DNA of 64,000 nt from an uncultured Francisella sp. (GTDB lineage Bacteria; Pseudomonadota; Gammaproteobacteria; Thiomicrospirales; Thiomicrospiraceae), in contig CAZFLX010000004.1 in the NCBI GenBank assembly GCA_964519885.1, forward strand, positions 8,106-72,105, written 5' to 3'. The notes beneath the pieces were generated by a model. The model was not told the DNA's origin. It did not search any database and worked only from the letters and a program-made list of their open reading frames with translations. The position numbers and the translations under genes are program-made. Shown in pieces: positions 1 to 64,000 of this stretch. The number at the start of each line of letters is the position of its first letter. Position 1 is the stretch's first letter.

Positions 1-1
1 G

Positions 2-634
2 GAAAAATCGGGTTTAACCTTCCAAACAGCTAACCTAAACTTTGTTGAAGCCGAAGCCAAGGATGTGACAGAAAACACCATTTTGTGGGGCGGTGAAATG
101 CGCCTGACCCTAGACGTATTCCGTGATATGGGTAGTGCGTTTATTGTTGCCTTGGTATTGATTTACCTGATTCTGGTCGGTTACTACAAATCTTTCATGT
201 TGCCAGTAATTGTGATGGGTGCGATTCCGCTCACCATGATTGGTATCTTCCCGGGTCACTGGTTAACCGATCAAGCCTTTACCGCGACTTCGATGATTGG
301 GGTGATTGCCTTGGCAGGTATCGTGGTGCGTAATTCGTTACTGTTGATCGATTTTATTTTGGATTATCGCGCCCAAGGTCAAGACTTGAAGTCGGCGGTG
401 ATTGAAGCGGGTAAAGTGCGTTTCCGTCCGATTTTGTTAACGGCGTTAGCGATTATTTTAGGTTCCGCCATTATGATTACCGACCCGGTATTTGGTGGTT
501 TGGCGGTGTCTTTGATTTTCGGTACTTTTGCTTCGACAGCACTGACGCTGGTGGTGATTCCGTTGGTGTACTACATTTACGAATTTTACCGTGGAAAACG
601 TCAAGAGGCGCGTTTAGCCTTAGCAGTAAAATAA
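2..634 (+). CDS. RND (AcrB/HAE-type) efflux transporter permease, C-terminal fragment; 5' end outside window
   Basis: The frame is open from the window edge. The product is a run of hydrophobic helices with RND-typical segments (AGIVVRNSLLLIDF, RFRPILLTALAIILG). Confidence 0.85.
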   Translation, partial: EKSGLTFQTANLNFVEAEAKDVTENTILWGGEMRLTLDVFRDMGSAFIVALVLIYLILVGYYKSFMLPVIVMGAIPLTMIGIFPGHWLTDQAFTATSMIGVIALAGIVVRNSLLLIDFILDYRAQGQDLKSAVIEAGKVRFRPILLTALAIILGSAIMITDPVFGGLAVSLIFGTFASTALTLVVIPLVYYIYEFYRGKRQEARLALAVK

Positions 635-647
635 GCGTGCTAAGCGC

Positions 648-676
648 TTGTTAGGGAAATGAATTTCAGCTATAAT
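648..676 (+). promoter_or_regulatory. predicted sigma70 promoter for rplM-rpsI
   Basis: TTGTTA (648-653), a 17-nt spacer, then TATAAT (671-676), about 70 nt upstream of the rplM ATG. Confidence 0.45.
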
Positions 677-746
677 TCTGAGTTCCTTTTCCCTAAAACC
701 CCGAATTTTATGTAAAGCGGAAACGCTTTTTGAAAGGAAAAATTGA

Positions 747-1175
747 ATGAAAACTTTTGTTGCCAAGCCACTCGAAGTGAAACGCGATTGGTATGTGGTT
801 GATGCTGAAGGTAAAACTCTAGGTCGTTTGGCTGCGGAAATCGCGAGTCGTTTACGCGGTAAGCACAAGCCTATTTACACCCCTCACGTTGACTGTGGTG
901 ATTATATTATTGTCATTAACGCTGAAAAAATCGGTGTTACTGGCGCTAAACGTACTGACAAAATGTACTATCGTGTTACCGGTTATGTGGGTAACATGAA
1001 ATCTGCGTCATTTGAAAAAATGATTGAGCGTTCGCCTGAGCGTGTGCTTGAAATCGCGGTGAAAGGTATGTTGCCAAAAGGTCCGTTAGGTCGTGATATG
1101 TACCGTAAATTGAAAGTATTTGCGGGTAGTTCACATCCACATGCTGCACAGCAGCCTATTGCGCTAGATCTGTAA
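747..1175 (+). CDS. rplM: 50S ribosomal protein L13
   Basis: 142 aa beginning [29 protein letters not shown], a typical L13 N-terminus. AAGGAAA SD lies upstream and rpsI follows. Confidence 0.97.
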
Positions 1176-1188
1176 GGAGTTGAAGATT

Positions 1189-1581
1189 ATGGCTATTGAA
1201 CAGTACTTAGGTACGGGTCGTCGTAAGAGCTCAACTGCACGCGTTTTCTTGCGTCAGGGCTCTGGCAAAATTGTGATTAACGGTCGTTCATTAGAACAAC
1301 ATTTCCCACGTGAAACTGACCACATGATCGTTCGTCAACCATTAGAAGTGACTGCAGCTGCAGATCGTTTTGATGTGATTGTCAACGTTGTGGGTGGTGG
1401 TACAACCGGTCAAGCGGGTGCTATCCGTCACGGTCTAGCGCGTGCGTTAGTGGCGTTCAATGAAGAAAATCGTTCTTTGTTACGTGCTAAAGGCTTGTTA
1501 ACGCGTGATGCGCGTGAAGTCGAACGTAAAAAAGTCGGTTTGCACGGTGCACGTCGTCGTCCTCAGTTCTCGAAACGTTAA
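1189..1581 (+). CDS. rpsI: 30S ribosomal protein S9
   Basis: 130 aa ending [12 protein letters not shown] chose ATG 1189 (TAAGGAG SD 9 nt upstream) over the tracked TTG at 1180. Confidence 0.97.
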
Positions 1582-1597
1582 TTCGTTATCGAAGACA

Positions 1598-1629
1598 GAA
1601 AAAACCCGCCAGTTTGGCGGGTTTTTTTA
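1598..1629. terminator. bidirectional rho-independent terminator between rpsI and the convergent regulator gene
   Basis: CCCGCC / GGCGGG stem with a 5-nt loop, an A-run on the left and a T-run on the right. Confidence 0.8.
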
Positions 1630-1648
1630 TGTGTTGATTTTTGATAAC

Positions 1649-3028
1649 CTATTGAGCGGTTGTGTTCGCGTCTTGCCATTGTTGTTCAAAGTCAGTTAAT
1701 GATGCTTTGATGTGATTGAGTAAACGTTGGATATCAACTCGAGTAAATTCAGCATGAACCATCTCCAGTAGCATGTCATCATCGTATATCAGTTGTGTAT
1801 AATGAAAAACGTTCGTTAAAAACTGAATGATTTCAGTCAGTTCTAGTTGTTCACTGGTTGCGATAACAGCATCATGAACTTTGCAGTCTTCTGCATCGTC
1901 AAACAGAAACACATTTATTAGCCAATGGAGTCGCTCACGAGGTGACTCCAGTAGAAAGCGGACGAAATGAATGATAATGGTGATAAATTGAGCGCGACCT
2001 TCATCACTATGAAATAGCGCTTCATAGCTTTGCTTGCCATCGATAGGGTTATTAATGATTAAATCAAAGATGGTGGTGGCATGTTTGATGAAATAGTTAG
2101 ACACAGCGGCCTTAATGCCATGACACAGGGTGATCGCCATTTCTCTTTCAATATCCGACAAATTACCCGACTCTTTCGCTATGGCTAGGGTAAAGTGATG
2201 CAACCTGAGGCGATTAAAATGATCATCACGTCGGTCGCCGACTAAGGTTAAGCCGCCATGGCTGGCAAAGGCATAGCCTGTGCCGCGGATGGCTTTAATG
2301 GGAAGCGGGGTCGTATCGACTGTTGACCAGCGTTTGCGTAAGCGACTGATCATGGTATTGAGAGCGCCATCGTAACCATGTCCGTCTTTCAAACGAACAC
2401 TCTTTAGATAATGGGCAATGGTGCTACGAGAGGCTTCTTGATCTGAAAAGGCTAAAAACTCGAGAAAGGCAAATTCAGTACCCGTCAGTTTCAGTTGCTT
2501 GCCATTGGGGCTAATCAATAAAGAATCGATTTTAATCAAGCGCCATATATCGCTTCTGTTTGTTTGTGATTGTTCTGCAACAGTCACCTGCTCACAAATT
2601 GCCGTCACGCGGTTATGAAATCGTTTCACCACAGCAAGCAGTTCATTAATGTGAACCGGTTTTACCAGAAACACATCAGCACCAGAGTTATAGGCCAGTT
2701 CACGTTCTACAGGTTTATCGAGCGAGCTGACGACAACGATGGGAATGAGTTTATCTTGTTCGCGCACTTGGTGTAGTACGCCAAAGCCTGTACCATCGGG
2801 AAGTCGCATGTCAATGACCAATAAATCAGGTTTTTCAAACGCCAACTGTTCCCAAAAGCTTTCGATAGTGCCAGCAACATGCACCTTATAGCCTAATTGG
2901 CTTAAATGATAAGACAAAATACGCTGATAAACGCTATCGTCTTCCAGAATGAGGATGCTAAATGCCTGATTCTTGGGGTTGTGGCAACTATGTAAAACAC
3001 CAAATGGTATGATTGCATTATCTGTCAT
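1649..3028 (-). CDS. atypical OmpR/PhoB-family response regulator: receiver, winged-helix DNA-binding domain and a ~200-aa uncharacterised C-terminal domain
   Basis: Receiver motifs are ILILEDD, LLVIDMRLPDGTG and FLVKP. The wHTH reads LTGTEFAFLEFL...MISRLRKRW...IRGTGYAF. About 200 further residues follow, whereas normal family members end there. Confidence 0.85.
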   Translation of the reverse strand: MTDNAIIPFGVLHSCHNPKNQAFSILILEDDSVYQRILSYHLSQLGYKVHVAGTIESFWEQLAFEKPDLLVIDMRLPDGTGFGVLHQVREQDKLIPIVVVSSLDKPVERELAYNSGADVFLVKPVHINELLAVVKRFHNRVTAICEQVTVAEQSQTNRSDIWRLIKIDSLLISPNGKQLKLTGTEFAFLEFLAFSDQEASRSTIAHYLKSVRLKDGHGYDGALNTMISRLRKRWSTVDTTPLPIKAIRGTGYAFASHGGLTLVGDRRDDHFNRLRLHHFTLAIAKESGNLSDIEREMAITLCHGIKAAVSNYFIKHATTIFDLIINNPIDGKQSYEALFHSDEGRAQFITIIIHFVRFLLESPRERLHWLINVFLFDDAEDCKVHDAVIATSEQLELTEIIQFLTNVFHYTQLIYDDDMLLEMVHAEFTRVDIQRLLNHIKASLTDFEQQWQDANTTAQ

Positions 3029-3449
3029 GGTTTTGATTTGCCTTGGTCATTAGCTATGGCCATATGAAGGCTATATAAGCCTGTCCGTCATTGCCAATTC
3101 ATTTTGCTATATAGACACTCTAATTATAACATACTGAAAAGAGGTGTTTTGCGGTAAAAATATTGTTACCATTTATTACATTAAGTGATGTTATTTAGTA
3201 TTTGTCTGACCGAAGCTGATTCAGCTTACGTAATCTTTTGTGGTTTGGTTGAAGTAGTTTTTTTGATTCTTATGATTTTTATCTATCTAAAAGATGATCT
3301 AGTCGTATTTTTGAAACCTAAAAAGTCGAGCAAAGTACTAATGCCGGATAAAAAAATTCAGTTAAATTTTATTCTGTTACAAATTGTTACACGCTGTCGT
3401 TTTGGTATTAAGGGTTTGGCTTTGCCTCTCGTATGGTTGTTTCAGCCGA

Positions 3450-4268
3450 TTATTGTTTCGGTGGATATTCCAACAAGGCTATCTCATGCAATAAGTTATT
3501 CAGCAGGTGGATAGGCTCAAGATTGAGTTGTGGGTATTTTTCGGCGATATAGGCGGACATATCATGTTGAATAATGTACTGTCTTAATTGCTGGTAGATG
3601 GCAGTGAATATGGCGACCACTTCAGAGCGAGACGGGGCTTGTATCGGTTGAATGTGATGCAAAATGACACCTTGTTCAACACGACTTGTTGGCGTTGATT
3701 TCATGGATTGAATCAGCCAGTTAATGCGTTGATTGGGTTTTCCCTGTAAAAATACCGCTAATTGGAACATAATCAGCAAATAAAACGACATGGCTTTGTT
3801 GCTGTGCATAAATGCCGAATAGCTGAAGGTTCCCTGGCTTTTTAAAGTTTCAATCCAATGATCACAGACACATTGGGCTTCTTGAAAGCGGTACTGACCT
3901 ACGGCAATTTCAATGGAGGTGATGAAGGTTAACAGCCATTGACGCATGGTGTCTTGATTTTTGTTTAGTGTTGCGTTTTTGCATGCCATCATCAACTGGT
4001 TTAGCATAAAGCGCTTAAAGTGCTGACTGCGTAAGTCTAACGGGAAGCCTTGGTCTGGCGAATGCTGGCAACCGGCTGCTTCAGCGGTTTCTAACAGTAG
4101 GTTGGCATTTTGCGTCATTTCGCGCGCAAGGCGCACTCGGTCTGCCTCAGTAACTGGCTGTTGACGATTCATTTCGGCTAAGCGTTTAAAAAAAACGACG
4201 AAAAGCTGTTCAGTATAGCGTTGCAGTACGGCCAGTTTATCACTGGTCTCAGCATCCATGTCGGTCAT
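3450..4268 (-). CDS. hypothetical protein; its C-terminal ~190 aa are paralogous to the extra domain of the adjacent response regulator
   Basis: 272-aa ORF. Hand alignment to the regulator's C-terminal domain is colinear, e.g. HFKRFML...AVGQY...SYSAFMHS...FLQGKPNQRINWLI. I recognise no known family. Confidence 0.6.
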   Translation of the reverse strand: MTDMDAETSDKLAVLQRYTEQLFVVFFKRLAEMNRQQPVTEADRVRLAREMTQNANLLLETAEAAGCQHSPDQGFPLDLRSQHFKRFMLNQLMMACKNATLNKNQDTMRQWLLTFITSIEIAVGQYRFQEAQCVCDHWIETLKSQGTFSYSAFMHSNKAMSFYLLIMFQLAVFLQGKPNQRINWLIQSMKSTPTSRVEQGVILHHIQPIQAPSRSEVVAIFTAIYQQLRQYIIQHDMSAYIAEKYPQLNLEPIHLLNNLLHEIALLEYPPKQ

Positions 4269-4534
4269 TTTTTTGTCCTAGTTGATGGTTAGACAAATAT
4301 GCTAGCCGAATGGACGAAAAAATACATTAGTCTTTATTTTGTTACCTTTTATTTCATAAATACCCTTATAGGCTATGCCCATTTTTACGCTATCAGTAAG
4401 CAAAGCTGGCTTATTCTGTGTCGTTTAGGATAAAAAACTTCAATAGGCATGGCGGGGTTTGGTCTGTTTTTTCTGAATTAACTGCACGGTTCTAGTCATT
4501 GTCTGTATTGGCAGTAGCGAGGTCATTTTAGGCA

Positions 4535-4565
4535 ATAAAAAAACCCAAGCGGTAAGCTTGGGTTT
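4535..4565 (-). terminator. rho-independent terminator after the DUF465 gene
   Basis: ACCCAAGC / GCTTGGGT stem with a 4-5 nt loop, followed on the minus strand by a T-run. Confidence 0.75.
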
Positions 4566-4586
4566 TATCAGCATGGCACAACGCAG

Positions 4587-4829
4587 TTAGGCTGCTTTGA
4601 GCATGGTGTAAAGTTCATCTTTAAGCGCTAGACGTTGCTTTTTCAGATTCTCTAAATCGGCATCACCTGCGTTTTCAACCCCTTCTTCAATGCGAAGAAT
4701 TTCACGATCTAAGGCATTGTAAGCGTCAAATTGCTTAGCAAAATGCGCATCATTCATTTTTAAAGTGTGAATGACGTCTTTGAATTCTGGAAACTCATTC
4801 GCAAGTGATGGGTGGTTTTCAACGATCAT
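4587..4829 (-). CDS. DUF465 (YdcH-like) small protein
   Basis: 80 aa. EFPEFKDVIHTLK...HFAKQFDAYNALDREI...LKKQRLALKDEL matches the YdcH pattern. Confidence 0.85.
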   Translation of the reverse strand: MIVENHPSLANEFPEFKDVIHTLKMNDAHFAKQFDAYNALDREILRIEEGVENAGDADLENLKKQRLALKDELYTMLKAA

Positions 4830-4892
4830 AATAACTCCTCATGTTAAGTTTTTAAGTATAGCTGATTGATGATTAAATGAACTTAATCGAAA

Positions 4893-7800
4893 TTAAGAAT
4901 TGCGTTCATGCTTGGTTTTAAAGTCTGTCAATTGAGTCAAGGCTGCCTCGAAATCATAATTGGCCAGTTTGCGTTGCATGGCTGTAAGGGTTTGTGTTTC
5001 TTGCTGTGTGATGAGCGGTTCGGCAAGAAGTGCTTCAATAAGCGTTAAGGCATCGCTGTCTTGATCGTCTAATAATTCACTCAAGTTTGCAAATTCAGCG
5101 ATTAATCGGCTTGGCGTGGCATCTTTTAGCATGCCTTCTGGTACGACTTGATTGCTGGGTTGGCTAGTGGGTGTGGTTAGCATGTCGGCGAGTGAAGCTT
5201 TTAGGTCGTTGACTAAGGGTGTTAATGCCTGTTCGACGGCTTGTAACTGAGCAGTGATGGCTTCTTGATTGATGGGGTTAAGGCAAGCTTGCTCTAAGGC
5301 TTTCGCTTGTTGATGAAGCTGTTCCGCTCCGATATTGGCTGCAAGGCCTTTGAGTGTGTGGGCGAGACGTTCCAAGTGCTGTGCGTCGTCGGGCTGAGCC
5401 ATGGCAGCTTGGAATTGAGTGATAAAGTCGGCTTGTGATTCGACAAATTTAGACAATAGCTTTTGGTAGAAATCCGGCTTGTTCAGGCTATGGCTTAGCC
5501 CCAAGGCTTCGTTCAGGTGTGCAGAATAGTCTTGTGTTGACTGCTTCGTTGGTGGCGTGAGTGCCTGAGCATGAGTGATACTCGGCGTAAGGTCTGCAGA
5601 AGCTGGGCAAGGACACAACCAGCGTTCTAGCGTTGCATATAAGGCTGCAATGTTAATGGGTTTGGCTATGTGATCATTCATTCCAGCGGCTAGGGCGCGC
5701 TCTTTATCGCCACTCATGGCATTGGCGGTCATGGCTAAAATGGGTAGCTGTTGCCACTGGGGTTGTTGTCGAATGCGTTGGCTGGCGGTGTAACCATCCA
5801 TGATGGGCATTTGTATGTCCATCAATACTAAATCGAATGCGTCTGGATGTTGGGTAAGTTGGTCGAGGGCTTCTTGTCCGTTGTTAGCGAGGCTAACGCG
5901 CACTCCAGCATCTTGCAGAATTTCAGTGGCAATTTCTTGATTCAGTTCGTTGTCTTCAACCAATAAAATACGTTTACCTTGAAAAATTTGTCGGCTTTGG
6001 TTGCTCAGATGTTGATCGGCCTGTTTAACGTCTATCTGATTGCCTAAAATGGGGTTTAGGCTGTCGAGTAAACTGGATACGGTCACAGGCTTGTTAATCA
6101 TGCCCTTAATGAGTGGGTAGTTGGCAATGATTTCAGTCATTTCCTCGCGCCCATAGGCAGTTACCATAATAATGGTGGGGTAGTGTTCGAGCTGGAGTTG
6201 CTGAATGGCTTGGCTGGTTTCGAGTCCATCTTTTTCGGGCATTTTCCAATCCATTAACACCAGATCGTAGGATTGGTTGCTGATTTTCTCTAATGCGCAG
6301 TCACCACTGTCGCAAACCTCTGCTTGCATGCCCAGTTGACGCACAATATCGGCCAAAATTTCGCGTGCGCTGGCGTTGTCATCGACAATTAGGGTGCTCA
6401 GGTTGTTGAGTTGACCGTCGATAATGATGCGCTTGGCGCTAGGATTGGCTTGTTTTTGTAGCACAGCGGTGAAGCTAAAGGTGCTACCTTGGTTGGGTTG
6501 GCTTTCTACCCAAATGTGACCTTGCATCATGTCAACAAGGTGTTTACAGATCACTAATCCTAGCCCTGTTCCACCATATTGTCGGGTCGTTGAGGTGTCT
6601 GCCTGACTAAAGGCTTTGAATAAGCGTTCTTGCTGTTCGGCGGTCATACCAATGCCGCTGTCTTTCACAGCAAAAGTGAGTGATACTTGGTCTTCGGTTT
6701 CTTCCTTAACCTGAATATCTACAATGACTTCACCGTGATGGGTAAATTTTACAGCATTACTACCCAGGTTAAGCAAAATTTGACCTAACCGTAAGGGATC
6801 GCCAATGAGTGCGTTGGGTAAGTCTGGGGCGCTTGAAAATAACAGTTCAATGCCTTTTTCTTCGGCTTGTAAACCAATGCTGTTAGCCAGATTCTCTAGC
6901 ACTTCGTCTAGGTAGAAGGGGGTGTGTTCCATCACCATTTTACCGGCTTCAATTTTTGAGAAGTCGAGAATGTCGTTGATGATGCCTAACAAGGATTCTG
7001 CTGAGCGATGGACTTTTTCGATGTAATTGTGTTGTTTGGGGGTGAGTTCTGTTTTGAGGGCTAAATAGCTCATGCCAATGATGGCGTTCATTGGGGTGCG
7101 AATTTCGTGGCTCATGTTGGCGAGGAAGTCGGATTTGGCTTTGGTGGCTTGTTCGGCGGTTTGGCGAGCTTCTTCGAGGACCAAACGCGATTGAATGCGT
7201 TCTTCGGCATCGTGCCAAATACTTAACATTAACGGCTGCTGGTTGACGGTCATCGGGAGCAGGGTCACTTCTTGCCAATATTCAGAGCCGTCGATACGCT
7301 GACGTCGCCACTCGAAATGCACTTCTCCTAATTCTTGAGCTTGTTTTAAGTAGTGTTGAGCCAACTCAGCTGAATCTTCACCTTGGGGTTGTTGCTTGGG
7401 TGTGAAGGCTAAAGGCGTTTTGCCAATCAGTTCAGCTGGGTCTGTTACGCCGACCATTTCGGCTGCTTTTAGGTTGGCATCAATGATATTAAAGGCTTGA
7501 TCGAGCCACAGATAGCCTTCATTACTATTGTGCCATAGCGCATTGATTTTGGCTTGAGCTTCTAAGCGCTCGCTGATGTCGCGCAAGCCTGCTACGGCCA
7601 TCAGCCCCGTTTCTGACTCGACCGGGCTTAAGCTGATTTCTACCGGAAACTCTTTTCCAGATTTGCTCAGTGCATAAAGTTCTAGTCCACGATTTAACAT
7701 ACGTGGTTGTGGGTCTTTAATAAAGGTTTGAAAGTGGGCAGGATGACCATGGCGGTAACGTTGAGGTATTAATACCTCGATAGGTTCACCGATAAGTTCT

Positions 7801-9530
7801 TCGCGTTGATAACCAAATAGGCGTTCACTTTGTTGATTAATCATGGTGATTTTGCCATGCTCATCGGCAATAATCATCGCATCGGGCGCTGAATCGAGTA
7901 GGTCGCGCATTTTTTGTTCTTGGCGTTGATGCTCGGTGACATCGTTGATAATGCAGCAATAATAATCTTGTAACGAACGTTGATCGCCCACTTGCATAAA
8001 CTGCAGTTGCATCACAAAGTGACTTTGAAGGTATTGGTAACTGGTTTGTGCTTGGCTTTGATGTTCGGCATCGAGTTGGTGCTGTAATTGCAGATAGTGT
8101 TCGGCTACTGAATCGGCTAAGATTTCGGTAATCGGTTTGCCAATCAGTGTCTTAGGCGACTGGTTGAGTTGCGTTGCGGCTTGTTGATTAATCAGTTGAA
8201 CGCTTTGTTGATTATCGATAAGCAGTACTTGAATGGGTAATTGGTCAATGACATTTTGAATGAGTCGTTTAGAATTGCTGAGTTGTTCAAAGCTGGTTTG
8301 TTTTTCTTCATTCATGCAAGCCACTTCTAAGGCGACACTGATGCTTTCTGCCGCAGTTAGCAGCCATTCCTCGGTTTGTTTATCAAGCGGGTTAAGACAG
8401 AAAAGTTCAATGACCCCTTGTGCTTTTTGGTCATAATACATCGGAATGTGGATGACTTCCTGCGGTGTTAGCCCCAGTAAGCCGGTTAATATTTTCGGGG
8501 TTTGATTATCTGCTGGCAGTTTGTGACGCAGTAGGCGATGAGATGCGATGGCTGTTGCTAACAGGCCTTGATCAATCGGTAAGCAAACAGGGTGGTCGTC
8601 TGGGTAGCCTTGTTGAGCAAGACGCTCAAAACAATGACGTTGGCGGTCGATATGGTAAATCGCCATCATCGGTGCATCGAGGTGCTGATTGAATAGGTTA
8701 AGCGCGATGTTGGCGGTATCCGTTAGGCTGTGAGTGGATTTGAGTGCTGAGTTGAGTTGCGAAAGAATCGATTCGGTAAGGACGCGCTGTTCAATCGATT
8801 CATAGAGTGCTTCTAGGTCTTGTGTGCGTGTTTTGACATTCTGTTCAAGATTTTGATTGGATAGGTAGAGTGCTTGCTGAACATCGGTTAAGTTACTGAG
8901 GATTTTGCGTGCACGCAAACCAAAACCTATGCCGCTAATTAACAAAGCTAGGGCGCTAACCAGCATGAATAAGGTGGATAACCAGTAGATGTTTTCTAAA
9001 CGATTGACCTTGTGATAATTGTCGTTGCGTAGGTTGGCAACTAGCTGATTGAGGTGATGTTCGTAGTGCTGTTTGAGTTGGGTGTAGCCTGCACTAACCA
9101 AGGTTTCTTTTAACGAACCCCAGGCGTTCTGGTGCATGAGTTCGATAATGCTTGATTCAAATGCCATGACTTGTTCAGCTAATTGCAGTTGTTCATTAAT
9201 AGTTGGGATCAGTTCTGTCGGTGCTTGGGTAGCGAGTTCGCTTAGACTGTGATTGAGACGGGTTTGGTATTCTTGATAAACGCCTTTATCTAGCGTGCGA
9301 TTTTCGGCAATGGCAATTTGAATCATGCCTGCGGTTTGATGCAGTGTGTGTAAGGCTTGTTCGGTTTCTGTTTGAACCTTGATGGTGTGTTTTTGTACTT
9401 TTTCCAATTGAAACAAGGCGTATTGGCTAAACACAAACAAAATAACAAAAATGACAGCCGAAAGATAAAGCTGACTTAAGCTAATACTGGGTTGTTGGTT
9501 GGATTGGGCAGCTTCATCAGCATTATGCAT
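4893..9530 (-). CDS. hybrid sensor histidine kinase (2 TM segments, GAF, PAS repeats, HisKA, HATPase, two receivers, HPt)
   Basis: H-box [16 protein letters not shown] and G-box [13 protein letters not shown]. Receivers carry [13 protein letters not shown] and [13 protein letters not shown]. HPt reads [12 protein letters not shown]. Start set at ATG 9530 (MHNADEAAQ), which overlaps the upstream stop (ATGCATAA); the tracked 9611 start would overlap the upstream gene by 89 nt. Confidence 0.9.
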
Positions 9531-10557
9531 GAGCGTCTTCCTGATAGCGCTGTTGTATGTCCTTAAACTCATCCAGACTGGCATCAAAAATGTCCATGAG
9601 ACCAGGATCAAAATGTTTGCCGGCGCCTTCGTGAATTGCGGCAGCGGCTTTTTCCACGGGCCAAGCTTCTTTGTAGGGGCGTTTACTGGTTAGGGCATCA
9701 TAGACATCGGCAAGTGCTGCTAAACGTCCGACAAACGGAATAGCTTCTCCTGTCAAACCATTTGGATAACCACTACCATCCCATTTTTCGTGATGCGTGA
9801 GGGCAATGGTGCGTGCATATTGCATAAGAGGATGATTGTGTTCGCCAATAATATCGGCACCAATTTGCGGATGTTGGCGCATTAATGCCCATTCTTCTTC
9901 ATTTAATGGGCCGGGCTTGAGGATAATTCGGTCGGGGATGCCAATTTTGCCAATGTCATGCATGGGCATAGCGTTAAAAATTAAGTCCGCTTCGTCTTCG
10001 GGTACGCCGGCTTTGAGTGCCATGACGCGCGCATAATGGCTCATGCGGATAACGTGTCGTCCCGTTTCGTTGTCTTTGTATTCGGCGGCGCGCCCTAAGC
10101 GTTGAATGATTTGCAAACGTGTTTCATGCAATTCTTCGGTTCGTGCTCTCACTTCTTGTTCTAATGCGCGTTGTTGGTTGTGTAGCGCCAAGTGGGTTTT
10201 TACTCTGGCCAGCACAATGGCAGGGCTGATGGGTTTGGTGATGTAGTCTACCGCACCCACTGCAAAACCACGGGTTTCATCTTGTGTTTCACTCATGGCG
10301 GTGACAAAAATAACGGGAATTTGTGCGTAGCGCGGATCGGCTTTGAGCAGTTCACAGAGGGTGTAACCATCCATGCCCGGCATCATGATGTCGAGCAGAA
10401 TTAAGTCGGGTGGGTGTTTGTGAATGAGTTTTAAGGCGTTTTCACCACTGGTAGCCAGTCTAACTCGATAATAGGGCGACAATACATCGCGCAGCAAATC
10501 TAGATTGAGAGGGGTGTCATCAACAATTAACAGGTTAGCCGTATTATGGGTAGTCAT
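9523..10557 (-). CDS. response regulator with HD-GYP c-di-GMP phosphodiesterase domain (RpfG family)
   Basis: Receiver ([25 protein letters not shown]) followed by [10 protein letters not shown] and [14 protein letters not shown]. Confidence 0.92.
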
Positions 10558-10656
10558 GATAAGCCAGTTCGTAATCTAAATTAGCAATAATTTTATCATG
10601 GCAACTGACAAGAGGAGGTATTTTAAAAGTATTAAATTATTTTGGATAAAACAATG

Positions 10657-10685
10657 CTAGGTAATTGTTGGTAACAATTACCTAG
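10657..10685. repeat. perfect 13-bp inverted repeat with 3-nt loop; purD terminator hairpin or operator of the HD-GYP/kinase operon
   Basis: CTAGGTAATTGTT ggt AACAATTACCTAG, in the spacer between the purD stop and the HD-GYP regulator start. The stem is AT-rich and only a weak T-tract follows on the minus strand. Confidence 0.5.
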
Positions 10686-10763
10686 TATGCCCGCCAATAG
10701 GGGTTTTAAGATAAATACGCCATAAAGTCTATTTATGAATAGCTTGAATGATGCGTTTTGATC

Positions 10764-12056
10764 TTAGGAGGCGCTTTCGCGGGCAATAGCACGGTAGCCA
10801 ATATCGGTACGATAGAAAGCGCCATCGAACTGCACCTGATTTAACGCTCGATAAGCGGCTTGCTGTGCTGAGGAGACAGCGTCTCCCAGTGCGGTAACAC
10901 ATAACACGCGTCCACCACTGGTAACAATTTGCTCGCCTTGTTGGCTTGTACCCGCTTGGAAGACTTTAGCGCCCGTGGCTTCTGCGGCAGCGATGCCATG
11001 AATGACATCACCTTTGCGTGGTTCGTCGGGGTAATTAGCGGCAGCCATCACGACACCCACGGCAGCACGACTATCCCAGTCGGCTGTGGTGTTGGCCAAG
11101 TTTTCAGCGAGAGCAGCTTCAACCAAATCGACTAAGTCTGATTGTAAGCGCATCATAATCGGTTGGGTTTCTGGGTCACCAAAACGGCAGTTGAATTCGA
11201 GCGTTTTCGGATTGCCTTCTGGGTCAATCATACAACCTGCGTATAGAAAGCCGGTGTAAGGTGTGCCTTCGGCTGCCATACCATCCAGTACCGGGCGAAT
11301 AATGCGTTGCATAATGCGTTCTGCGACGCCATCCGTCACAACGGGTGCAGGCGAATAAGCGCCCATACCACCGGTGTTTGGACCTTTATCGCCATTGTCA
11401 CGGGCTTTGTGGTCTTGGCTGCTGGCCATTGGTAAAGCGTTTTGACCATCACACATGACAATAAAACTGGCTTCTTCACCGGTTAAGAATTCTTCGACCA
11501 CCAGACGCGCACCAGCAGAGCCGAATTTGCCGCCTAAAATATCACTGACTGCGGCTTCTGCTTCAGCAAGTGTCATGGCAACAATCACGCCTTTACCAGC
11601 TGCTAAGCCATCGGCTTTAAGCACGATGGGCGCACCTTGTTCACGCACGTAGGCGAGTGCTTCGGCTTGTTGTTCGCCGGTGAAAACTTGGTAGAAAGCG
11701 GTCGGAATGGCATGACGCGCCATAAAATCTTTGGCAAAAGCCTTGGAGCTTTCTAACTGTGCGGCGGTTTTGGTGGGACCAAAAATGGCTAGACCAGCGG
11801 CAAGAAAGGCATCTACCACGCCAGCCGCTAAGGGGGCTTCGGGACCAACCACTGTTAAAGCCACTTGATTGGCTTGCGCAAAATCGACTAAGGCTGGAAC
11901 ATCGGTAGCACTAATGGCGACATTTTCGCATTTGGCTTCTTGTGCAGAACCGGGGTTTCCGGGTGCGACAAAGACGTGAGTCACGCGAGCAGATTGTGCC
12001 AATTTCCAAGCAAGGGCGTGTTCACGACCGCCGTTACCAATAACCAAAATATTCAT
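10764..12056 (-). CDS. purD: phosphoribosylamine-glycine ligase
   Basis: 430 aa. MNILVIGNGGREHALAWKL N-terminus and ATP-grasp core. Confidence 0.97.
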   Translation of the reverse strand: MNILVIGNGGREHALAWKLAQSARVTHVFVAPGNPGSAQEAKCENVAISATDVPALVDFAQANQVALTVVGPEAPLAAGVVDAFLAAGLAIFGPTKTAAQLESSKAFAKDFMARHAIPTAFYQVFTGEQQAEALAYVREQGAPIVLKADGLAAGKGVIVAMTLAEAEAAVSDILGGKFGSAGARLVVEEFLTGEEASFIVMCDGQNALPMASSQDHKARDNGDKGPNTGGMGAYSPAPVVTDGVAERIMQRIIRPVLDGMAAEGTPYTGFLYAGCMIDPEGNPKTLEFNCRFGDPETQPIMMRLQSDLVDLVEAALAENLANTTADWDSRAAVGVVMAAANYPDEPRKGDVIHGIAAAEATGAKVFQAGTSQQGEQIVTSGGRVLCVTALGDAVSSAQQAAYRALNQVQFDGAFYRTDIGYRAIARESAS

Positions 12057-12076
12057 AGTTAACTGATTTCCAAAAT

Positions 12077-12769
12077 TTATTGATTGTCCGGGATAAACTT
12101 TAACACCTTGCCATTAATGCAATAGCGTTTACCCGTCGGGGGAGGACCGTCATCGAATACATGTCCTAAATGAATGCCTGAACTGGCACTACGAACTTCG
12201 ACGCGTTTCATGCCGTGGGTGTTGTCTTCATGATAGGTAATCGAGCCTTCAATCGGATTGAAAAAGCTTGGCCAGCCCGTACCGCTGTTGAACTTGGTGT
12301 CTGTGCGGAAAATCGGTGCGCCGGTAATGGGATCAACAAAAGTACCAGGGCGTTTTTCATCCAAATGCGAACCCGTAAAAGGGCGTTCAGTGCCTTGCTC
12401 AAAGGCAATACGCTGTTGTTCGGGCGTGAGCAATTGAAAGCCCAGCCATTGCCAAAAACGCGGTTTATCGCCTTCATAACCCGTGTAGCGCGTCACTTCT
12501 TTGCCGTCGTTAAACAGCACAATCGTCGGTGTGGCGAATAAGGGTTTTTCGAGCGTCAAACCTGCTGGTGCTTTGGCATCAGCGATTTCACGAATAGGCA
12601 AATCGGCACGCCAGTCATTCATAATATCGCGTTTGAATTGGGCGCAGAAAGCACAATCAGGCGCGGTAAACACGATCAATTGTCGATTGTCATTCATGAT
12701 GGGTTTCTCCTTAGCGCAAGCAGTTAGCGATAATAAGAAAAGGAATACTAAGGCGAACTTTCTTAACAT
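12077..12769 (-). CDS. msrB: lipoprotein fusion of a thioredoxin-like domain (CAFC) and methionine-R-sulfoxide reductase MsrB
   Basis: Lipobox LLSLTAC. Trx-like APDCAFCAQF. MsrB core GTGWPSF...HLGHVFDDGPPPTGKRYCIN. Confidence 0.85.
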   Translation of the reverse strand: MLRKFALVFLFLLSLTACAKEKPIMNDNRQLIVFTAPDCAFCAQFKRDIMNDWRADLPIREIADAKAPAGLTLEKPLFATPTIVLFNDGKEVTRYTGYEGDKPRFWQWLGFQLLTPEQQRIAFEQGTERPFTGSHLDEKRPGTFVDPITGAPIFRTDTKFNSGTGWPSFFNPIEGSITYHEDNTHGMKRVEVRSASSGIHLGHVFDDGPPPTGKRYCINGKVLKFIPDNQ

Positions 12770-12798
12770 GGTTCAACTCCTCTCCTTTCCCCTCACTA

Positions 12799-14379
12799 TC
12801 AATGACGGAAATGACGCATACCCGTGAACACCATTGCCATGCCGTGTTCATTAGCGGCATCAATCACTTCTTGGTCACGCATTGAGCCACCAGGTTGAAT
12901 GATACAGCTAATACCGACCGAGGCAGCATTGTCGATACCATCGCGGAACGGGAAGAAAGCATCAGAAGCCATCACCGCACCTTTCACTTCCAAGCCAGCG
13001 TGTTCGGCTTTAATGGCGGCAATACGCGCTGAGTTGACACGGCTCATTTGACCGGCGCCGACACCAATGGTTTGACGGTTTTTTGCATACACAATGGCAT
13101 TGGATTTAACGTATTTGGCTACTTTCCACGCAAAAATGAGGTCGTGCATTTCAGCTTCGGTCGGCACGCGTTGGGTGACGATTTTCACGTCGCTGCTGCT
13201 AATCATGCCCATATCGGCTGACTGCACTAATAAGCCACCATTCACACGTTTGTAGTCGAGGAAGCTGGCGCGTTGATCAGGGAAGGCACCGCAAGACATG
13301 ACGCGTACGTTGGGTTTGCTGGCTGAAATCGCCAAAGCTTCTTCGCTAACGCTGGGGGCAATAATCACTTCAACAAACTGACGACTGATAATCGCTTGCA
13401 TGGTCGTCGCATCTAACGGACGGTTAAAGGCAATAATGCCACCGAATGCTGATTCAGGGTCGGTTGCGTAAGCCAGATCATAGGCTTTACCAATACCATC
13501 TTCGCTGACAGAAACACCACAAGGATTGGCGTGTTTAACGATGACACAAGCTGGCTTAACAAACGACTTCACACATTCTAATGCCGCATCGGTATCGGCA
13601 ATGTTGTTATAAGACAACTCTTTACCCTGCAGCTGACGTGCGGTAGCGATGCTGGCTTCTTTGGCGTTGCGTTCAACATAAAAAGCAGCTTTTTGATGCG
13701 GGTTTTCACCGTAACGTAATTCTTGGGCTTTCACCAATTGGGTATTAAAAGTGCGAGGGAAGTCGAGTGGTTGCTCGAAAGTGCCTTCACCCAAGCGTGA
13801 ACCAAAGTAGTTGGCAATGGCACCATCGTAACGAGCGGTAGTTTCGTAGGTCTTAATGGCTAAGTCAAAACGTGTGGCATGAGAAAGCTGACCTTGGTTG
13901 GCGTTCAGTTCTTCTAAAACACGACCGTAATCGGCAATATCGGTAATGACAGCCACATCGGCATGGTTTTTAGCTGCGGCACGCAACATGGTCGGACCAC
14001 CAATATCGATGTTTTCAATGGCATCTTCTAAAGTGCAATCGGCTTTAGCAATGGTTGCTTCGAACGGATAGAGGTTAACCACTAATAAGTCAATTGGCTT
14101 AATGCCATGCTCAGCCATAATGGCATCGTCGGTACCGCGACGACCTAACAAGCCACCATGTACTTTAGGGTGTAGGGTTTTGACACGACCATCCATCATT
14201 TCGGGGAAACCGGTGTAGCTAGACACTTCGGTGACGGGAATGCCCGCTTCTTGAATGGCTTTGTAAGTGCCACCTGTTGATAGCAGTTCGATGCCTAGGG
14301 TGTTTAGGTTGCGGGCAAAATCGATGAGGCCAGTTTTGTCGGAAACACTCAAAAGGGCGCGACGAACAGGTTTAAGCAT
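12799..14379 (-). CDS. purH: bifunctional AICAR transformylase / IMP cyclohydrolase
   Basis: 526 aa. [13 protein letters not shown]-terminus and a C-terminal ...TGMRHFRH. Confidence 0.97.
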
Positions 14380-14653
14380 GGGGGGCTTCTCCAGATGAAG
14401 AGGTTTCTAATAAGGGTGGCGTAATGCCATATTGTTTCAATTTTTTATTCAGGGTATTTCGATTGATACCTAACCAACGTGCCGACATGCTTTGGTTGTG
14501 TCCGGTTCGGCGCATGACAAAGTCTAACAAGCCACGCTCCATTTCTTGCGTCATGATGGCGTGCAGGTTGCTGGGAATTTCGCCATCTAAGGTAGCAAAA
14601 TAATGCTCCAACACGGATTGAACAGACTGATGTAAACTGTGTGGCGTAGACAT
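14372..14653 (-). CDS. fis: DNA-binding protein Fis
   Basis: 93 aa with C-terminal [30 protein letters not shown]. It overlaps the purH start by 8 nt, and the fis-purH-purD order matches Pseudomonas. Confidence 0.9.
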
Positions 14654-14755
14654 GCGTGGTTGGGTGTCGTAGAGTTAATACTAAGGGTTATTTTAATCGA
14701 AACGGCGGTTAAAGTTAAGGAATCTCTGAAAATAGCAAAGGCTTAAGGAGTATCT

Positions 14756-15109
14756 ATGTTGGAATGGTTGTGGAAAAGTCGCTCGTCTAAATTGTTATCG
14801 TCAGATGAAGTGGCAAAGCTGGCCGGGGTTGCAGTGGAATTGGTTGGTCATCCTCATCAGCGCTGGTCGGGTGAGCGTTCCTTATTGGATGCCTTAGACA
14901 AAGCGGATGCGCCGGTAAGATCCAGTTGTCGTAGTGGTAATTGTGGTGCGTGTTTGGCGTATTTGGAGTCGGGTGAGGTGGGTTACACCAAAGAAACGAG
15001 TTTTCCGTTGGAGTCAGGGGAAATTCTGATGTGCTCTTGTGTGCCTTTAACGCCCATTCGCATTCGTTTACCGGAAAAACCTGTCGGTGCGCGTCGTCGT
15101 AAAAAGTAA
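14756..15109 (+). CDS. 2Fe-2S ferredoxin-like protein
   Basis: CRSGNCGACLAYL...MCSCV gives the plant-type C-x4-C-x2-C...C cluster ligand pattern. Confidence 0.75.
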   Translation: MLEWLWKSRSSKLLSSDEVAKLAGVAVELVGHPHQRWSGERSLLDALDKADAPVRSSCRSGNCGACLAYLESGEVGYTKETSFPLESGEILMCSCVPLTPIRIRLPEKPVGARRRKK

Positions 15110-15124
15110 GGTGAAGTGATGCAA

Positions 15125-15153
15125 CAAAAAAGCCGACACTGGGTCGGCTTTTC
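15125..15153. terminator. bidirectional terminator between the ferredoxin-like gene and rpsT
   Basis: AAGCCGAC / GTCGGCTT stem flanked by an A-run and a T-run. Confidence 0.75.
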
Positions 15154-15175
15154 CATGACTAAAAATTCCGTGGAA

Positions 15176-15445
15176 TTATTTAGCAACCATCGCTTTTACA
15201 CGTGCGTTCAAACGGCTTTTCATACGAGCCGCTTTGTTACGGTGAATGATGTCTTTACGAGCAATGGTATCGATCTGAGCTTGCGCAGTGCGGAAAGCCG
15301 TCATTGCTGCAGCGTGATCACCTGTAGCAATCGCTTCTAAGGTGCGACGCACTAAAGTTTTAGTTTTAGATTTTTGAGCAACGTTGCTTAAACGATTACG
15401 TTCTGCAATCAGTACGCGTTTTTTGGCTGATACGATATTGGCCAT
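15176..15445 (-). CDS. rpsT: 30S ribosomal protein S20
   Basis: Start set at ATG 15445 (MANIVSAKKRVLIAERNR), giving 89 aa. The tracked start adds 14 atypical residues. Confidence 0.95.
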   Translation of the reverse strand: MANIVSAKKRVLIAERNRLSNVAQKSKTKTLVRRTLEAIATGDHAAAMTAFRTAQAQIDTIARKDIIHRNKAARMKSRLNARVKAMVAK

Positions 15446-15620
15446 GTTTTTTTCCTTTGAAATTGGGTAATCCGTAGACGCTTGCAATCCATCAATAAGG
15501 AAGAGATAAAATGCAAAAGAAGTATTATGCCAATGAAAGCCATTTTGGTCAAGGTTGATCAGGCTAAAACATAGGTATTACTCGAAAATTTAGGACGTTT
15601 CCGTTACAATCATGCTTTGA

Positions 15621-16421
15621 TTGTCAAAAGCATTAGTGGATTTGATTATGGTTATTTGGGCATGGTTGGGTGCGATTTTAATTGGTTTGAGTTTGGGCTT
15701 ACTGGGTTCGGGTGGCTCGATTCTCACCGTGCCTGTACTGGTATATTTAGTTGGTCAGGATGAAAAAGTCGCTTTTGCCGGTTCCTTGGCGATTGTTGGC
15801 TTGATTAGCTTGGTCAGTGCCATTGCTTATGCGCGCAAAGATCAGGTCGATTGGCGCAGTGCGATGTTTTTTGGCCTTCCCGGCATGGTGGGAGCGGTGC
15901 TAGGTGCTTACTTCGCACGCTATATTCCTTCATGGATGCAAATGCTGTTGTTTGCTGCCTTATTGCTGGTGGCTGCTTGGTTGATGTTTCGTCCCATAAA
16001 TTTAGATGATGCACCCACTGAGCCGCGTGCGTTTTGGAAGGTGGGGCTGGATGGATTAATTGTCGGTGCGCTGACAGGTTTAGTCGGTGTCGGTGGTGGT
16101 TTCTTAATTATTCCAGCTTTGGTGTTGTTGGGTGGTTTATCGATGAACGTTGCCGTTGGCACTTCATTGGTGATTATTACCATGAAATCAGCCAGTGGTT
16201 TTTGGGAATACCTACATGTGCTGGAAGATTTGAATTTATCGTTGGATTGGGGCTTAATTGGCTTGTTTGCGGTATTGGGTATTGCGGGTGCTCAAGTCGG
16301 ACAAAAGTTAAATAGCCGTTTGCCTCAGGTCTTGCTGCGACGTTTGTTTGCTGTGTTTTTATTATGCATGGGCGCCTTTATTGCATGGCGCAACCTTCCA
16401 CAACTGCTATCAGGAGTATAG
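15621..16421 (+). CDS. TauE/SafE family sulfite/anion exporter-like membrane protein
   Basis: Polytopic, Gly-rich helices and an internal duplication (LGLLGSGGSILTVP / GLVGVGGGFLIIPAL). The start is uncertain (TTG 15621 or ATG 15648). Confidence 0.85.
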   Translation: MSKALVDLIMVIWAWLGAILIGLSLGLLGSGGSILTVPVLVYLVGQDEKVAFAGSLAIVGLISLVSAIAYARKDQVDWRSAMFFGLPGMVGAVLGAYFARYIPSWMQMLLFAALLLVAAWLMFRPINLDDAPTEPRAFWKVGLDGLIVGALTGLVGVGGGFLIIPALVLLGGLSMNVAVGTSLVIITMKSASGFWEYLHVLEDLNLSLDWGLIGLFAVLGIAGAQVGQKLNSRLPQVLLRRLFAVFLLCMGAFIAWRNLPQLLSGV

Positions 16422-16425
16422 TTTA

Positions 16426-16986
16426 ATGAAAACGATGATTGGATTAACAAGCGTTTTACTCATGTCGTCACCATTGCTGGCACAAGCATCAGAAGTGGAT
16501 GTGATGAAAAAAGCGGTGTTTGCTGGCACGACAGGTGTCGCTGATGCGATGCAAACGGGTGTGGCTGAACTCTTGCTGCAACGTAAGTGGCAAGCTAATG
16601 CACAAGGTCAGTTAAGCGAAGCTAAGTGCGGTGTCGTGCCCTACAAAACCGATGTGGTTGATTTGAATGGCGATGGCAATAAAGAAGTCATGCTGTTAGT
16701 GGGTAACGAGTGTAGCTCGGGCAAAATTGGGCAAACGCTTTATTTGTTTAATCAGGCGAGTGATGGCAAAGTTCAACGTCAGTTGGGTTTTTCGGCCAGT
16801 GGTTACCGAGTGTTAAAGCCGAAAAGTGAAGGCGCATGGCCAGACTTGCTGTTCTTCGGCACAGGCGATTGTCAACCTGTATGGCGCTATCAGCAAGCAA
16901 CGGGTCGTTATAACTTCAACCATTTGTACGAGGCTAAACCTCAAGCTTGTATGGTTGGACAAATGCAAGTTCATGAGCAGAAATAA
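16426..16986 (+). CDS. exported hypothetical protein
   Basis: Start set at ATG 16426, giving the signal peptide MKTMIGLTSVLLMSSPLLAQA. No family recognised. Confidence 0.6.
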   Translation: MKTMIGLTSVLLMSSPLLAQASEVDVMKKAVFAGTTGVADAMQTGVAELLLQRKWQANAQGQLSEAKCGVVPYKTDVVDLNGDGNKEVMLLVGNECSSGKIGQTLYLFNQASDGKVQRQLGFSASGYRVLKPKSEGAWPDLLFFGTGDCQPVWRYQQATGRYNFNHLYEAKPQACMVGQMQVHEQK

Positions 16987-17719
16987 TGCCTATGTTTTGC
17001 CCAAATCACTGTTAAAAGTGGTGGGCAAGGCGGTTGTTCAGCATCAGATGATCCAAGCCGGTGATCGGGTGCTGCTGGGTTTGTCGGGAGGTAAAGACTC
17101 GCTGACCCTGCTGCTGGTGTTGAAACATTTGCAGCGGCATGCGCCCATTTCATTTGAGTTGGCTGCCTGTACAGTGGATCCCGAGATTCCTGGTTTTGAT
17201 CCTTCTCCCTTGGCTACTTTTTTAGCCGAGTTAGATATTCCTTACTTTTATGAAAGTCATGGCATTATGACGCAAGCAGAGTCTTCGATGCAGGGAGACT
17301 CTTTTTGTTCTTTCTGTGCGCGCATGAAACGTGGCATTTTATATTCGGTGGCGCGGCGCGAGGGCTATGGTGTGTTGGCATTGGGTCAACATTTGGATGA
17401 CATGGCAGAGAGTCTGTTTATGTCGATTATGTACCAAGGCAAACTGCAGACGATGAAAGCCAATTATGTTATCGATGCCGGTGACTTAAGGGTCATCCGC
17501 CCCTTAATGTCAGTGCGCGAATCGCAAACGCGTGCTTTTGCCGAATCGGCCGATTTACCCGTTATTAAAGATAATTGTCCTGCCTGTTTTAGTAAGCCCC
17601 AGCAACGACAACGCATGAAAGAACTCTTGCATGCTGAGTCGCAACTAAATCCTCAGTTGTTTGCCAATATTCAAGCAGCCATGGCACCCTTAATGGCAGA
17701 TCGTGGAAGACCATTGTGA
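16973..17719 (+). CDS. ttcA: tRNA 2-thiocytidine synthetase TtcA-like PP-loop ATPase
   Basis: Start set at ATG 16973. PP-loop LGLSGGKDS, cysteine motifs CSFCARMKRG and CPAC, and LGQHLDD. Confidence 0.8.
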   Translation: MSRNNAYVLPKSLLKVVGKAVVQHQMIQAGDRVLLGLSGGKDSLTLLLVLKHLQRHAPISFELAACTVDPEIPGFDPSPLATFLAELDIPYFYESHGIMTQAESSMQGDSFCSFCARMKRGILYSVARREGYGVLALGQHLDDMAESLFMSIMYQGKLQTMKANYVIDAGDLRVIRPLMSVRESQTRAFAESADLPVIKDNCPACFSKPQQRQRMKELLHAESQLNPQLFANIQAAMAPLMADRGRPL

Positions 17720-18606
17720 GTCAACAAGCTAAAGCTAAATGGTTTGTGCGCCTCTTGACTGGGCTCAGTCGCCTGCCTTTGCCCATGGTGCATGGATTGG
17801 GATGGGTATTAGGTCATTTATATCTTGTATTCCCTTCACGAGATAGACGTGTTACCTGGAAGAATTTGTCGATCGCCTTTCCTACGATGAGTCCTTGGCA
17901 GCGTTTTAACCTGATGCGATTGTTCTTTGTCGAGTTGGGTAAAACTGCTTGTGAGCTGGGTTGGATGTGGGTAGCAAAACCCGAAGCATTGTTTGCTCAG
18001 ATTAAGCAGGTTAAAGGGCTACATTTGATGGAGCAAGCTTTGTCGCAACAGAAAGGCGTGTTGTTGCTGACACCGCATTTTGGCGCTTGGGAATTGGCGG
18101 GTTTATTTTGGGCCTCTACGCAGGGTATGGCCAGTCTTTACCAACCTTCCGATTATGCCGAAATAGAAGACTTTGTAAGAGGGGCTCGTCAACGAACGGG
18201 GGCTAGGTTAGTGCCGACAGACATTTCAGGTGTGCGTGCTTTGTTGTCAACACTCAAGCAAAATCAAATTGCCGGCATTTTACCCGATCAAGACCCTGGT
18301 GATAATGGGGGTGAATATGCGCCTTTCTTCGGCTTGCCCGCTTACACCATGGTGCTGACTGGTCGCTTGGCGAGTAAAAGTCAGGCGCCTGTGTTGTTTA
18401 CCTGGGCAGAGCGTTTGTCTTGGGGACGAGGCTATTGTTTGCATGTGCTGCCAGCAAGTGAAGCCATCGCAAGCGCAGATTTAATTGAGTCGGCACGCGC
18501 TATGAATGCCGATATTGCCCAGTATGTTGCCCGTTGTCCGCAACAATATATTTGGAATTATAAGCGCTGGAAGCGACAAGCCGATGGAAGTGATGTGTAT
18601 GACTGA
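17716..18606 (+). CDS. lipid A late acyltransferase (LpxL/HtrB family)
   Basis: 296 aa with LLTPHFGAWE (Hx4E acyltransferase motif). The GTGA overlap with ttcA suggests an operon. Confidence 0.8.
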   Translation: MSQQAKAKWFVRLLTGLSRLPLPMVHGLGWVLGHLYLVFPSRDRRVTWKNLSIAFPTMSPWQRFNLMRLFFVELGKTACELGWMWVAKPEALFAQIKQVKGLHLMEQALSQQKGVLLLTPHFGAWELAGLFWASTQGMASLYQPSDYAEIEDFVRGARQRTGARLVPTDISGVRALLSTLKQNQIAGILPDQDPGDNGGEYAPFFGLPAYTMVLTGRLASKSQAPVLFTWAERLSWGRGYCLHVLPASEAIASADLIESARAMNADIAQYVARCPQQYIWNYKRWKRQADGSDVYD

Positions 18607-18635
18607 TCGATTAGTCGTTGTTAAGAGGATATGTT

Positions 18636-19262
18636 GTGTCGGATAACCAAAACCCTTGGGATCAACGCTTTGCCAGCGTGAGCGGATTTATGTATGGTGA
18701 ACAACCGAATGTCTGGATTGCCAGTCAGTTACCGGTTTTAGCAAAAGATGCTGCAGTGCTGGCTATTGCCGATGGTGAAGGACGTAATAGCGTCTGGTTG
18801 GCGCAACAAGGGTATCGAGTTAGTAACTGGGATTACTCTACCGTGGGCTTAAGCAAAACCCAAGAGTTAGCGCAACGCGCTGGGGTGTTGGTGGATACAC
18901 AACGTGTGGATTTGATTGCCGATGACTTGCCTCATCAGCAGTTTGATGCGCTGGTAGCCAGTTTCTTTCATATTCCCAAATCGGCTCAAGGTTTGTGTTG
19001 GCAACGCTTGTTTGATCGTTTGAAGCCCAATGGGGTGCTAGTGGTTCAGGTGTTCGATGAATCACAATTGCCACTCACCAGTGGCGGTCCAAAATCGATT
19101 GACTTGCTTTATGATTTATCCCTTTGGCAAAGTCTGTTAGTAGATTGGCAAGTTGAAGTGTGTGAACGAGCCGAAGTGTGTTTAGATGAGGGTAGTCATC
19201 ATCAAGGATTGGCTCGAGTAATCAATATTAAAGCGGTTAAACCGACCGAGGAACTTTCATGA
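18636..19262 (+). CDS. class I SAM-dependent methyltransferase
   Basis: Start set at GTG 18636, 6 nt after AAGAGGA. VLAIADGEGRNSVWLAQQGY resembles a TehB-like SAM-binding motif I. Confidence 0.65.
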   Translation: MSDNQNPWDQRFASVSGFMYGEQPNVWIASQLPVLAKDAAVLAIADGEGRNSVWLAQQGYRVSNWDYSTVGLSKTQELAQRAGVLVDTQRVDLIADDLPHQQFDALVASFFHIPKSAQGLCWQRLFDRLKPNGVLVVQVFDESQLPLTSGGPKSIDLLYDLSLWQSLLVDWQVEVCERAEVCLDEGSHHQGLARVINIKAVKPTEELS

Positions 19263-19846
19263 ATATTCGTCAATTATGGCAATCAGAATTGGCTGCTGCT
19301 GCGCAAGTCTTGCAAGCGATTCAGCAAGATACTGAGTTGTTGAATGGGTTTGAGCAGTGGGTTATGTTGTGTGAAAACACCTTACGTGCGGGCAATAAAC
19401 TGATGTTTATCGGCAATGGTGGTAGTGCTGCCGATGCACAGCACCTAGCTGCTGAGTTGGTCGTTAGGTTTAAGCTGAACCGCAAAGGGCTGCCGGCTTT
19501 GGCGTTAACGGTTGACTCTTCGGCATTGACGGCCATTGGTAACGATTTTGGTTTTGATCAGTTGTTTTCCCGTCAAGTTGAAGCCTTGGGTCAGCAGGGC
19601 GATGTGTTGATTGCACTGTCTACCAGTGGCAATTCCGAGAATATTTTGAAAGCCGTTCCGGTTGCCCAAGCCATGGGGATTCGGGTGATAGCCATGACTG
19701 GCGCCACGGGTGGCAATCTCGCGACACTAGCGGATCAGTGCCTGTGTATGCCCAGTACTGATACGCCTCGTATTCAAGAAGCGCATACGCTGTTGGGACA
19801 CATGCTGTGTGATTTGTTGGAACAGCGTTTGTCTGCTAGTAGTTAA
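19259..19846 (+). CDS. gmhA: D-sedoheptulose-7-phosphate isomerase (SIS domain)
   Basis: GNGGSAADAQHLAAEL, TAIGNDFGFDQLFSRQVEA and LSTSGNS. It sits beside LPS genes. The DiaA paralogue cannot be fully excluded. Confidence 0.75.
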   Translation: MNIRQLWQSELAAAAQVLQAIQQDTELLNGFEQWVMLCENTLRAGNKLMFIGNGGSAADAQHLAAELVVRFKLNRKGLPALALTVDSSALTAIGNDFGFDQLFSRQVEALGQQGDVLIALSTSGNSENILKAVPVAQAMGIRVIAMTGATGGNLATLADQCLCMPSTDTPRIQEAHTLLGHMLCDLLEQRLSASS

Positions 19847-19933
19847 TGCGATTTAATGCTATTATTATCTTCGATCATCAGGGTTATTAAACAAGTAAAA
19901 TTAATCCTCAACAGTAAATAAAAAGATAATTGT

Positions 19934-20845
19934 ATGATCCAATCAAACGAACTGATGCAGTTTGCCGAAGAAGCCACAGCAATTGAAGAAGTTTCTCTTG
20001 CTCCTTGGCGTGTGTTGGTGGTGGATGATGATGGCGAAGTTCACCAAGCTACGCGCTACGCATTAGAGGGTTCACGCTTATTGGGGCGAACAGTTAGCCT
20101 GATTCATGCCTACAGCGCTGCCGAGGCAGAGCAGTTATTGCGTCAAACCCCAGACATTGCAGTGGTGTTGTTAGACGTGGTGATGGAATCTGATGACAGT
20201 GGCTTGTGTTTAATTGATCTGATTCGTGGCGAACTTGACCGTCAAAGTTTGCGCATTATCTTACGTACGGGGCAGCCAGGTACAGCGCCAGAATCAACGC
20301 TGGTAGCCCGTTACGACATTCATGATTACATGCTTAAAACCGACGTTAGTCGGGAAAGATTGGTAACCAGTCTCACCACTGCGGTGCGTACTTATGAACA
20401 AATGGCGAACTTGGCGTTGATGGAGCGTCAATTGGCCTCGGCAGTGCGCGCTGTGGATCGTTGCTTAGATTTACATACCCCTGAAGCCTTTGCACAATTC
20501 TATGCTCAGCAGTTAACCAATATTTATCACTTATCACCCGTGATGGCATTTTTTTGGTCGTTGAACTCGCCCGACAAGGCGCAGTTAGTGGCCAGTCAAG
20601 AGGCGCACCAAGCCAGTATGGGGCAGACATTAGATCAGTTAGCCGATCAAGAACTGGCAAATTACGTGCGTCAACTGACGTCTGTTGCAGCGAATGATCT
20701 ACCTGCTGACTGTTTGATGCTGAGTTCGGCTCAGCACAAGTTACTGGTCATCTTGGCTGATGAGCCTCAAGCTCATCACGTGTTGACAAGCAGTTGGCAG
20801 GTGTTTCATTCCCTAATGGGTGTGTGCTTCAAACACGTTTGCTAA
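19934..20845 (+). CDS. response regulator: receiver plus ~150-aa C-terminal region with no recognisable output domain
   Basis: VLVVDDDGEVH, VVLLDVVMESDDSG, ILRTGQPG and YMLKTD. This resembles receivers that normally precede DUF3369/HD-GYP domains, but no HD-GYP is present here. Confidence 0.8.
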   Translation: MIQSNELMQFAEEATAIEEVSLAPWRVLVVDDDGEVHQATRYALEGSRLLGRTVSLIHAYSAAEAEQLLRQTPDIAVVLLDVVMESDDSGLCLIDLIRGELDRQSLRIILRTGQPGTAPESTLVARYDIHDYMLKTDVSRERLVTSLTTAVRTYEQMANLALMERQLASAVRAVDRCLDLHTPEAFAQFYAQQLTNIYHLSPVMAFFWSLNSPDKAQLVASQEAHQASMGQTLDQLADQELANYVRQLTSVAANDLPADCLMLSSAQHKLLVILADEPQAHHVLTSSWQVFHSLMGVCFKHVC

Positions 20846-20857
20846 TCAGGTCTGATT

Positions 20858-22477
20858 ATGGAGCAAGCAAGCGCGATGTCGCCGGGATTAACTTGGTGGC
20901 GTTCGTTACGCTTCAGATTTTTGCTGATGCTCCTCTCTGTGATGATTGGCTTTTATCTATGGGTCGATTATAACGTTTCCTCCGTGCTTAAAGATGTCGC
21001 ACTTGAACACACCAGAAGTAGCGTTCATTTAACTTCCGAAACCTTGAACCTAGCTATCACGCCGCACACCACGCTCAGTGGTATTCGCGGTTTATCCGAT
21101 TACTTTACCGAGTTACTGAACTATGATGGCAGTGGTTTGGTTTATATTGGTTTGTATGATGAGCATCGCGTTTTAATCGCTGGTGCTGGCTTAGAGGCCT
21201 ATCGAGAAGTGGATGCCGCATTACCGATGGACGAGCAAATTGCTCAAGGTTTGGTTCATGTTCGCCAACCCATCTTAATTTTGAATAGTCAGGTAGGTGA
21301 ATTGCGCTACGGGCTTTCTTTGGTTGATTTCGATCAAAATGTTCATCTGATTCATCAAAACAACCTCTGGTTTTTACTCTTGTCGGTATTTTTGGCGGTA
21401 GTGGTGTTGCTGGCTTTTTTTGTCAGACTCAATCAACGCTTTTCTCGCTTATTGTCCACCAGTCAGTCTATTGCTAAAGGCAATTATCAAGAGCGGCTTC
21501 CTCTCGAGCAGCCAGATGAGTTGACGCAATTAGCGCATCATGTCAATGCCATCGCTGATGCGGTGGCTTCGAGGATTCAAGCCTTAGAATCGAGCCAGTC
21601 AGAAATTGAACAACTCAACAGTGAGCTTGAAAAAAGAGTGGCCGAAAGAACCAAAGCCTTAAGCGAAGCCTTAACCCGGCTCGAAGATACCCAGCACCAC
21701 TTGATTCACGCAGAAAAATTAGCCAGTTTGGGTGCCTTGGTAGCTGGCGTGTCGCATGAGTTGAATACGCCCGTCGGCAATGCCTTAACCGTCATCACCA
21801 CGCTGGCAGACAAACAACAAGATTTTAATCAAGTCTTAGCTCAAGGCAGTTTACGTAAATCGGATTTGGAAACCTTTGTTGCGAATGTGCAAGAGGCACA
21901 AAGCCTCACCAGTCGTAACCTGCGTAAAGCAGCCGATCTGATTCAAAGTTTCAAACAGGTTGCGATAGACCAAACCAGCTATCAGCGTCGCCATTTTAAT
22001 TTACTGGCCACCGTTGAAGAAGTCTTAATGACCATTCAGCCGATGTTGCGACCGGTAAACGTACAAATTGTCACCGACATTGCACCAGATATTAATTTGA
22101 ATGGTTTTCCCGGTCCTTTAGGTCAGGTGATTACCAATTTGATTGCCAACGCCTTAACCCATGCTTTTGATGAAGCGAGTTCGGCGCCACTGATTCGCAT
22201 TCTGGCTTATCCCAGCGATAATCTCGCATGGTTATGTTTAGAAGTTGAAGACAATGGTAAGGGTATTGCACCAGAACATATTAAAAAAGTTTTTGATCCA
22301 TTTTTTACTACACGGCTCGGTAAAGGGGGCAGTGGTTTAGGATTGCATATTGTGCACAACTTAGTTACCGGCATTTTGGGCGGCAGAATTGTCATTGATA
22401 GTGAGTTAATGCGGGGCACCAAATTCATTATGAAATTACCTAAAGAAGCCCCCAATGCGGATGCAATGGCGTTATGA
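20858..22477 (+). CDS. membrane sensor histidine kinase (periplasmic domain, HAMP, coiled coil, HisKA, HATPase)
   Basis: Two TM segments. H-box GVSHELNTPVGN, N-box ITNLIANALTHA and G-boxes DNGKGI and GGSGLGLHIV. Confidence 0.88.
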   Translation: MEQASAMSPGLTWWRSLRFRFLLMLLSVMIGFYLWVDYNVSSVLKDVALEHTRSSVHLTSETLNLAITPHTTLSGIRGLSDYFTELLNYDGSGLVYIGLYDEHRVLIAGAGLEAYREVDAALPMDEQIAQGLVHVRQPILILNSQVGELRYGLSLVDFDQNVHLIHQNNLWFLLLSVFLAVVVLLAFFVRLNQRFSRLLSTSQSIAKGNYQERLPLEQPDELTQLAHHVNAIADAVASRIQALESSQSEIEQLNSELEKRVAERTKALSEALTRLEDTQHHLIHAEKLASLGALVAGVSHELNTPVGNALTVITTLADKQQDFNQVLAQGSLRKSDLETFVANVQEAQSLTSRNLRKAADLIQSFKQVAIDQTSYQRRHFNLLATVEEVLMTIQPMLRPVNVQIVTDIAPDINLNGFPGPLGQVITNLIANALTHAFDEASSAPLIRILAYPSDNLAWLCLEVEDNGKGIAPEHIKKVFDPFFTTRLGKGGSGLGLHIVHNLVTGILGGRIVIDSELMRGTKFIMKLPKEAPNADAMAL

Positions 22478-23655
22478 GCACTAAACCTTGGTGGCGGCCC
22501 ATTTTGGGTTCGGGATTGCTGTTATGCTCTGCCAGCTCACACGCCGAATGGAATGGATTTGCGACACTTGGCGGAGCTTGGTTTTCTAATGCCAATGCCG
22601 ACTATGTTTACAATAATCTTTCTACCGGTTCAGGTCATAGCTATAACCCAGATTTGGGTTTAGATTCAAAATTAGGCCTTCAGTGGACTGACAAGTGGCA
22701 TGAGTCGGTTAGGGTTAACGCACAAGCCTTGGTTGCTCGTAATTCAGTCAATGAATTTTCACCAAACATTACCCTAGCTAATCTTGCTTTCGACTTGAGT
22801 GACCGTGTTTCCTTAACCTTGGGGCGGACACAAAACCCCAATTTCATTTATTCAGACCACCGACACATTAATTACGCCTTGCCTTGGGTGCGTCCTCCCA
22901 GCGAAGTCTATGGCGTCACCAGTATTTTCAATTATGATGGCGTGCAAGCAACGATTGAATTAGCAAGACATCATACTCAAGCCACCAAGCTTGTGGTGGG
23001 GGCGGCTCAGGCAGAAAATCATTATTCTTTTGACGCTGGGCATAGTCAAAATAGTTTAAAAGCAACCGAGATGATCTATGCCAGCTTGTCTCGTCAGTCT
23101 TATCGTTGGTTGTTTAAGCTGAGCGTGGAAACAGGACGATTATCGACGGATAATATGATGCTGTCACAAGCCTTGGATAACATTGCGCTGACTAATGCGG
23201 GCTTATCGCAACGCTTATCGTTAGACCACAAGCCTTATTACTTGGTAGCACTGGGCATGAAGTATGATACAGATGACCATGTATTGATTGCTGAATTGGC
23301 CCATCGAAAATTATCGGCTTATTTCGGTCAGCGAACGGGTGCTTACCTTACCTATGGTCGGCGTTTGAATGATTGGATGCCCTATATTACCTTGGCCAGA
23401 ACGCAAACAGCCTTGGACAATGACGCTGACCCAATTGCACAGAAATTGTTCACCAGTGCTAGAGATGCGTCGACTTCTGTTGCGCTGGGTGCTTCGGTTG
23501 AGCTGAACGCACAGATGACGTTAAAAGCCGAAACCAAATGGTTAAAGCCCGATGCCAATAGTGGTTGGACTTATGCCAATTATCAACCGGGTTATGATTT
23601 ATCTCGCCCCGGAGAAGATTGGTTGTTCAGTATTGCCGTCAGTACGGTGTTCTAG
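22474..23655 (+). CDS. predicted outer-membrane beta-barrel (porin-like) protein
   Basis: ATGA overlap with the kinase stop. Signal peptide ...LLLCSASSHA, alternating amphipathic strands and a C-terminal ...IAVSTVF (terminal Phe). Confidence 0.6.
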   Translation: MSTKPWWRPILGSGLLLCSASSHAEWNGFATLGGAWFSNANADYVYNNLSTGSGHSYNPDLGLDSKLGLQWTDKWHESVRVNAQALVARNSVNEFSPNITLANLAFDLSDRVSLTLGRTQNPNFIYSDHRHINYALPWVRPPSEVYGVTSIFNYDGVQATIELARHHTQATKLVVGAAQAENHYSFDAGHSQNSLKATEMIYASLSRQSYRWLFKLSVETGRLSTDNMMLSQALDNIALTNAGLSQRLSLDHKPYYLVALGMKYDTDDHVLIAELAHRKLSAYFGQRTGAYLTYGRRLNDWMPYITLARTQTALDNDADPIAQKLFTSARDASTSVALGASVELNAQMTLKAETKWLKPDANSGWTYANYQPGYDLSRPGEDWLFSIAVSTVF

Positions 23656-23656
23656 C

Positions 23657-24148
23657 ATGGTTTCGATGAAGCTGTTTTGGTTGAGTGTGTTCTGCTTCCT
23701 GTGGTCGCCGATGTTACAGGCCGCCTCTTGGCAGGTCGTTACCCATAAAGAGAGTTTGATTCAGCCGCTGACCACGTCCGAAGTTAAGTATCTTTTCACT
23801 GAAGGGCGTGTGCAAGGTTATGCGCCAGAATTGATTGATTTAGCTGAAGAGAGTTTACGGGCCAGTTTTTACCAAACCGTGTTGAATATTTCATTGAATC
23901 GTTGGCGCGCCAACTGGGCAAAACGGGTGTTTGCTGGCACGCAACAACTTCCGAAACAGTTAACCCTAGACTATGTGATGCAGTATTTAGCCACCAACCC
24001 GAATGCGGTTGCCTATTTACCCGACTATGTGATCTTGCCGGTAACGCTTAAGGTGATTTACTGTGATCCCCGAGAAATTCCGGTGATGGGTCAGCAGACC
24101 TGTCCCACCGAGTTATTAAGGATAAAGCAACTGCGCAATCAAGAATGA
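23657..24148 (+). CDS. small exported protein, possibly a phosphate-binding-protein-like (PBP-like) fold
   Basis: The start lies 1 nt after the barrel gene stop. Signal peptide MVSMKLFWLSVFCFLWSPMLQA. The family assignment is from memory of similar short PstS-like annotations and is weak. Confidence 0.45.
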   Translation: MVSMKLFWLSVFCFLWSPMLQAASWQVVTHKESLIQPLTTSEVKYLFTEGRVQGYAPELIDLAEESLRASFYQTVLNISLNRWRANWAKRVFAGTQQLPKQLTLDYVMQYLATNPNAVAYLPDYVILPVTLKVIYCDPREIPVMGQQTCPTELLRIKQLRNQE

Positions 24149-24175
24149 GTTGAAGCCCAATGTGTGATCGGGCAT

Positions 24176-25144
24176 TTAGTGATTGCGATTAACCGATAAT
24201 TTGGCTAAGTCGATTAAAGCGGTTTTATAGTCACTGTCGGGCAGCACTGCCAAGGCAGCGATGGCACGATCTACGGCATCTTCTGCGGCTTGTTTGGTAT
24301 CATTTAAGGCATTGGTTTTATGAATGATGGCGGTAATTTCACTCAGATTGTCTGTGTTGCCTTGTTCGATGGCCTGTCGTATGAGTGCTTGTTCTGCACT
24401 GTCTGAACGCGCCAAGGCCAGAATGAGTGGTAGCGTAGGTTTCCCTTCAGCCAAATCTTTTCCCAGAGTTTTCCCTAGCTCGGTCTCGTCAGCCGCATAG
24501 TCGAGCACATCATCAATCAGTTGGTAGGCGTTGCCTAACTCTTTACCATAGGTGCTTAAGGCCTGTTCAACGGCTAATGGCTGGTTTGCCAACACCGCAC
24601 CGAGTTGTGCGCTGGCCTCAAACAATTTGGCTGTTTTACGATAAATGACCTGAAAATAACGTTCACTGTCCGTATCTGCATCGTGACAATTAAGCAGCTG
24701 CAACACTTCGCCTGCTGCAATGATATTAGTGGTCTCAGCCATCAGCGATAGGATGCGTAAATTCTGCGGTTCAACCATCAGTTGAAATGAGCGTGAATAT
24801 AAGAAATCACCTACTAAAACGCTTGCCGCATTACCCCAATTGGCATTAGCAGTGGCTTGACCACGACGGGTATCGGCTTCATCGACAACATCGTCATGTA
24901 ATAAGGTGGAGGTGTGGATAAACTCAACCACAGCCGCCATGGTGTGGTGATGAACCCCCTCATAGCCGCAAGCCTTGGCAGCTAACAACACGATTAACGG
25001 ACGCACGCGTTTACCACCACTTTGAATAATGTGATGACCGATTTGGTTGATTAAAGCCACATCTGAACTTAAACGACTCAAAATCAGTTGGTCGGTCGCT
25101 TTAAGATCTTCGCTAACGCAGGCGCGTATCTGATTAATGCTCAT
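24176..25144 (-). CDS. ispB: octaprenyl-diphosphate synthase
   Basis: 322 aa with DDVVDEADTRRG (first DDxxD) and LIDDVLD (second). Confidence 0.9.
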   Translation of the reverse strand: MSINQIRACVSEDLKATDQLILSRLSSDVALINQIGHHIIQSGGKRVRPLIVLLAAKACGYEGVHHHTMAAVVEFIHTSTLLHDDVVDEADTRRGQATANANWGNAASVLVGDFLYSRSFQLMVEPQNLRILSLMAETTNIIAAGEVLQLLNCHDADTDSERYFQVIYRKTAKLFEASAQLGAVLANQPLAVEQALSTYGKELGNAYQLIDDVLDYAADETELGKTLGKDLAEGKPTLPLILALARSDSAEQALIRQAIEQGNTDNLSEITAIIHKTNALNDTKQAAEDAVDRAIAALAVLPDSDYKTALIDLAKLSVNRNH

Positions 25145-25204
25145 AAGTTGAGGGTGTTTTAGTGTCCATAGCCGGCTATTGTAACTAAAAGGCTATTCAT
25201 GGGT

Positions 25205-25828
25205 CTATGGTGTCGGTTCATCTTTCGACGTTTTTCGCTGTCGTCTTTTCCACAACCAGTAGCCAGCAGTTCCAGTAATCAGTAAACTAGCCGCGATCCA
25301 AGCACCGGTTTCACTTTGATCTGCCAGCCAACCTAAAGCAAAACCAGGAGCTAGATAGGCAGGAGCCCAAATCATGGCGGAAACGACATTCCAGGCGGTA
25401 AATTTTTTCTGCGTCATGCCCAAAATACCCGCTAATACAGGGATGGTGGCGCGTAAAGGACCGAAAAATCGACCAATGAGAATGGAGATTCCACCCCAAC
25501 GAGTGAAAAAGGCTTCGCCATGATCCACCCATTCGGGATGTTTGCTCAATGGCCACATGTTCAAAATAGCATAGCGGTAGTGTTTGCCAATCCAGAAACT
25601 CAAGCCATCACCGACCACCGCACCGACAATGCACCAGAAGATGACCAACCAAGGATCGAGTACATTAGTAGCAATTAAGCCGCCCAGCATCAGCATAAAA
25701 GGCAAGCCAGGAACGATAATCCCCAAAATAACCATCGACTCAACAAATGCAATCAAAAAAATGACCCACCAAGCATGTGCTTGGTTGCTGATGACCCACT
25801 GATTGATGATGTCGATGTATTCGGTCAT
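25205..25828 (-). CDS. DedA family membrane protein
   Basis: 207 aa. ...FVESMVILGIIVPG... and the GRFFGPLRATIPVLAG motif. Confidence 0.85.
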   Translation of the reverse strand: MTEYIDIINQWVISNQAHAWWVIFLIAFVESMVILGIIVPGLPFMLMLGGLIATNVLDPWLVIFWCIVGAVVGDGLSFWIGKHYRYAILNMWPLSKHPEWVDHGEAFFTRWGGISILIGRFFGPLRATIPVLAGILGMTQKKFTAWNVVSAMIWAPAYLAPGFALGWLADQSETGAWIAASLLITGTAGYWLWKRRQRKTSKDEPTP

Positions 25829-25837
25829 TGGGTGTGT

Positions 25838-26650
25838 CTAGCCACGTTTGAATTGGCGAATTAACTGATCAAATTTTTGCGCATCGGGGCTATCGTTCAA
25901 CTCTTTACTCAGCAAACGACGGCTTTTTTTGGCATCCTCAATGATTTTATCAATCGCTTGAATCATAAAAAAACCATAACTGTTTTCGTTCATGCTGGTA
26001 AAGTCGCGTTGTTGAGCATACCAAAGGTTTTTCAATTTCGGTTCTTTACCCATTTTCTGTATTAAATGTTCCAGCAATAGATTGGTATTGGCTAAACGCT
26101 TAGGAATGGGGTAAATATTGAAGTTAGCCCCTTGGTAAGCATCATACTCCATGATCATCAGTTCGCTAACACGAGCCAAATCATCCATGCCGCGTTCTTT
26201 TACCAAGCGCAGTCCTTCGGTTAGGCGGTCGCGCTCGATCACAGGATGGCGGTCAACCCATTTTAGAAAGGTAAGTAACCAGTTTTGACGCTCGTAGTAA
26301 CGATTGTAACCCACCGCCCAAGGGTAAAGCTGTAAGTTAGAAAAGACTTCTTCTTTTTCGGTGCGTAACACATCTGGGGTTTGCCAGCCCACCGTATCGT
26401 TGGTGTTCAGCGCGCAGCTGATACCCGATGAAAAAGCCTTGCTGGCGGTAATCGATTGAATGTAAACACGGCTTTGTTTTTCATTCACTAATGCGGTTAC
26501 CTTGCCTTGTCCGTAGGCATCATCGTCGATATTGATGGCAGGCATATCTATCCAGACGCGATCGCCCGTTGCAGGCGTGTAGGCAAAAGCATGAGTGGTT
26601 ATAAGCAGTAATAAAGCGCTTATGCTGGCACGAATGGTTTTTTGTTGCAT
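25838..26650 (-). CDS. exported hypothetical protein
   Basis: Signal peptide ...LLLLITTHAFA. The mature protein is helical and charged. No family recognised. Confidence 0.6.
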   Translation of the reverse strand: MQQKTIRASISALLLLITTHAFAYTPATGDRVWIDMPAINIDDDAYGQGKVTALVNEKQSRVYIQSITASKAFSSGISCALNTNDTVGWQTPDVLRTEKEEVFSNLQLYPWAVGYNRYYERQNWLLTFLKWVDRHPVIERDRLTEGLRLVKERGMDDLARVSELMIMEYDAYQGANFNIYPIPKRLANTNLLLEHLIQKMGKEPKLKNLWYAQQRDFTSMNENSYGFFMIQAIDKIIEDAKKSRRLLSKELNDSPDAQKFDQLIRQFKRG

Positions 26651-26753
26651 GATTTTACCTGCATTCCATAATGATTGACCTTGAGCAGGTTACAATAATG
26701 CACAACGCATTAAGGCGCAAGCTGTTAGCAAACAAAAATAATTAGGGAAGTAT

Positions 26754-28976
26754 ATGGACAAGGGTTTGGCCAGTTGTAGTCGGGGATTGGCACCACTATT
26801 AGCGGATGAGTTACGCGCGCTCGGATTAGAAGTCAAGGAAGCCCCGCATGGCGTTTGGTTTTGGGGTGGTTTGTCTGCTGCCTACAAAGCGGTTTTGTGG
26901 TCACGTTTGGCCAGTCGTATTATGCTGGTGCTGTGTGAAGGTGAAGTCTTGTCTGAACCCGATATGAAAGCGCTGGTGAGTGAGATTGATTGGTCGCGGT
27001 GGTTAAGGCCAACGGGTCGTATTGCTATTGAGTTTCACGGTAAATTGCCTTTTGTGCGTAATACCCAATTTGGTGAACAGAAGGTTAAGGATTATATTGC
27101 TGACTGGTTTCGTGAGCAGCACGGCGAGCGTCCCTCGGTGGATACGGAACAGCCCGATGTGCGTTTGCAAGCTTGGGCGGATCATGGTCGCTTTTCGCTT
27201 ACGGTCGATATGTCAGGTTATGGTTTGCACGCTCGTGGTTATCGTATTGAAGCGGGTGCCGCACCAATGCGTGAAACCTTGGCAGCCGGTTTGTTGATGA
27301 AATCGGCTTGGCTTGATACGGCAGCGCAAGGCGGCACTTTGCTTGATCCTATGTGTGGTAGTGGTACGCTACTGATTGAAGGTGCATGGATGGCAGCGGA
27401 TGTGGCGCCAGGTCTCATGAAAGCCGATAAAATGGGTTTCAGTCGCCATCTCTGTTTTGATCAAGACCTATGGGCAGGCTTGGTCGAGGAAGCTAAAACA
27501 CGCAAAGCAGCGGGATTGAAAAATCTACCCAAATTAATTGGGTTTGACTTGAATCAATGGGTATTGCAAAAAGCCATGGATAACGCTTATCGCGCTGGTG
27601 TCGGTGAGGCGATTCATTTTGAAGCCTTGCCGTTAGGAAAGTGGCATAATCCTGGTTGGAAACAGGGATTGATTATCACCAATCCGCCGTATGGCGAACG
27701 TTTGGGTGATGAAGCCTCGCTGAAACCGGTTTATCAGCAATTAGGGCAAGTATTATTGCAAGAATGTGTCGATTGGCAAGCAGCGATTTACACCAGCAAT
27801 GAAACCCTAGGTCATTGGTTGGGCTTGCGTGCGGAAAAAATGCACGCTTTTGCTAATGGTCCATTGGAAGGTAAATTATTGCGCCTAACCATTAACGAAC
27901 AGGCGGTGAAGGTTACGCCAATCAACATCGGCTTGAACTTGGTGGCGGAAGTGGTGCAAGGCCGTGCCAATTTAGCCGAAAGTGACGGCGCCCAAATGTT
28001 TGCCAATCGCTTGCGTAAAAATTTGAAAAACCTGGGCAAGCAAGCACAAAAAGAAGGCGTTTATGCTTATCGGGTTTACGATGCCGATATGCCTGAATAT
28101 GCCTTTGCTATCGATATTTATCATGCCGAAAAAGACGATTGGGTGCAGGTGCAAGAGTATGCGCCCCCCCGTTCGGTGGATGAAAAAGCCGCACGTCGTC
28201 GCTTGTTTGAAGGCATGTCGGTATTGCCTAGCGTGTTGAACATTCCCGCAGAAAACTTTCACTTTAAGCGTCGTCAAGTGCAGAAAGGTGACCAGCAGTA
28301 CGAAGTTCAGTCTGACGAGCACTTATATGATTGGGTGAAAGAAGGGGATTGTCATTTTTTAGTCGATTTAACCGGTTATTTAGATACAGGTCTGTTTTTA
28401 GATCATCGTCCTATTCGACTCTGGTTAGCGCAACAAGCTAAAGATAAGCACTGCTTAAATTTATTTTGCTACACAGGTAGTGCTAGTGTGCACATGGCCA
28501 AGGCAGGTGCGAAAAGTGTCACCAGTGTCGATTTGTCGAAAACCTATTTAGGCTGGGCGCAAGAAAATGCTGCCGACAATGGCTTGCCTTATCAGGGTCA
28601 AAAAATTTATTGGGAACGCGACGATGTTCTTGATTGGCTAGATGCCATGGCCAGTCTGCCGGTGCACGCGCGTCCCCAATATGATTTGATATTCTGTGAC
28701 CCACCGAGCTTTTCCAATTCCAAAAAAATGGAAGGCACGCTGGATGTGCAACGTGATCACGTCAAAATGATTGCCGATATGGGTATGTTGTTAGCGCCAG
28801 GCGGCACCTTGGTGTTTTCAACCAATTTACGTGGATTTAAGCTGAATCAATCTGCCATGGATGAGATGGGATGGCGCGTCACCGATATGAGCAAGCAGAG
28901 CATTGGATTTGATTTTGCACGAAATAGCAAAATTCATCAGGTATGGGGCTTGCAAATAGCAGAGGATGCGCTATAA
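26754..28976 (+). CDS. rlmL: bifunctional 23S rRNA (G2445-N2)/(G2069-N7) methyltransferase RlmKL
   Basis: 740 aa with an N-terminal THUMP-like region, DPMCGSGTLLIEG, NPPYGERLG and a second C-terminal methyltransferase (LFCYTGSASV...DPPSFS). Confidence 0.9.
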   Translation: MDKGLASCSRGLAPLLADELRALGLEVKEAPHGVWFWGGLSAAYKAVLWSRLASRIMLVLCEGEVLSEPDMKALVSEIDWSRWLRPTGRIAIEFHGKLPFVRNTQFGEQKVKDYIADWFREQHGERPSVDTEQPDVRLQAWADHGRFSLTVDMSGYGLHARGYRIEAGAAPMRETLAAGLLMKSAWLDTAAQGGTLLDPMCGSGTLLIEGAWMAADVAPGLMKADKMGFSRHLCFDQDLWAGLVEEAKTRKAAGLKNLPKLIGFDLNQWVLQKAMDNAYRAGVGEAIHFEALPLGKWHNPGWKQGLIITNPPYGERLGDEASLKPVYQQLGQVLLQECVDWQAAIYTSNETLGHWLGLRAEKMHAFANGPLEGKLLRLTINEQAVKVTPINIGLNLVAEVVQGRANLAESDGAQMFANRLRKNLKNLGKQAQKEGVYAYRVYDADMPEYAFAIDIYHAEKDDWVQVQEYAPPRSVDEKAARRRLFEGMSVLPSVLNIPAENFHFKRRQVQKGDQQYEVQSDEHLYDWVKEGDCHFLVDLTGYLDTGLFLDHRPIRLWLAQQAKDKHCLNLFCYTGSASVHMAKAGAKSVTSVDLSKTYLGWAQENAADNGLPYQGQKIYWERDDVLDWLDAMASLPVHARPQYDLIFCDPPSFSNSKKMEGTLDVQRDHVKMIADMGMLLAPGGTLVFSTNLRGFKLNQSAMDEMGWRVTDMSKQSIGFDFARNSKIHQVWGLQIAEDAL

Positions 28977-28995
28977 TACGCAAATGCAAATTGAT

Positions 28996-29070
28996 TGGGC
29001 CGTCGCCAAGCGGTAAGGCAGCGGGTTTTGATCCCGCCATGCGTTGGTTCGAATCCAGCCGGCCCAGCCA
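28996..29070 (+). tRNA. tRNA-Gln (anticodon UUG)
   Basis: The cloverleaf folds by hand: acceptor TGGGCCG/CGGCCCA, anticodon stem GCGGG/CCCGC with loop TTTTGAT, T-loop GGTTCGAATCC and an encoded CCA. Confidence 0.93.
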
Positions 29071-29127
29071 TCAAACTGACACTTCTCTGCTTTCACAGCA
29101 AAAAAGTCCCAAAAGGAACTTTTCATC

Positions 29128-30102
29128 GTGGCAAATAACGAATTCATTATCTTCTCTGGCAATGCTAACCTAGTTCTTGCCGAAAGAATTGCTCAATCCC
29201 TCTCTATGCATCTTGGCGAAAGCACCGTTGGTCGCTTTAGTGATGGTGAAATCCAAGTCGAAATCAAAGAATCGGTACGTGGTATGGACATCTATGTGGT
29301 GCAACCGACCTGTACGCCCGATCCGGCTGGTAATCTGATGGAAATGCTGGTGATCATTGATGCGCTAAAGCGCGCTTCGGCTAAACGCATCACGGCAGTC
29401 GTTCCCTATTATGGTTTTGCTCGACAAGATCGCCGCGTCAACTCGGCTCGCGTGCCGATTACCGCCAAACTGACCGCCAATATGATTGCCGCTGCGGGCG
29501 CAGATCGCGTATTGACGGTGGACTTGCATTCAGATCAAATTCAAGGTTTCTTCGATATTCCCGTCGATAACGTTTACGCTTCGCCTTTGTTTATTCAAGA
29601 TATCCGTGCCTCGGGTCGTCCGGTGCGTGTGGTGTCGCCCGACGTGGGTGGTGTGGTGCGTGCGCGTGCCATTGCCAAGCAGTTAGATGCAGATTTGGCC
29701 ATTATCGACAAGCGTCGCCCGCAAGCCAATGTGGCAGAAGTGATGAATATTATTGGTGATGTCGATGGACAGCATTGTATTCTCATTGATGACATGGTTG
29801 ATACAGCAGGTACGCTATGTAAAGCCGCTGCGGCGCTGAAAGAGCGCGGTGCACTTAGTGTGCGTGCTTATGCCACACATGCGGTATTATCGGGTCCAGC
29901 GATTAAAAACCTGAACGAGTCGTCGATTGATGAGTTGGTGGTGACGGATACCATTCCGTTATCCTTGGCAGCGCAAGAGTGCGAAAAGGTTCGCCAACTG
30001 TCTATCGCGCCATTATTAGGTGAAACCATTCGTCGTGTTCACGAAGAAGAGTCCGTCAGCTCGATGATGGCTTCTTTTGTTTCGCTGAAAAATCCAGTAT
30101 AA
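29128..30102 (+). CDS. prs: ribose-phosphate pyrophosphokinase
   Basis: GTG start. [22 protein letters not shown] and DDMVDTAGT. Confidence 0.96.
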
Positions 30103-30118
30103 TTAAACGTTTTCTGAA

Positions 30119-30153
30119 CGCCTAGTGATTGCAAAAGCACTAGGCGCTCTTTC
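30119..30153 (+). terminator. possible terminator or attenuator hairpin after prs
   Basis: 9-bp stem CGCCTAGTG/CACTAGGCG with a 10-nt loop, followed by only a short CTCTTTCC tract. Confidence 0.4.
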
Positions 30154-30213
30154 CTGTGCAGGGGATGGTCGCGTCCTTGCACGTTTTTAATCGACACATT
30201 TTTGGAGTCACTT

Positions 30214-30798
30214 ATGACAACTCGTATTTGGGAAGCGCAAGCGCGTACAGATGAAGGGAAAGGTGCGAGCCGCCGCCTACGTCACGCGGGTTTGGTTCCT
30301 GCCATTATTTACGGTGCTGATAAAGCGCCTGCAAGCGTTACCCTAAACCACAACTTTTTAGTTCATGCATTCGAAGACGATGCGGTATTCAACAGCCCAA
30401 TTACCGTTAAAGGTTTGGCTGATGAAGAAGTGGTAGTGATTAAAGCGGTGCAACGCCATCCTGCTAAGCCACAAATTCTACACGTTGACTTACAACGCCT
30501 AGATAATGCTCGTATGATTTACAAACGCATTCCGTTGAACTTCATGGGCGCTGATGTTGCTCCTGGCGTGAAAGCCGGCGGCGTGATGACCTTCTTCCAA
30601 GTAGACGTTGAAGTGCGTTGTTTACCAGCTAACTTACCATCAGTCATTGACGTTGATGTGTCTAAAATGGGCGAAAACACACGTATTCGTTTGTCAGACT
30701 TAGTGTTGCCAGAAGGCGTTCAAGCAACTGCCTTATTGCATGGTAACTCGGATTATGACCAGGCAGTGGTTGGTTTAGGTAAATCCAAAAAACGTTAA
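30214..30798 (+). CDS. rplY: 50S ribosomal protein L25 / general stress protein Ctc
   Basis: Start set at ATG 30214, 6 nt after TGGAG. GKGASRRLRHAGLVPAIIYG. 194 aa, the long Ctc form. Confidence 0.92.
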   Translation: MTTRIWEAQARTDEGKGASRRLRHAGLVPAIIYGADKAPASVTLNHNFLVHAFEDDAVFNSPITVKGLADEEVVVIKAVQRHPAKPQILHVDLQRLDNARMIYKRIPLNFMGADVAPGVKAGGVMTFFQVDVEVRCLPANLPSVIDVDVSKMGENTRIRLSDLVLPEGVQATALLHGNSDYDQAVVGLGKSKKR

Positions 30799-30971
30799 TA
30801 AAACCTACTGCGTAACGCAATAACTGCGTTAGTTCGGTGCTCGAATAAGTCACCTAGACAGCTAGGCTCCTTATTCTGTGCTCCGAGCCGCCTCGTTCTT
30901 GCGCTACTCATGACGGTTTTAAGTCTAGCATATTCTTAACAGTTGTAACTGTTTGAAAAAGGAAAGCCAGT

Positions 30972-31547
30972 ATGGTGCCGCGACTCATTGTTGGCCTGGG
31001 AAATCCAGGTAAAGAATATGAGGCTACGCGACACAATGCTGGCTTTTTCTTTGTTGATGCATTGGCGGAAATGTGGAAAGCACATTTTTCCATGCAGACC
31101 AAATTTTTCGGTCAGGTCGCTAAGGCTCAGGTTCATGGACAAGAGGTGTGGTTGCTTAAACCCACTACTTTTATGAATCGCAGCGGACAGTCGGTGGCGG
31201 CACTGGCTCAGTTTTATAAGCTTCCTCCCCAAGCGGTATTGGCGGTTCACGATGAGTTGGATATTCAGCCAGGTGAAGCGCGTTTGAAAGTGGGTGGAGG
31301 TGCTGGAGGACATAATGGCCTTAAGGATATGATTAAGGCATTAGGCACTCCAGAATTTATGCGTTTGCGTTTAGGGATTGGTCATCCTGGACAAGCATCC
31401 CAAGTGGCTAACTATGTGTTGCATCCTTTTGGCAAGTCAGAGCGTGAAGCGCTGGAAGATGCCATAACGCGGAGTTTGCATGTCATGGATCATGTCATGA
31501 CCGATAAATTGCCTTTAGCGATGAATCAATTACACACCAAGAAGTGA
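30972..31547 (+). CDS. pth: peptidyl-tRNA hydrolase
   Basis: LIVGLGNPGKEYEATRHNAGF and GGHNGLKD. Confidence 0.95.
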   Translation: MVPRLIVGLGNPGKEYEATRHNAGFFFVDALAEMWKAHFSMQTKFFGQVAKAQVHGQEVWLLKPTTFMNRSGQSVAALAQFYKLPPQAVLAVHDELDIQPGEARLKVGGGAGGHNGLKDMIKALGTPEFMRLRLGIGHPGQASQVANYVLHPFGKSEREALEDAITRSLHVMDHVMTDKLPLAMNQLHTKK

Positions 31548-31565
31548 GGCTGAAGGGTCGAATCT

Positions 31566-31591
31566 GGGAGGTCAAACAACCTCTTTTTTTC
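31566..31591 (+). terminator. weak terminator-like hairpin after pth
   Basis: 5-bp stem GAGGT/ACCTC followed by seven T residues. Confidence 0.35.
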
Positions 31592-31629
31592 ATCCCTAAT
31601 ACCTTACCCTTTACACAAGGAAGAACAAA

Positions 31630-32721
31630 ATGGGTTTCAAATGCGGTATTGTTGGTTTACCTAATGTAGGCAAATCAACCTTATTTAATGCGCTAACTAA
31701 GGCGGGTATCGCCGCTGAAAACTACCCTTTCTGTACCATTGAACCCAACGTCGGTATCGTGCCTGTGCCCGATCCACGTTTGCAAGTCTTAGAAACCATG
31801 GTTAAACCAGAGCGCGTGTTGCCGGCGACCATGGAGTTTGTCGATATTGCGGGTATTGTCGCGGGAGCTTCTAAAGGTGAAGGTCTGGGCAATAAATTCT
31901 TGGCGCATATTCGTGAAGCGCAAGCCATTGCGCAGGTGGTACGTTGCTTTGAATCGGATGATATTATTCACGTCGCGGGTAAAGTCGATCCTTTGTCAGA
32001 CTTAGAAGTGATTAATACCGAGTTGGTATTAGCAGACATGGAAAGTCTAGAAAAAGCTTTAGTGCGTGTGGAAAAGCCCGCCAAAGCGGGTGATAAACAG
32101 GCTTTGGCGAAAAAGCCTGTCATTCAACGCGCCTTAGCCGGTACTCATGAGGGTAAGCTGGTGCGTGAATTGGGTTTAACGGAAGATGAGCAGGCTTTGT
32201 TGCAAGATTTGCATTTGCTCACGATTAAACCGATGATGCTGATTGCCAACGTTGCTGAAGACGGGTTTGAAAATAATTCGTTATTGGATGCGGTACGCGC
32301 GCGCGCTATTGAATTAGGGGCGAATGTGGTTCCCGTTTGTGCGGCGATTGAAGCAGAAATTTCACAGCTAGATGATGATGAAAAATCGATGTTTTTGTCA
32401 GAAATGGGGTTAGAAGAGCCAGGCTTGAATCGCATTATTCGTGCGGGTTATGAGTTGCTCGGTTTCCAGACTTACTTTACTGCTGGGGTGAAAGAAGTAC
32501 GAGCTTGGACCATTCCTGTTGGTGCGACAGCACCACAAGCTGCAGGAGTGATTCATACCGACTTTGAACGGGGCTTTATTCGTGCCGAAGTCATGTCTTA
32601 TGATGATTTTGTTACTTATAAAGGTGAGGCCGGTTGTAAAGAAGCGGGTAAACTGCGTTTAGAGGGTAAAGAGTATTTGGTTAAAGACGGCGATATTATG
32701 CATTTCCGTTTCAATGTTTAG
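31630..32721 (+). CDS. ychF: redox-regulated ribosome-binding ATPase YchF
   Basis: 363 aa. [19 protein letters not shown]-loop and C-terminal [11 protein letters not shown]. Confidence 0.96.
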
Positions 32722-32743
32722 GTATTAACAAAGTGCTGATACG

Positions 32744-32769
32744 AAAAAGGAAGCTAAGCTTCCTTTTTT
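32744..32769. terminator. bidirectional terminator between ychF and queE
   Basis: GGAAGC/GCTTCC stem flanked by an A-run and a T-run. Confidence 0.7.
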
Positions 32770-32784
32770 ATTGTCGTTAATCTG

Positions 32785-33420
32785 TTAATCAATGTCTAAG
32801 ATTTTGTGCGTCTGCAGGCTGAGTTTCCATTGTGGATGCGCCTTGCAGTAATCAATGCAGTCTTGGGTGTAGTTTTTAGCCAATCCATCAATCGGTTGTA
32901 GATAGAAATGGGTGAAATCCAGCACAGCAAAATTGGCTGGATCGACAGGATGCATGGGTTGAGGCCATACCAGTTTCAGTTCGTCTCCCTGTGTGACCAA
33001 TAACTGACTGTCGGCTTTAGGGCTGACACATAACCAGTCGGGCTGTGCTTGAAGTGCAACAGTGCCATTGGTCTCCATAGCGATTTCTACGTCTAGCGCA
33101 TGTAGCGCGTCTGCTAGTGCTTGATCGAATTGCAGGGCAGGCTCACCACCAGTCAGTACGCAGAAAGGCGCAATAGCGCTATCAGAGGGCCATAAAGAAA
33201 CAATGGCTTGTGATAAGGTTTCTGCAGAGTATTTTCCACCCAAGTGACCATCAGTGCCAACGAAGTCGGTATCACAAAACTGACAGCTGGCGCTGGCTCT
33301 ACCCGATTCCAGTCCATTCCATAAATTACAGCCGGTGAATCGACAAAAAACAGCAGGTCGTCCTGCATGTTGACCTTCACCTTGAAGGGTGTAAAAAATT
33401 TCTTTGACAGTATAGGCCAT
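32785..33420 (-). CDS. queE: 7-carboxy-7-deazaguanine synthase (radical SAM), CX14CX2C type
   Basis: MAYTVKEIFYTLQGEGQHAGRPAVFCRFTGCNLW...SCQFCDTDF. The cysteine spacing counted by hand is C-14-C-2-C. Confidence 0.88.
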   Translation of the reverse strand: MAYTVKEIFYTLQGEGQHAGRPAVFCRFTGCNLWNGLESGRASASCQFCDTDFVGTDGHLGGKYSAETLSQAIVSLWPSDSAIAPFCVLTGGEPALQFDQALADALHALDVEIAMETNGTVALQAQPDWLCVSPKADSQLLVTQGDELKLVWPQPMHPVDPANFAVLDFTHFYLQPIDGLAKNYTQDCIDYCKAHPQWKLSLQTHKILDID

Positions 33421-33486
33421 GTTGGTGTCACACGCTCAAGGGTAAAAATAGTTTTTACATTTTACTGTGTTTAAGGCAAGGCACCA

Positions 33487-33514
33487 AATAAAAAACCGAT
33501 CCATTGGATCGGTT
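33487..33514 (-). terminator. rho-independent terminator after soxA
   Basis: 9-bp stem AACCGATCC/GGATCGGTT with a 3-nt loop, followed by a T-run on the minus strand. Confidence 0.75.
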
Positions 33515-33541
33515 CAATAATTATTCGAATAATCGAAATAT

Positions 33542-34426
33542 TTATTTACGGTAGGCCGGACCATTTAAGGTGAGACCATTACTCATGTAGCTTTCATAAA
33601 GTTCAAGTGCTTTAAATTCTTTGCCATTGGCTGGGAATGGGAAACCACGAACTGACTCAATACAACCTACATAACGTTGCTGTAGGGTAACAATATTACC
33701 CGCACTAGCACGGTACACAGGGAAGTGTGTTGCGTGACCGATTACAGGTGATAAGATTTCTGAACGAATTTTGCGACCAGCACTACTAACGTGACAACCA
33801 GCACAAGACTGATTTAATTGACCACGACGTGTATGGAATACCATTTCACCAAGTTTGTAAGCTTCTAAAGCACCGGGTGATTCAATTTTCACATTAATTT
33901 TTTGACCGCGAGATTCATCAGATAAATAAGTCAGCAAATTACTTAACTCTTTATCTTTACCAGCGTAAGCATAAGGTTTCTCACCATTAGCGGTACGACA
34001 TTCGTTAATCGCTTGATCTAAATTAATAACTTCGCCACGTGCATCATCGAAGTATGGGTAGCTGGCTTTAACCTTTTTAATGTCGCCATTAAGTCCTGCA
34101 CAGGTGTTGTAGGTTTTACCGTTGGCAAAAGGCTTGTTCCAAAGTTTTTTGCCTTCATCAATGTTTTCAACGTAAGGTGGGAACTCTTCAACACTTTTGA
34201 ATTGTTGGTAGGCATCATCACTGAAAATGAGTGCGCCATTACCGAAATCGTCTAAGGTGATGGGTTTGCCATCGATTTTGTTGCTGCCGTGTAAATCCAT
34301 CATATACTTAACCATCGCTAGACGATCAGCTTCTGGATTAACGGTTTTAGCATCATTTGCGATTGCAGACGCGCTGCTAGCTGCAAGTGATAAGAATAGG
34401 GTGGTTGTGAGCAGTTTATTATTCAT
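33542..34426 (-). CDS. soxA: SoxA, c-type cytochrome subunit of SoxAX (single CxxCH)
   Basis: Signal peptide, a single heme motif CAGCH, and the conserved ...QQRYVGCIESVRG region. Last gene of the soxXYZA order. Confidence 0.88.
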   Translation of the reverse strand: MNNKLLTTTLFLSLAASSASAIANDAKTVNPEADRLAMVKYMMDLHGSNKIDGKPITLDDFGNGALIFSDDAYQQFKSVEEFPPYVENIDEGKKLWNKPFANGKTYNTCAGLNGDIKKVKASYPYFDDARGEVINLDQAINECRTANGEKPYAYAGKDKELSNLLTYLSDESRGQKINVKIESPGALEAYKLGEMVFHTRRGQLNQSCAGCHVSSAGRKIRSEILSPVIGHATHFPVYRASAGNIVTLQQRYVGCIESVRGFPFPANGKEFKALELYESYMSNGLTLNGPAYRK

Positions 34427-34511
34427 TTTGAGATTTCCCCTATGGTGGGTCTAGCTTCTGATAGAAGGGGTGAACGGGCAAGTTGTAACTCACCCGTTCG
34501 TGCTTAAAAAA

Positions 34512-34826
34512 TTAAGCTAGGTCTACGGTTTGAGTACCAGTATCACCTTTGTTAGAAGTACAAGCTACTTCTACTTTGTCACCAGCTTTGCCAGTGACAC
34601 GGAAAGCCAAGAATGGGTTTTGAGAAACCGCACCTGACCATTCAGCAACCATTGCTGGCGCGCCGTTTACTTTAGCAGTGATTTCGTTGATGAAATCAGC
34701 TGGGTAAACTTCGCCAGTTGCTTTGTTTTTACGCGTACCTGGTTCCATTGGGTGCTTGAACAGCGCTTTAATTTCGTAAGCGTCGCCTTTGTTTTCTGCT
34801 TTTAAGCGGAAAGAAATGTCAGCCAT
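34512..34826 (-). CDS. soxZ: SoxZ thiosulfate-oxidation carrier complex subunit
   Basis: 104 aa. ...KALFKHPMEPGTRK... lies immediately downstream of soxY. Confidence 0.9.
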   Translation of the reverse strand: MADISFRLKAENKGDAYEIKALFKHPMEPGTRKNKATGEVYPADFINEITAKVNGAPAMVAEWSGAVSQNPFLAFRVTGKAGDKVEVACTSNKGDTGTQTVDLA

Positions 34827-34885
34827 GATGTAATTCCTTAAATTTGTTTGTACGAATATCAGTTAAGTCAGCGAGGGGTGGGGTA

Positions 34886-35353
34886 TTAACCGCCACAACC
34901 ACCGATAGTTACTTTAACTTCTGACTTAGCTTTGTACAGCTTGCCACCAGCTTTAACAACAGCAACTACGTCTTGAGTTTCACCCATTTTAACGCGCACT
35001 GAAGTGTAGCCTACGCCAGCACCAGAGAATTTAGCAGTGCATGCTAAAGGAACTGGGTTTTTAGAAACGAATACAGCAATTGACTCAACGCCTTTCATGC
35101 CAGAAGCGTCAACTTCAACTGGAACCACAGCACCGTTTTCTGCGATAGAAGGGGCTTTCAATTTAACATCTGCAGAGTCAGCAGCGCCAGTAGCGCCGAA
35201 TACAGCGGTCATGCCTTCGTCAACTGTTTTAGTTTTGAATGCGGCTTCGTTCCAAGCAGCTAAAACAGTGTTAGGCGCTAGAATACCAGCGTTAACAGCA
35301 ACTGCAGTTGCGCCAGTAGCTAGACCAGCTTTTAGGAAAGTTCTGCGTTTCAT
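34886..35353 (-). CDS. soxY: SoxY sulfur carrier protein
   Basis: Tat signal MKRRTFLKAG and the diagnostic C-terminus ...VTIGGCGG. Confidence 0.93.
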   Translation of the reverse strand: MKRRTFLKAGLATGATAVAVNAGILAPNTVLAAWNEAAFKTKTVDEGMTAVFGATGAADSADVKLKAPSIAENGAVVPVEVDASGMKGVESIAVFVSKNPVPLACTAKFSGAGVGYTSVRVKMGETQDVVAVVKAGGKLYKAKSEVKVTIGGCGG

Positions 35354-35390
35354 GCTTAGGTTTCTCCTTAGCGAGAGTGGTTATAAATAA

Positions 35391-35771
35391 TTAAAGGGTG
35401 TACATGTAATCAACAATTTTGTTGATTTCATCATCGGTAAGCACTTTGTTTTTACCGAAAGGCAACATTTGAGATTCTGGCATTAATTCAACACCTGGCT
35501 TGCCCCAAATTTTGTCAAACAATTTTTGACGGTCTGGATAACGAGCTTGCATGGCCATCAAGGGAGGACCAATTTCGCCAGGTTCCGCGCCACCAGCAAT
35601 CATGTGACAAGCAATACAATTGCCTTTAGAGTTGGTGAAAGCTAATTTCTTGCCTTCTTCAACGGTTGACAGCTTCTTCTCTTCTGCTGCAGTTGCCATG
35701 GTTGCGGTTGCCATAATGGTTGATACCAAAAGGGCTTTAGCAACCTTGCCTACCCACTGAGATTTCACCAT
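35391..35771 (-). CDS. soxX: SoxX monoheme cytochrome c
   Basis: Signal peptide and a single CIACH. First gene of the soxXYZA block. Confidence 0.8.
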   Translation of the reverse strand: MVKSQWVGKVAKALLVSTIMATATMATAAEEKKLSTVEEGKKLAFTNSKGNCIACHMIAGGAEPGEIGPPLMAMQARYPDRQKLFDKIWGKPGVELMPESQMLPFGKNKVLTDDEINKIVDYMYTL

Positions 35772-35950
35772 GTTTTCCTCCTATTCAGGTTTGTGCGGGC
35801 CAGATACCAAAAGTAGGTTTATTGTGAGCGTTAGCATCTGGTGCTTAGCAATAGATTACCAACAGTGAAAAAAAACGCAAGTTTTTTCACGTGTTTAATG
35901 ATTGGGATGTTTAATGAGTCCATAAAAAAAAATAATATTTGACATAGGTT

Positions 35951-37414
35951 CTACAGGTTTTCACGTGCTTTTTGCTGGGTTTCCAGCCATGTTTTAAGTT
36001 GAGCGATTTTGGGTTTTAAGGTGTTTAGCTCTTTGTTTAATAGCGCTTTTTCTGCTCTATCAACTTGAATAAGAGCCAGTTTGAGTGCGCCAATGCTGGC
36101 ATAAGCCTGAGCCATAGCAAAGGCTTCTTGGGCTGTGTCCGATCTTTGGTTCCAAGCTTGTGCCAGTCGTTTCCAGATCTCCCAGCCTTCAGTCGTTTTT
36201 TCCGCAACAGGTGTTAGCAGTTCGATGGCTGCCGGTGCTTGTTGATGTAAGAGTAGCTGATCGGCATAATGTAAAAGAACCGCGGTATTGTTAGGGTGAA
36301 GTTCTAGCAGGTTTTGCCAGGCTTTGGTACTGAGATTTTTAGCGAGTTGTAGCTGAACGATGTCTGACCATAAATGCTTGGGTAGGGGTTCACACAAAGG
36401 TATTTGCGCTGAGGTTTCGTTTTTCAATGCTAAGCTCAAATGCTGTTGGTAACAGCTTAGTTCTGCACTGAGTTTGTCTTTGTCATCACGGTTGGTTTGC
36501 ATCGCCTGAATACGTAGTTTGGCTAGTGCTAGTGTGGTGTCCTGTTTTCTGGCTTGATAGCTCAGCGTGCGCGCACGCGCACGACTGTCATTCAATCGTT
36601 TGGTGCTGACTGGGTGGGTTAGCAACATTTCGGGAACCTTGCTATCGTTACGGTATCGGTTGGCAAGGGTATCAAAGAAGTCGGCCATGGCGTTGGGGTT
36701 ATAGCCAGCAGCAGCTAACACATCAATACCGGTGCGATCGGCTTCCCACTCATGGTCGCGTGAGAAGGCGAGTTGTTGCTGAGCGCTGAGCGCCATGCCG
36801 CCCATCATAATGCCCATGCCAGCTTGAGGGTTTTGGCTACCAACGATAATCGCACCGAGTATGCTTCCTAAAGTAGTGAGCATACCTTTTTTGCCTTGAT
36901 CAAACATGCGAGAAATGTGTTCTTGCTGCACGTGTTGAATTTCGTGCGCAATGACCGCTGCTATTTCATCTTCATTTTTGGCGGAAAGTATGAGGCCGGT
37001 ATGCACAGCAATAATGCCGCCCGGTCCGGCAAAAGCGTTAATGTTGTTGTCGTTAATGACAAAAAATTGGTAATTTCGATTGGTACGTACGTGTCTTAAT
37101 AATCGTTGACCAATGGTACGTACATAGTCGTTCAGTTCGGGGTCGGTAACTAAGTCGGCTTGGCTATAAATGACTTCTAGAAAAGCGAGAGAGAGTATGT
37201 CTTCTGCTTGGGTGCTAAAGGTGGCACGGTTAGGGCTGCCTAAGTCGGGTAGGTTGAGTTTCGTTTCTTCTGCCAGTGCAATGAATGGAATGAGGACGAG
37301 CCAGCAGAAGCCGAGTACTCGTCCTAACCAAGAGCGCAAGTTATGCGCCCCAGTTTTCCATGATACGTACCACACGTTTAACGCCGTCGACATCGCGTGT
37401 AACCGCAACCGCAA
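35951..37414 (-). CDS. M48 family metallopeptidase with C-terminal TPR-like region (BepA/YfgC-like)
   Basis: HEIQHVQQEH zinc motif and a helical-repeat C-terminus. The start is uncertain: the tracked ATG overlaps dolP by 74 nt, while a TTG at 37339 just after the dolP stop would give the signal peptide ...RSWLGRVLGFCWLVLIPFIALA. Confidence 0.8.
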   Translation of the reverse strand: MRLRLHAMSTALNVWYVSWKTGAHNLRSWLGRVLGFCWLVLIPFIALAEETKLNLPDLGSPNRATFSTQAEDILSLAFLEVIYSQADLVTDPELNDYVRTIGQRLLRHVRTNRNYQFFVINDNNINAFAGPGGIIAVHTGLILSAKNEDEIAAVIAHEIQHVQQEHISRMFDQGKKGMLTTLGSILGAIIVGSQNPQAGMGIMMGGMALSAQQQLAFSRDHEWEADRTGIDVLAAAGYNPNAMADFFDTLANRYRNDSKVPEMLLTHPVSTKRLNDSRARARTLSYQARKQDTTLALAKLRIQAMQTNRDDKDKLSAELSCYQQHLSLALKNETSAQIPLCEPLPKHLWSDIVQLQLAKNLSTKAWQNLLELHPNNTAVLLHYADQLLLHQQAPAAIELLTPVAEKTTEGWEIWKRLAQAWNQRSDTAQEAFAMAQAYASIGALKLALIQVDRAEKALLNKELNTLKPKIAQLKTWLETQQKARENL

Positions 37415-37928
37415 TGCGTTGTTCTTCTGTGGTCATTAATCCCATTAGATAAACGCTGCCATTTTCAACTACGATGGTGAGGTGCTTAGATTTGAAATCG
37501 CGTGTGGTAGCCAATTTGGTGCGTACTTTGCTGGACAAATAACTGTCTTCAGTGATTTGACTGATGGTCAGTTCACTACCGACGGTTAATTCATTAATAA
37601 CGTTTTTAATGCCTGGAGCCGATTGTGCCACTTGATGAACTAGGGCGCGGGTGTTATCCACCGGTACTTGCCCCACTAACAGCACCACACCGTTATACAC
37701 CGTAAAACGCACACGATTCGGGCTAGCATCGAGTTTTTGCTCTCTTAACAATTCGTTGATGCGTTGGGCGGCAGCGTCGTCTTGGGTGATTTGTGCTTGT
37801 GAACGACGATCTTCGCTAACGGCCATGGCACCCGCACCCACACTAGCACCAATAACTACCGGCGCGGCAACACAGCCAGAAAGTAAGGTAAGTGCGGTAA
37901 GGCTAATTAAAAGTGGTTTTAGTAACAT
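37341..37928 (-). CDS. dolP: dual-BON-domain outer-membrane lipoprotein (DolP/YraP-like)
   Basis: Lipobox LLSGC and two BON-like repeats. Its position after lpoA-yraN matches the enterobacterial yraL/yraMNOP synteny. Confidence 0.75.
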   Translation of the reverse strand: MLLKPLLISLTALTLLSGCVAAPVVIGASVGAGAMAVSEDRRSQAQITQDDAAAQRINELLREQKLDASPNRVRFTVYNGVVLLVGQVPVDNTRALVHQVAQSAPGIKNVINELTVGSELTISQITEDSYLSSKVRTKLATTRDFKSKHLTIVVENGSVYLMGLMTTEEQRIAVAVTRDVDGVKRVVRIMENWGA

Positions 37929-37939
37929 GAATCAATCTC

Positions 37940-38311
37940 CTAAAAAACAGATGTGGCATCAAAGGCCGAGCGAATCCAGTGCGGCGATTGATGGTCAATG
38001 TCGAATAATACTACATCAAAGCGTAAGTTGCAGTGTTGATACTGTGGATGGGTAAGTAAAAAATAACGACTTGAGTGAATAATACGCTGTTGTTTTTTGA
38101 ATGTGATGCTTTCTGCGGCAGTGGCAAATTGGGTTTTAGAGCGGCTGCGGACTTCGACAAACACCAAGGTTTGGTCGGCTGTTAAACAGATCAAATCGAT
38201 TTCACCTCGCTTACAACGGAAGTTACGGCTGACGCAGTTAAGTCCTTGTTGGCTGAGATAGTCTGCGGCAAGAGATTCGGTGTTCTTGCCTAGGGTTACT
38301 GTGTTGGTCAT
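37940..38311 (-). CDS. yraN: YraN family (UPF0102) endonuclease-like protein
   Basis: 123 aa. ...GEIDLI...LVFVEVRSR... motif. 4-nt overlap with lpoA. Confidence 0.85.
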   Translation of the reverse strand: MTNTVTLGKNTESLAADYLSQQGLNCVSRNFRCKRGEIDLICLTADQTLVFVEVRSRSKTQFATAAESITFKKQQRIIHSSRYFLLTHPQYQHCNLRFDVVLFDIDHQSPHWIRSAFDATSVF

Positions 38312-39567
38312 GGCAGTTTATTCAGTTGGCCATTTTGAATGACGCGCCATAAAAGCTGACGACGCATTTGTCCTTGCTGATTGGTGAGTTTTCCAGATTG
38401 TGTTTCGACCGATACCGCTTGTGGGTTGGCTAACAACAGATAACTATCCCAACCGAGTGCTTCAAAAGGGCCATTAATGGCTGTTTGATTGACCAGGTAA
38501 GGCGGCGTTAGCACTAAGGTACCATTGAGTTCGGGTTCGTTAAAGCTTTCGGTGTTTTTGCTGGGTAACAAGCGGCTGGTCGCATAAATTGGCCAACTAA
38601 CCCGATAGTATTGCAGGCTGGGCATAATGGATCTCAGTTGTTTCGCATTGCCTAAAAAAAGGATGGCTTGAATGTCCTGTCTGGCTTGTAAGGTGGTTTC
38701 TGACAGGTCGGCGCGCAGTATTTGAGAGAGACGTTTAATTCTATCTTGACTCGATTCGATGCCACCCTGCTTTAACAGCCAAGGACGTAAGTCGGGATTG
38801 AGTCGCTCGACCGGAATGTTGATAAGTGGAATGCGTTTGGCTTGTGCATGTTGCGTGAGCGTGTTCAGTAGCCTTTGTTCGCTGGCATCGTTGGTGGTGA
38901 TAACCGCTATCTGCCCCTGATTGGGTTTAAAGTGTTCAATCAGCTGTTGTATTTCGTCCTCGGCAGGCAAGCCTAACTGTAATGCTGGGCTGGGTGCATC
39001 TAAACGATTGAGGAAAATCTGTTGTTCGCTGGCAAAGTTCTGCACGCTTTGAATGTCGCTTTTGGTGAGCGGACCAATAATCCAATCGGGATTGTAAGAC
39101 TTGGCTTTGTTGATCAGTGCTTCTCCGCTCAGGTCATCATGCAATACAATCAGTTGTAAATGCGGGTTGTGGGGCAACTGTTGATGTGCGGCACGAATCC
39201 CTTTTTCGATATCACGATTGACTTCTGCTAAACTGGGTCTGTCCGGCAGTAGCACCACCACTTTACGAAGCTGTTGTTGTGCTTGTTTAATCGCCTCAAT
39301 TGAGCTTGTTTGTGCGGGTAAAATACCTCCCAATGGAATAGGAGCGGGTGTGACGACCATAACGGGAGCTTTTTCCGGTCGGGTAGGCGGTTCAGAACTG
39401 ATATTTTTTTCATTGGCTGAACTTTCCGGTTTGGGCTCTAACGCAGTGGGTGAAACAACAGGTGCTTGAGCAGGCTTGGGTGCGGGTGCGCAACCAAATA
39501 AGAATAAGAGTGAACAGAGTGATGCCAGTTGAAGGCGAAAGTCGGTTGAGTGTAAAGGTTTCTGCAT
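38308..39567 (-). CDS. lpoA: penicillin-binding protein activator LpoA (LppC family), short form
   Basis: Start set at ATG 39567, giving lipobox LLFLFGC and avoiding overlap with rsmI. A P/A/E-rich linker is followed by a region colinear by eye with the E. coli LpoA C-domain (PIYATSR, ELNGTLVLTPPYL, GWDSYLLL). Confidence 0.7.
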   Translation of the reverse strand: MQKPLHSTDFRLQLASLCSLLFLFGCAPAPKPAQAPVVSPTALEPKPESSANEKNISSEPPTRPEKAPVMVVTPAPIPLGGILPAQTSSIEAIKQAQQQLRKVVVLLPDRPSLAEVNRDIEKGIRAAHQQLPHNPHLQLIVLHDDLSGEALINKAKSYNPDWIIGPLTKSDIQSVQNFASEQQIFLNRLDAPSPALQLGLPAEDEIQQLIEHFKPNQGQIAVITTNDASEQRLLNTLTQHAQAKRIPLINIPVERLNPDLRPWLLKQGGIESSQDRIKRLSQILRADLSETTLQARQDIQAILFLGNAKQLRSIMPSLQYYRVSWPIYATSRLLPSKNTESFNEPELNGTLVLTPPYLVNQTAINGPFEALGWDSYLLLANPQAVSVETQSGKLTNQQGQMRRQLLWRVIQNGQLNKLP

Positions 39568-39602
39568 GGTATTTTTCTGACAAATTAATAAGAGAGTCTT
39601 AA

Positions 39603-40475
39603 GTGCAACAAACAACATGGGTTTTGCCCGGACAATTATATATGGTAGCAACGCCAATTGGTAATTTAGCCGACATGGGCGCACGCGCTCAGGCGATTTT
39701 GTCACAGGTGGATGTGATTGCGGCTGAAGATACTCGTCATACAGGGCAGTTGCTGAGCGCTTTGGCTATTAGAAAGCCGATGATCAGTTTGCATGACCAT
39801 AATGAGCGTGCGCGTTCAGCAGAAGTGGTGTCACGCTTGCAAGCGGGTGAATCGGTGGCTTATGTGAGTGATGCAGGTACTCCCGCTATTTCTGATCCCG
39901 GTGCTTTGTTGGTGCAGGCGGTGGCTGAAGCAGGTATTGCTGTGGTTTCAGTACCTGGAGCGAGCGCGGTATTGACGGCGATTGCGGGTTCGGGGTTGGA
40001 TGCGCGAAACGGCTTTAGCTTTTTGGGTTTTTTACCAACCAGCAATAAAGCGAAACAACAATGGCAAGATGAGTTGGCACAGACAACGCGCCTGAGTGTC
40101 TTTTTTGAAGCGCCACATCGGATTATGGAAACACTGGCTTGGTTGGCAGAGGCGTTTCCACAACGCCAATTGGTATTAGCCAAAGAACTCACAAAATTGC
40201 ATGAACGTTTTGTGCGTGGAACGACTCAAGCCGTGTTGGCTGAGTTGCAAGCTAATGCGGATTGGCAGCGCGGGGAGTTCGTGTTGTTGTTGGATGTGGC
40301 TCCTGTGGTCGAGCAGGAGGATCCTTCTGTGTCGATGAGTTTAACTGAACTGCTGTATCCTTTGTTATCGGAATTGCCTTTGTCGCAAGCGGTGAAGTTG
40401 GTTTGTGGCATCACTGGATTGAAAAAGAAAGCGGTTTACGATTTGGCGTTGCAGTGGCAACAAAAAAATCAGTGA
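39603..40475 (+). CDS. rsmI: 16S rRNA (cytidine1402-2'-O)-methyltransferase
   Basis: GQLYMVATPIGNLADM and YVSDAGTPAISDPG. Divergent from lpoA, as in E. coli. Confidence 0.92.
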   Translation: MQQTTWVLPGQLYMVATPIGNLADMGARAQAILSQVDVIAAEDTRHTGQLLSALAIRKPMISLHDHNERARSAEVVSRLQAGESVAYVSDAGTPAISDPGALLVQAVAEAGIAVVSVPGASAVLTAIAGSGLDARNGFSFLGFLPTSNKAKQQWQDELAQTTRLSVFFEAPHRIMETLAWLAEAFPQRQLVLAKELTKLHERFVRGTTQAVLAELQANADWQRGEFVLLLDVAPVVEQEDPSVSMSLTELLYPLLSELPLSQAVKLVCGITGLKKKAVYDLALQWQQKNQ

Positions 40476-40504
40476 CTTTGTTGGTTTTGCCTGCTAGACT
40501 GCTT

Positions 40505-40868
40505 GCGAGTGGATTAAACAATCGCTGGCAGGTAACTGCTGGAGGAAAGTCCGGGCTCCATAGGGCAGGATGCTAGGTAACGCCTAGGCAGCGCGAGCTG
40601 ACGGAAAGTGCAACAGAGAGCTGAACCGCCGAAGTAACGCAAGTTACTGGTAAGGGTGAAAAGGTGCGGTAAGAGCGCACCGCAGGACTGGCAACAGGAC
40701 TGGCAGGGTAAACCCCATCCGGAGCAAGACCAAATAGGGGAACCATTCATGCTAGCATGAATAGAGATGGCCCATCTCGTTCCCGGGTAGGTTGCTACAG
40801 GTGTTGAGTGATCAACATCGCAGACGAATGATTGTTCACGACAGAACCCGGCTTATCGATCCACTCAA
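40505..40868 (+). ncRNA. rnpB: RNase P RNA, bacterial type A
   Basis: Universal blocks GGAGGAAAGTCCGGGCTCCATAGGGCA, AGGGTGAAAAGGTGCGGTAAGAGCGCACCG and ACAGAACCCGGCTTAT. P1 is GAGTGGAT/ATCCACTC and P2 is AACAATC/GATTGTT. End coordinates are accurate to within a few nt. Confidence 0.93.
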
Positions 40869-41179
40869 TTTATTTCCTCTATTTCCCCCATTTCTTTTCT
40901 TGTTATCCTCTGCAACATCACTTTTCTGGTGCTTTCTCTTAATGCAGGTTAAGGGGTTGTTTTGTTTTTGACAAATCTTAGCTTGTATGTTTTTTTTGTT
41001 TTAAACCACTACCTATTGTGTTTTTAGGCAATTCGTCTAAGTTATTCATTTTATTTATGAAACACAAAAAAAATTAAGGGTATTTTTTTTATCTATTTTC
41101 AGTTTAGCTAGGCTTTATAACTTATTGAATTTTAACTTTAATGATTGCGCTAAATTCAGTTTCAAGCCGTTTGCTTGCG

Positions 41180-41208
41180 TTGAGAAGTGGGTTTTGCGTT
41201 GGTAAAAT
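41180..41208 (+). promoter_or_regulatory. predicted sigma70 promoter of the dcw cluster (Pmra)
   Basis: TTGAGA (41180-85), a 17-nt spacer, then TAAAAT (41203-08), about 30 nt upstream of the mraZ start. Confidence 0.45.
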
Positions 41209-41243
41209 ATGGGTCAATGTGGTGAAAAGTGGGAATAAGTGGA
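41187..41243 (+). promoter_or_regulatory. phased GTGGN pentamer repeats; candidate MraZ operator
   Basis: GTGGG 41187, GTTGG 41198, ATGGG 41209, GTGGT 41219, GTGGG 41229 and GTGGA 41239. Spacings are 11, 11, 10, 10 and 10 nt, spanning the -10 box to the mraZ start codon. Confidence 0.45.
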
Positions 41244-41727
41244 AAAACAATCGTCCATTACCTTTCGCGGGTTACAAGCGGCGACCTTAGATGACAAAGG
41301 GCGCATGGCAGTACCCAAGCGATTCCGAGAAACCCTGCAACAAGTTTGTCAGGGCGAGGTGGTGTTGACGGTTGATATCCACGACGCTTGCTTACTATTG
41401 TACCCGATGGCTGATTGGCAGGCGATTGAAGCTAAGTTAATGGCAATGCCGAATATGGATCCAGCGACTCGTCGTGTGCAACGCTTGCTGTTAGGTCATG
41501 CGGTGGAAATGGACATGGATAACGCCGGGCGAATCTTAGTGCCTGATTTATTGCGTGACTATGCCCAGATGACCAAGGATGTGATGTTGGTTGGTCAGGG
41601 AAATAAAATTGAATTTTGGTCTGCTGAAACTTGGCAGACGCAGCGCCAAGCTTGGATTCAAGCAACACGTGATGAATTGGCGACTGAGTTGTCGGCCAAT
41701 AGTCCGTTAATGGGGTTGAGTTTGTAA
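41239..41727 (+). CDS. mraZ: transcriptional regulator MraZ
   Basis: GTG start. FRGLQAATLDDKGRMAVPKRFR and RRVQRLLLGHAVEMDMDNAGRILVP (two SpoVT/AbrB-like halves). Confidence 0.93.
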   Translation: MEKQSSITFRGLQAATLDDKGRMAVPKRFRETLQQVCQGEVVLTVDIHDACLLLYPMADWQAIEAKLMAMPNMDPATRRVQRLLLGHAVEMDMDNAGRILVPDLLRDYAQMTKDVMLVGQGNKIEFWSAETWQTQRQAWIQATRDELATELSANSPLMGLSL

Positions 41728-42632
41728 TGACGTCCGATGCTCATGCGCCCGTGCTATTTCAGGAGTGTTTGGATGCTTTGGCAATCAAGCCAGATGGCGT
41801 TTATATGGATGGGACTTTTGGTCGAGGCGGTCATAGTGCTGGCATCCTAGCTAGTTTGAGTAAACAAGGGCGGCTGTTGGCTTTTGATCAGGATGCGCAA
41901 GCGATTGCTTTTGGTCAAGCTAAGTTTGCCGGTGATGATCGTGTGCGTTTTGTGCATGCGAATTTTGCTGAGTTGGCGAGTCGTTTAAGCGAGCCAGTTG
42001 ACGGTATTTTGTTGGATTTGGGGGTTTCATCACCTCAACTAGATAATGCCGATCGAGGTTTTAGTTTTATGCAAAAAGGTCCGTTGGACATGCGCATGAA
42101 CACCACTGCGGGGCTAACACTAGCAGAGCGTTTGGCACAAACCAGTCTTGAAGAATTGACTTGGGTGCTGAAGACCTACGGCGAGGAGAAATTTGCGCGT
42201 CGCATTGCTACGGCTGTGTTAGCGGCACAGCAAGCAGGTGCTTTAACAGATACCTTGAGTTTGAGTGAGGTGATTGCTCAAGCGCAACCGGTGAAGGATA
42301 AATATAAACATCCGGCAACACGCAGTTTTCAAGCGTTGCGGATTTGGGTTAACGATGAGTTGGGCGTGTTGCAGCGGGTGTTGTCCGATGCGATTGATCA
42401 ACTCAAACCAGGTGGACGTTTAGCGGTAATTAGTTTTCATTCGTTAGAAGATCGCTTGGTAAAGCAGTTTTTTCGCGATCAGTCGCGTGGTCGTTACGAC
42501 GATGCCTTGCGACAGGTGGTGACAGAACCAAGGGTGAAGTCTTTAGGTAAGGTTTTTCCGAGCTTGGCAGAAACAGAGCAAAATCCACGTGCACGTAGTG
42601 CCATATTACGTGTGGTGGAACGGTTAATTTAA
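41727..42632 (+). CDS. rsmH: 16S rRNA (cytosine1402-N4)-methyltransferase
   Basis: HAPVLFQECLDAL, DGTFGRGGHS, LLDLGVSSPQLD and ISFHSLEDR. Confidence 0.95.
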   Translation: MTSDAHAPVLFQECLDALAIKPDGVYMDGTFGRGGHSAGILASLSKQGRLLAFDQDAQAIAFGQAKFAGDDRVRFVHANFAELASRLSEPVDGILLDLGVSSPQLDNADRGFSFMQKGPLDMRMNTTAGLTLAERLAQTSLEELTWVLKTYGEEKFARRIATAVLAAQQAGALTDTLSLSEVIAQAQPVKDKYKHPATRSFQALRIWVNDELGVLQRVLSDAIDQLKPGGRLAVISFHSLEDRLVKQFFRDQSRGRYDDALRQVVTEPRVKSLGKVFPSLAETEQNPRARSAILRVVERLI

Positions 42633-42666
42633 TGTAGTTGAACAGACAAAAACAGGGGTGGTTGTG

Positions 42667-43890
42667 ATGAAATTTGAACTCGAAGAAGCAGCTGTCAATA
42701 TGAATGGCATGCCGGTAATTAAAGTCATTGGTTTAGGCGGTGGCGGTTGTAACGCGCTTGACTATATGGTGCGTAGTCAAATTGTGGGTGTCGATTTCGT
42801 GGCAGCCAATACCGATGCTCAGGCATTAAATAAATCTAAAGCCAGTACACGCATTCAGTTGGGTAAGTCTGGCTTGGGTGCAGGTTCGAATGTTGAAAAA
42901 GGCAAGCAAGCGGCAACTGAAGACATTGACCGTGTGCGCAGTGCCTTAGACGGTACACATATGTTGTTCGTGACTGCGGGCATGGGCGGCGGTACGGGTA
43001 CTGGTTCTGCGCCAGTCGTTGCTAAGGCAGCGCGTGATATGGGTATTTTGACCGTTGGCGTGGTAACCAGTCCTTACAGCTTCGAAAAACGTGACAAAAT
43101 TGCTGCCGAAGGGATTGCTGATTTAGAGCAACACGTTGATTCATTGATTGTGATTCCGAACGAGAAGTTACACAAAGTAGCCGGTAAAAAATTAGGTATG
43201 TTAGATGCCTTTAATATGGCGAATAAGGTGCTACACAACGCAGTGCGTGGTGTTACCGAAGTGGTGACGCGTGAAGGCTTAATCAACGTTGACTTTGAAG
43301 ACGTGCGTACCATGATGGGTTTCCGTGGCTTAGCCATGATGGGTGTGGGTTCGGCAACCGGTGATGAGCGTGCGAAGAATGCGACCATGGCGGCTATTTC
43401 TAGTCCATTGTTAGAAGATATTAGCATTAATGGTGCGCGTGGTATTTTGGTCAACGTCGTCGCTTCGGATGACTTGGGTTCGGATGAGTTTGAAGAAGTG
43501 GGTCGCTTAATTGAAAGTTTTGCTCACCCAGAAGCGATGATTAAAATCGGTTTGGCGTTCGATGAAAATCTCGGTGATGAAGTGCAAGTCACCATTATTG
43601 CAACGGGATTAACTTCCTCAGCAGCTAAAGCGCAGCCAGTTGTTGAAACCGTTAAGCCGGTTGTTGCTGATGTTGCCCCAGTTGCAGAGCCAGCAGCGGC
43701 GCGTCCATCACGTTGGGCAACGCCTAACTTAACACCTTCTGCAACAGCACCTATGCCCAATATTCCAGGCTTGGTGGGTGGTAATATTGCCGGCTTGCGC
43801 CAAGGCGTACCTGGTGTGATTGGCGCCCCTCACAATGAAAGTCATGCCTACTTGAATATTCCCTCGTGGATTCGCAAGCAAGCCAACTAA
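42667..43890 (+). CDS. ftsZ: cell division protein FtsZ, in a non-canonical position within the dcw cluster
   Basis: Start set at ATG 42667 (AGGGG SD upstream). VIGLGGGGCNA, tubulin signature GMGGGTGTGSAPVVA, NVDFEDV, a P/A-rich linker and the C-terminal peptide YLNIPSWIRKQAN. Confidence 0.95.
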   Translation: MKFELEEAAVNMNGMPVIKVIGLGGGGCNALDYMVRSQIVGVDFVAANTDAQALNKSKASTRIQLGKSGLGAGSNVEKGKQAATEDIDRVRSALDGTHMLFVTAGMGGGTGTGSAPVVAKAARDMGILTVGVVTSPYSFEKRDKIAAEGIADLEQHVDSLIVIPNEKLHKVAGKKLGMLDAFNMANKVLHNAVRGVTEVVTREGLINVDFEDVRTMMGFRGLAMMGVGSATGDERAKNATMAAISSPLLEDISINGARGILVNVVASDDLGSDEFEEVGRLIESFAHPEAMIKIGLAFDENLGDEVQVTIIATGLTSSAAKAQPVVETVKPVVADVAPVAEPAAARPSRWATPNLTPSATAPMPNIPGLVGGNIAGLRQGVPGVIGAPHNESHAYLNIPSWIRKQAN

Positions 43891-43918
43891 TGGCTGGTTT
43901 GTTGAATTTACGCTTTAG

Positions 43919-44248
43919 ATGATGAAGAACGCCCCATTGCCCGGATTGTCAATTCTGTGGTCGTGGGGCGCTGTTGTCTGGATTTTATTGATTGTTTCAC
44001 TGATTGCTAGCGCGATTGCTGTGGTGTGGGTGAAGCATCAAGTCCGTTTAACCTCAACGCAGTTACATAAAAGTGTGAAGCAGGATTATGCCTTACGTGT
44101 GGAAGAAGGGCGTTTGCAACTCGAATACAATCATTTACTGTCTCGCACACGTATCGAACAGATAGCGCGCAATAAACTCGGTATGTCTCCCATTGGTCCC
44201 GCACAAGAGCGGGTGTTGTTGTTGCCGGAAGGATCTGTGCAGCCATGA
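43919..44248 (+). CDS. ftsL: cell division protein FtsL
   Basis: 109 aa, a single TM segment followed by a coiled coil (...LEYNHLLSRTRIEQIARNKLGM). Immediately precedes ftsI with a 4-nt overlap. Confidence 0.8.
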   Translation: MMKNAPLPGLSILWSWGAVVWILLIVSLIASAIAVVWVKHQVRLTSTQLHKSVKQDYALRVEEGRLQLEYNHLLSRTRIEQIARNKLGMSPIGPAQERVLLLPEGSVQP

Positions 44249-45903
44249 TGCGCGGAAGTCGTCGCGATAGCGTGATTTTTGGTTTGATTGTCCTGGCATT
44301 TTCTGCCTTGCTGTTTGGTGCTTGGCGGGTGATGATTGAGCAGTCTGCCTTTTTGCAACAAGAAGGGGATAAGCGTCAAATTCGTCATGTCACGCTACCT
44401 GCGGCACGGGGACCGATTTTAGATCGTCGTGGTGATGTGGTGGCGATGAGTACGCCGATGATTTCGGTGGCAATTGATCCGAAAACCCTAAAAGATCAAC
44501 CCGACTATCAAACCTCGCTTGCTTCGGCGCTGAAGATGCCGTTGGAAGTGGTGCAGGAAAAAATTGAAGCCAATGCGAATAAACGTTTTTATTACTTAAA
44601 ACGGGGATTGGCACCTCATGAAGCCCAACTGATTGAAGGTCTTCCGTTAGAAGGTGTGCACCTAGTGCCTGAGTTTAAGCGTTTTTATCCTTCGGGCGAG
44701 GTGATGTCTCATGTTATTGGCTTTACCAATATTGATGACAATGGCATCGAAGGTATTGAGCTAAGCTATAACGACTGGTTAAAAGGTAGTCCAGGAGTTC
44801 GTAAGGTTATTCGTGACAACCTTGGTCGTGTGATTGAAACGGTGGATGAAATTCGACCCGCCCATGAGGGCAAACCATTGAGCCTATCGATTGATCGTGA
44901 TTTACAGTTTTTTGCCTATCGAGCACTGAAAAGGGCGATGATTGAACATCAAGCCAAAGCAGCTGAGTTGGTGTTATTGGACGTGAAAACGGGTGAAATT
45001 TTGGCGATGGTGTCTCAGCCAGGTTTTAATCCGAATGACCGTTCACAAGTGACAGCCGCTCAAACACGTAATCGTGTGGTGACTGATGTGTTTGAGCCTG
45101 GTTCAACCATTAAACCTATTGTTATTGCGGGTGCTTTAGAATTAGGCAGTATTAAACCTGATGCGGTGATTGACACCGGCAATGGTAAATACAAATCGAA
45201 TGATAAGTTGGTGCGTGATCATCATGGTTATGGTCAGTTAGATTTAGCCGGCATTTTGCGTAAATCGAGTAACGTCGGCATGGTCAAAATTGTTGAAGGC
45301 ATGTCTCGTGAGGAGGTGTGGCGCTTTTTGCATTTCTCGGGTATCGGTCAGGAAACAGGAATTGTTTTCCCCGGTGAGCAGACCGGGCGTTTGCGAGATC
45401 CCCTGGAATGGTATCCGGTGACCAAAACCACTGCGGCATACGGCTATGGTTATAACGTGACGCTATTGCAGTTGGCGCGTGCCTATGCGGTTCTGGCGAA
45501 CGATGGTGTGCTTTTGCCTTCCACATTAATTAAATTAGAAGGTGCAGTGCCGCAGGGGAAACGTGTTTTTAAATCTGAACATGCACGTTTGTTGGTTCGG
45601 ATGATGGAAGAAGTAGTGGGTATGCAAGGCACAGGTCGAAAAGCGGCGATACCTGGTTATCGTGTTGCCGGTAAAACGGGGACGACTCGTAAAGCCAATA
45701 AAGGTTACGATTCTGATAAATATCGAGCTGTGTTCGTCGGCATTGCCCCTGCTACTGCACCCCGTTTTGTTTTGGCGGTGACAGTGGAAGAACCCAGTCG
45801 TGGTCAATATTATGGTGGTGAAGTGGCTGCCCCCATTTTCAAAGAAGTGATGGAAGAAACTCTGCGTTTGATGGCCATCGCTCCAGATGATGTGGCGAGA
45901 TAA
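44245..45903 (+). CDS. ftsI: peptidoglycan D,D-transpeptidase FtsI (PBP3)
   Basis: N-terminal TM segment plus the transpeptidase motifs STIKP, SSN and KTGT. Confidence 0.93.
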   Translation: MMRGSRRDSVIFGLIVLAFSALLFGAWRVMIEQSAFLQQEGDKRQIRHVTLPAARGPILDRRGDVVAMSTPMISVAIDPKTLKDQPDYQTSLASALKMPLEVVQEKIEANANKRFYYLKRGLAPHEAQLIEGLPLEGVHLVPEFKRFYPSGEVMSHVIGFTNIDDNGIEGIELSYNDWLKGSPGVRKVIRDNLGRVIETVDEIRPAHEGKPLSLSIDRDLQFFAYRALKRAMIEHQAKAAELVLLDVKTGEILAMVSQPGFNPNDRSQVTAAQTRNRVVTDVFEPGSTIKPIVIAGALELGSIKPDAVIDTGNGKYKSNDKLVRDHHGYGQLDLAGILRKSSNVGMVKIVEGMSREEVWRFLHFSGIGQETGIVFPGEQTGRLRDPLEWYPVTKTTAAYGYGYNVTLLQLARAYAVLANDGVLLPSTLIKLEGAVPQGKRVFKSEHARLLVRMMEEVVGMQGTGRKAAIPGYRVAGKTGTTRKANKGYDSDKYRAVFVGIAPATAPRFVLAVTVEEPSRGQYYGGEVAAPIFKEVMEETLRLMAIAPDDVAR

Positions 45904-45906
45904 CCG

Positions 45907-47337
45907 ATGCGGCAAACACAAGTGAAAAGCTGGCAGGCATTGTGCGAGTGGTTGGGTTTTGCCACTGAAACCGATACTAGGCCAATCGCTCAGCTAACAG
46001 CTGATTCTCGTGAGTGCCAAGCGGGTGATGTGTTTATTGCGCTGGCTGGCGTGCATCAGCATGGAGCCCAGTATGCAATAAAGGCCCGTGAGCAAGGGGC
46101 TTGGGTAATTTCCGATGTGATGGCGGAAGGCGTGCATTTGTGTGTGCCTGATTTATCAGATCGGTTAGGCGCATTATTGAATTGGTTTTATGATCATCCC
46201 AGTCAGTCCATGCGGTTGGTTGGTATTACGGGGACCAATGGCAAAACGTCGGTTAGTCATTATGTGGCACAGTGGTTGCATCAACTGGGTGAATCGGTGG
46301 CCGTGCTGGGCACTGTCGGTAATGGTCGTTGGGGTGAGCTTAAGCCTTCAACCCATACTACCATGGATGCACCTCGGTTGTATCGTCAACTGGCGCAGTG
46401 GCGTGATGAAGGCGTTGGGGTAGTGGTAATGGAAGTGTCTTCTCATGCCATTCATCAGAATCGTATTGCCGGTTTGACCTTTGCTGTGGTGGCGTTAACG
46501 CAAGTGACACGAGATCACTTAGATTATCATGGCACAGTAGAAGCTTATCGGGCTGAAAAAGCCCGTTTATTTACCGATTGGCCGGCGCAGGTTGCTGTGT
46601 TGAATCAAGATGATGGGTTAGGTGCTGAGTTAGCATTAAACTTGCCATCAGCATTGACCTATGCGGTGAAAGCCGAGGCGACCCTGATGGCAAAGTCGGT
46701 TGCTTGTATTGCTGAAGGTTTGCGGGTTGACCTAGTTTTGGATAAAACGTCCTGGCAGGGTGTGCTGCCGCTGTATGGGTTATTTAATATTGAAAATGTA
46801 TTGTGTGCTTTGGGTTGTATGCAGGGACTAGGCATTCCCTTAACATCTGTCGTGAAACACCTAGCCGCTACGCAACCGGTAGCAGGGCGTATGCAATGGG
46901 TGCGTCAACAACCTCGTGTGTTGGTGGATTATGCCCATACGCCCGATGCCTTAGAAAAAGCCTTGATAGCTTTACGCGCCCATAGTCAACAAGGCCGGTT
47001 ATGGCTGGTTTTTGGTGCGGGCGGTGATCGTGATAAGGGTAAGCGTCCCTTAATGGGGGCGGTTGCTAACCGTTATGCCGATGTGGTGATTGTTACCGAT
47101 GATAATCCGCGTTCAGAAGTGCTGGCGGATATTGCTGCGGCGATTTTACAAGCCTTAGATAAAGACAAAGCTACTTACATTAGTGATCGCTCTGCTGCTA
47201 TTTGTCGAGCCATTTTTAATGCTAAAGCGGATGATGTGGTATTGGTCGCGGGTAAGGGGCATGAAGACTACCAAGAGATCGGTGGTGTGCGCCATCCTTT
47301 TTCAGATAAAGAAGTGATTCAACAATGCATAACATGA
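45907..47337 (+). CDS. murE: UDP-N-acetylmuramoyl-L-alanyl-D-glutamate--2,6-diaminopimelate ligase
   Basis: GITGTNGKTS P-loop and a DNPR motif (VTDDNPRSE). Position in the dcw cluster. Confidence 0.93.
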   Translation: MRQTQVKSWQALCEWLGFATETDTRPIAQLTADSRECQAGDVFIALAGVHQHGAQYAIKAREQGAWVISDVMAEGVHLCVPDLSDRLGALLNWFYDHPSQSMRLVGITGTNGKTSVSHYVAQWLHQLGESVAVLGTVGNGRWGELKPSTHTTMDAPRLYRQLAQWRDEGVGVVVMEVSSHAIHQNRIAGLTFAVVALTQVTRDHLDYHGTVEAYRAEKARLFTDWPAQVAVLNQDDGLGAELALNLPSALTYAVKAEATLMAKSVACIAEGLRVDLVLDKTSWQGVLPLYGLFNIENVLCALGCMQGLGIPLTSVVKHLAATQPVAGRMQWVRQQPRVLVDYAHTPDALEKALIALRAHSQQGRLWLVFGAGGDRDKGKRPLMGAVANRYADVVIVTDDNPRSEVLADIAAAILQALDKDKATYISDRSAAICRAIFNAKADDVVLVAGKGHEDYQEIGGVRHPFSDKEVIQQCIT

Positions 47338-48767
47338 ATTGGAAGCTGTCAGACATCGCCACCGTGTTGGGAGTCAAGTTTGAAGCTGATGCTGATGTGT
47401 TGGTGCAACGCGTGATGACGGATAGTCGTCAGGTCACAGCGGGGGACTTGTTTGTTGCCCTAGTTGGTGATCGTGCCAATGGTCATGATTTCATTGAGGC
47501 GGTGGTTGCGCAAGGCGCTGTTGCCGTGTTAATCACACAAGCCCCAAAAGAACCGCTGGCTGTGCCTTACCTGTTGGTTAAAGATGCGGTGGTTGCTATG
47601 CAACAACTGGCGGCTGCTTGGCGGTTGAAGCATCAGCCTAACCCTGTGGTACTGATTACCGGTAGTAACGGTAAAACCAGTGTGAAGGAAATGATTCGTG
47701 CTGGTTTATCGGCACGTGACGGTGAGCGGGTTCTGGCAACTCAAGGTAACTTGAATAATCATTTGGGGTTGCCGATGACGCTCTTGTCATTGCGTGATGA
47801 GCATGAGTCGGCGGTGATTGAAGTGGGCGCGAATCATGTTGGTGAAATTGCTCAGCTAGGTCCTTTAGCCGCCCCCAGTATCGCGGTGATTACCAGTATT
47901 GGACGAGCCCATGTGGGTGAGTTTGGTTCTTTAGATAAGATTAAACAAGCGAAAGGTGAAATTTGGCAGGCCTTGCCCGCAACGGGTGGTGTAGCGATTG
48001 TTCCGATTGTCGAAGCCAATAGTGAGTTTGATGGTTGGTCTTGTTGGCAAGATGCCTTAGCGTCACATCGAGTGATTGCCTTTGGTGATATGGCGAACGT
48101 GAGTGTTAATCGGGGCTGGCATGCTTGGGTGGGTGTGGTTAAGCGAGAAGTTACGGTTGAAGGGCAGCGCGTTCAGTTAGCAACCAGTGATTGGGGTGAG
48201 GCGACGCTTGATTTGGCGATTGCTGGTGCGCATCAAGCCAATAATCTGGCGGCAGTGGTTGCGGTGTTGTTGCAAGCGGGATTAAGTTGGCAAGCAATTC
48301 AAACAGGCTTAAATCGGGTTGCTTTGCCAGGTGGGCGTTTACGATTGTTATCGCCTTTGCCTGACTTGCTGATCATTGATGATACCTATAATGCCAATGC
48401 CAGCTCAATGAAAGCCGCTATTGGCGTGTTGATGGAACAGTCGGCACAAACGCATGCTTTTGTCATGGGACCCATGGGCGAATTGGGTGATGAGTCTGAA
48501 GCCTTGCACCAAGAGGTGGTTGATTATGCGAGTGCGGCGGGGGTGAATGCGTTTTTGGCATCAGGGCCACTGAGTGAACTCTTGGTTAGTCGTTTTGGCG
48601 GCGGTACGGCCAATGATTCACCTGAAGTGCTGGCAGATGCACTATGGCAAGCTTATCAACAAAGGGGTTCGTTGGCGGTTCTGGTGAAAGGTTCTCGTTC
48701 TGCCCGCATGGAGCGGGTGGTGGAAGCATTAATGGCGCGCGCAAGTCGCTGCCAGTCAGACAAATAA
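47334..48767 (+). CDS. murF: UDP-N-acetylmuramoyl-tripeptide--D-alanyl-D-alanine ligase
   Basis: Start set at ATG 47334 (ATGA overlap with the murE stop). ITGSNGKTS P-loop. Confidence 0.92.
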   Translation: MNWKLSDIATVLGVKFEADADVLVQRVMTDSRQVTAGDLFVALVGDRANGHDFIEAVVAQGAVAVLITQAPKEPLAVPYLLVKDAVVAMQQLAAAWRLKHQPNPVVLITGSNGKTSVKEMIRAGLSARDGERVLATQGNLNNHLGLPMTLLSLRDEHESAVIEVGANHVGEIAQLGPLAAPSIAVITSIGRAHVGEFGSLDKIKQAKGEIWQALPATGGVAIVPIVEANSEFDGWSCWQDALASHRVIAFGDMANVSVNRGWHAWVGVVKREVTVEGQRVQLATSDWGEATLDLAIAGAHQANNLAAVVAVLLQAGLSWQAIQTGLNRVALPGGRLRLLSPLPDLLIIDDTYNANASSMKAAIGVLMEQSAQTHAFVMGPMGELGDESEALHQEVVDYASAAGVNAFLASGPLSELLVSRFGGGTANDSPEVLADALWQAYQQRGSLAVLVKGSRSARMERVVEALMARASRCQSDK

Positions 48768-48780
48768 AATGGGTTAAGTA

Positions 48781-49863
48781 ATGATTTTAGAATTAATGGC
48801 TTGGTTACAGCAATGGGTGGGCAGTTTTAACCTATTCAGTTATGTGACCTTTCGTGGTTTGATGGCCGCTTTGACGGCACTGGTGATTTCACTTTGGGCA
48901 GGTCCAGCAGTGATTCATTGGTTAACGCGCTTAAAAGTGGGTCAAGCGGTTCGCACCGATGGTCCACAAACTCACTTGGTAAAAAGCGGTACGCCGACTA
49001 TGGGTGGCGTGCTGATCTTGTTGTCAGTGATTGTCAGTGCCTTGTTGTGGAGTGATTGGGATAGTCGTTATGCTTGGCTGTTGATTGTGATGACACTGGG
49101 GTTTGGTGCCATCGGTTTTGTCGATGACTACAAAAAAGTCGTTTATAAAGATCCGAAGGGGTTGGCATCGCGTTGGAAATACTTTTGGCAGTCGGTATTG
49201 GGTTTAGTGGCGGCTTATTTAATGTTCCAATGGGCTTATTTGCCAGCTCACACGGAATTGCTCATTCCCTTTGCGAAAACCTTGGTATTTGAGTTGGGAC
49301 CTTGGTTTGTTTTAATGGCTTATTTTGTCATTGTCGGCACCTCGAATGCGGTCAATTTGACCGATGGATTAGATGGCTTGGCGATTATGCCCGCAGTGTT
49401 GGTATCGGCCGCTTTGTCGGTATTTGCGTATTTGTCAGGTCATGCGGTGTTTGCCGATTATCTGAATATTCCGTTTATTCCGGGTGCCGGAGAAGTGGCT
49501 ATTTTTGGCGCTGCCTTGGTTGGTGCTGGGCTGGGTTTCTTGTGGTTCAATACTTATCCGGCACAAGTGTTTATGGGCGATGTGGGTGCTTTAGCCATTG
49601 GCGCAGCACTGGGACTCATGGCAATTATGGTACGCCAAGAGTTGGTGTTGGTCATTATGGGCGGCATTTTTGTTATGGAAACCTTGTCAGTGATGATTCA
49701 AGTTGCTTCTTTCAAATTAACGGGCAAGCGCGTTTTTCGCATGGCACCCTTGCATCATCATTTTGAATTAAAGGGTTGGCCAGAACCGAAAGTGATTGTG
49801 CGCTTTTGGATTATCACACTGATTTTAGTATTGGTTGGTTTGGCCAGTTTGAAGGTGCGCTAA
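48781..49863 (+). CDS. mraY: phospho-N-acetylmuramoyl-pentapeptide transferase
   Basis: 360 aa, polytopic. [20 protein letters not shown] and APLHHHFEL. Confidence 0.96.
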
Positions 49864-49866
49864 GTT

Positions 49867-51219
49867 ATGTCGGTATTGGTAGCGGGATTAGGGATTTCGG
49901 GACAAGCTGCCTTGCGCTTTTTGGTAGCGCAAGGTGATAGCTGTATTTTTGCTTATGATACGCGTGCCGAGTTGGATATTCAGGCCTTACAGAGTCGTTT
50001 TCCTCAAGTCACTTTTGCCTGTGGTGAGCTACCACCAAACTGGGCAGCACAAGTGAAAATGTTAGTCCTCAGTCCAGGCATTGATCCTAAAACTGCATGG
50101 GTGCAGTCGTTGGTGAAAGCGGGTGTGAGTTTAGTGGGCGAAATTGAGCTTTTTTGTCGCTCGATGCCGGCGGAAAAACCTTTAGTCGCGATTACGGGTA
50201 GTAATGGTAAAAGTACTGTTACCACCTTGGTGGGCGAATTACTGAAGGCGCAGGGTTATCAGGTTGCCGTGGGTGGAAATTTGGGTACACCGGCTTTGGA
50301 TTTACTCATGCAGTCTGCCGATGCCGATGTGTTTGTGTTGGAGTTATCCAGTTTTCAACTCGAAACCACGCAGAGTTTGTTAGCCACATCGGCGACGGTG
50401 CTCAACATTAGCCCTGATCATCTCGATCGTTATGGTGATATGGCAACTTACATTGCAGCTAAAGCGCCCATTTATCACATGACGCGTTTAGCGGTGGTGA
50501 ATCGTGATGACGAAATTGCAGCAGGCTTAGCCGATTCACGCGTTGCTCAGATAGGTTTTTCGTTGTCGGAGCCGAAAGCATTAAGTGATTATGGTTTGTG
50601 TCTGCGCGAAGGTGAGGAGTGGTTGTGTCAGCGATCAGATGGGCAGTCCCCCTACCAATGGATTATGAAAAGTAACGAAATTGCCTTGATGGGACGACAC
50701 AATATCAGTAATTGTTTGGCAGCCTTAGCTTTGTGTCAGGCTTTTCAGCTCAGCTTGACGGCCATTAAAAGTGTGCTTACAAGCTTTACGGGTTTGGCGC
50801 ATCGTGCTCAATTAGTACGCACGCGAGCCGGCGTGCATTGGGTTAACGACTCCAAAGGAACCAATGTCGGTTCCACGGTCACGGCACTACACAGTTTAGG
50901 CGCGCAAGCACCCATTATTTTATTAGCCGGTGGGCAAGGCAAGGGACAAGACTTTTCTGAGTTGTCGCAACCCTTGGCAGATGTTGCTCGTGCGCTGATT
51001 GTTTTTGGTGAAGATGCTGAACAGATTGCTCAGCATGCACCCAGCAGTTGCTCTGTGCATCGTGTTGTTGACCTGCTGGAAGCGGTAACGCTAGCAGATG
51101 CTCTGTCAAAAGCGGGCGATGTGGTGTTATTGTCACCAGCCTGTGCCAGTTTTGATCAATTTCGCAGTTACGTTCATCGTGGCGAAGTTTTTACTCAAGC
51201 CGTGATGCAGCTAGCATGA
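49867..51219 (+). CDS. murD: UDP-N-acetylmuramoylalanine--D-glutamate ligase
   Basis: ITGSNGKSTV P-loop and NDSKGTN. Confidence 0.94.
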   Translation: MSVLVAGLGISGQAALRFLVAQGDSCIFAYDTRAELDIQALQSRFPQVTFACGELPPNWAAQVKMLVLSPGIDPKTAWVQSLVKAGVSLVGEIELFCRSMPAEKPLVAITGSNGKSTVTTLVGELLKAQGYQVAVGGNLGTPALDLLMQSADADVFVLELSSFQLETTQSLLATSATVLNISPDHLDRYGDMATYIAAKAPIYHMTRLAVVNRDDEIAAGLADSRVAQIGFSLSEPKALSDYGLCLREGEEWLCQRSDGQSPYQWIMKSNEIALMGRHNISNCLAALALCQAFQLSLTAIKSVLTSFTGLAHRAQLVRTRAGVHWVNDSKGTNVGSTVTALHSLGAQAPIILLAGGQGKGQDFSELSQPLADVARALIVFGEDAEQIAQHAPSSCSVHRVVDLLEAVTLADALSKAGDVVLLSPACASFDQFRSYVHRGEVFTQAVMQLA

Positions 51220-52478
51220 TGAAGTTGATGAAACGCGGATTCCAGGTAAGACCTTGGCGGTTGGATGATAATGCCCCCATTGACTGGGCGCTGGTTGGGG
51301 TGATGTTGATGCTCTCCTGCCTGGGCGTAGTGATGGTGGCATCTGCATCTGTGGCGATTGCCGAGAAACGCTTCGGTATGGAGTTGCGTTATGTGTTACA
51401 ACAGTTGGCTTTCTTATTGGGTTCGTTGTTCATTGCGGTGTGGGTGATTCAAAAAACTACTCTCAATTGGTGGAAAGAAAACCGGGGTTTACTGTTACTC
51501 ATCGCCATGGTGTTGGTGATGATGACGTTGGTGTTAGGTCGAGAAATTAACGGTGCTAAACGCTGGCTGAGTTTGGGTTTTTTCAATTTGCAACCTTCTG
51601 AATTTTTGAAGTTGGTGGTGATTGTCTTTATGGCCGCCTACATCGAAAAGAACTTCCAGCAGCATCAAGATGCGCAAGGTAATCGTGATTGGAAAATGGA
51701 AAAGAAACGGCAGATGCAAGCCATTAAACTGCTGATGTTGCCATTAATTCCCATTTTTCTATTGCTATTATTGCAGCCCGATTTTGGTAGCCTAATGGTG
51801 GTGTTGTTACTGGTATTTGCCATGTTGCTCATTGCGGGTGCTCCGCTACGCTTGTTGTTATCGGTTTTACCCTTGGGGCTGGCGCTGGTTATTGTCATCA
51901 TTATTGAACCCTATCGCTTGGCACGGGTAGTCAGCTTTTTAGATCCTTGGAAGGATGCACAGAATACCGGTTATCAGCTCACGCATTCGCTAATGGCATT
52001 AGGCCGAGGTGATTGGTTTGGTGTCGGGTTGGGTAATAGTGTGGAAAAGTTGTTTTATCTGCCCGATGCGCATACCGATTTTTTATTTGCCATTTATGGC
52101 GAAGAATTTGGTTTCATTGGTGTGGTTGCCTTGGTATTGCTCTATTTGGTGATGATTTGGCGTATTTTTCGTATTGGTCGAGTGGCAGCAGAGCGAGAAC
52201 AAACTTTCGCAGCCTTGATTTGCTATGGCGTGGGTGCATGGGTTGCAGTGCAGGCATTGATTAATATGGGCGCTAATTTGGGGTTGTTGCCGACCAAAGG
52301 CTTAACCTTACCTTTAGTTAGCTATGGCGGTTCCAGTTTGTTAATGTCCATGCTGGCATTAGGCTTGGTATTACGTATCGATTGGGAAAATCGTCACGCT
52401 CATTTGGTGGTGGTCATGCCACCCGTTACGCCGACAACGACTGATTTAGTGGAACAGCCAATGGAAAAAACATCATGA
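51216..52478 (+). CDS. ftsW: peptidoglycan glycosyltransferase FtsW (SEDS family)
   Basis: Polytopic. LQPSEFLK, LQPDFG and LPTKGLTLPLVSYGGSS. Confidence 0.93.
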   Translation: MMKLMKRGFQVRPWRLDDNAPIDWALVGVMLMLSCLGVVMVASASVAIAEKRFGMELRYVLQQLAFLLGSLFIAVWVIQKTTLNWWKENRGLLLLIAMVLVMMTLVLGREINGAKRWLSLGFFNLQPSEFLKLVVIVFMAAYIEKNFQQHQDAQGNRDWKMEKKRQMQAIKLLMLPLIPIFLLLLLQPDFGSLMVVLLLVFAMLLIAGAPLRLLLSVLPLGLALVIVIIIEPYRLARVVSFLDPWKDAQNTGYQLTHSLMALGRGDWFGVGLGNSVEKLFYLPDAHTDFLFAIYGEEFGFIGVVALVLLYLVMIWRIFRIGRVAAEREQTFAALICYGVGAWVAVQALINMGANLGLLPTKGLTLPLVSYGGSSLLMSMLALGLVLRIDWENRHAHLVVVMPPVTPTTTDLVEQPMEKTS

Positions 52479-53572
52479 AGGTGATGATTGCCGCAGCGGG
52501 TACCGGTGGGCATGTTTTTCCTGGTTTGGCGGTTGCTGAATTATTGAAGAAACAGGGTCATGCGGTGGTGTGGCTAGGTACAGAACAGGGGAAGGTGGTG
52601 CAGTGGGTTGAGCAAGCCAGTGTGCCCTTGTGCACGATTGCCATAGGTGGCGTGCGCGGTAAGGGCTGGAAGCATTGGCTAAAAGCACCCTTTCAACTGT
52701 TCGGTGCGTGGCGGCAAGCGGTCGATCTACTGCGACAAGAAGATCCCGATGTTATGTTGGTGATGGGGGGCTATGTTTCGGCACCAGCTGGCTTGGCTGC
52801 CCGTTGGTTGCGTATCCCGTTGGTGGTACACGAACAAAACTCGATTGCGGGTTTGAGTAACCGCCTATTAGCCCCTTTCAGTCAGTCGGTGCTGTTGGGT
52901 TTGCCCTTGGCGTCCTCGCCATTCGGGTGGGGAAAGGCGCGCTGGGTAGGTAATCCTTTGCGCGCGATGTTGCAAAGACAAGGTAAAACTCATGCCTCAC
53001 AACCGCTTAGACTCTTAATTTTTGGCGGTAGCCAAGGAGCGCAGTTCCTCAATGAGCGTTTGCCAGAGGTGATGCGTGATTGGTCAGCTCGTCACGAACT
53101 AACTGTGTGGCATCAAACAGGCAGTCACCAGCAAGCCTTGGTTGAGCTGGCTTATCAACAAGCTGGCGTAACAGCGCGAGTGAGTGAGTTTATTCAAGAT
53201 ATGGGAGAAGCCTATGCTTGGGCTGATCTGGTCATCGCCCGTGCAGGTGCTTTAACCGTAACTGAATTGCAGCAAGTGGCACGCCCTGCGTTATTCATTC
53301 CCTTTCCTCATGCGGTAGATGACCATCAGTACACCAACAGTTTGGCTTTGGTAAAACTCGGTGCTGCCCAAGTGTTGCGGCAATCCGAAGCCAGTGTTGA
53401 GCAGCTGCGAGAATACTTAAGTGATTATATTTATAATCCTAAGGTTTTAAGTCAGTGCTATGCTGTACTGAATGCCCAAGCAGAAAACACCGCAGCCGTT
53501 CGCGTGGTGCAAGTTTTAACGGATTTGGTCATGCCATCGACCAACAAACAAAAAAGAACAACAGGAAATTAA
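52475..53572 (+). CDS. murG: undecaprenyldiphospho-muramoylpentapeptide beta-N-acetylglucosaminyltransferase
   Basis: AAGTGGHVFPGLAVA, ARAGALTVTEL and DDHQYTN. Confidence 0.94.
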   Translation: MKVMIAAAGTGGHVFPGLAVAELLKKQGHAVVWLGTEQGKVVQWVEQASVPLCTIAIGGVRGKGWKHWLKAPFQLFGAWRQAVDLLRQEDPDVMLVMGGYVSAPAGLAARWLRIPLVVHEQNSIAGLSNRLLAPFSQSVLLGLPLASSPFGWGKARWVGNPLRAMLQRQGKTHASQPLRLLIFGGSQGAQFLNERLPEVMRDWSARHELTVWHQTGSHQQALVELAYQQAGVTARVSEFIQDMGEAYAWADLVIARAGALTVTELQQVARPALFIPFPHAVDDHQYTNSLALVKLGAAQVLRQSEASVEQLREYLSDYIYNPKVLSQCYAVLNAQAENTAAVRVVQVLTDLVMPSTNKQKRTTGN

Positions 53573-53575
53573 GCT

Positions 53576-54964
53576 ATGAGCATGTCTCAACGCGTGCGTC
53601 GCATTCATTTGGTGGGTATTGGTGGTTCTGGCATGTCGGGCATTGCCGAAGTGCTGCTCACGCAAGGCTTTGTCGTTAGTGGTTCGGATGCCAAAGCCTC
53701 AGCGGTTACAGCGCATTTAACCGCTTTAGGGGCGCAAGTCAGTATTGGTCATGATGCCCATTTGGTTGAAGATGCTGACGTGGTGGTGGCTTCAACGGCG
53801 ATTGCCAAAGATAACCCCGAATTGGTGGCGGCACGCATGGCGCGTGTACCAGTCATTCCCCGTGCTGAAATGTTGGCTGAAATGATGCGTAGTAAGTTTG
53901 GTATTGCTGTGGCAGGTACACATGGCAAAACCACGACCACCAGTTTAATTGCTAGTGTGTTGGCAGAAGCAGGCTTAGATCCGACTTATGTCATCGGCGG
54001 GCGTCTCAATAAAACCGGTACTCATGCCAGCTTAGGTGCGAGTAATTATTTGGTAGCGGAAGCAGATGAGTCAGATGCCTCTTTCCTCTACTTAAAACCG
54101 ATGATGAGCATTGTCACCAATATTGATGCCGACCACATGGAAACCTATGGTGGTAGCTTTGAAGTTTTGACCGATACCTTTTCACAATTCTTGCATCATT
54201 TGCCCTTTTATGGTTTAGCGATCGTGTGTGTCGATGATGCTGGCGTGCAAGGCTTGTTGCCACGTATTACCCGTCCGATTGTGCGTTATGGGCTGAGTGA
54301 AGCTGCCGATATTCGTGCCACGAACATCCAGCACCAAGGGTTGCGCTCGACCTTTACAGTGCAAGCCTATCAGCAAGAGCCATTCTATATTACCTTGAAT
54401 ATTCCCGGTGAACATAATGTGCGTAATGCCTTGGCGACCATTGCTGTTGCCTTAGAATTGGGTGTCGATGTAAACGCTATTCAACGCGCTCTGGCGCAAT
54501 TTCATGGTGTCGGTCGTCGCTTTGATGTGTATGCCAATCGTTCTTTGTTCGACAAGTCAGTGACGCTGGTGGATGACTATGGTCACCATCCAACAGAATT
54601 GGCAGCGGTATTAAATACAGCAAGAACGGCTTTTGCTCAGCAGCGTTTGGTCTCTGTCTTTCAACCGCATCGCTACACACGTACACGTGATCTGCTCGAT
54701 GACTTTGCTGCCGCTTTAATGCTGGCCGATGTGGTGGTGTTACTGCCTGTTTATTCGGCGGGTGAGTCCCCAATTGCTGGCGCAGATAGCAAAGCCATTG
54801 CTCAAGCCATGCGCCTGCGTGGCTTCCAAAGTGTGGTGGTGGCAGATAGTATGGTGCAACTCAATGCCGTGGCGAAAGGTCTGCTCTTGGATGGTGATGT
54901 GGTGTTGACCATGGGCGCGGGTGATATTGGACAACTGAGTAAACAATGGCGGGAGGAAGCCTGA
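53576..54964 (+). CDS. murC: UDP-N-acetylmuramate--L-alanine ligase
   Basis: IHLVGIGGSGMSGIAEVL and VAGTHGKTTTTS. Confidence 0.95.
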   Translation: MSMSQRVRRIHLVGIGGSGMSGIAEVLLTQGFVVSGSDAKASAVTAHLTALGAQVSIGHDAHLVEDADVVVASTAIAKDNPELVAARMARVPVIPRAEMLAEMMRSKFGIAVAGTHGKTTTTSLIASVLAEAGLDPTYVIGGRLNKTGTHASLGASNYLVAEADESDASFLYLKPMMSIVTNIDADHMETYGGSFEVLTDTFSQFLHHLPFYGLAIVCVDDAGVQGLLPRITRPIVRYGLSEAADIRATNIQHQGLRSTFTVQAYQQEPFYITLNIPGEHNVRNALATIAVALELGVDVNAIQRALAQFHGVGRRFDVYANRSLFDKSVTLVDDYGHHPTELAAVLNTARTAFAQQRLVSVFQPHRYTRTRDLLDDFAAALMLADVVVLLPVYSAGESPIAGADSKAIAQAMRLRGFQSVVVADSMVQLNAVAKGLLLDGDVVLTMGAGDIGQLSKQWREEA

Positions 54965-55878
54965 TGCAGAACAAACCAATCATTGCCGTGTTACGTGGTG
55001 GCAGTGCGAATGAGCGTGAAGTTTCATTGCGTTCCGGCGCAGCGGTTGTGGAAGGACTTCAACAGGCTGGTTATCAGGTGCTGGATTGGCGCGTCGATGA
55101 TTTGGCCCAGGTGATTGCGTTAGTGCAACAAGCACCGCGTCCTTTGTTGGTGTTTAATGTGTTGCATGGTCGTGGCGGTGAAGATGGCCAGTTACAAGCC
55201 CTGCTAGATGTGTTGGAAGTGCCTTACACGGGCAGTGGCATGTTGGCGAGCGCCTTATCGATGGATAAAGTGGTGACCAAACGCCTATGGCAATCGATGG
55301 GATTGCCGACGGCTGATTATTACGAAGTCACACAGTCAAGCTTATCGACCTTTGACGTGGACGCAGTGCGTTATCCAGTAATGGTGAAACCCGCACGCGA
55401 GGGGTCGAGTATCGGCATGTTCAAAGTCGATAGTGCGGATAAGATGCGTGATGCCTTAACGCAAGCGCTGACTTTTGATGACCATGTGCTGGTAGAGTCT
55501 TGGATTGATGGTGCTGAATATACGTTAGCCATTTTGGGTGATCAGGCTTTGCCGATGATTCGGTTGAAAACACCGAATGTGTTTTACGATTTTGAAGCCA
55601 AGTATCAAGCCAATACCACCGAATATCTCTGCCCTTGTGGGCTGTCTGCGGAAGTAGAAGCAGCAATTCAAACCTTGGCGTTGCAAGCCTTTCACGCTTT
55701 GGGCGCTAAAACATGGGGAAGGATCGACGTGATGATTGATCAGCAAGGTCAAGCTTGGTTGCTGGAATTGAACACCGTCCCGGGTATGACCGATCACAGC
55801 CTCGTGCCTATGGCGGCAAAACAGGCGGGATTAAGCTTTAGCCAACTGGTTGATCGCTTGGTGCAGTTGTCGGTATGA
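54964..55878 (+). CDS. ddl: D-alanine--D-alanine ligase
   Basis: Start set at ATG 54964 (TGATG junction with murC). VLHGRGGEDG, EGSSIGM and LELNTVPGMT. Confidence 0.93.
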   Translation: MQNKPIIAVLRGGSANEREVSLRSGAAVVEGLQQAGYQVLDWRVDDLAQVIALVQQAPRPLLVFNVLHGRGGEDGQLQALLDVLEVPYTGSGMLASALSMDKVVTKRLWQSMGLPTADYYEVTQSSLSTFDVDAVRYPVMVKPAREGSSIGMFKVDSADKMRDALTQALTFDDHVLVESWIDGAEYTLAILGDQALPMIRLKTPNVFYDFEAKYQANTTEYLCPCGLSAEVEAAIQTLALQAFHALGAKTWGRIDVMIDQQGQAWLLELNTVPGMTDHSLVPMAAKQAGLSFSQLVDRLVQLSV

Positions 55879-56642
55879 CTTTTTTATCGCGTACATGGCA
55901 AAAGCTAAAACGCTGGTTTATATGGTTTGGCAAGGCAGTTTTGTTAACGGTTTTTGCTGGGGTTCTGACTTGGGCAGGGCTACAAGCATGGCAGCTATGG
56001 AATGGTCATCAGCAGGGTGAGTTAATCCAAGTCAAGTTAGTGAATGAAAATAGTAAAGTGAGCGAAGCTGAATTAACTGAACTTTTGCGTCCGCAATTAG
56101 GCATAGGTTTTTGGCAATTAGACTTGCCCAGTATTCGTCAGTTGGTCGAAAGTCATCCTTGGGTCGCGCATGCTGAAGTATCAAGGTTTTGGCCGAGTAC
56201 CTTACGCGTCGAAGTGGTTGAGCAAATACCGGTTGCCCGTTGGGGTGAGACAGGTTTTGTCAACCAGATAGGTGAGATTTTTTATCCGAATCAAGGGGTT
56301 GGATTTGAAGGGTTAATCCGTTTGTCGGCGGTGAATCCAGATCCCTTGGCGGTATTAGCTATGCTTAAGCAAGTGCTAGATTTGATTAATCCTTATGGGC
56401 TACACGTGACTTCTATGCATCGCATGGCCGATGAAAGTTGGCACATTTGGCTGGTAAATGGTGATGAGTGGTTGTTGCCAAAACAAGATGCCATTCAAGA
56501 TTTGAAACAGTTGCTGGTACTTTATGGCAGTATTCCCAAGCAAGATGGGACAAAGATGCGTATTGACCTTCGTTATCGTGATGGTTTTGCGGTAAAATGG
56601 CAACCAATAGAAAATCCCACATCCTCAGATGCTCAACCCTAG
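55875..56642 (+). CDS. ftsQ: cell division protein FtsQ
   Basis: N-terminal TM segment followed by a POTRA-like region (...HPWVAHAEVSRFWPSTLRVEVVEQ). Position between ddl and ftsA. Confidence 0.85.
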   Translation: MTFLSRTWQKLKRWFIWFGKAVLLTVFAGVLTWAGLQAWQLWNGHQQGELIQVKLVNENSKVSEAELTELLRPQLGIGFWQLDLPSIRQLVESHPWVAHAEVSRFWPSTLRVEVVEQIPVARWGETGFVNQIGEIFYPNQGVGFEGLIRLSAVNPDPLAVLAMLKQVLDLINPYGLHVTSMHRMADESWHIWLVNGDEWLLPKQDAIQDLKQLLVLYGSIPKQDGTKMRIDLRYRDGFAVKWQPIENPTSSDAQP

Positions 56643-56650
56643 GAAATAGT

Positions 56651-57937
56651 ATGGCTCGCAGTAAAAAACAAGCACCCAATGTTGTCGTTGTGTTAGATAT
56701 TGGCACTTCAAAAATTGTTGCCTTGGTTGCCAAGGTAAGTCACCACGGGCGTATGGAGTTGATCGGTATGGGGCGTCATCCCTCGCGGGGTTTGCGTCGC
56801 GGTGTGGTGGTGGATATTGACGCCACTGTCGATGCCATTCAACATGCGGTCGATGCCGCCGAACAGATGGCCGGTGTGGTGATTGAACACGCCTATGTGG
56901 GTATTGCGGGCAGCCATGTTAAGAGTTACAACCAGCACAGCATGGTGACGGTTGCAGGCGATGAAATTGGCACCAATGACGTGGAACGGGTGGTCGATGA
57001 TGCGGTGAAACGTATTTCCATTCCCGGTGATCAAAAGCCCTTACATATTTTAACGCAAGAATTTATTGTCGATAATCAACCCGGAATTCGCCAGCCCGTG
57101 GGTATGGCGGGTGTGTCGCTAGAAGCACGTGTGCACATGATTACCGGTGCGGTGTCGGCCGTGCGTAACCTAACGCGTTGTGTTGAAAACTGCGGTTTGA
57201 AAGTGGATGATGTGGTACTAGAGCAACTGGCTTCTGCCGAAGCGGTGTTATTGCAAGATGAAAAAGATCTGGGTGTCTGCTTAATTGATATTGGCGCAGG
57301 CACGACTGATGTAGCGGTGATTTTGCAAGGGGCGATGCATTACACAGCCGTCATTCCTGTCGGTGGCGATCAAGTCACCAATGACATTGCAGCGGTGTTG
57401 CGCACGCCCATTCATGCGGCGGAAGACATCAAACGCAACTATGGTTGTGCCTTGCCGCAATTAGTCAGTCCCGATGAAGAAATCGAAGTGGCTAGCGTTG
57501 GCGATCGTCCAGCACGCATGATTAAGCGTCACACCTTAGTTGACGTGGTTGAAGCGCGTTTTGCCGAGATTTTCCAACTGGTGCAACAAGAGTTGCACGT
57601 GAGTGGCTACGATCAAGCCATTCGCGCCGGCGGCATTGTTTTAACCGGTGGTTCTTCGCAAATTGAAGGCTGTGTGGAATTGGCCGAAGAAATTTTCGGC
57701 ATGCCGGTTCGTTTGGGTCTGCCAGAAACTAAAGGTGGTTTAAGCACACAGCTGCGTGATGCGTCTTATGCGACCGGAGTCGGCTTGTTGAAATATGCAA
57801 GCGAACATTTAGATGGTGTGACCATCGTTGAAGATGACGATGATGTGAATGAAACGGTGATTCATGCGCGCCCCACGGCACGTGAAGAGGCAGGCATGGT
57901 CGATAAAATGAAGTCATGGTTTGCGCGTCACTTTTAA
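56651..57937 (+). CDS. ftsA: cell division protein FtsA
   Basis: Start set at ATG 56651, after AGGAAA. VVVVLDIGTSKIVALV, IDIGAGTTDV and a C-terminal amphipathic helix ...KMKSWFARHF. Confidence 0.94.
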   Translation: MARSKKQAPNVVVVLDIGTSKIVALVAKVSHHGRMELIGMGRHPSRGLRRGVVVDIDATVDAIQHAVDAAEQMAGVVIEHAYVGIAGSHVKSYNQHSMVTVAGDEIGTNDVERVVDDAVKRISIPGDQKPLHILTQEFIVDNQPGIRQPVGMAGVSLEARVHMITGAVSAVRNLTRCVENCGLKVDDVVLEQLASAEAVLLQDEKDLGVCLIDIGAGTTDVAVILQGAMHYTAVIPVGGDQVTNDIAAVLRTPIHAAEDIKRNYGCALPQLVSPDEEIEVASVGDRPARMIKRHTLVDVVEARFAEIFQLVQQELHVSGYDQAIRAGGIVLTGGSSQIEGCVELAEEIFGMPVRLGLPETKGGLSTQLRDASYATGVGLLKYASEHLDGVTIVEDDDDVNETVIHARPTAREEAGMVDKMKSWFARHF

Positions 57938-57988
57938 TATTGATTTAAGTCGCTTGAACAGCGCTTGGTCAGTTTACGACACGCCTTG

Positions 57989-57997
57989 TGTTATAAT
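57989..57997 (+). promoter_or_regulatory. candidate extended -10 promoter element for lpxC
   Basis: TGTTATAAT lies 30 nt upstream of the lpxC ATG. No good -35 element. Confidence 0.35.
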
Positions 57998-58026
57998 GAG
58001 CCAATTTTTTCATGGAAAGTGAACCG

Positions 58027-58941
58027 ATGCTAAAGCAACGGACCATTAAAAACCCCATTCGAGCCCGAGGCGTGGGCTTACATACGGGTCATCATGGCTT
58101 GATGACCATGCGCCCGGCACCAGTGAACACCGGCATAGTATTCCGTCGTGTCGACTTAGATCCTGTGGTCGAAATTCCCGTTAATCCCAATGCGGTTACT
58201 GAAACGGTGCTCTGCACCACACTCAGTCATGGTGATGCCAAAATCTCTACGGTAGAACACCTCATGTCGGCTCTGGCAGGCTTTGGTATTGATAATCTGT
58301 ACATTGATTGCGACAGTGATGAAGTGCCGATTATGGATGGTAGCGCTTCGCATTTTATTTTCTTGCTGCAATCGGCCGGTATCGCTGAACAAGAAGCGGA
58401 TAAGCGCTTTATTCGTATCAAAAAAACCATTCGTATTGAAACCGATAAAGGTGATTGGGCGCAGTTTGAACCCTATGAAGGTTTTAAACTCAGTTTTAGT
58501 ATCGATTTCGATCACCCGGCTTTCGATGAAACCGCTAACCATATCGTGATTGAGTTCTCCTCAACCAGTTACCTGAAAGAAATTTCTCGCGCCCGAACCT
58601 TTGGTTTTATGAAAGATGTGGAAGCCTTGCGCAAGCGCAATTTAGCCTTGGGCGGTAGTTTAGAAAATGCCATTGTGCTCGATGAAAATGGTGTCATGAA
58701 CCCAGAAGGGCTGCGTAATCAAGATGAATTTGTACGCCATAAGGTCTTAGACGCAGTAGGCGATTTATACATGATTGGTTCAGGTATCGTCGGTGCTTTT
58801 TCCGCTTACCGTTCGGGTCATGCGTTGAATAACAAGTTGTTGCGTAGCCTATTAGCTCAACCCGATGCTTGGGAATACACCAATTTATCGGATTTGGCCG
58901 GTGCGATCAGTTACGAAGAAAACCCTGGCGCAATCAATTAG
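58027..58941 (+). CDS. lpxC: UDP-3-O-acyl-N-acetylglucosamine deacetylase
   Basis: Start set at ATG 58027 ([21 protein letters not shown]). [23 protein letters not shown]. Confidence 0.95.
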
Positions 58942-58947
58942 GTCAAC

Positions 58948-59388
58948 TTAGTTAGCCGATGCTGACTTTTTAGCCAATTGTTGAATGAGTTTTTCGAGCG
59001 CTTGCGTTAGCGGTTCTTGCGGGGTTAATTGTTGGCTCAGTGCGATTAATGATGCCAGTTCAGTTTCGTTGGGTGGTGTGCGAATGAAGCTTTTTGCTGT
59101 CGTAGGCTGTTCAGTGCGTTGCGCAGCAATATGCACATGCAGTTCCGTCACTTGCTGATCGTGACAAGCGCTCAACAGTTGACGACTGCTTAGTCTAAAG
59201 CGACTGGCCCAATTGGCACTGGTGGTCAACAGGTGTAGTTGATGATGATCAACATAAGCATCTAACAATGCTTGTTGTGCTTTGTCTGACAAGCAGGAGA
59301 GCAAACGCTCACGTAAACTCAATCTGTGGGTTAATTGTTGCGTTAAATTAGCCAGTTGAGGCTGGTGGCGAGAAAATAGGGTTTGCAT
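58948..59388 (-). CDS. DUF721 / DciA-like protein (tentative)
   Basis: 146 aa. The core ...HQLHLLTTSANWASRFRLSSRQLLSAC...VTELHVHI fits the DUF721 pattern (strand, xxWAxxLR helix, strand). Divergent from secA. Confidence 0.5.
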   Translation of the reverse strand: MQTLFSRHQPQLANLTQQLTHRLSLRERLLSCLSDKAQQALLDAYVDHHQLHLLTTSANWASRFRLSSRQLLSACHDQQVTELHVHIAAQRTEQPTTAKSFIRTPPNETELASLIALSQQLTPQEPLTQALEKLIQQLAKKSASAN

Positions 59389-59472
59389 TTGGCGTTAGGC
59401 TCGCGGGCTTCTCGGTCAATCATGAATGGTTCAATATTTAGAAATTAAGACATAGTTTACTGGAAAAATGAC

Positions 59473-62217
59473 ATGATCTCTCGACTCATTAAAACAATTT
59501 TTGGTTCACGTCATGAGCGCTTAGTAAAAGGTTATCGTAAGCGCGTTCAAGCCATTAATGCCTTAGAACCCAGTATGCAAGCCCTGAGTGACGAAGCCTT
59601 GTCAGCAAAAACCGCTGAGTTTAAGGATCGCTTAGCTAATGGCGAGCGTCTTGAAAATCTCATCACCGAAGCTTTTGCTGTGGTGCGTGAAGCGGCAGTA
59701 CGTGTATTCGGTATGCGCCATTTCGATGTGCAAATGATTGGCGGCATGGTACTGAATGATGGACGTATTGCTGAAATGCTCACCGGTGAAGGTAAAACCC
59801 TCACCAGTACCCTCGCCATTTACTTAAATGCATTGACCGGTCAGGGTGTGCATGTCATTACAGTCAACGATTATCTCGCCCAACGTGATGCGGCTTTAAT
59901 GGGGCAGTTGTACGGCTTTTTAGGGCTGACCACGGGTGTGATTTTGTCGGGTCATCAACAAGGTACAGACGAAAAACGTGCTGCTTATGCCTGTGATGTG
60001 ACCTACGGTACGAATAACGAATTTGGTTTCGATTACCTGCGAGACAATATGGTGATGTCTTCGGCGGAGCGCGTCCAGCGTGGTTTAAATTATGCCGTTA
60101 TTGACGAAGTCGATTCGATTTTGATTGATGAAGCCAGAACACCGTTGATTATTTCGGGTGCCAGTGAAGACAAGAGCGCACTTTATGTCGCCATCAATCA
60201 AATTACTCCTCATTTAACCAAGCAGATTGGTGAAGGTGATGAGGTTGAACAAGAAGGTGACTTCACCGTCGATGAAAAAACACGTCAGGTGCTGCTCACG
60301 GAGCAGGGTCATAGTCATGTCGAAGCCTTATTAACTGAAGCAGGCTTATTGGCGGAAGGCTCTAGCTTGTATGATGTGGGCAATATTGCGCTGATGCATC
60401 ATGTTTTAGCCAGTTTAAAAGCGCATCATATTTTTATGCGCAACAAAGATTACATCATTAAAGAAGGTGAGATCGTCATTATTGACGAGTTTACCGGTCG
60501 TCAAATGGCGGGTCGTCGTTGGTCGGAAGGCATTCACCAAGCCATTGAAGCGAAAGAAGGTGTGTCGATTCAAGCAGAAAGCCAAACCTTGGCTTCGATT
60601 ACCTTCCAAAATTATTTCCGTCAATACAAACGCTTGTCGGGTATGACAGGTACTGCCGATACTGAAGCGGCTGAGTTGATGCAGATTTATAAACTCGAAG
60701 TCGTGCCCATTCCACCGAATCGTCCTGTGCAACGGGTGGATAGTCAAGACGCAGTTTATATGACGCAAAAAGACAAGTATGCGGCGATTGTGGCGGATAT
60801 TGAACATCGTCGTGCTGCGGGTCAGCCCATTTTGGTGGGTACAGCGTCGATTGAAGCGTCGGAATTATTGTCGGCTTATCTAACACAAAAGCATATTGCG
60901 CATGAAATCCTCAATGCGAAGCAGCACGAGCGCGAAGCCTACATTATTGCCCAAGCGGGTCGTCCTGGTGCGGTAACCATCGCCACCAATATGGCCGGCC
61001 GTGGAACGGATATTGTGTTGGGCGGAAACTGGGAAATGGAAGCCAAGGCCTTGGGCGATGCTGATCCTGCTCATATCCAGGCCATGAAAGCGGAATGGCA
61101 AGCGCGTCATGAAGCCGTTAAGGCGTCGGGTGGGTTGCATGTGATTGGTACGGAACGCCATGAGTCACGTCGTATCGATAACCAATTGCGCGGTCGTTCG
61201 GGTCGTCAGGGTGATCCAGGTTCTAGCCGTTTTTACTTGTCGTTAGAAGATGATCTGTTGCGCATTTTTGCCGGTGATAAATTGCGTGGCATGATGCAAA
61301 AATTGGGCATGAAAGAAGGCGATGTCATTGAACATCCGTGGCTGAATCGTTCGATTGAAAATGCCCAGCGTAAAGTCGAAGGTCGTAACTTTGATGTGCG
61401 TAAGCAACTGTTAGAATACGACAATGTGGCGAATGACCAACGTCAGGCTATTTATGCGCAGCGTAATGATGTGCTTGATGCACAAGATCTGAGCGACTGG
61501 ATGAGCGAGATGCGCTTGGACGTGATGAATCAGGTTATTGATCTTTATATGCCTGCTGCCAGTCTGGAAGAAGAGTGGAATTTGGATGGTTTGGAACACG
61601 CCTTAGCGGAAAACTTTGGTGAGTCTTTCCCTGTGAAACAGTGGGTGGCTGAAGATGCACGCATTAATGAAGCGGGTATTCGTGCGCGTATTCTGGAAGG
61701 CTTGGAAGCCAGCTATGCCGCGAAACGTGAGTCCTTTGGCGTTGACCTAATGAATCATTTGGAGCGCGTATTCTTACTGCAGACTTTAGATCATTTGTGG
61801 CGCGAACACTTGGCAAGCATGGATTACCTGCGTGCGGGTATTCATTTACGGGGTTATGCGCAGAAAAATCCTGTACAAGAGTTCAAGCGTGAAGCCTTTG
61901 AAATGTTCCGCGCCTTTATGGATAACGTCAAATTGGAAACAGTTAAGGCTTTGTCGTTGGTGCGTGTGCGTAGTGAAGAGGAAATTGCCGCCTTGGAAGC
62001 GCTAGAGCGCTCTCAGCAACCTGAGCTGATTGCGGAACACAACGAAGCGGCGAATGTATATGGTCACGAGCCAGCCGCTGAGCCAAGCTTTGCTGGTGAT
62101 CCACTGCCAGAAGGGCATCGTCCGCAAGTGCGTCATGATCCTAAAATTGGTCGTAATGATCCCTGTCCTTGTGGTTCGGGTAAAAAGTATAAGCAGTGCT
62201 GCGGTAAACTCGTTTAA
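59473..62217 (+). CDS. secA: preprotein translocase ATPase SecA
   Basis: 914 aa. MLTGEGKTL Walker [30 protein letters not shown] and a C-terminal zinc finger [14 protein letters not shown]. Confidence 0.97.
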
Positions 62218-62251
62218 CGAGGTTCATTTCTACAACCCTCCTCGGGCGAGG

Positions 62252-62281
62252 CAAAAAAGCGACTAAAAGTCGCTTTTTTTA
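62252..62281 (+). terminator. rho-independent terminator after secA
   Basis: AGCGACT aaa AGTCGCT stem followed by seven T residues. Confidence 0.8.
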
Positions 62282-62443
62282 TAGGGTCTTTTCATTGAAA
62301 TGTCATCTAGGCAAGCGTAGAATGTTAAACATAAAAAAATTATAAATGCTTGCTTGGGTGATAGTACGAATTAGCTTTATTTTTCGTCGATGTCTAAACC
62401 TTGATGCCAAGCAGACTTCTGGTTAACGAAAGGATAGAGATGT

Positions 62444-64000
62444 ATGACAATTAAAATGAAATTGATCTTGCTGGGACTGGCAGGTTTGCTAGCCAGCTTA
62501 ATCATTGCAGGATTAGGATTATGGGGAATGAGCACCAATGTGCAAACTGTCAGTAGTCTTTACAACGACCGAGTCGTTCCCCTGCGAGATCTCAAACAAA
62601 TCGCTGATAATTACGCCGTGAACATTGTGGATACCAGTCATAAGTTACGCAATGGCAATATTGACTGGACTGAAGCGAACAACAGCATGTTGAAGGCTCA
62701 AAAACTGATTCATGACAAATGGCAAGCCTACTTAACAACCAAGATGGCACCGGAAGAGCAACTCATCATTGATCGTATTAAGCCATTGTTGGTGAAGACG
62801 GATGAAAAGTTGTCACAGCTCATGAACGTCATTCGTCAGCAGGATGCACAAGCACTCGAGCAGTTTACCATTAATCAGTTATATCCTGCGATTGATCCGA
62901 TTTCAGAAGAGTTTGCTCAATTAATTGACGTGCAATTGACCATTGCTGATCGAGATTTTCATCAAATGATGAGTGCGTATCAACTGAGTAAATGGATCGT
63001 TATCGCTGTATTGCTATTAAGTTTGCTGATTATGATCCTGATGGTGATTTCGGTTATTAAAGGCGTGCTTGAAAGTACCCATCGAATGAGTAGTGCTATG
63101 AATGAAGCCATGCAGGGTAATTTTAAATATCAAATGGTGATAACGGGTAATGATGAGATTACCCCCTCGATGCATGCATTAAATGGCTTGATGAGTTCTT
63201 TAGATAAAGCCATTACCGAGGCCAACCATGTCGTCGGTGCTATTGCCAATGCCGACTTTAATCAACGTATGCAAGGTAATTATGCGGGTGATTTGAATCA
63301 TTTAAAACTAGGCATTAATGCGTCTGCTGAATCGGTATCTTTCATGATGGCTGAATTGGAAAAAGTGATGAAAGCCTTACAGCAAGGCAATTTGGGTATT
63401 CAAATGGATACACGGGTTCCAGCAGATTTCCGACATTCGGTTGATGTCGCCCTTGGCAGCCTGAATCAAATTGTTGCCGACATCAACCAGATCATGCAAC
63501 GCCTCAATGACGGTAACTTCGATGCTCGCGTCAACGCCAATGCCCAAGGCGACTTGCTCAACATGAAGCAAGCGGTCAATGGCACCTTAGACACACTAGA
63601 GCATCTGGTTGATGATCTAGTTCGCATGGCACAAGCGCAAATGGAAGGTGACTTAACCCTTGTCTCTCAAGGAAATTACAAAGGACGTTTCAAAGAACTG
63701 CAAGACGCCCGAGCCGCCTCAACCAATCGCATTAAAGAAGTGGTTAACATGGCGCTCGAAGCCTCTCATGTCGTATCTGATGCCGCTGGTCAAGTCTCAC
63801 AAGGCTCAAGCGATCTTTCATCGCGCGTACAAGAACAAGCTGCTGCGCTAGAGCAAACCAGTGCCACCATGCACCAAATGACCTCAGCCGTAGAAGCCAA
63901 CACCGAAAACGCCAGCCGCGTTGCCAGCCTAGCCCATCAAGTGCAAGGTCAATCGACAGACGGCGTGCAAGTGATGCAACAAACCATCGAAGCCATGCGC
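62444..64000 (+). CDS. methyl-accepting chemotaxis protein, 3' end outside window
   Basis: I translated 519 codons by hand with no stop; the gene is not in the ORF track because no stop falls in the window. It has an N-terminal TM segment, a 4-helix-bundle sensor (YNDRVVPLRDLKQIADNYAVNIVD), a second TM segment, serial HAMP-like units, then the signalling domain (LSSRVQEQAAALEQTSATMHQMTSAVEANTENA). Confidence 0.88.
   Translation, partial: MTIKMKLILLGLAGLLASLIIAGLGLWGMSTNVQTVSSLYNDRVVPLRDLKQIADNYAVNIVDTSHKLRNGNIDWTEANNSMLKAQKLIHDKWQAYLTTKMAPEEQLIIDRIKPLLVKTDEKLSQLMNVIRQQDAQALEQFTINQLYPAIDPISEEFAQLIDVQLTIADRDFHQMMSAYQLSKWIVIAVLLLSLLIMILMVISVIKGVLESTHRMSSAMNEAMQGNFKYQMVITGNDEITPSMHALNGLMSSLDKAITEANHVVGAIANADFNQRMQGNYAGDLNHLKLGINASAESVSFMMAELEKVMKALQQGNLGIQMDTRVPADFRHSVDVALGSLNQIVADINQIMQRLNDGNFDARVNANAQGDLLNMKQAVNGTLDTLEHLVDDLVRMAQAQMEGDLTLVSQGNYKGRFKELQDARAASTNRIKEVVNMALEASHVVSDAAGQVSQGSSDLSSRVQEQAAALEQTSATMHQMTSAVEANTENASRVASLAHQVQGQSTDGVQVMQQTIEAMR

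Follow-up and report, generated by a model that had tools for sequence, protein, structure and literature searches.

Position of ftsZ as the third gene of the dcw cluster in an uncultured Thiotrichales lineage and its relatives among the sulfur-oxidising Gammaproteobacteria

The dcw cluster in described systems and in the window

Few gene arrangements in Bacteria are conserved as strongly as the adjacency of ftsA and ftsZ and the overall order of the dcw cluster, and it has been proposed that this order is important for the coupling of division to wall synthesis. The canonical cluster is that of E. coli K-12, which reads mraZ-rsmH-ftsL-ftsI-murE-murF-mraY-murD-ftsW-murG-murC-ddlB-ftsQ-ftsA-ftsZ-lpxC. 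For most dcw genes of E. coli, internal promoters lie within the coding sequence upstream, and those inside ddlB, ftsQ and ftsA contribute to the dosage of ftsZ. Mollicutes contain a reduced cluster, mraZ-mraW-(ftsA or MG_223)-ftsZ, in which MraZ is reported to regulate a short, ftsZ-containing operon (PMC8475190; 10.1101/2025.09.01.673419; PMC12957436).

The window (the whole 64-kb stretch of DNA analysed) contains the same 16 genes as the E. coli K-12 cluster. All are co-oriented and contiguous, with mraZ and rsmH at the promoter-proximal end, and secA following lpxC. Upstream lies a promoter of the Pmra type, accompanied by GTGG boxes (Table 1). Unlike in E. coli, where ftsZ is the fifteenth gene, in the window it is the third. 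It intervenes between rsmH and ftsL, which are no longer directly joined, and it is missing from the distal end of the cluster, where ftsQ and ftsA are followed by lpxC. Neither the overlap of rsmH with ftsL nor the adjacency of ftsZ to ftsA and to lpxC is preserved, and the ftsZ promoters embedded in E. coli ddlB, ftsQ and ftsA, together with the StfZ antisense region, can have no positional equivalent. A sequence-only reading of the window had already described ftsZ in this position and the canonical slot as empty; gene calls, profile matches and the sequence itself confirm the placement in all its coordinates, gaps and features.

As in the mollicute cluster, ftsZ lies within a few genes of a promoter that MraZ controls or, in the window, would control. 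In the mollicutes, however, this proximity is reported to have come about by deletion of wall-synthesis genes, with ftsA or MG_223 remaining in front of ftsZ, whereas in the window every dcw gene is kept and the relocation has carried ftsZ past 13 of them and away from ftsA.

Table 1. Features of the dcw cluster and its upstream region (positions in the window)
Feature	Position	Strand	Basis
rnpB (RNase P RNA, class A), context marker just upstream of the dcw promoter region	40506..40871	+	Rfam RF00010, 321 bits, full length
Pmra-like sigma-70 promoter: TTGAGA, 17-nt spacer, TAAAAT, TG before -10	41180..41208	+	10/12 consensus match
Putative MraZ operator close behind the -10: three GTGG boxes at 6-nt spacing (GTGG-TGAAAA-GTGG-GAATAA-GTGG)	41219..41242	+	read in sequence
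mraZ	41239..41727	+	TIGR00242, 155 bits; Pfam MraZ
rsmH (16S rRNA m4C1402 methyltransferase)	41727..42632	+	TIGR00006, 341 bits
rsmH-ftsZ junction, 34 nt	42633..42666	+	sequence
ftsZ, 407 aa, relocated copy	42667..43890	+	TIGR00065; Pfam PF00091 and PF12327; translation
Stem-loop whose loop contains the ftsZ stop codon	43874..43902	+	RNAfold
ftsZ-ftsL junction, 28 nt	43891..43918	+	sequence
ftsL	43919..44248	+	TIGR02209, 62.7 bits; Pfam FtsL
ftsI-murE-murF-mraY-murD-ftsW-murG-murC-ddl-ftsQ, canonical order, contiguous, co-oriented	44245..56642	+	ORF list
ftsA	56651..57937	+	TIGR01174, 449 bits
ftsA-lpxC spacer (empty canonical ftsZ slot), 89 nt	57938..58026	+	sequence
lpxC	58027..58941	+	TIGR00325, 389.6 bits

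Within the long central block ftsI and ftsQ are named by NCBIfam matches, and the names of murE to ddl are based on ORF sizes, the E. coli-like order and the Pfam labels of orthologues in related loci. The exact start codon of mraZ is uncertain because its first GTG overlaps the third GTGG box. The longest ftsA ORF starts at 56597, but the close homologues have 425-428 residues (with 96% query coverage) and the start is therefore probably at 56651. The 89-nt gap between ftsA and lpxC assumes that lpxC starts at the ATG of MLKQRT, a choice favoured by the LpxC model, the match to which begins at residue 7 of the ORF that starts at 58012. This gap contains an extended -10 sequence, TGTTATAAT, at 57989-57997, a putative lpxC promoter, and is too short for a remnant of ftsZ to be found in it. 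At the other junction a Shine-Dalgarno sequence, AGGGGTGG, is located between rsmH and ftsZ, 8 nt 5' of the ftsZ ATG.

The ftsZ product

The product of the relocated gene matches the TIGR00065 FtsZ equivalog over the whole protein with 361.5 bits, against a cut-off of 295.2 (E 5e-108). Residues 18-172 form the tubulin GTPase domain (PF00091, 148 bits) and residues 221-315 the FtsZ_C domain (PF12327, 104.8 bits). The translation contains GLGGGGCNA, the nucleotide-binding signature GGGTG(T/S)G is present in AGMGGGTGTGS, and the T7 synergy loop NxDxx(D/E) is matched by NVDFEDV. A linker rich in P and A spans residues ~325-390 and is followed by the conserved C-terminal peptide (consensus D/N-IPxFLRxQ), here YLNIPSWIRKQAN and in the relatives IPSFIRRQAD or IPAFLRRQAD. 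The C-terminal peptide of FtsZ is the docking site for anchors of the FtsA/ZipA type. Among solved structures the top matches reach E values of about 1e-100 and are, we take it, the FtsZ proteins of Klebsiella, E. coli and Pseudomonas, which rank before those of Bacillus, Mycobacterium and Staphylococcus. The profile searches and the translation thus bear out the earlier identification of the 407-residue product as FtsZ with all of the motifs claimed for it. As it is an orthodox FtsZ that retains the anchor-docking peptide, it presumably functions as usual.

Some bacteria carry FtsZ-like paralogues, and the gene after rsmH could in principle be such an extra copy, with the housekeeping ftsZ lying elsewhere, outside the dcw cluster. 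The evidence on copy number covers the 64-kb window, in which tblastn with FtsZ finds no second ftsZ, the corresponding slots of the clade and the best 120 FtsZ matches. Each named species has one FtsZ among these matches, in a list that ends at ~50% identity and would therefore not display a divergent copy. A paralogue is nevertheless very improbable: the product scores above a curated equivalog cut-off and keeps both linker and docking peptide, ftsZ is missing from its canonical slot throughout the clade, and the FtsZ tree mirrors that of FtsA, as expected of a co-evolving orthologue.

Distribution and origin of the order

The order mraZ-rsmH-ftsZ-ftsL-ftsI is found in all 16 related loci examined, in which FtsZ identity to the window falls from 98% to 50%. 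These loci come from eleven species-level genomes (L001-L011), Thiomicrorhabdus aquaedulcis (AP018722), Hydrogenovibrio kuenenii and a second assembly, a mid-clade metagenome contig and Sulfurivirga caldicuralii. The cultured Thiomicrospiraceae, these three species and Galenea microaerophila, share the order, and their FtsZ, only 50-53% identical to that of the window, falls in one clade with it. Direct adjacency of ftsA and lpxC recurs in Hydrogenovibrio (L017) and Galenea microaerophila (L019), although, unlike in the window, the murC-ddl-ftsQ-ftsA-lpxC block of these genomes is split from mraZ..murG; in Sulfurivirga and L024, as in the window, the cluster is unbroken. By comparison, ftsQ-ftsA-ftsZ is kept in E. 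coli and in four of the nearest non-clade genomes, which were chosen by FtsA similarity. In these canonical outgroups and E. coli lpxC follows ftsZ, except in L021, where a different gene stands after ftsQ-ftsA-ftsZ.

As gene order is not a statistical pattern, chance is not at issue and the relevant control is the set of independent assemblies. As all close relatives are labelled MAGs, the window is probably metagenome-assembled too, and an assembler might have misplaced a gene that truly follows ftsA; nothing lends this positive support. The same order in 16 loci assembled independently in different projects, including the 2.44-Mb T. aquaedulcis record and contigs of several Mb from cultured strains, rules out misassembly for practical purposes, and the recurrence of the ftsA-lpxC junction without ftsZ in Hydrogenovibrio and Galenea argues against it from the other end of the cluster.

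Contrary to what the sequence-only reading implied, the order is thus not peculiar to one genome but is common to the whole Thiomicrospira/Thiomicrorhabdus/Hydrogenovibrio/Sulfurivirga group, for which many annotated genomes are public. That reading had itself allowed that an order which is the norm for the lineage would lose its novelty, and this is the case. No literature linking ftsZ gene order to Thiomicrospira, Hydrogenovibrio or Thiomicrorhabdus was found in a search that did not extend to the supplementary data of Megrian et al. 2022 (Nat Microbiol).

The spacing around ftsZ varies within the group. Relatives in the window's own clade have 32-50 nt between rsmH and ftsZ and share a conserved GGTGG/GGATGG there, the exception being L007 with 111 nt, and their ftsZ-ftsL gap is 18-32 nt where an ftsL start could be assigned. 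In the cultured Thiomicrospiraceae the rsmH-ftsZ gap is 81-128 nt, as against 34 nt in the window, and could hold signals of its own.

Neighbour-joining trees, which are distance-based and include few outgroups, separate relocated from canonical gammaproteobacterial sequences with 87% bootstrap for FtsZ and 95% for FtsA (support counted as bipartitions). All gamma-type FtsZ sequences are split from those of Bacteroidales and Aminicenantes with 99%, and the internal branching of FtsZ into the window clade, the mid clade and the Thiomicrospiraceae agrees with the FtsA tree. The GC content of ftsZ (0.487), its GC3 (0.431) and its codon-usage distance (0.134) all lie within the range of 17 neighbouring genes, in agreement with the earlier impression, formed by eye, that the gene has the composition and codon style of its surroundings.

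Insertion of a foreign ftsZ behind rsmH, with subsequent loss of the native gene behind ftsA, would produce an identical gene order. FtsZ of the window is almost as close to the canonical gamma outgroups (about 49-55% identity) as to the Thiomicrospiraceae members of its clade (53-58%), and these similar values limit the resolution with which such a replacement can be judged. It is improbable all the same, since clade FtsZ nests with gammaproteobacterial FtsZ, branches internally as FtsA does, and has its best structure matches among what we take to be gammaproteobacterial proteins; the native-like composition points the same way, although an ancient insert would have ameliorated in any case. 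A recent event or acquisition is rejected on the lineage-wide conservation, the trees and the composition. The earlier preference for internal rearrangement over acquisition therefore stands, with the monophyly of clade FtsZ within gammaproteobacterial FtsZ, the congruent FtsA tree and the composition as its support, but one argument made for it, that the junctions lack IS elements and repeats, is uninformative because the relocation is ancient and lineage-wide.

The only ftsZ seen in the window was, with high probability, moved a single time, far back in its ancestry, out of the slot between ftsA and lpxC and into the junction of rsmH and ftsL, and it has been inherited vertically since. The move would date to the common ancestor of the uncultured Thiotrichales lineage to which the window belongs and the Thiomicrospira, Thiomicrorhabdus, Hydrogenovibrio, Sulfurivirga and Galenea group, and what has changed would be the transcriptional neighbourhood of ftsZ. 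A simple conceivable route, of which no trace remains, would be a tandem duplication spanning ftsL to ftsZ, after which ftsL..ftsA of the first copy and ftsZ of the second were lost; along this path the cell would never be without an essential gene.

The order is an old inherited trait of a group of sulfur-oxidising Gammaproteobacteria, a lineage marker rather than a one-off oddity, and it reveals no new protein or mechanism. As a rare genomic change it cleanly ties the uncultured Thiotrichales lineage to the Thiomicrospiraceae. Across family-level divergence the clade has kept all dcw genes and the integrity of the cluster and has moved ftsZ alone. Its long life in this arrangement amounts to a natural experiment, according to which FtsZ supply needs neither promoters embedded in ftsQ and ftsA nor linkage to ftsA, and cultured members (Hydrogenovibrio, Thiomicrorhabdus) exist.

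Promoter proximity and the supply of FtsZ

A Pmra region has been defined by a sigma-70 promoter upstream of mraZ accompanied by about three GTG(G/T) boxes with 6-nt spacing (PMC12957436). Both elements are found in the window. The -35 is invariant in the 10 aligned relatives and the -10 reads TAAAAT in eight of them (TAGAAT in L006), with a single base next to the -10 distinguishing the window from L001. Noncoding identity at Pmra is 0.74-0.92 among the aligned relatives, as against 0.1-0.4 further upstream, and the GTGG boxes at 41219, 41229 and 41239 are invariant across the window-clade alignment.

Between mraZ and ftsZ a motif scan of the window finds no sigma-70-like site, in either rsmH or the 34-nt gap, and no terminator-like site in that gap; a single terminator-like match occurs within rsmH, no more than shuffled sequences would lead one to expect. 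Control of ftsZ by Pmra and MraZ is thereby plausible. In the window lineage ftsZ would be the third gene on a transcript from a Pmra under MraZ control. Its nearness to that promoter and a strong ribosome-binding site of its own would then determine its dosage, perhaps together with a stem-loop at the stop codon. The ratio of FtsA to FtsZ may be altered by the relocation.

Even with a real relocation, most ftsZ expression could come from a dedicated promoter within rsmH, or within the longer gap of the Thiomicrospiraceae, leaving Pmra and MraZ a minor role. The internal promoters of the E. coli cluster provide a precedent, and promoters in rsmH that depart from the sigma-70 consensus would escape a motif scan. 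Synonymous sites in rsmH are unusually conserved at 42299-42344 and at 42434-42494, where third-codon identity is 0.74-0.80 against a mean of 0.56. The second stretch encodes SFHSLEDR, the most conserved peptide motif of RsmH, and for this reason was rejected as an internal ftsZ promoter. The scan likewise finds no sigma-70-like site in rsmH of L015 and L025, and the gap is very short in all but one locus of the window's clade. Upstream of ftsZ in H. kuenenii and S. caldicuralii, too, the promoter before mraZ is the only one close to consensus; in H. kuenenii, however, a weak terminator-like hairpin follows rsmH, and with this hairpin and the longer gap the degree of coupling to Pmra may not be uniform in the clade. 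A dominant promoter of its own for ftsZ is possible but, on this balance, rather doubtful.

The ftsZ stop-codon stem-loop has its 5' arm in the last codons of the gene and its 3' arm in noncoding sequence. RNAfold gives -13.0 kcal/mol, compared with -7.2 +/- 2.8 when the 3' arm is shuffled. Similar hairpins are present in L003, L006, L007, L008 and Hydrogenovibrio L015 and absent from L024, L025 and the canonical outgroups. Against shuffles the hairpin has p < 0.05 in 4 of 12 relocated loci and p < 0.1 in two more, and a gap-free alignment sets its arms in shifting registers. Its possible role as a 3'-end stabiliser or attenuator is speculative.

Returning to transcription from Pmra, the third position may have made FtsZ dosage a direct output of MraZ and Pmra, with the stem-loop keeping FtsZ in excess over the ftsL-ftsA products and the distal murC-ftsA-lpxC genes freed to split off. 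We regard this combined proposal as unlikely. Were it correct, the stoichiometry of FtsZ and FtsA would be solved otherwise than by the ftsQAZ promoter array of E. coli, and the murC-ftsA-lpxC block, no longer needed to feed ftsZ, could break away as it has in Hydrogenovibrio and Galenea.

ftsZ in the dcw cluster of the window

The gene calls of the sequence-only reading, which placed ftsZ between rsmH and ftsL and lpxC directly after ftsA, all hold when compared with the ORF list and with curated family models. This organisation departs twice from the canonical proteobacterial dcw cluster, in which ftsL directly follows rsmH and the distal end reads ftsA-ftsZ-lpxC; the relocation of ftsZ within the cluster is borne out. 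The FtsZ translation scores 361.5 bits against NCBIfam TIGR00065 (curated cut-off 295.2), contains both Pfam PF00091 and PF12327, and carries GLGGGGCNA, GMGGGTGTG, NVDFEDV, a P/A-rich linker and the C-terminal YLNIPSWIRKQAN. The identity claimed for it therefore stands and, judged from its sequence, the protein is an ordinary FtsZ. No second ftsZ is found within the 64-kb window. The spacers reported earlier are also reproduced: rsmH and ftsZ lie 34 nt apart, and ftsZ and ftsL 28 nt. For ftsA and lpxC the distance is 89 nt, given an lpxC start at the MLKQRT codon (58027), which the model alignment favours.

Features of the dcw region in the window
Feature	Position	Strand	Remarks
mraZ	41239-41727	+	ORF list and family models; 41239 is the first possible start codon
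rsmH	41727-42632	+	ORF list and family models
ftsZ (407 aa)	42667-43890	+	ORF list and family models
Stem-loop	43874-43902	+	ftsZ stop codon in loop
ftsL	43919-44248	+	ORF list and family models
ftsI, murE, murF, mraY, murD, ftsW, murG, murC, ddl, ftsQ		+	after ftsL, in that order
ftsA	end 57937	+	followed by lpxC, secA

Distribution of the gene order

A scan with one genome per species gave 11 Thiotrichales-type loci with FtsZ identities from 98% to 50%. Using the dcw proteins of the window as tblastn queries, mraZ-rsmH-ftsZ-ftsL-ftsI is found in 10 of these; in the remaining locus (L011, FtsZ identity 50%) mraZ-rsmH-ftsZ-ftsI are matched and ftsL falls under the filters. Gene-context look-up adds Thiomicrorhabdus aquaedulcis (AP018722), two assemblies of Hydrogenovibrio kuenenii, a mid-clade metagenome contig and Sulfurivirga caldicuralii, while the context of FtsA reveals ftsQ-ftsA-lpxC-secA without ftsZ in a Hydrogenovibrio-type genome and Galenea microaerophila. 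The canonical order is seen in E. coli K-12 and in four outgroup loci, non-clade FtsA relatives drawn from the lowest-ranking of the best 120 matches: one is Gammaproteobacteria bacterium AB-CW1 and the other three are metagenome contigs. The synteny is therefore reproduced beyond this genome, and the rarity implied earlier was overstated, since the order is lineage-wide across that entire range of FtsZ identity and can readily be seen in many public genome annotations. Misassembly was considered and rejected, as the relatives' loci come from other assemblies. The arrangement is not a new system but a variant, shared by the whole lineage, of a known kind of gene cluster; it is useful as a rare-genomic-change marker and offers a natural experiment in gene order and FtsZ dosage.

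A full-text literature search found no paper on the gene order around ftsZ in Thiomicrospira, Hydrogenovibrio or Thiomicrorhabdus; the data of Megrian et al. 2022, reportedly a large dcw survey, may mention it. The closest described case of ftsZ near Pmra, the MraZ-controlled promoter, comes from mollicutes, whose reduced cluster reads mraZ-mraW-(ftsA or MG_223)-ftsZ (PMC8475190; 10.1101/2025.09.01.673419). Unlike the cluster in the window, it arose by gene loss, and ftsA (or MG_223) still adjoins ftsZ.

Several of the metagenome-assembled genomes with the locus (L001, L003, L005, L008 and L009 among the relatives) have been deposited under the names 'uncultured Francisella sp.' or 'Francisella tularensis subsp. 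holarctica'. Among the best 120 matches their FtsZ and FtsA are nearest to Thiomicrospiraceae and no Francisella protein occurs, and by this measure the labels look like taxonomy-mapping errors. The T. aquaedulcis record matches rsmH in two frames at 8953-9872 (residues 2-217 in frame 1, 212-300 in frame 3) with no gene called; either rsmH is frameshifted there or the record contains a sequencing error.

Origin of the relocation

A neighbour-joining tree of FtsZ (27 sequences, 357 columns, 300 replicates) separates 20 sequences assigned to the relocated clade, 13 of them context-checked and 7 placed by similarity, from 7 canonical sequences at 87%. Gamma-type FtsZ is split from Bacteroidales and Aminicenantes sequences at 99%; support is 100% for the window clade, for the mid clade and for the two combined, and 93% for Thiomicrospiraceae. 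The partition recurs in the FtsA tree with 95% support, so that FtsZ and FtsA have evolved together although their genes lie 13 genes apart. The top solved-structure matches, which we take to be Klebsiella, E. coli and Pseudomonas FtsZ, score about 340-346 bits, and Bacillus 295 bits. The native-like composition judged earlier by eye is confirmed, as the GC (0.487), GC3 (0.431) and codon-usage distance (0.134) of ftsZ lie within the ranges of 17 neighbouring genes (0.447-0.515, 0.406-0.527 and 0.100-0.178). Trees, structure matches and composition together uphold internal rearrangement over acquisition. That the junctions carry no IS elements or repeats, also put forward for an internal origin, is uninformative for so old an event: on these trees the relocation is accepted as dating back to the ancestor shared by the window's uncultured lineage and Thiomicrospiraceae.

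The change amounts to a swap of two adjoining segments, ftsZ (1.2 kb) and ftsL to ftsA (14 kb). It may have proceeded by tandem duplication of ftsL to ftsZ and loss of one copy of each part, a route that would at no stage remove an essential gene. Upstream of the cluster, the flank kept its position when ftsZ moved; here (38308-40871) lie an lpoA/LppC-like gene on the minus strand, rsmI and rnpB, and the LppC-rsmI neighbourhood recurs in T. aquaedulcis and Sulfurivirga.

The relocation is accompanied by an N-terminal FtsZ signature. Nearly all proteins of the clade start MKF (or MRF/MNF), some with a few extra leading residues, and the N-terminus, containing G(M/L)P(V/I/K)IKV(I/V)G (window 42667-42730), is about 5 residues longer than the canonical gamma MFE...AVIKVIG.

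Putative control signals and other features of the region

Between rnpB and mraZ lies TTGAGA-17-TAAAAT with a TG extension, followed 11 bases downstream by three GTGG boxes 6 nt apart. Across 10 aligned relatives the -35 hexamer and all three boxes are invariant, the -10 region shows a single-base difference in a few, and the surrounding noncoding DNA is poorly conserved. The region matches the description of the MraZ-regulated Pmra promoter (PMC12957436), the boxes being a putative operator. The first possible mraZ start, the GTG at 41239, coincides with the third box, and no ATG, GTG or TTG follows it before the conserved FRG motif (41239-41260).

A motif scan for consensus sites finds no sigma-70-like site in rsmH or the rsmH-ftsZ gap, one weak 9/12 match within mraZ (at 41372), and three terminator-like matches within mraZ and rsmH, no more than in shuffled sequence. 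The gap measures 32-50 nt across the window clade (111 nt in one relative, L007), and its only feature is a conserved Shine-Dalgarno sequence. In H. kuenenii and S. caldicuralii the sole near-consensus promoter 5' of ftsZ precedes mraZ (TTGACA-17-TATAGT, 11/12). The most economical reading, towards which we lean slightly, is that ftsZ would be transcribed from Pmra as the third cistron and hence fall under MraZ. Non-consensus promoters inside rsmH are a possible alternative source of ftsZ transcripts, and the gaps of Thiomicrospiraceae are longer (81-128 nt, one with a weak terminator-like hairpin). An extended -10, TGTTATAAT, in the ftsA-lpxC spacer suggests that lpxC keeps a putative promoter of its own.

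The stem-loop at the ftsZ stop codon is more stable than 3'-arm shuffles in the window (p = 0.03), L003 (p = 0.00), L006 (p = 0.03) and H. kuenenii (p = 0.003). It is absent from the mid-clade contig, S. caldicuralii and the canonical outgroups, and so is not universal in the clade. As a lead from sequence, it could act as a 3'-end stabiliser or an attenuator of read-through into ftsL. Among relatives its noncoding 3' arm follows changes in the last codons (AGCCA/TGGCT, AGCCGA/TCGGCT, AGCTAA/TTAGCT).

In the Hydrogenovibrio-type genome (L017, 1-4245) and Galenea (L019, 1-4321) murC-ddl-ftsQ-ftsA-lpxC-secA (compare window 52475-54964) comes after genes unrelated to it: sufBD with an aminotransferase gene in one genome, genes for type II secretion and TPR proteins in the other; the cluster is therefore split between murG and murC. 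These genes are contiguous in the window, the mid-clade contig and Sulfurivirga, and the split is a second, later rearrangement within the clade. Between lpxC and secA the window has a 146-aa ORF (58948-59388, minus strand) with no Pfam or NCBIfam match; Galenea and outgroups carry a DciA-family gene (PF05258) at this position, and the ORF may be a divergent DciA.
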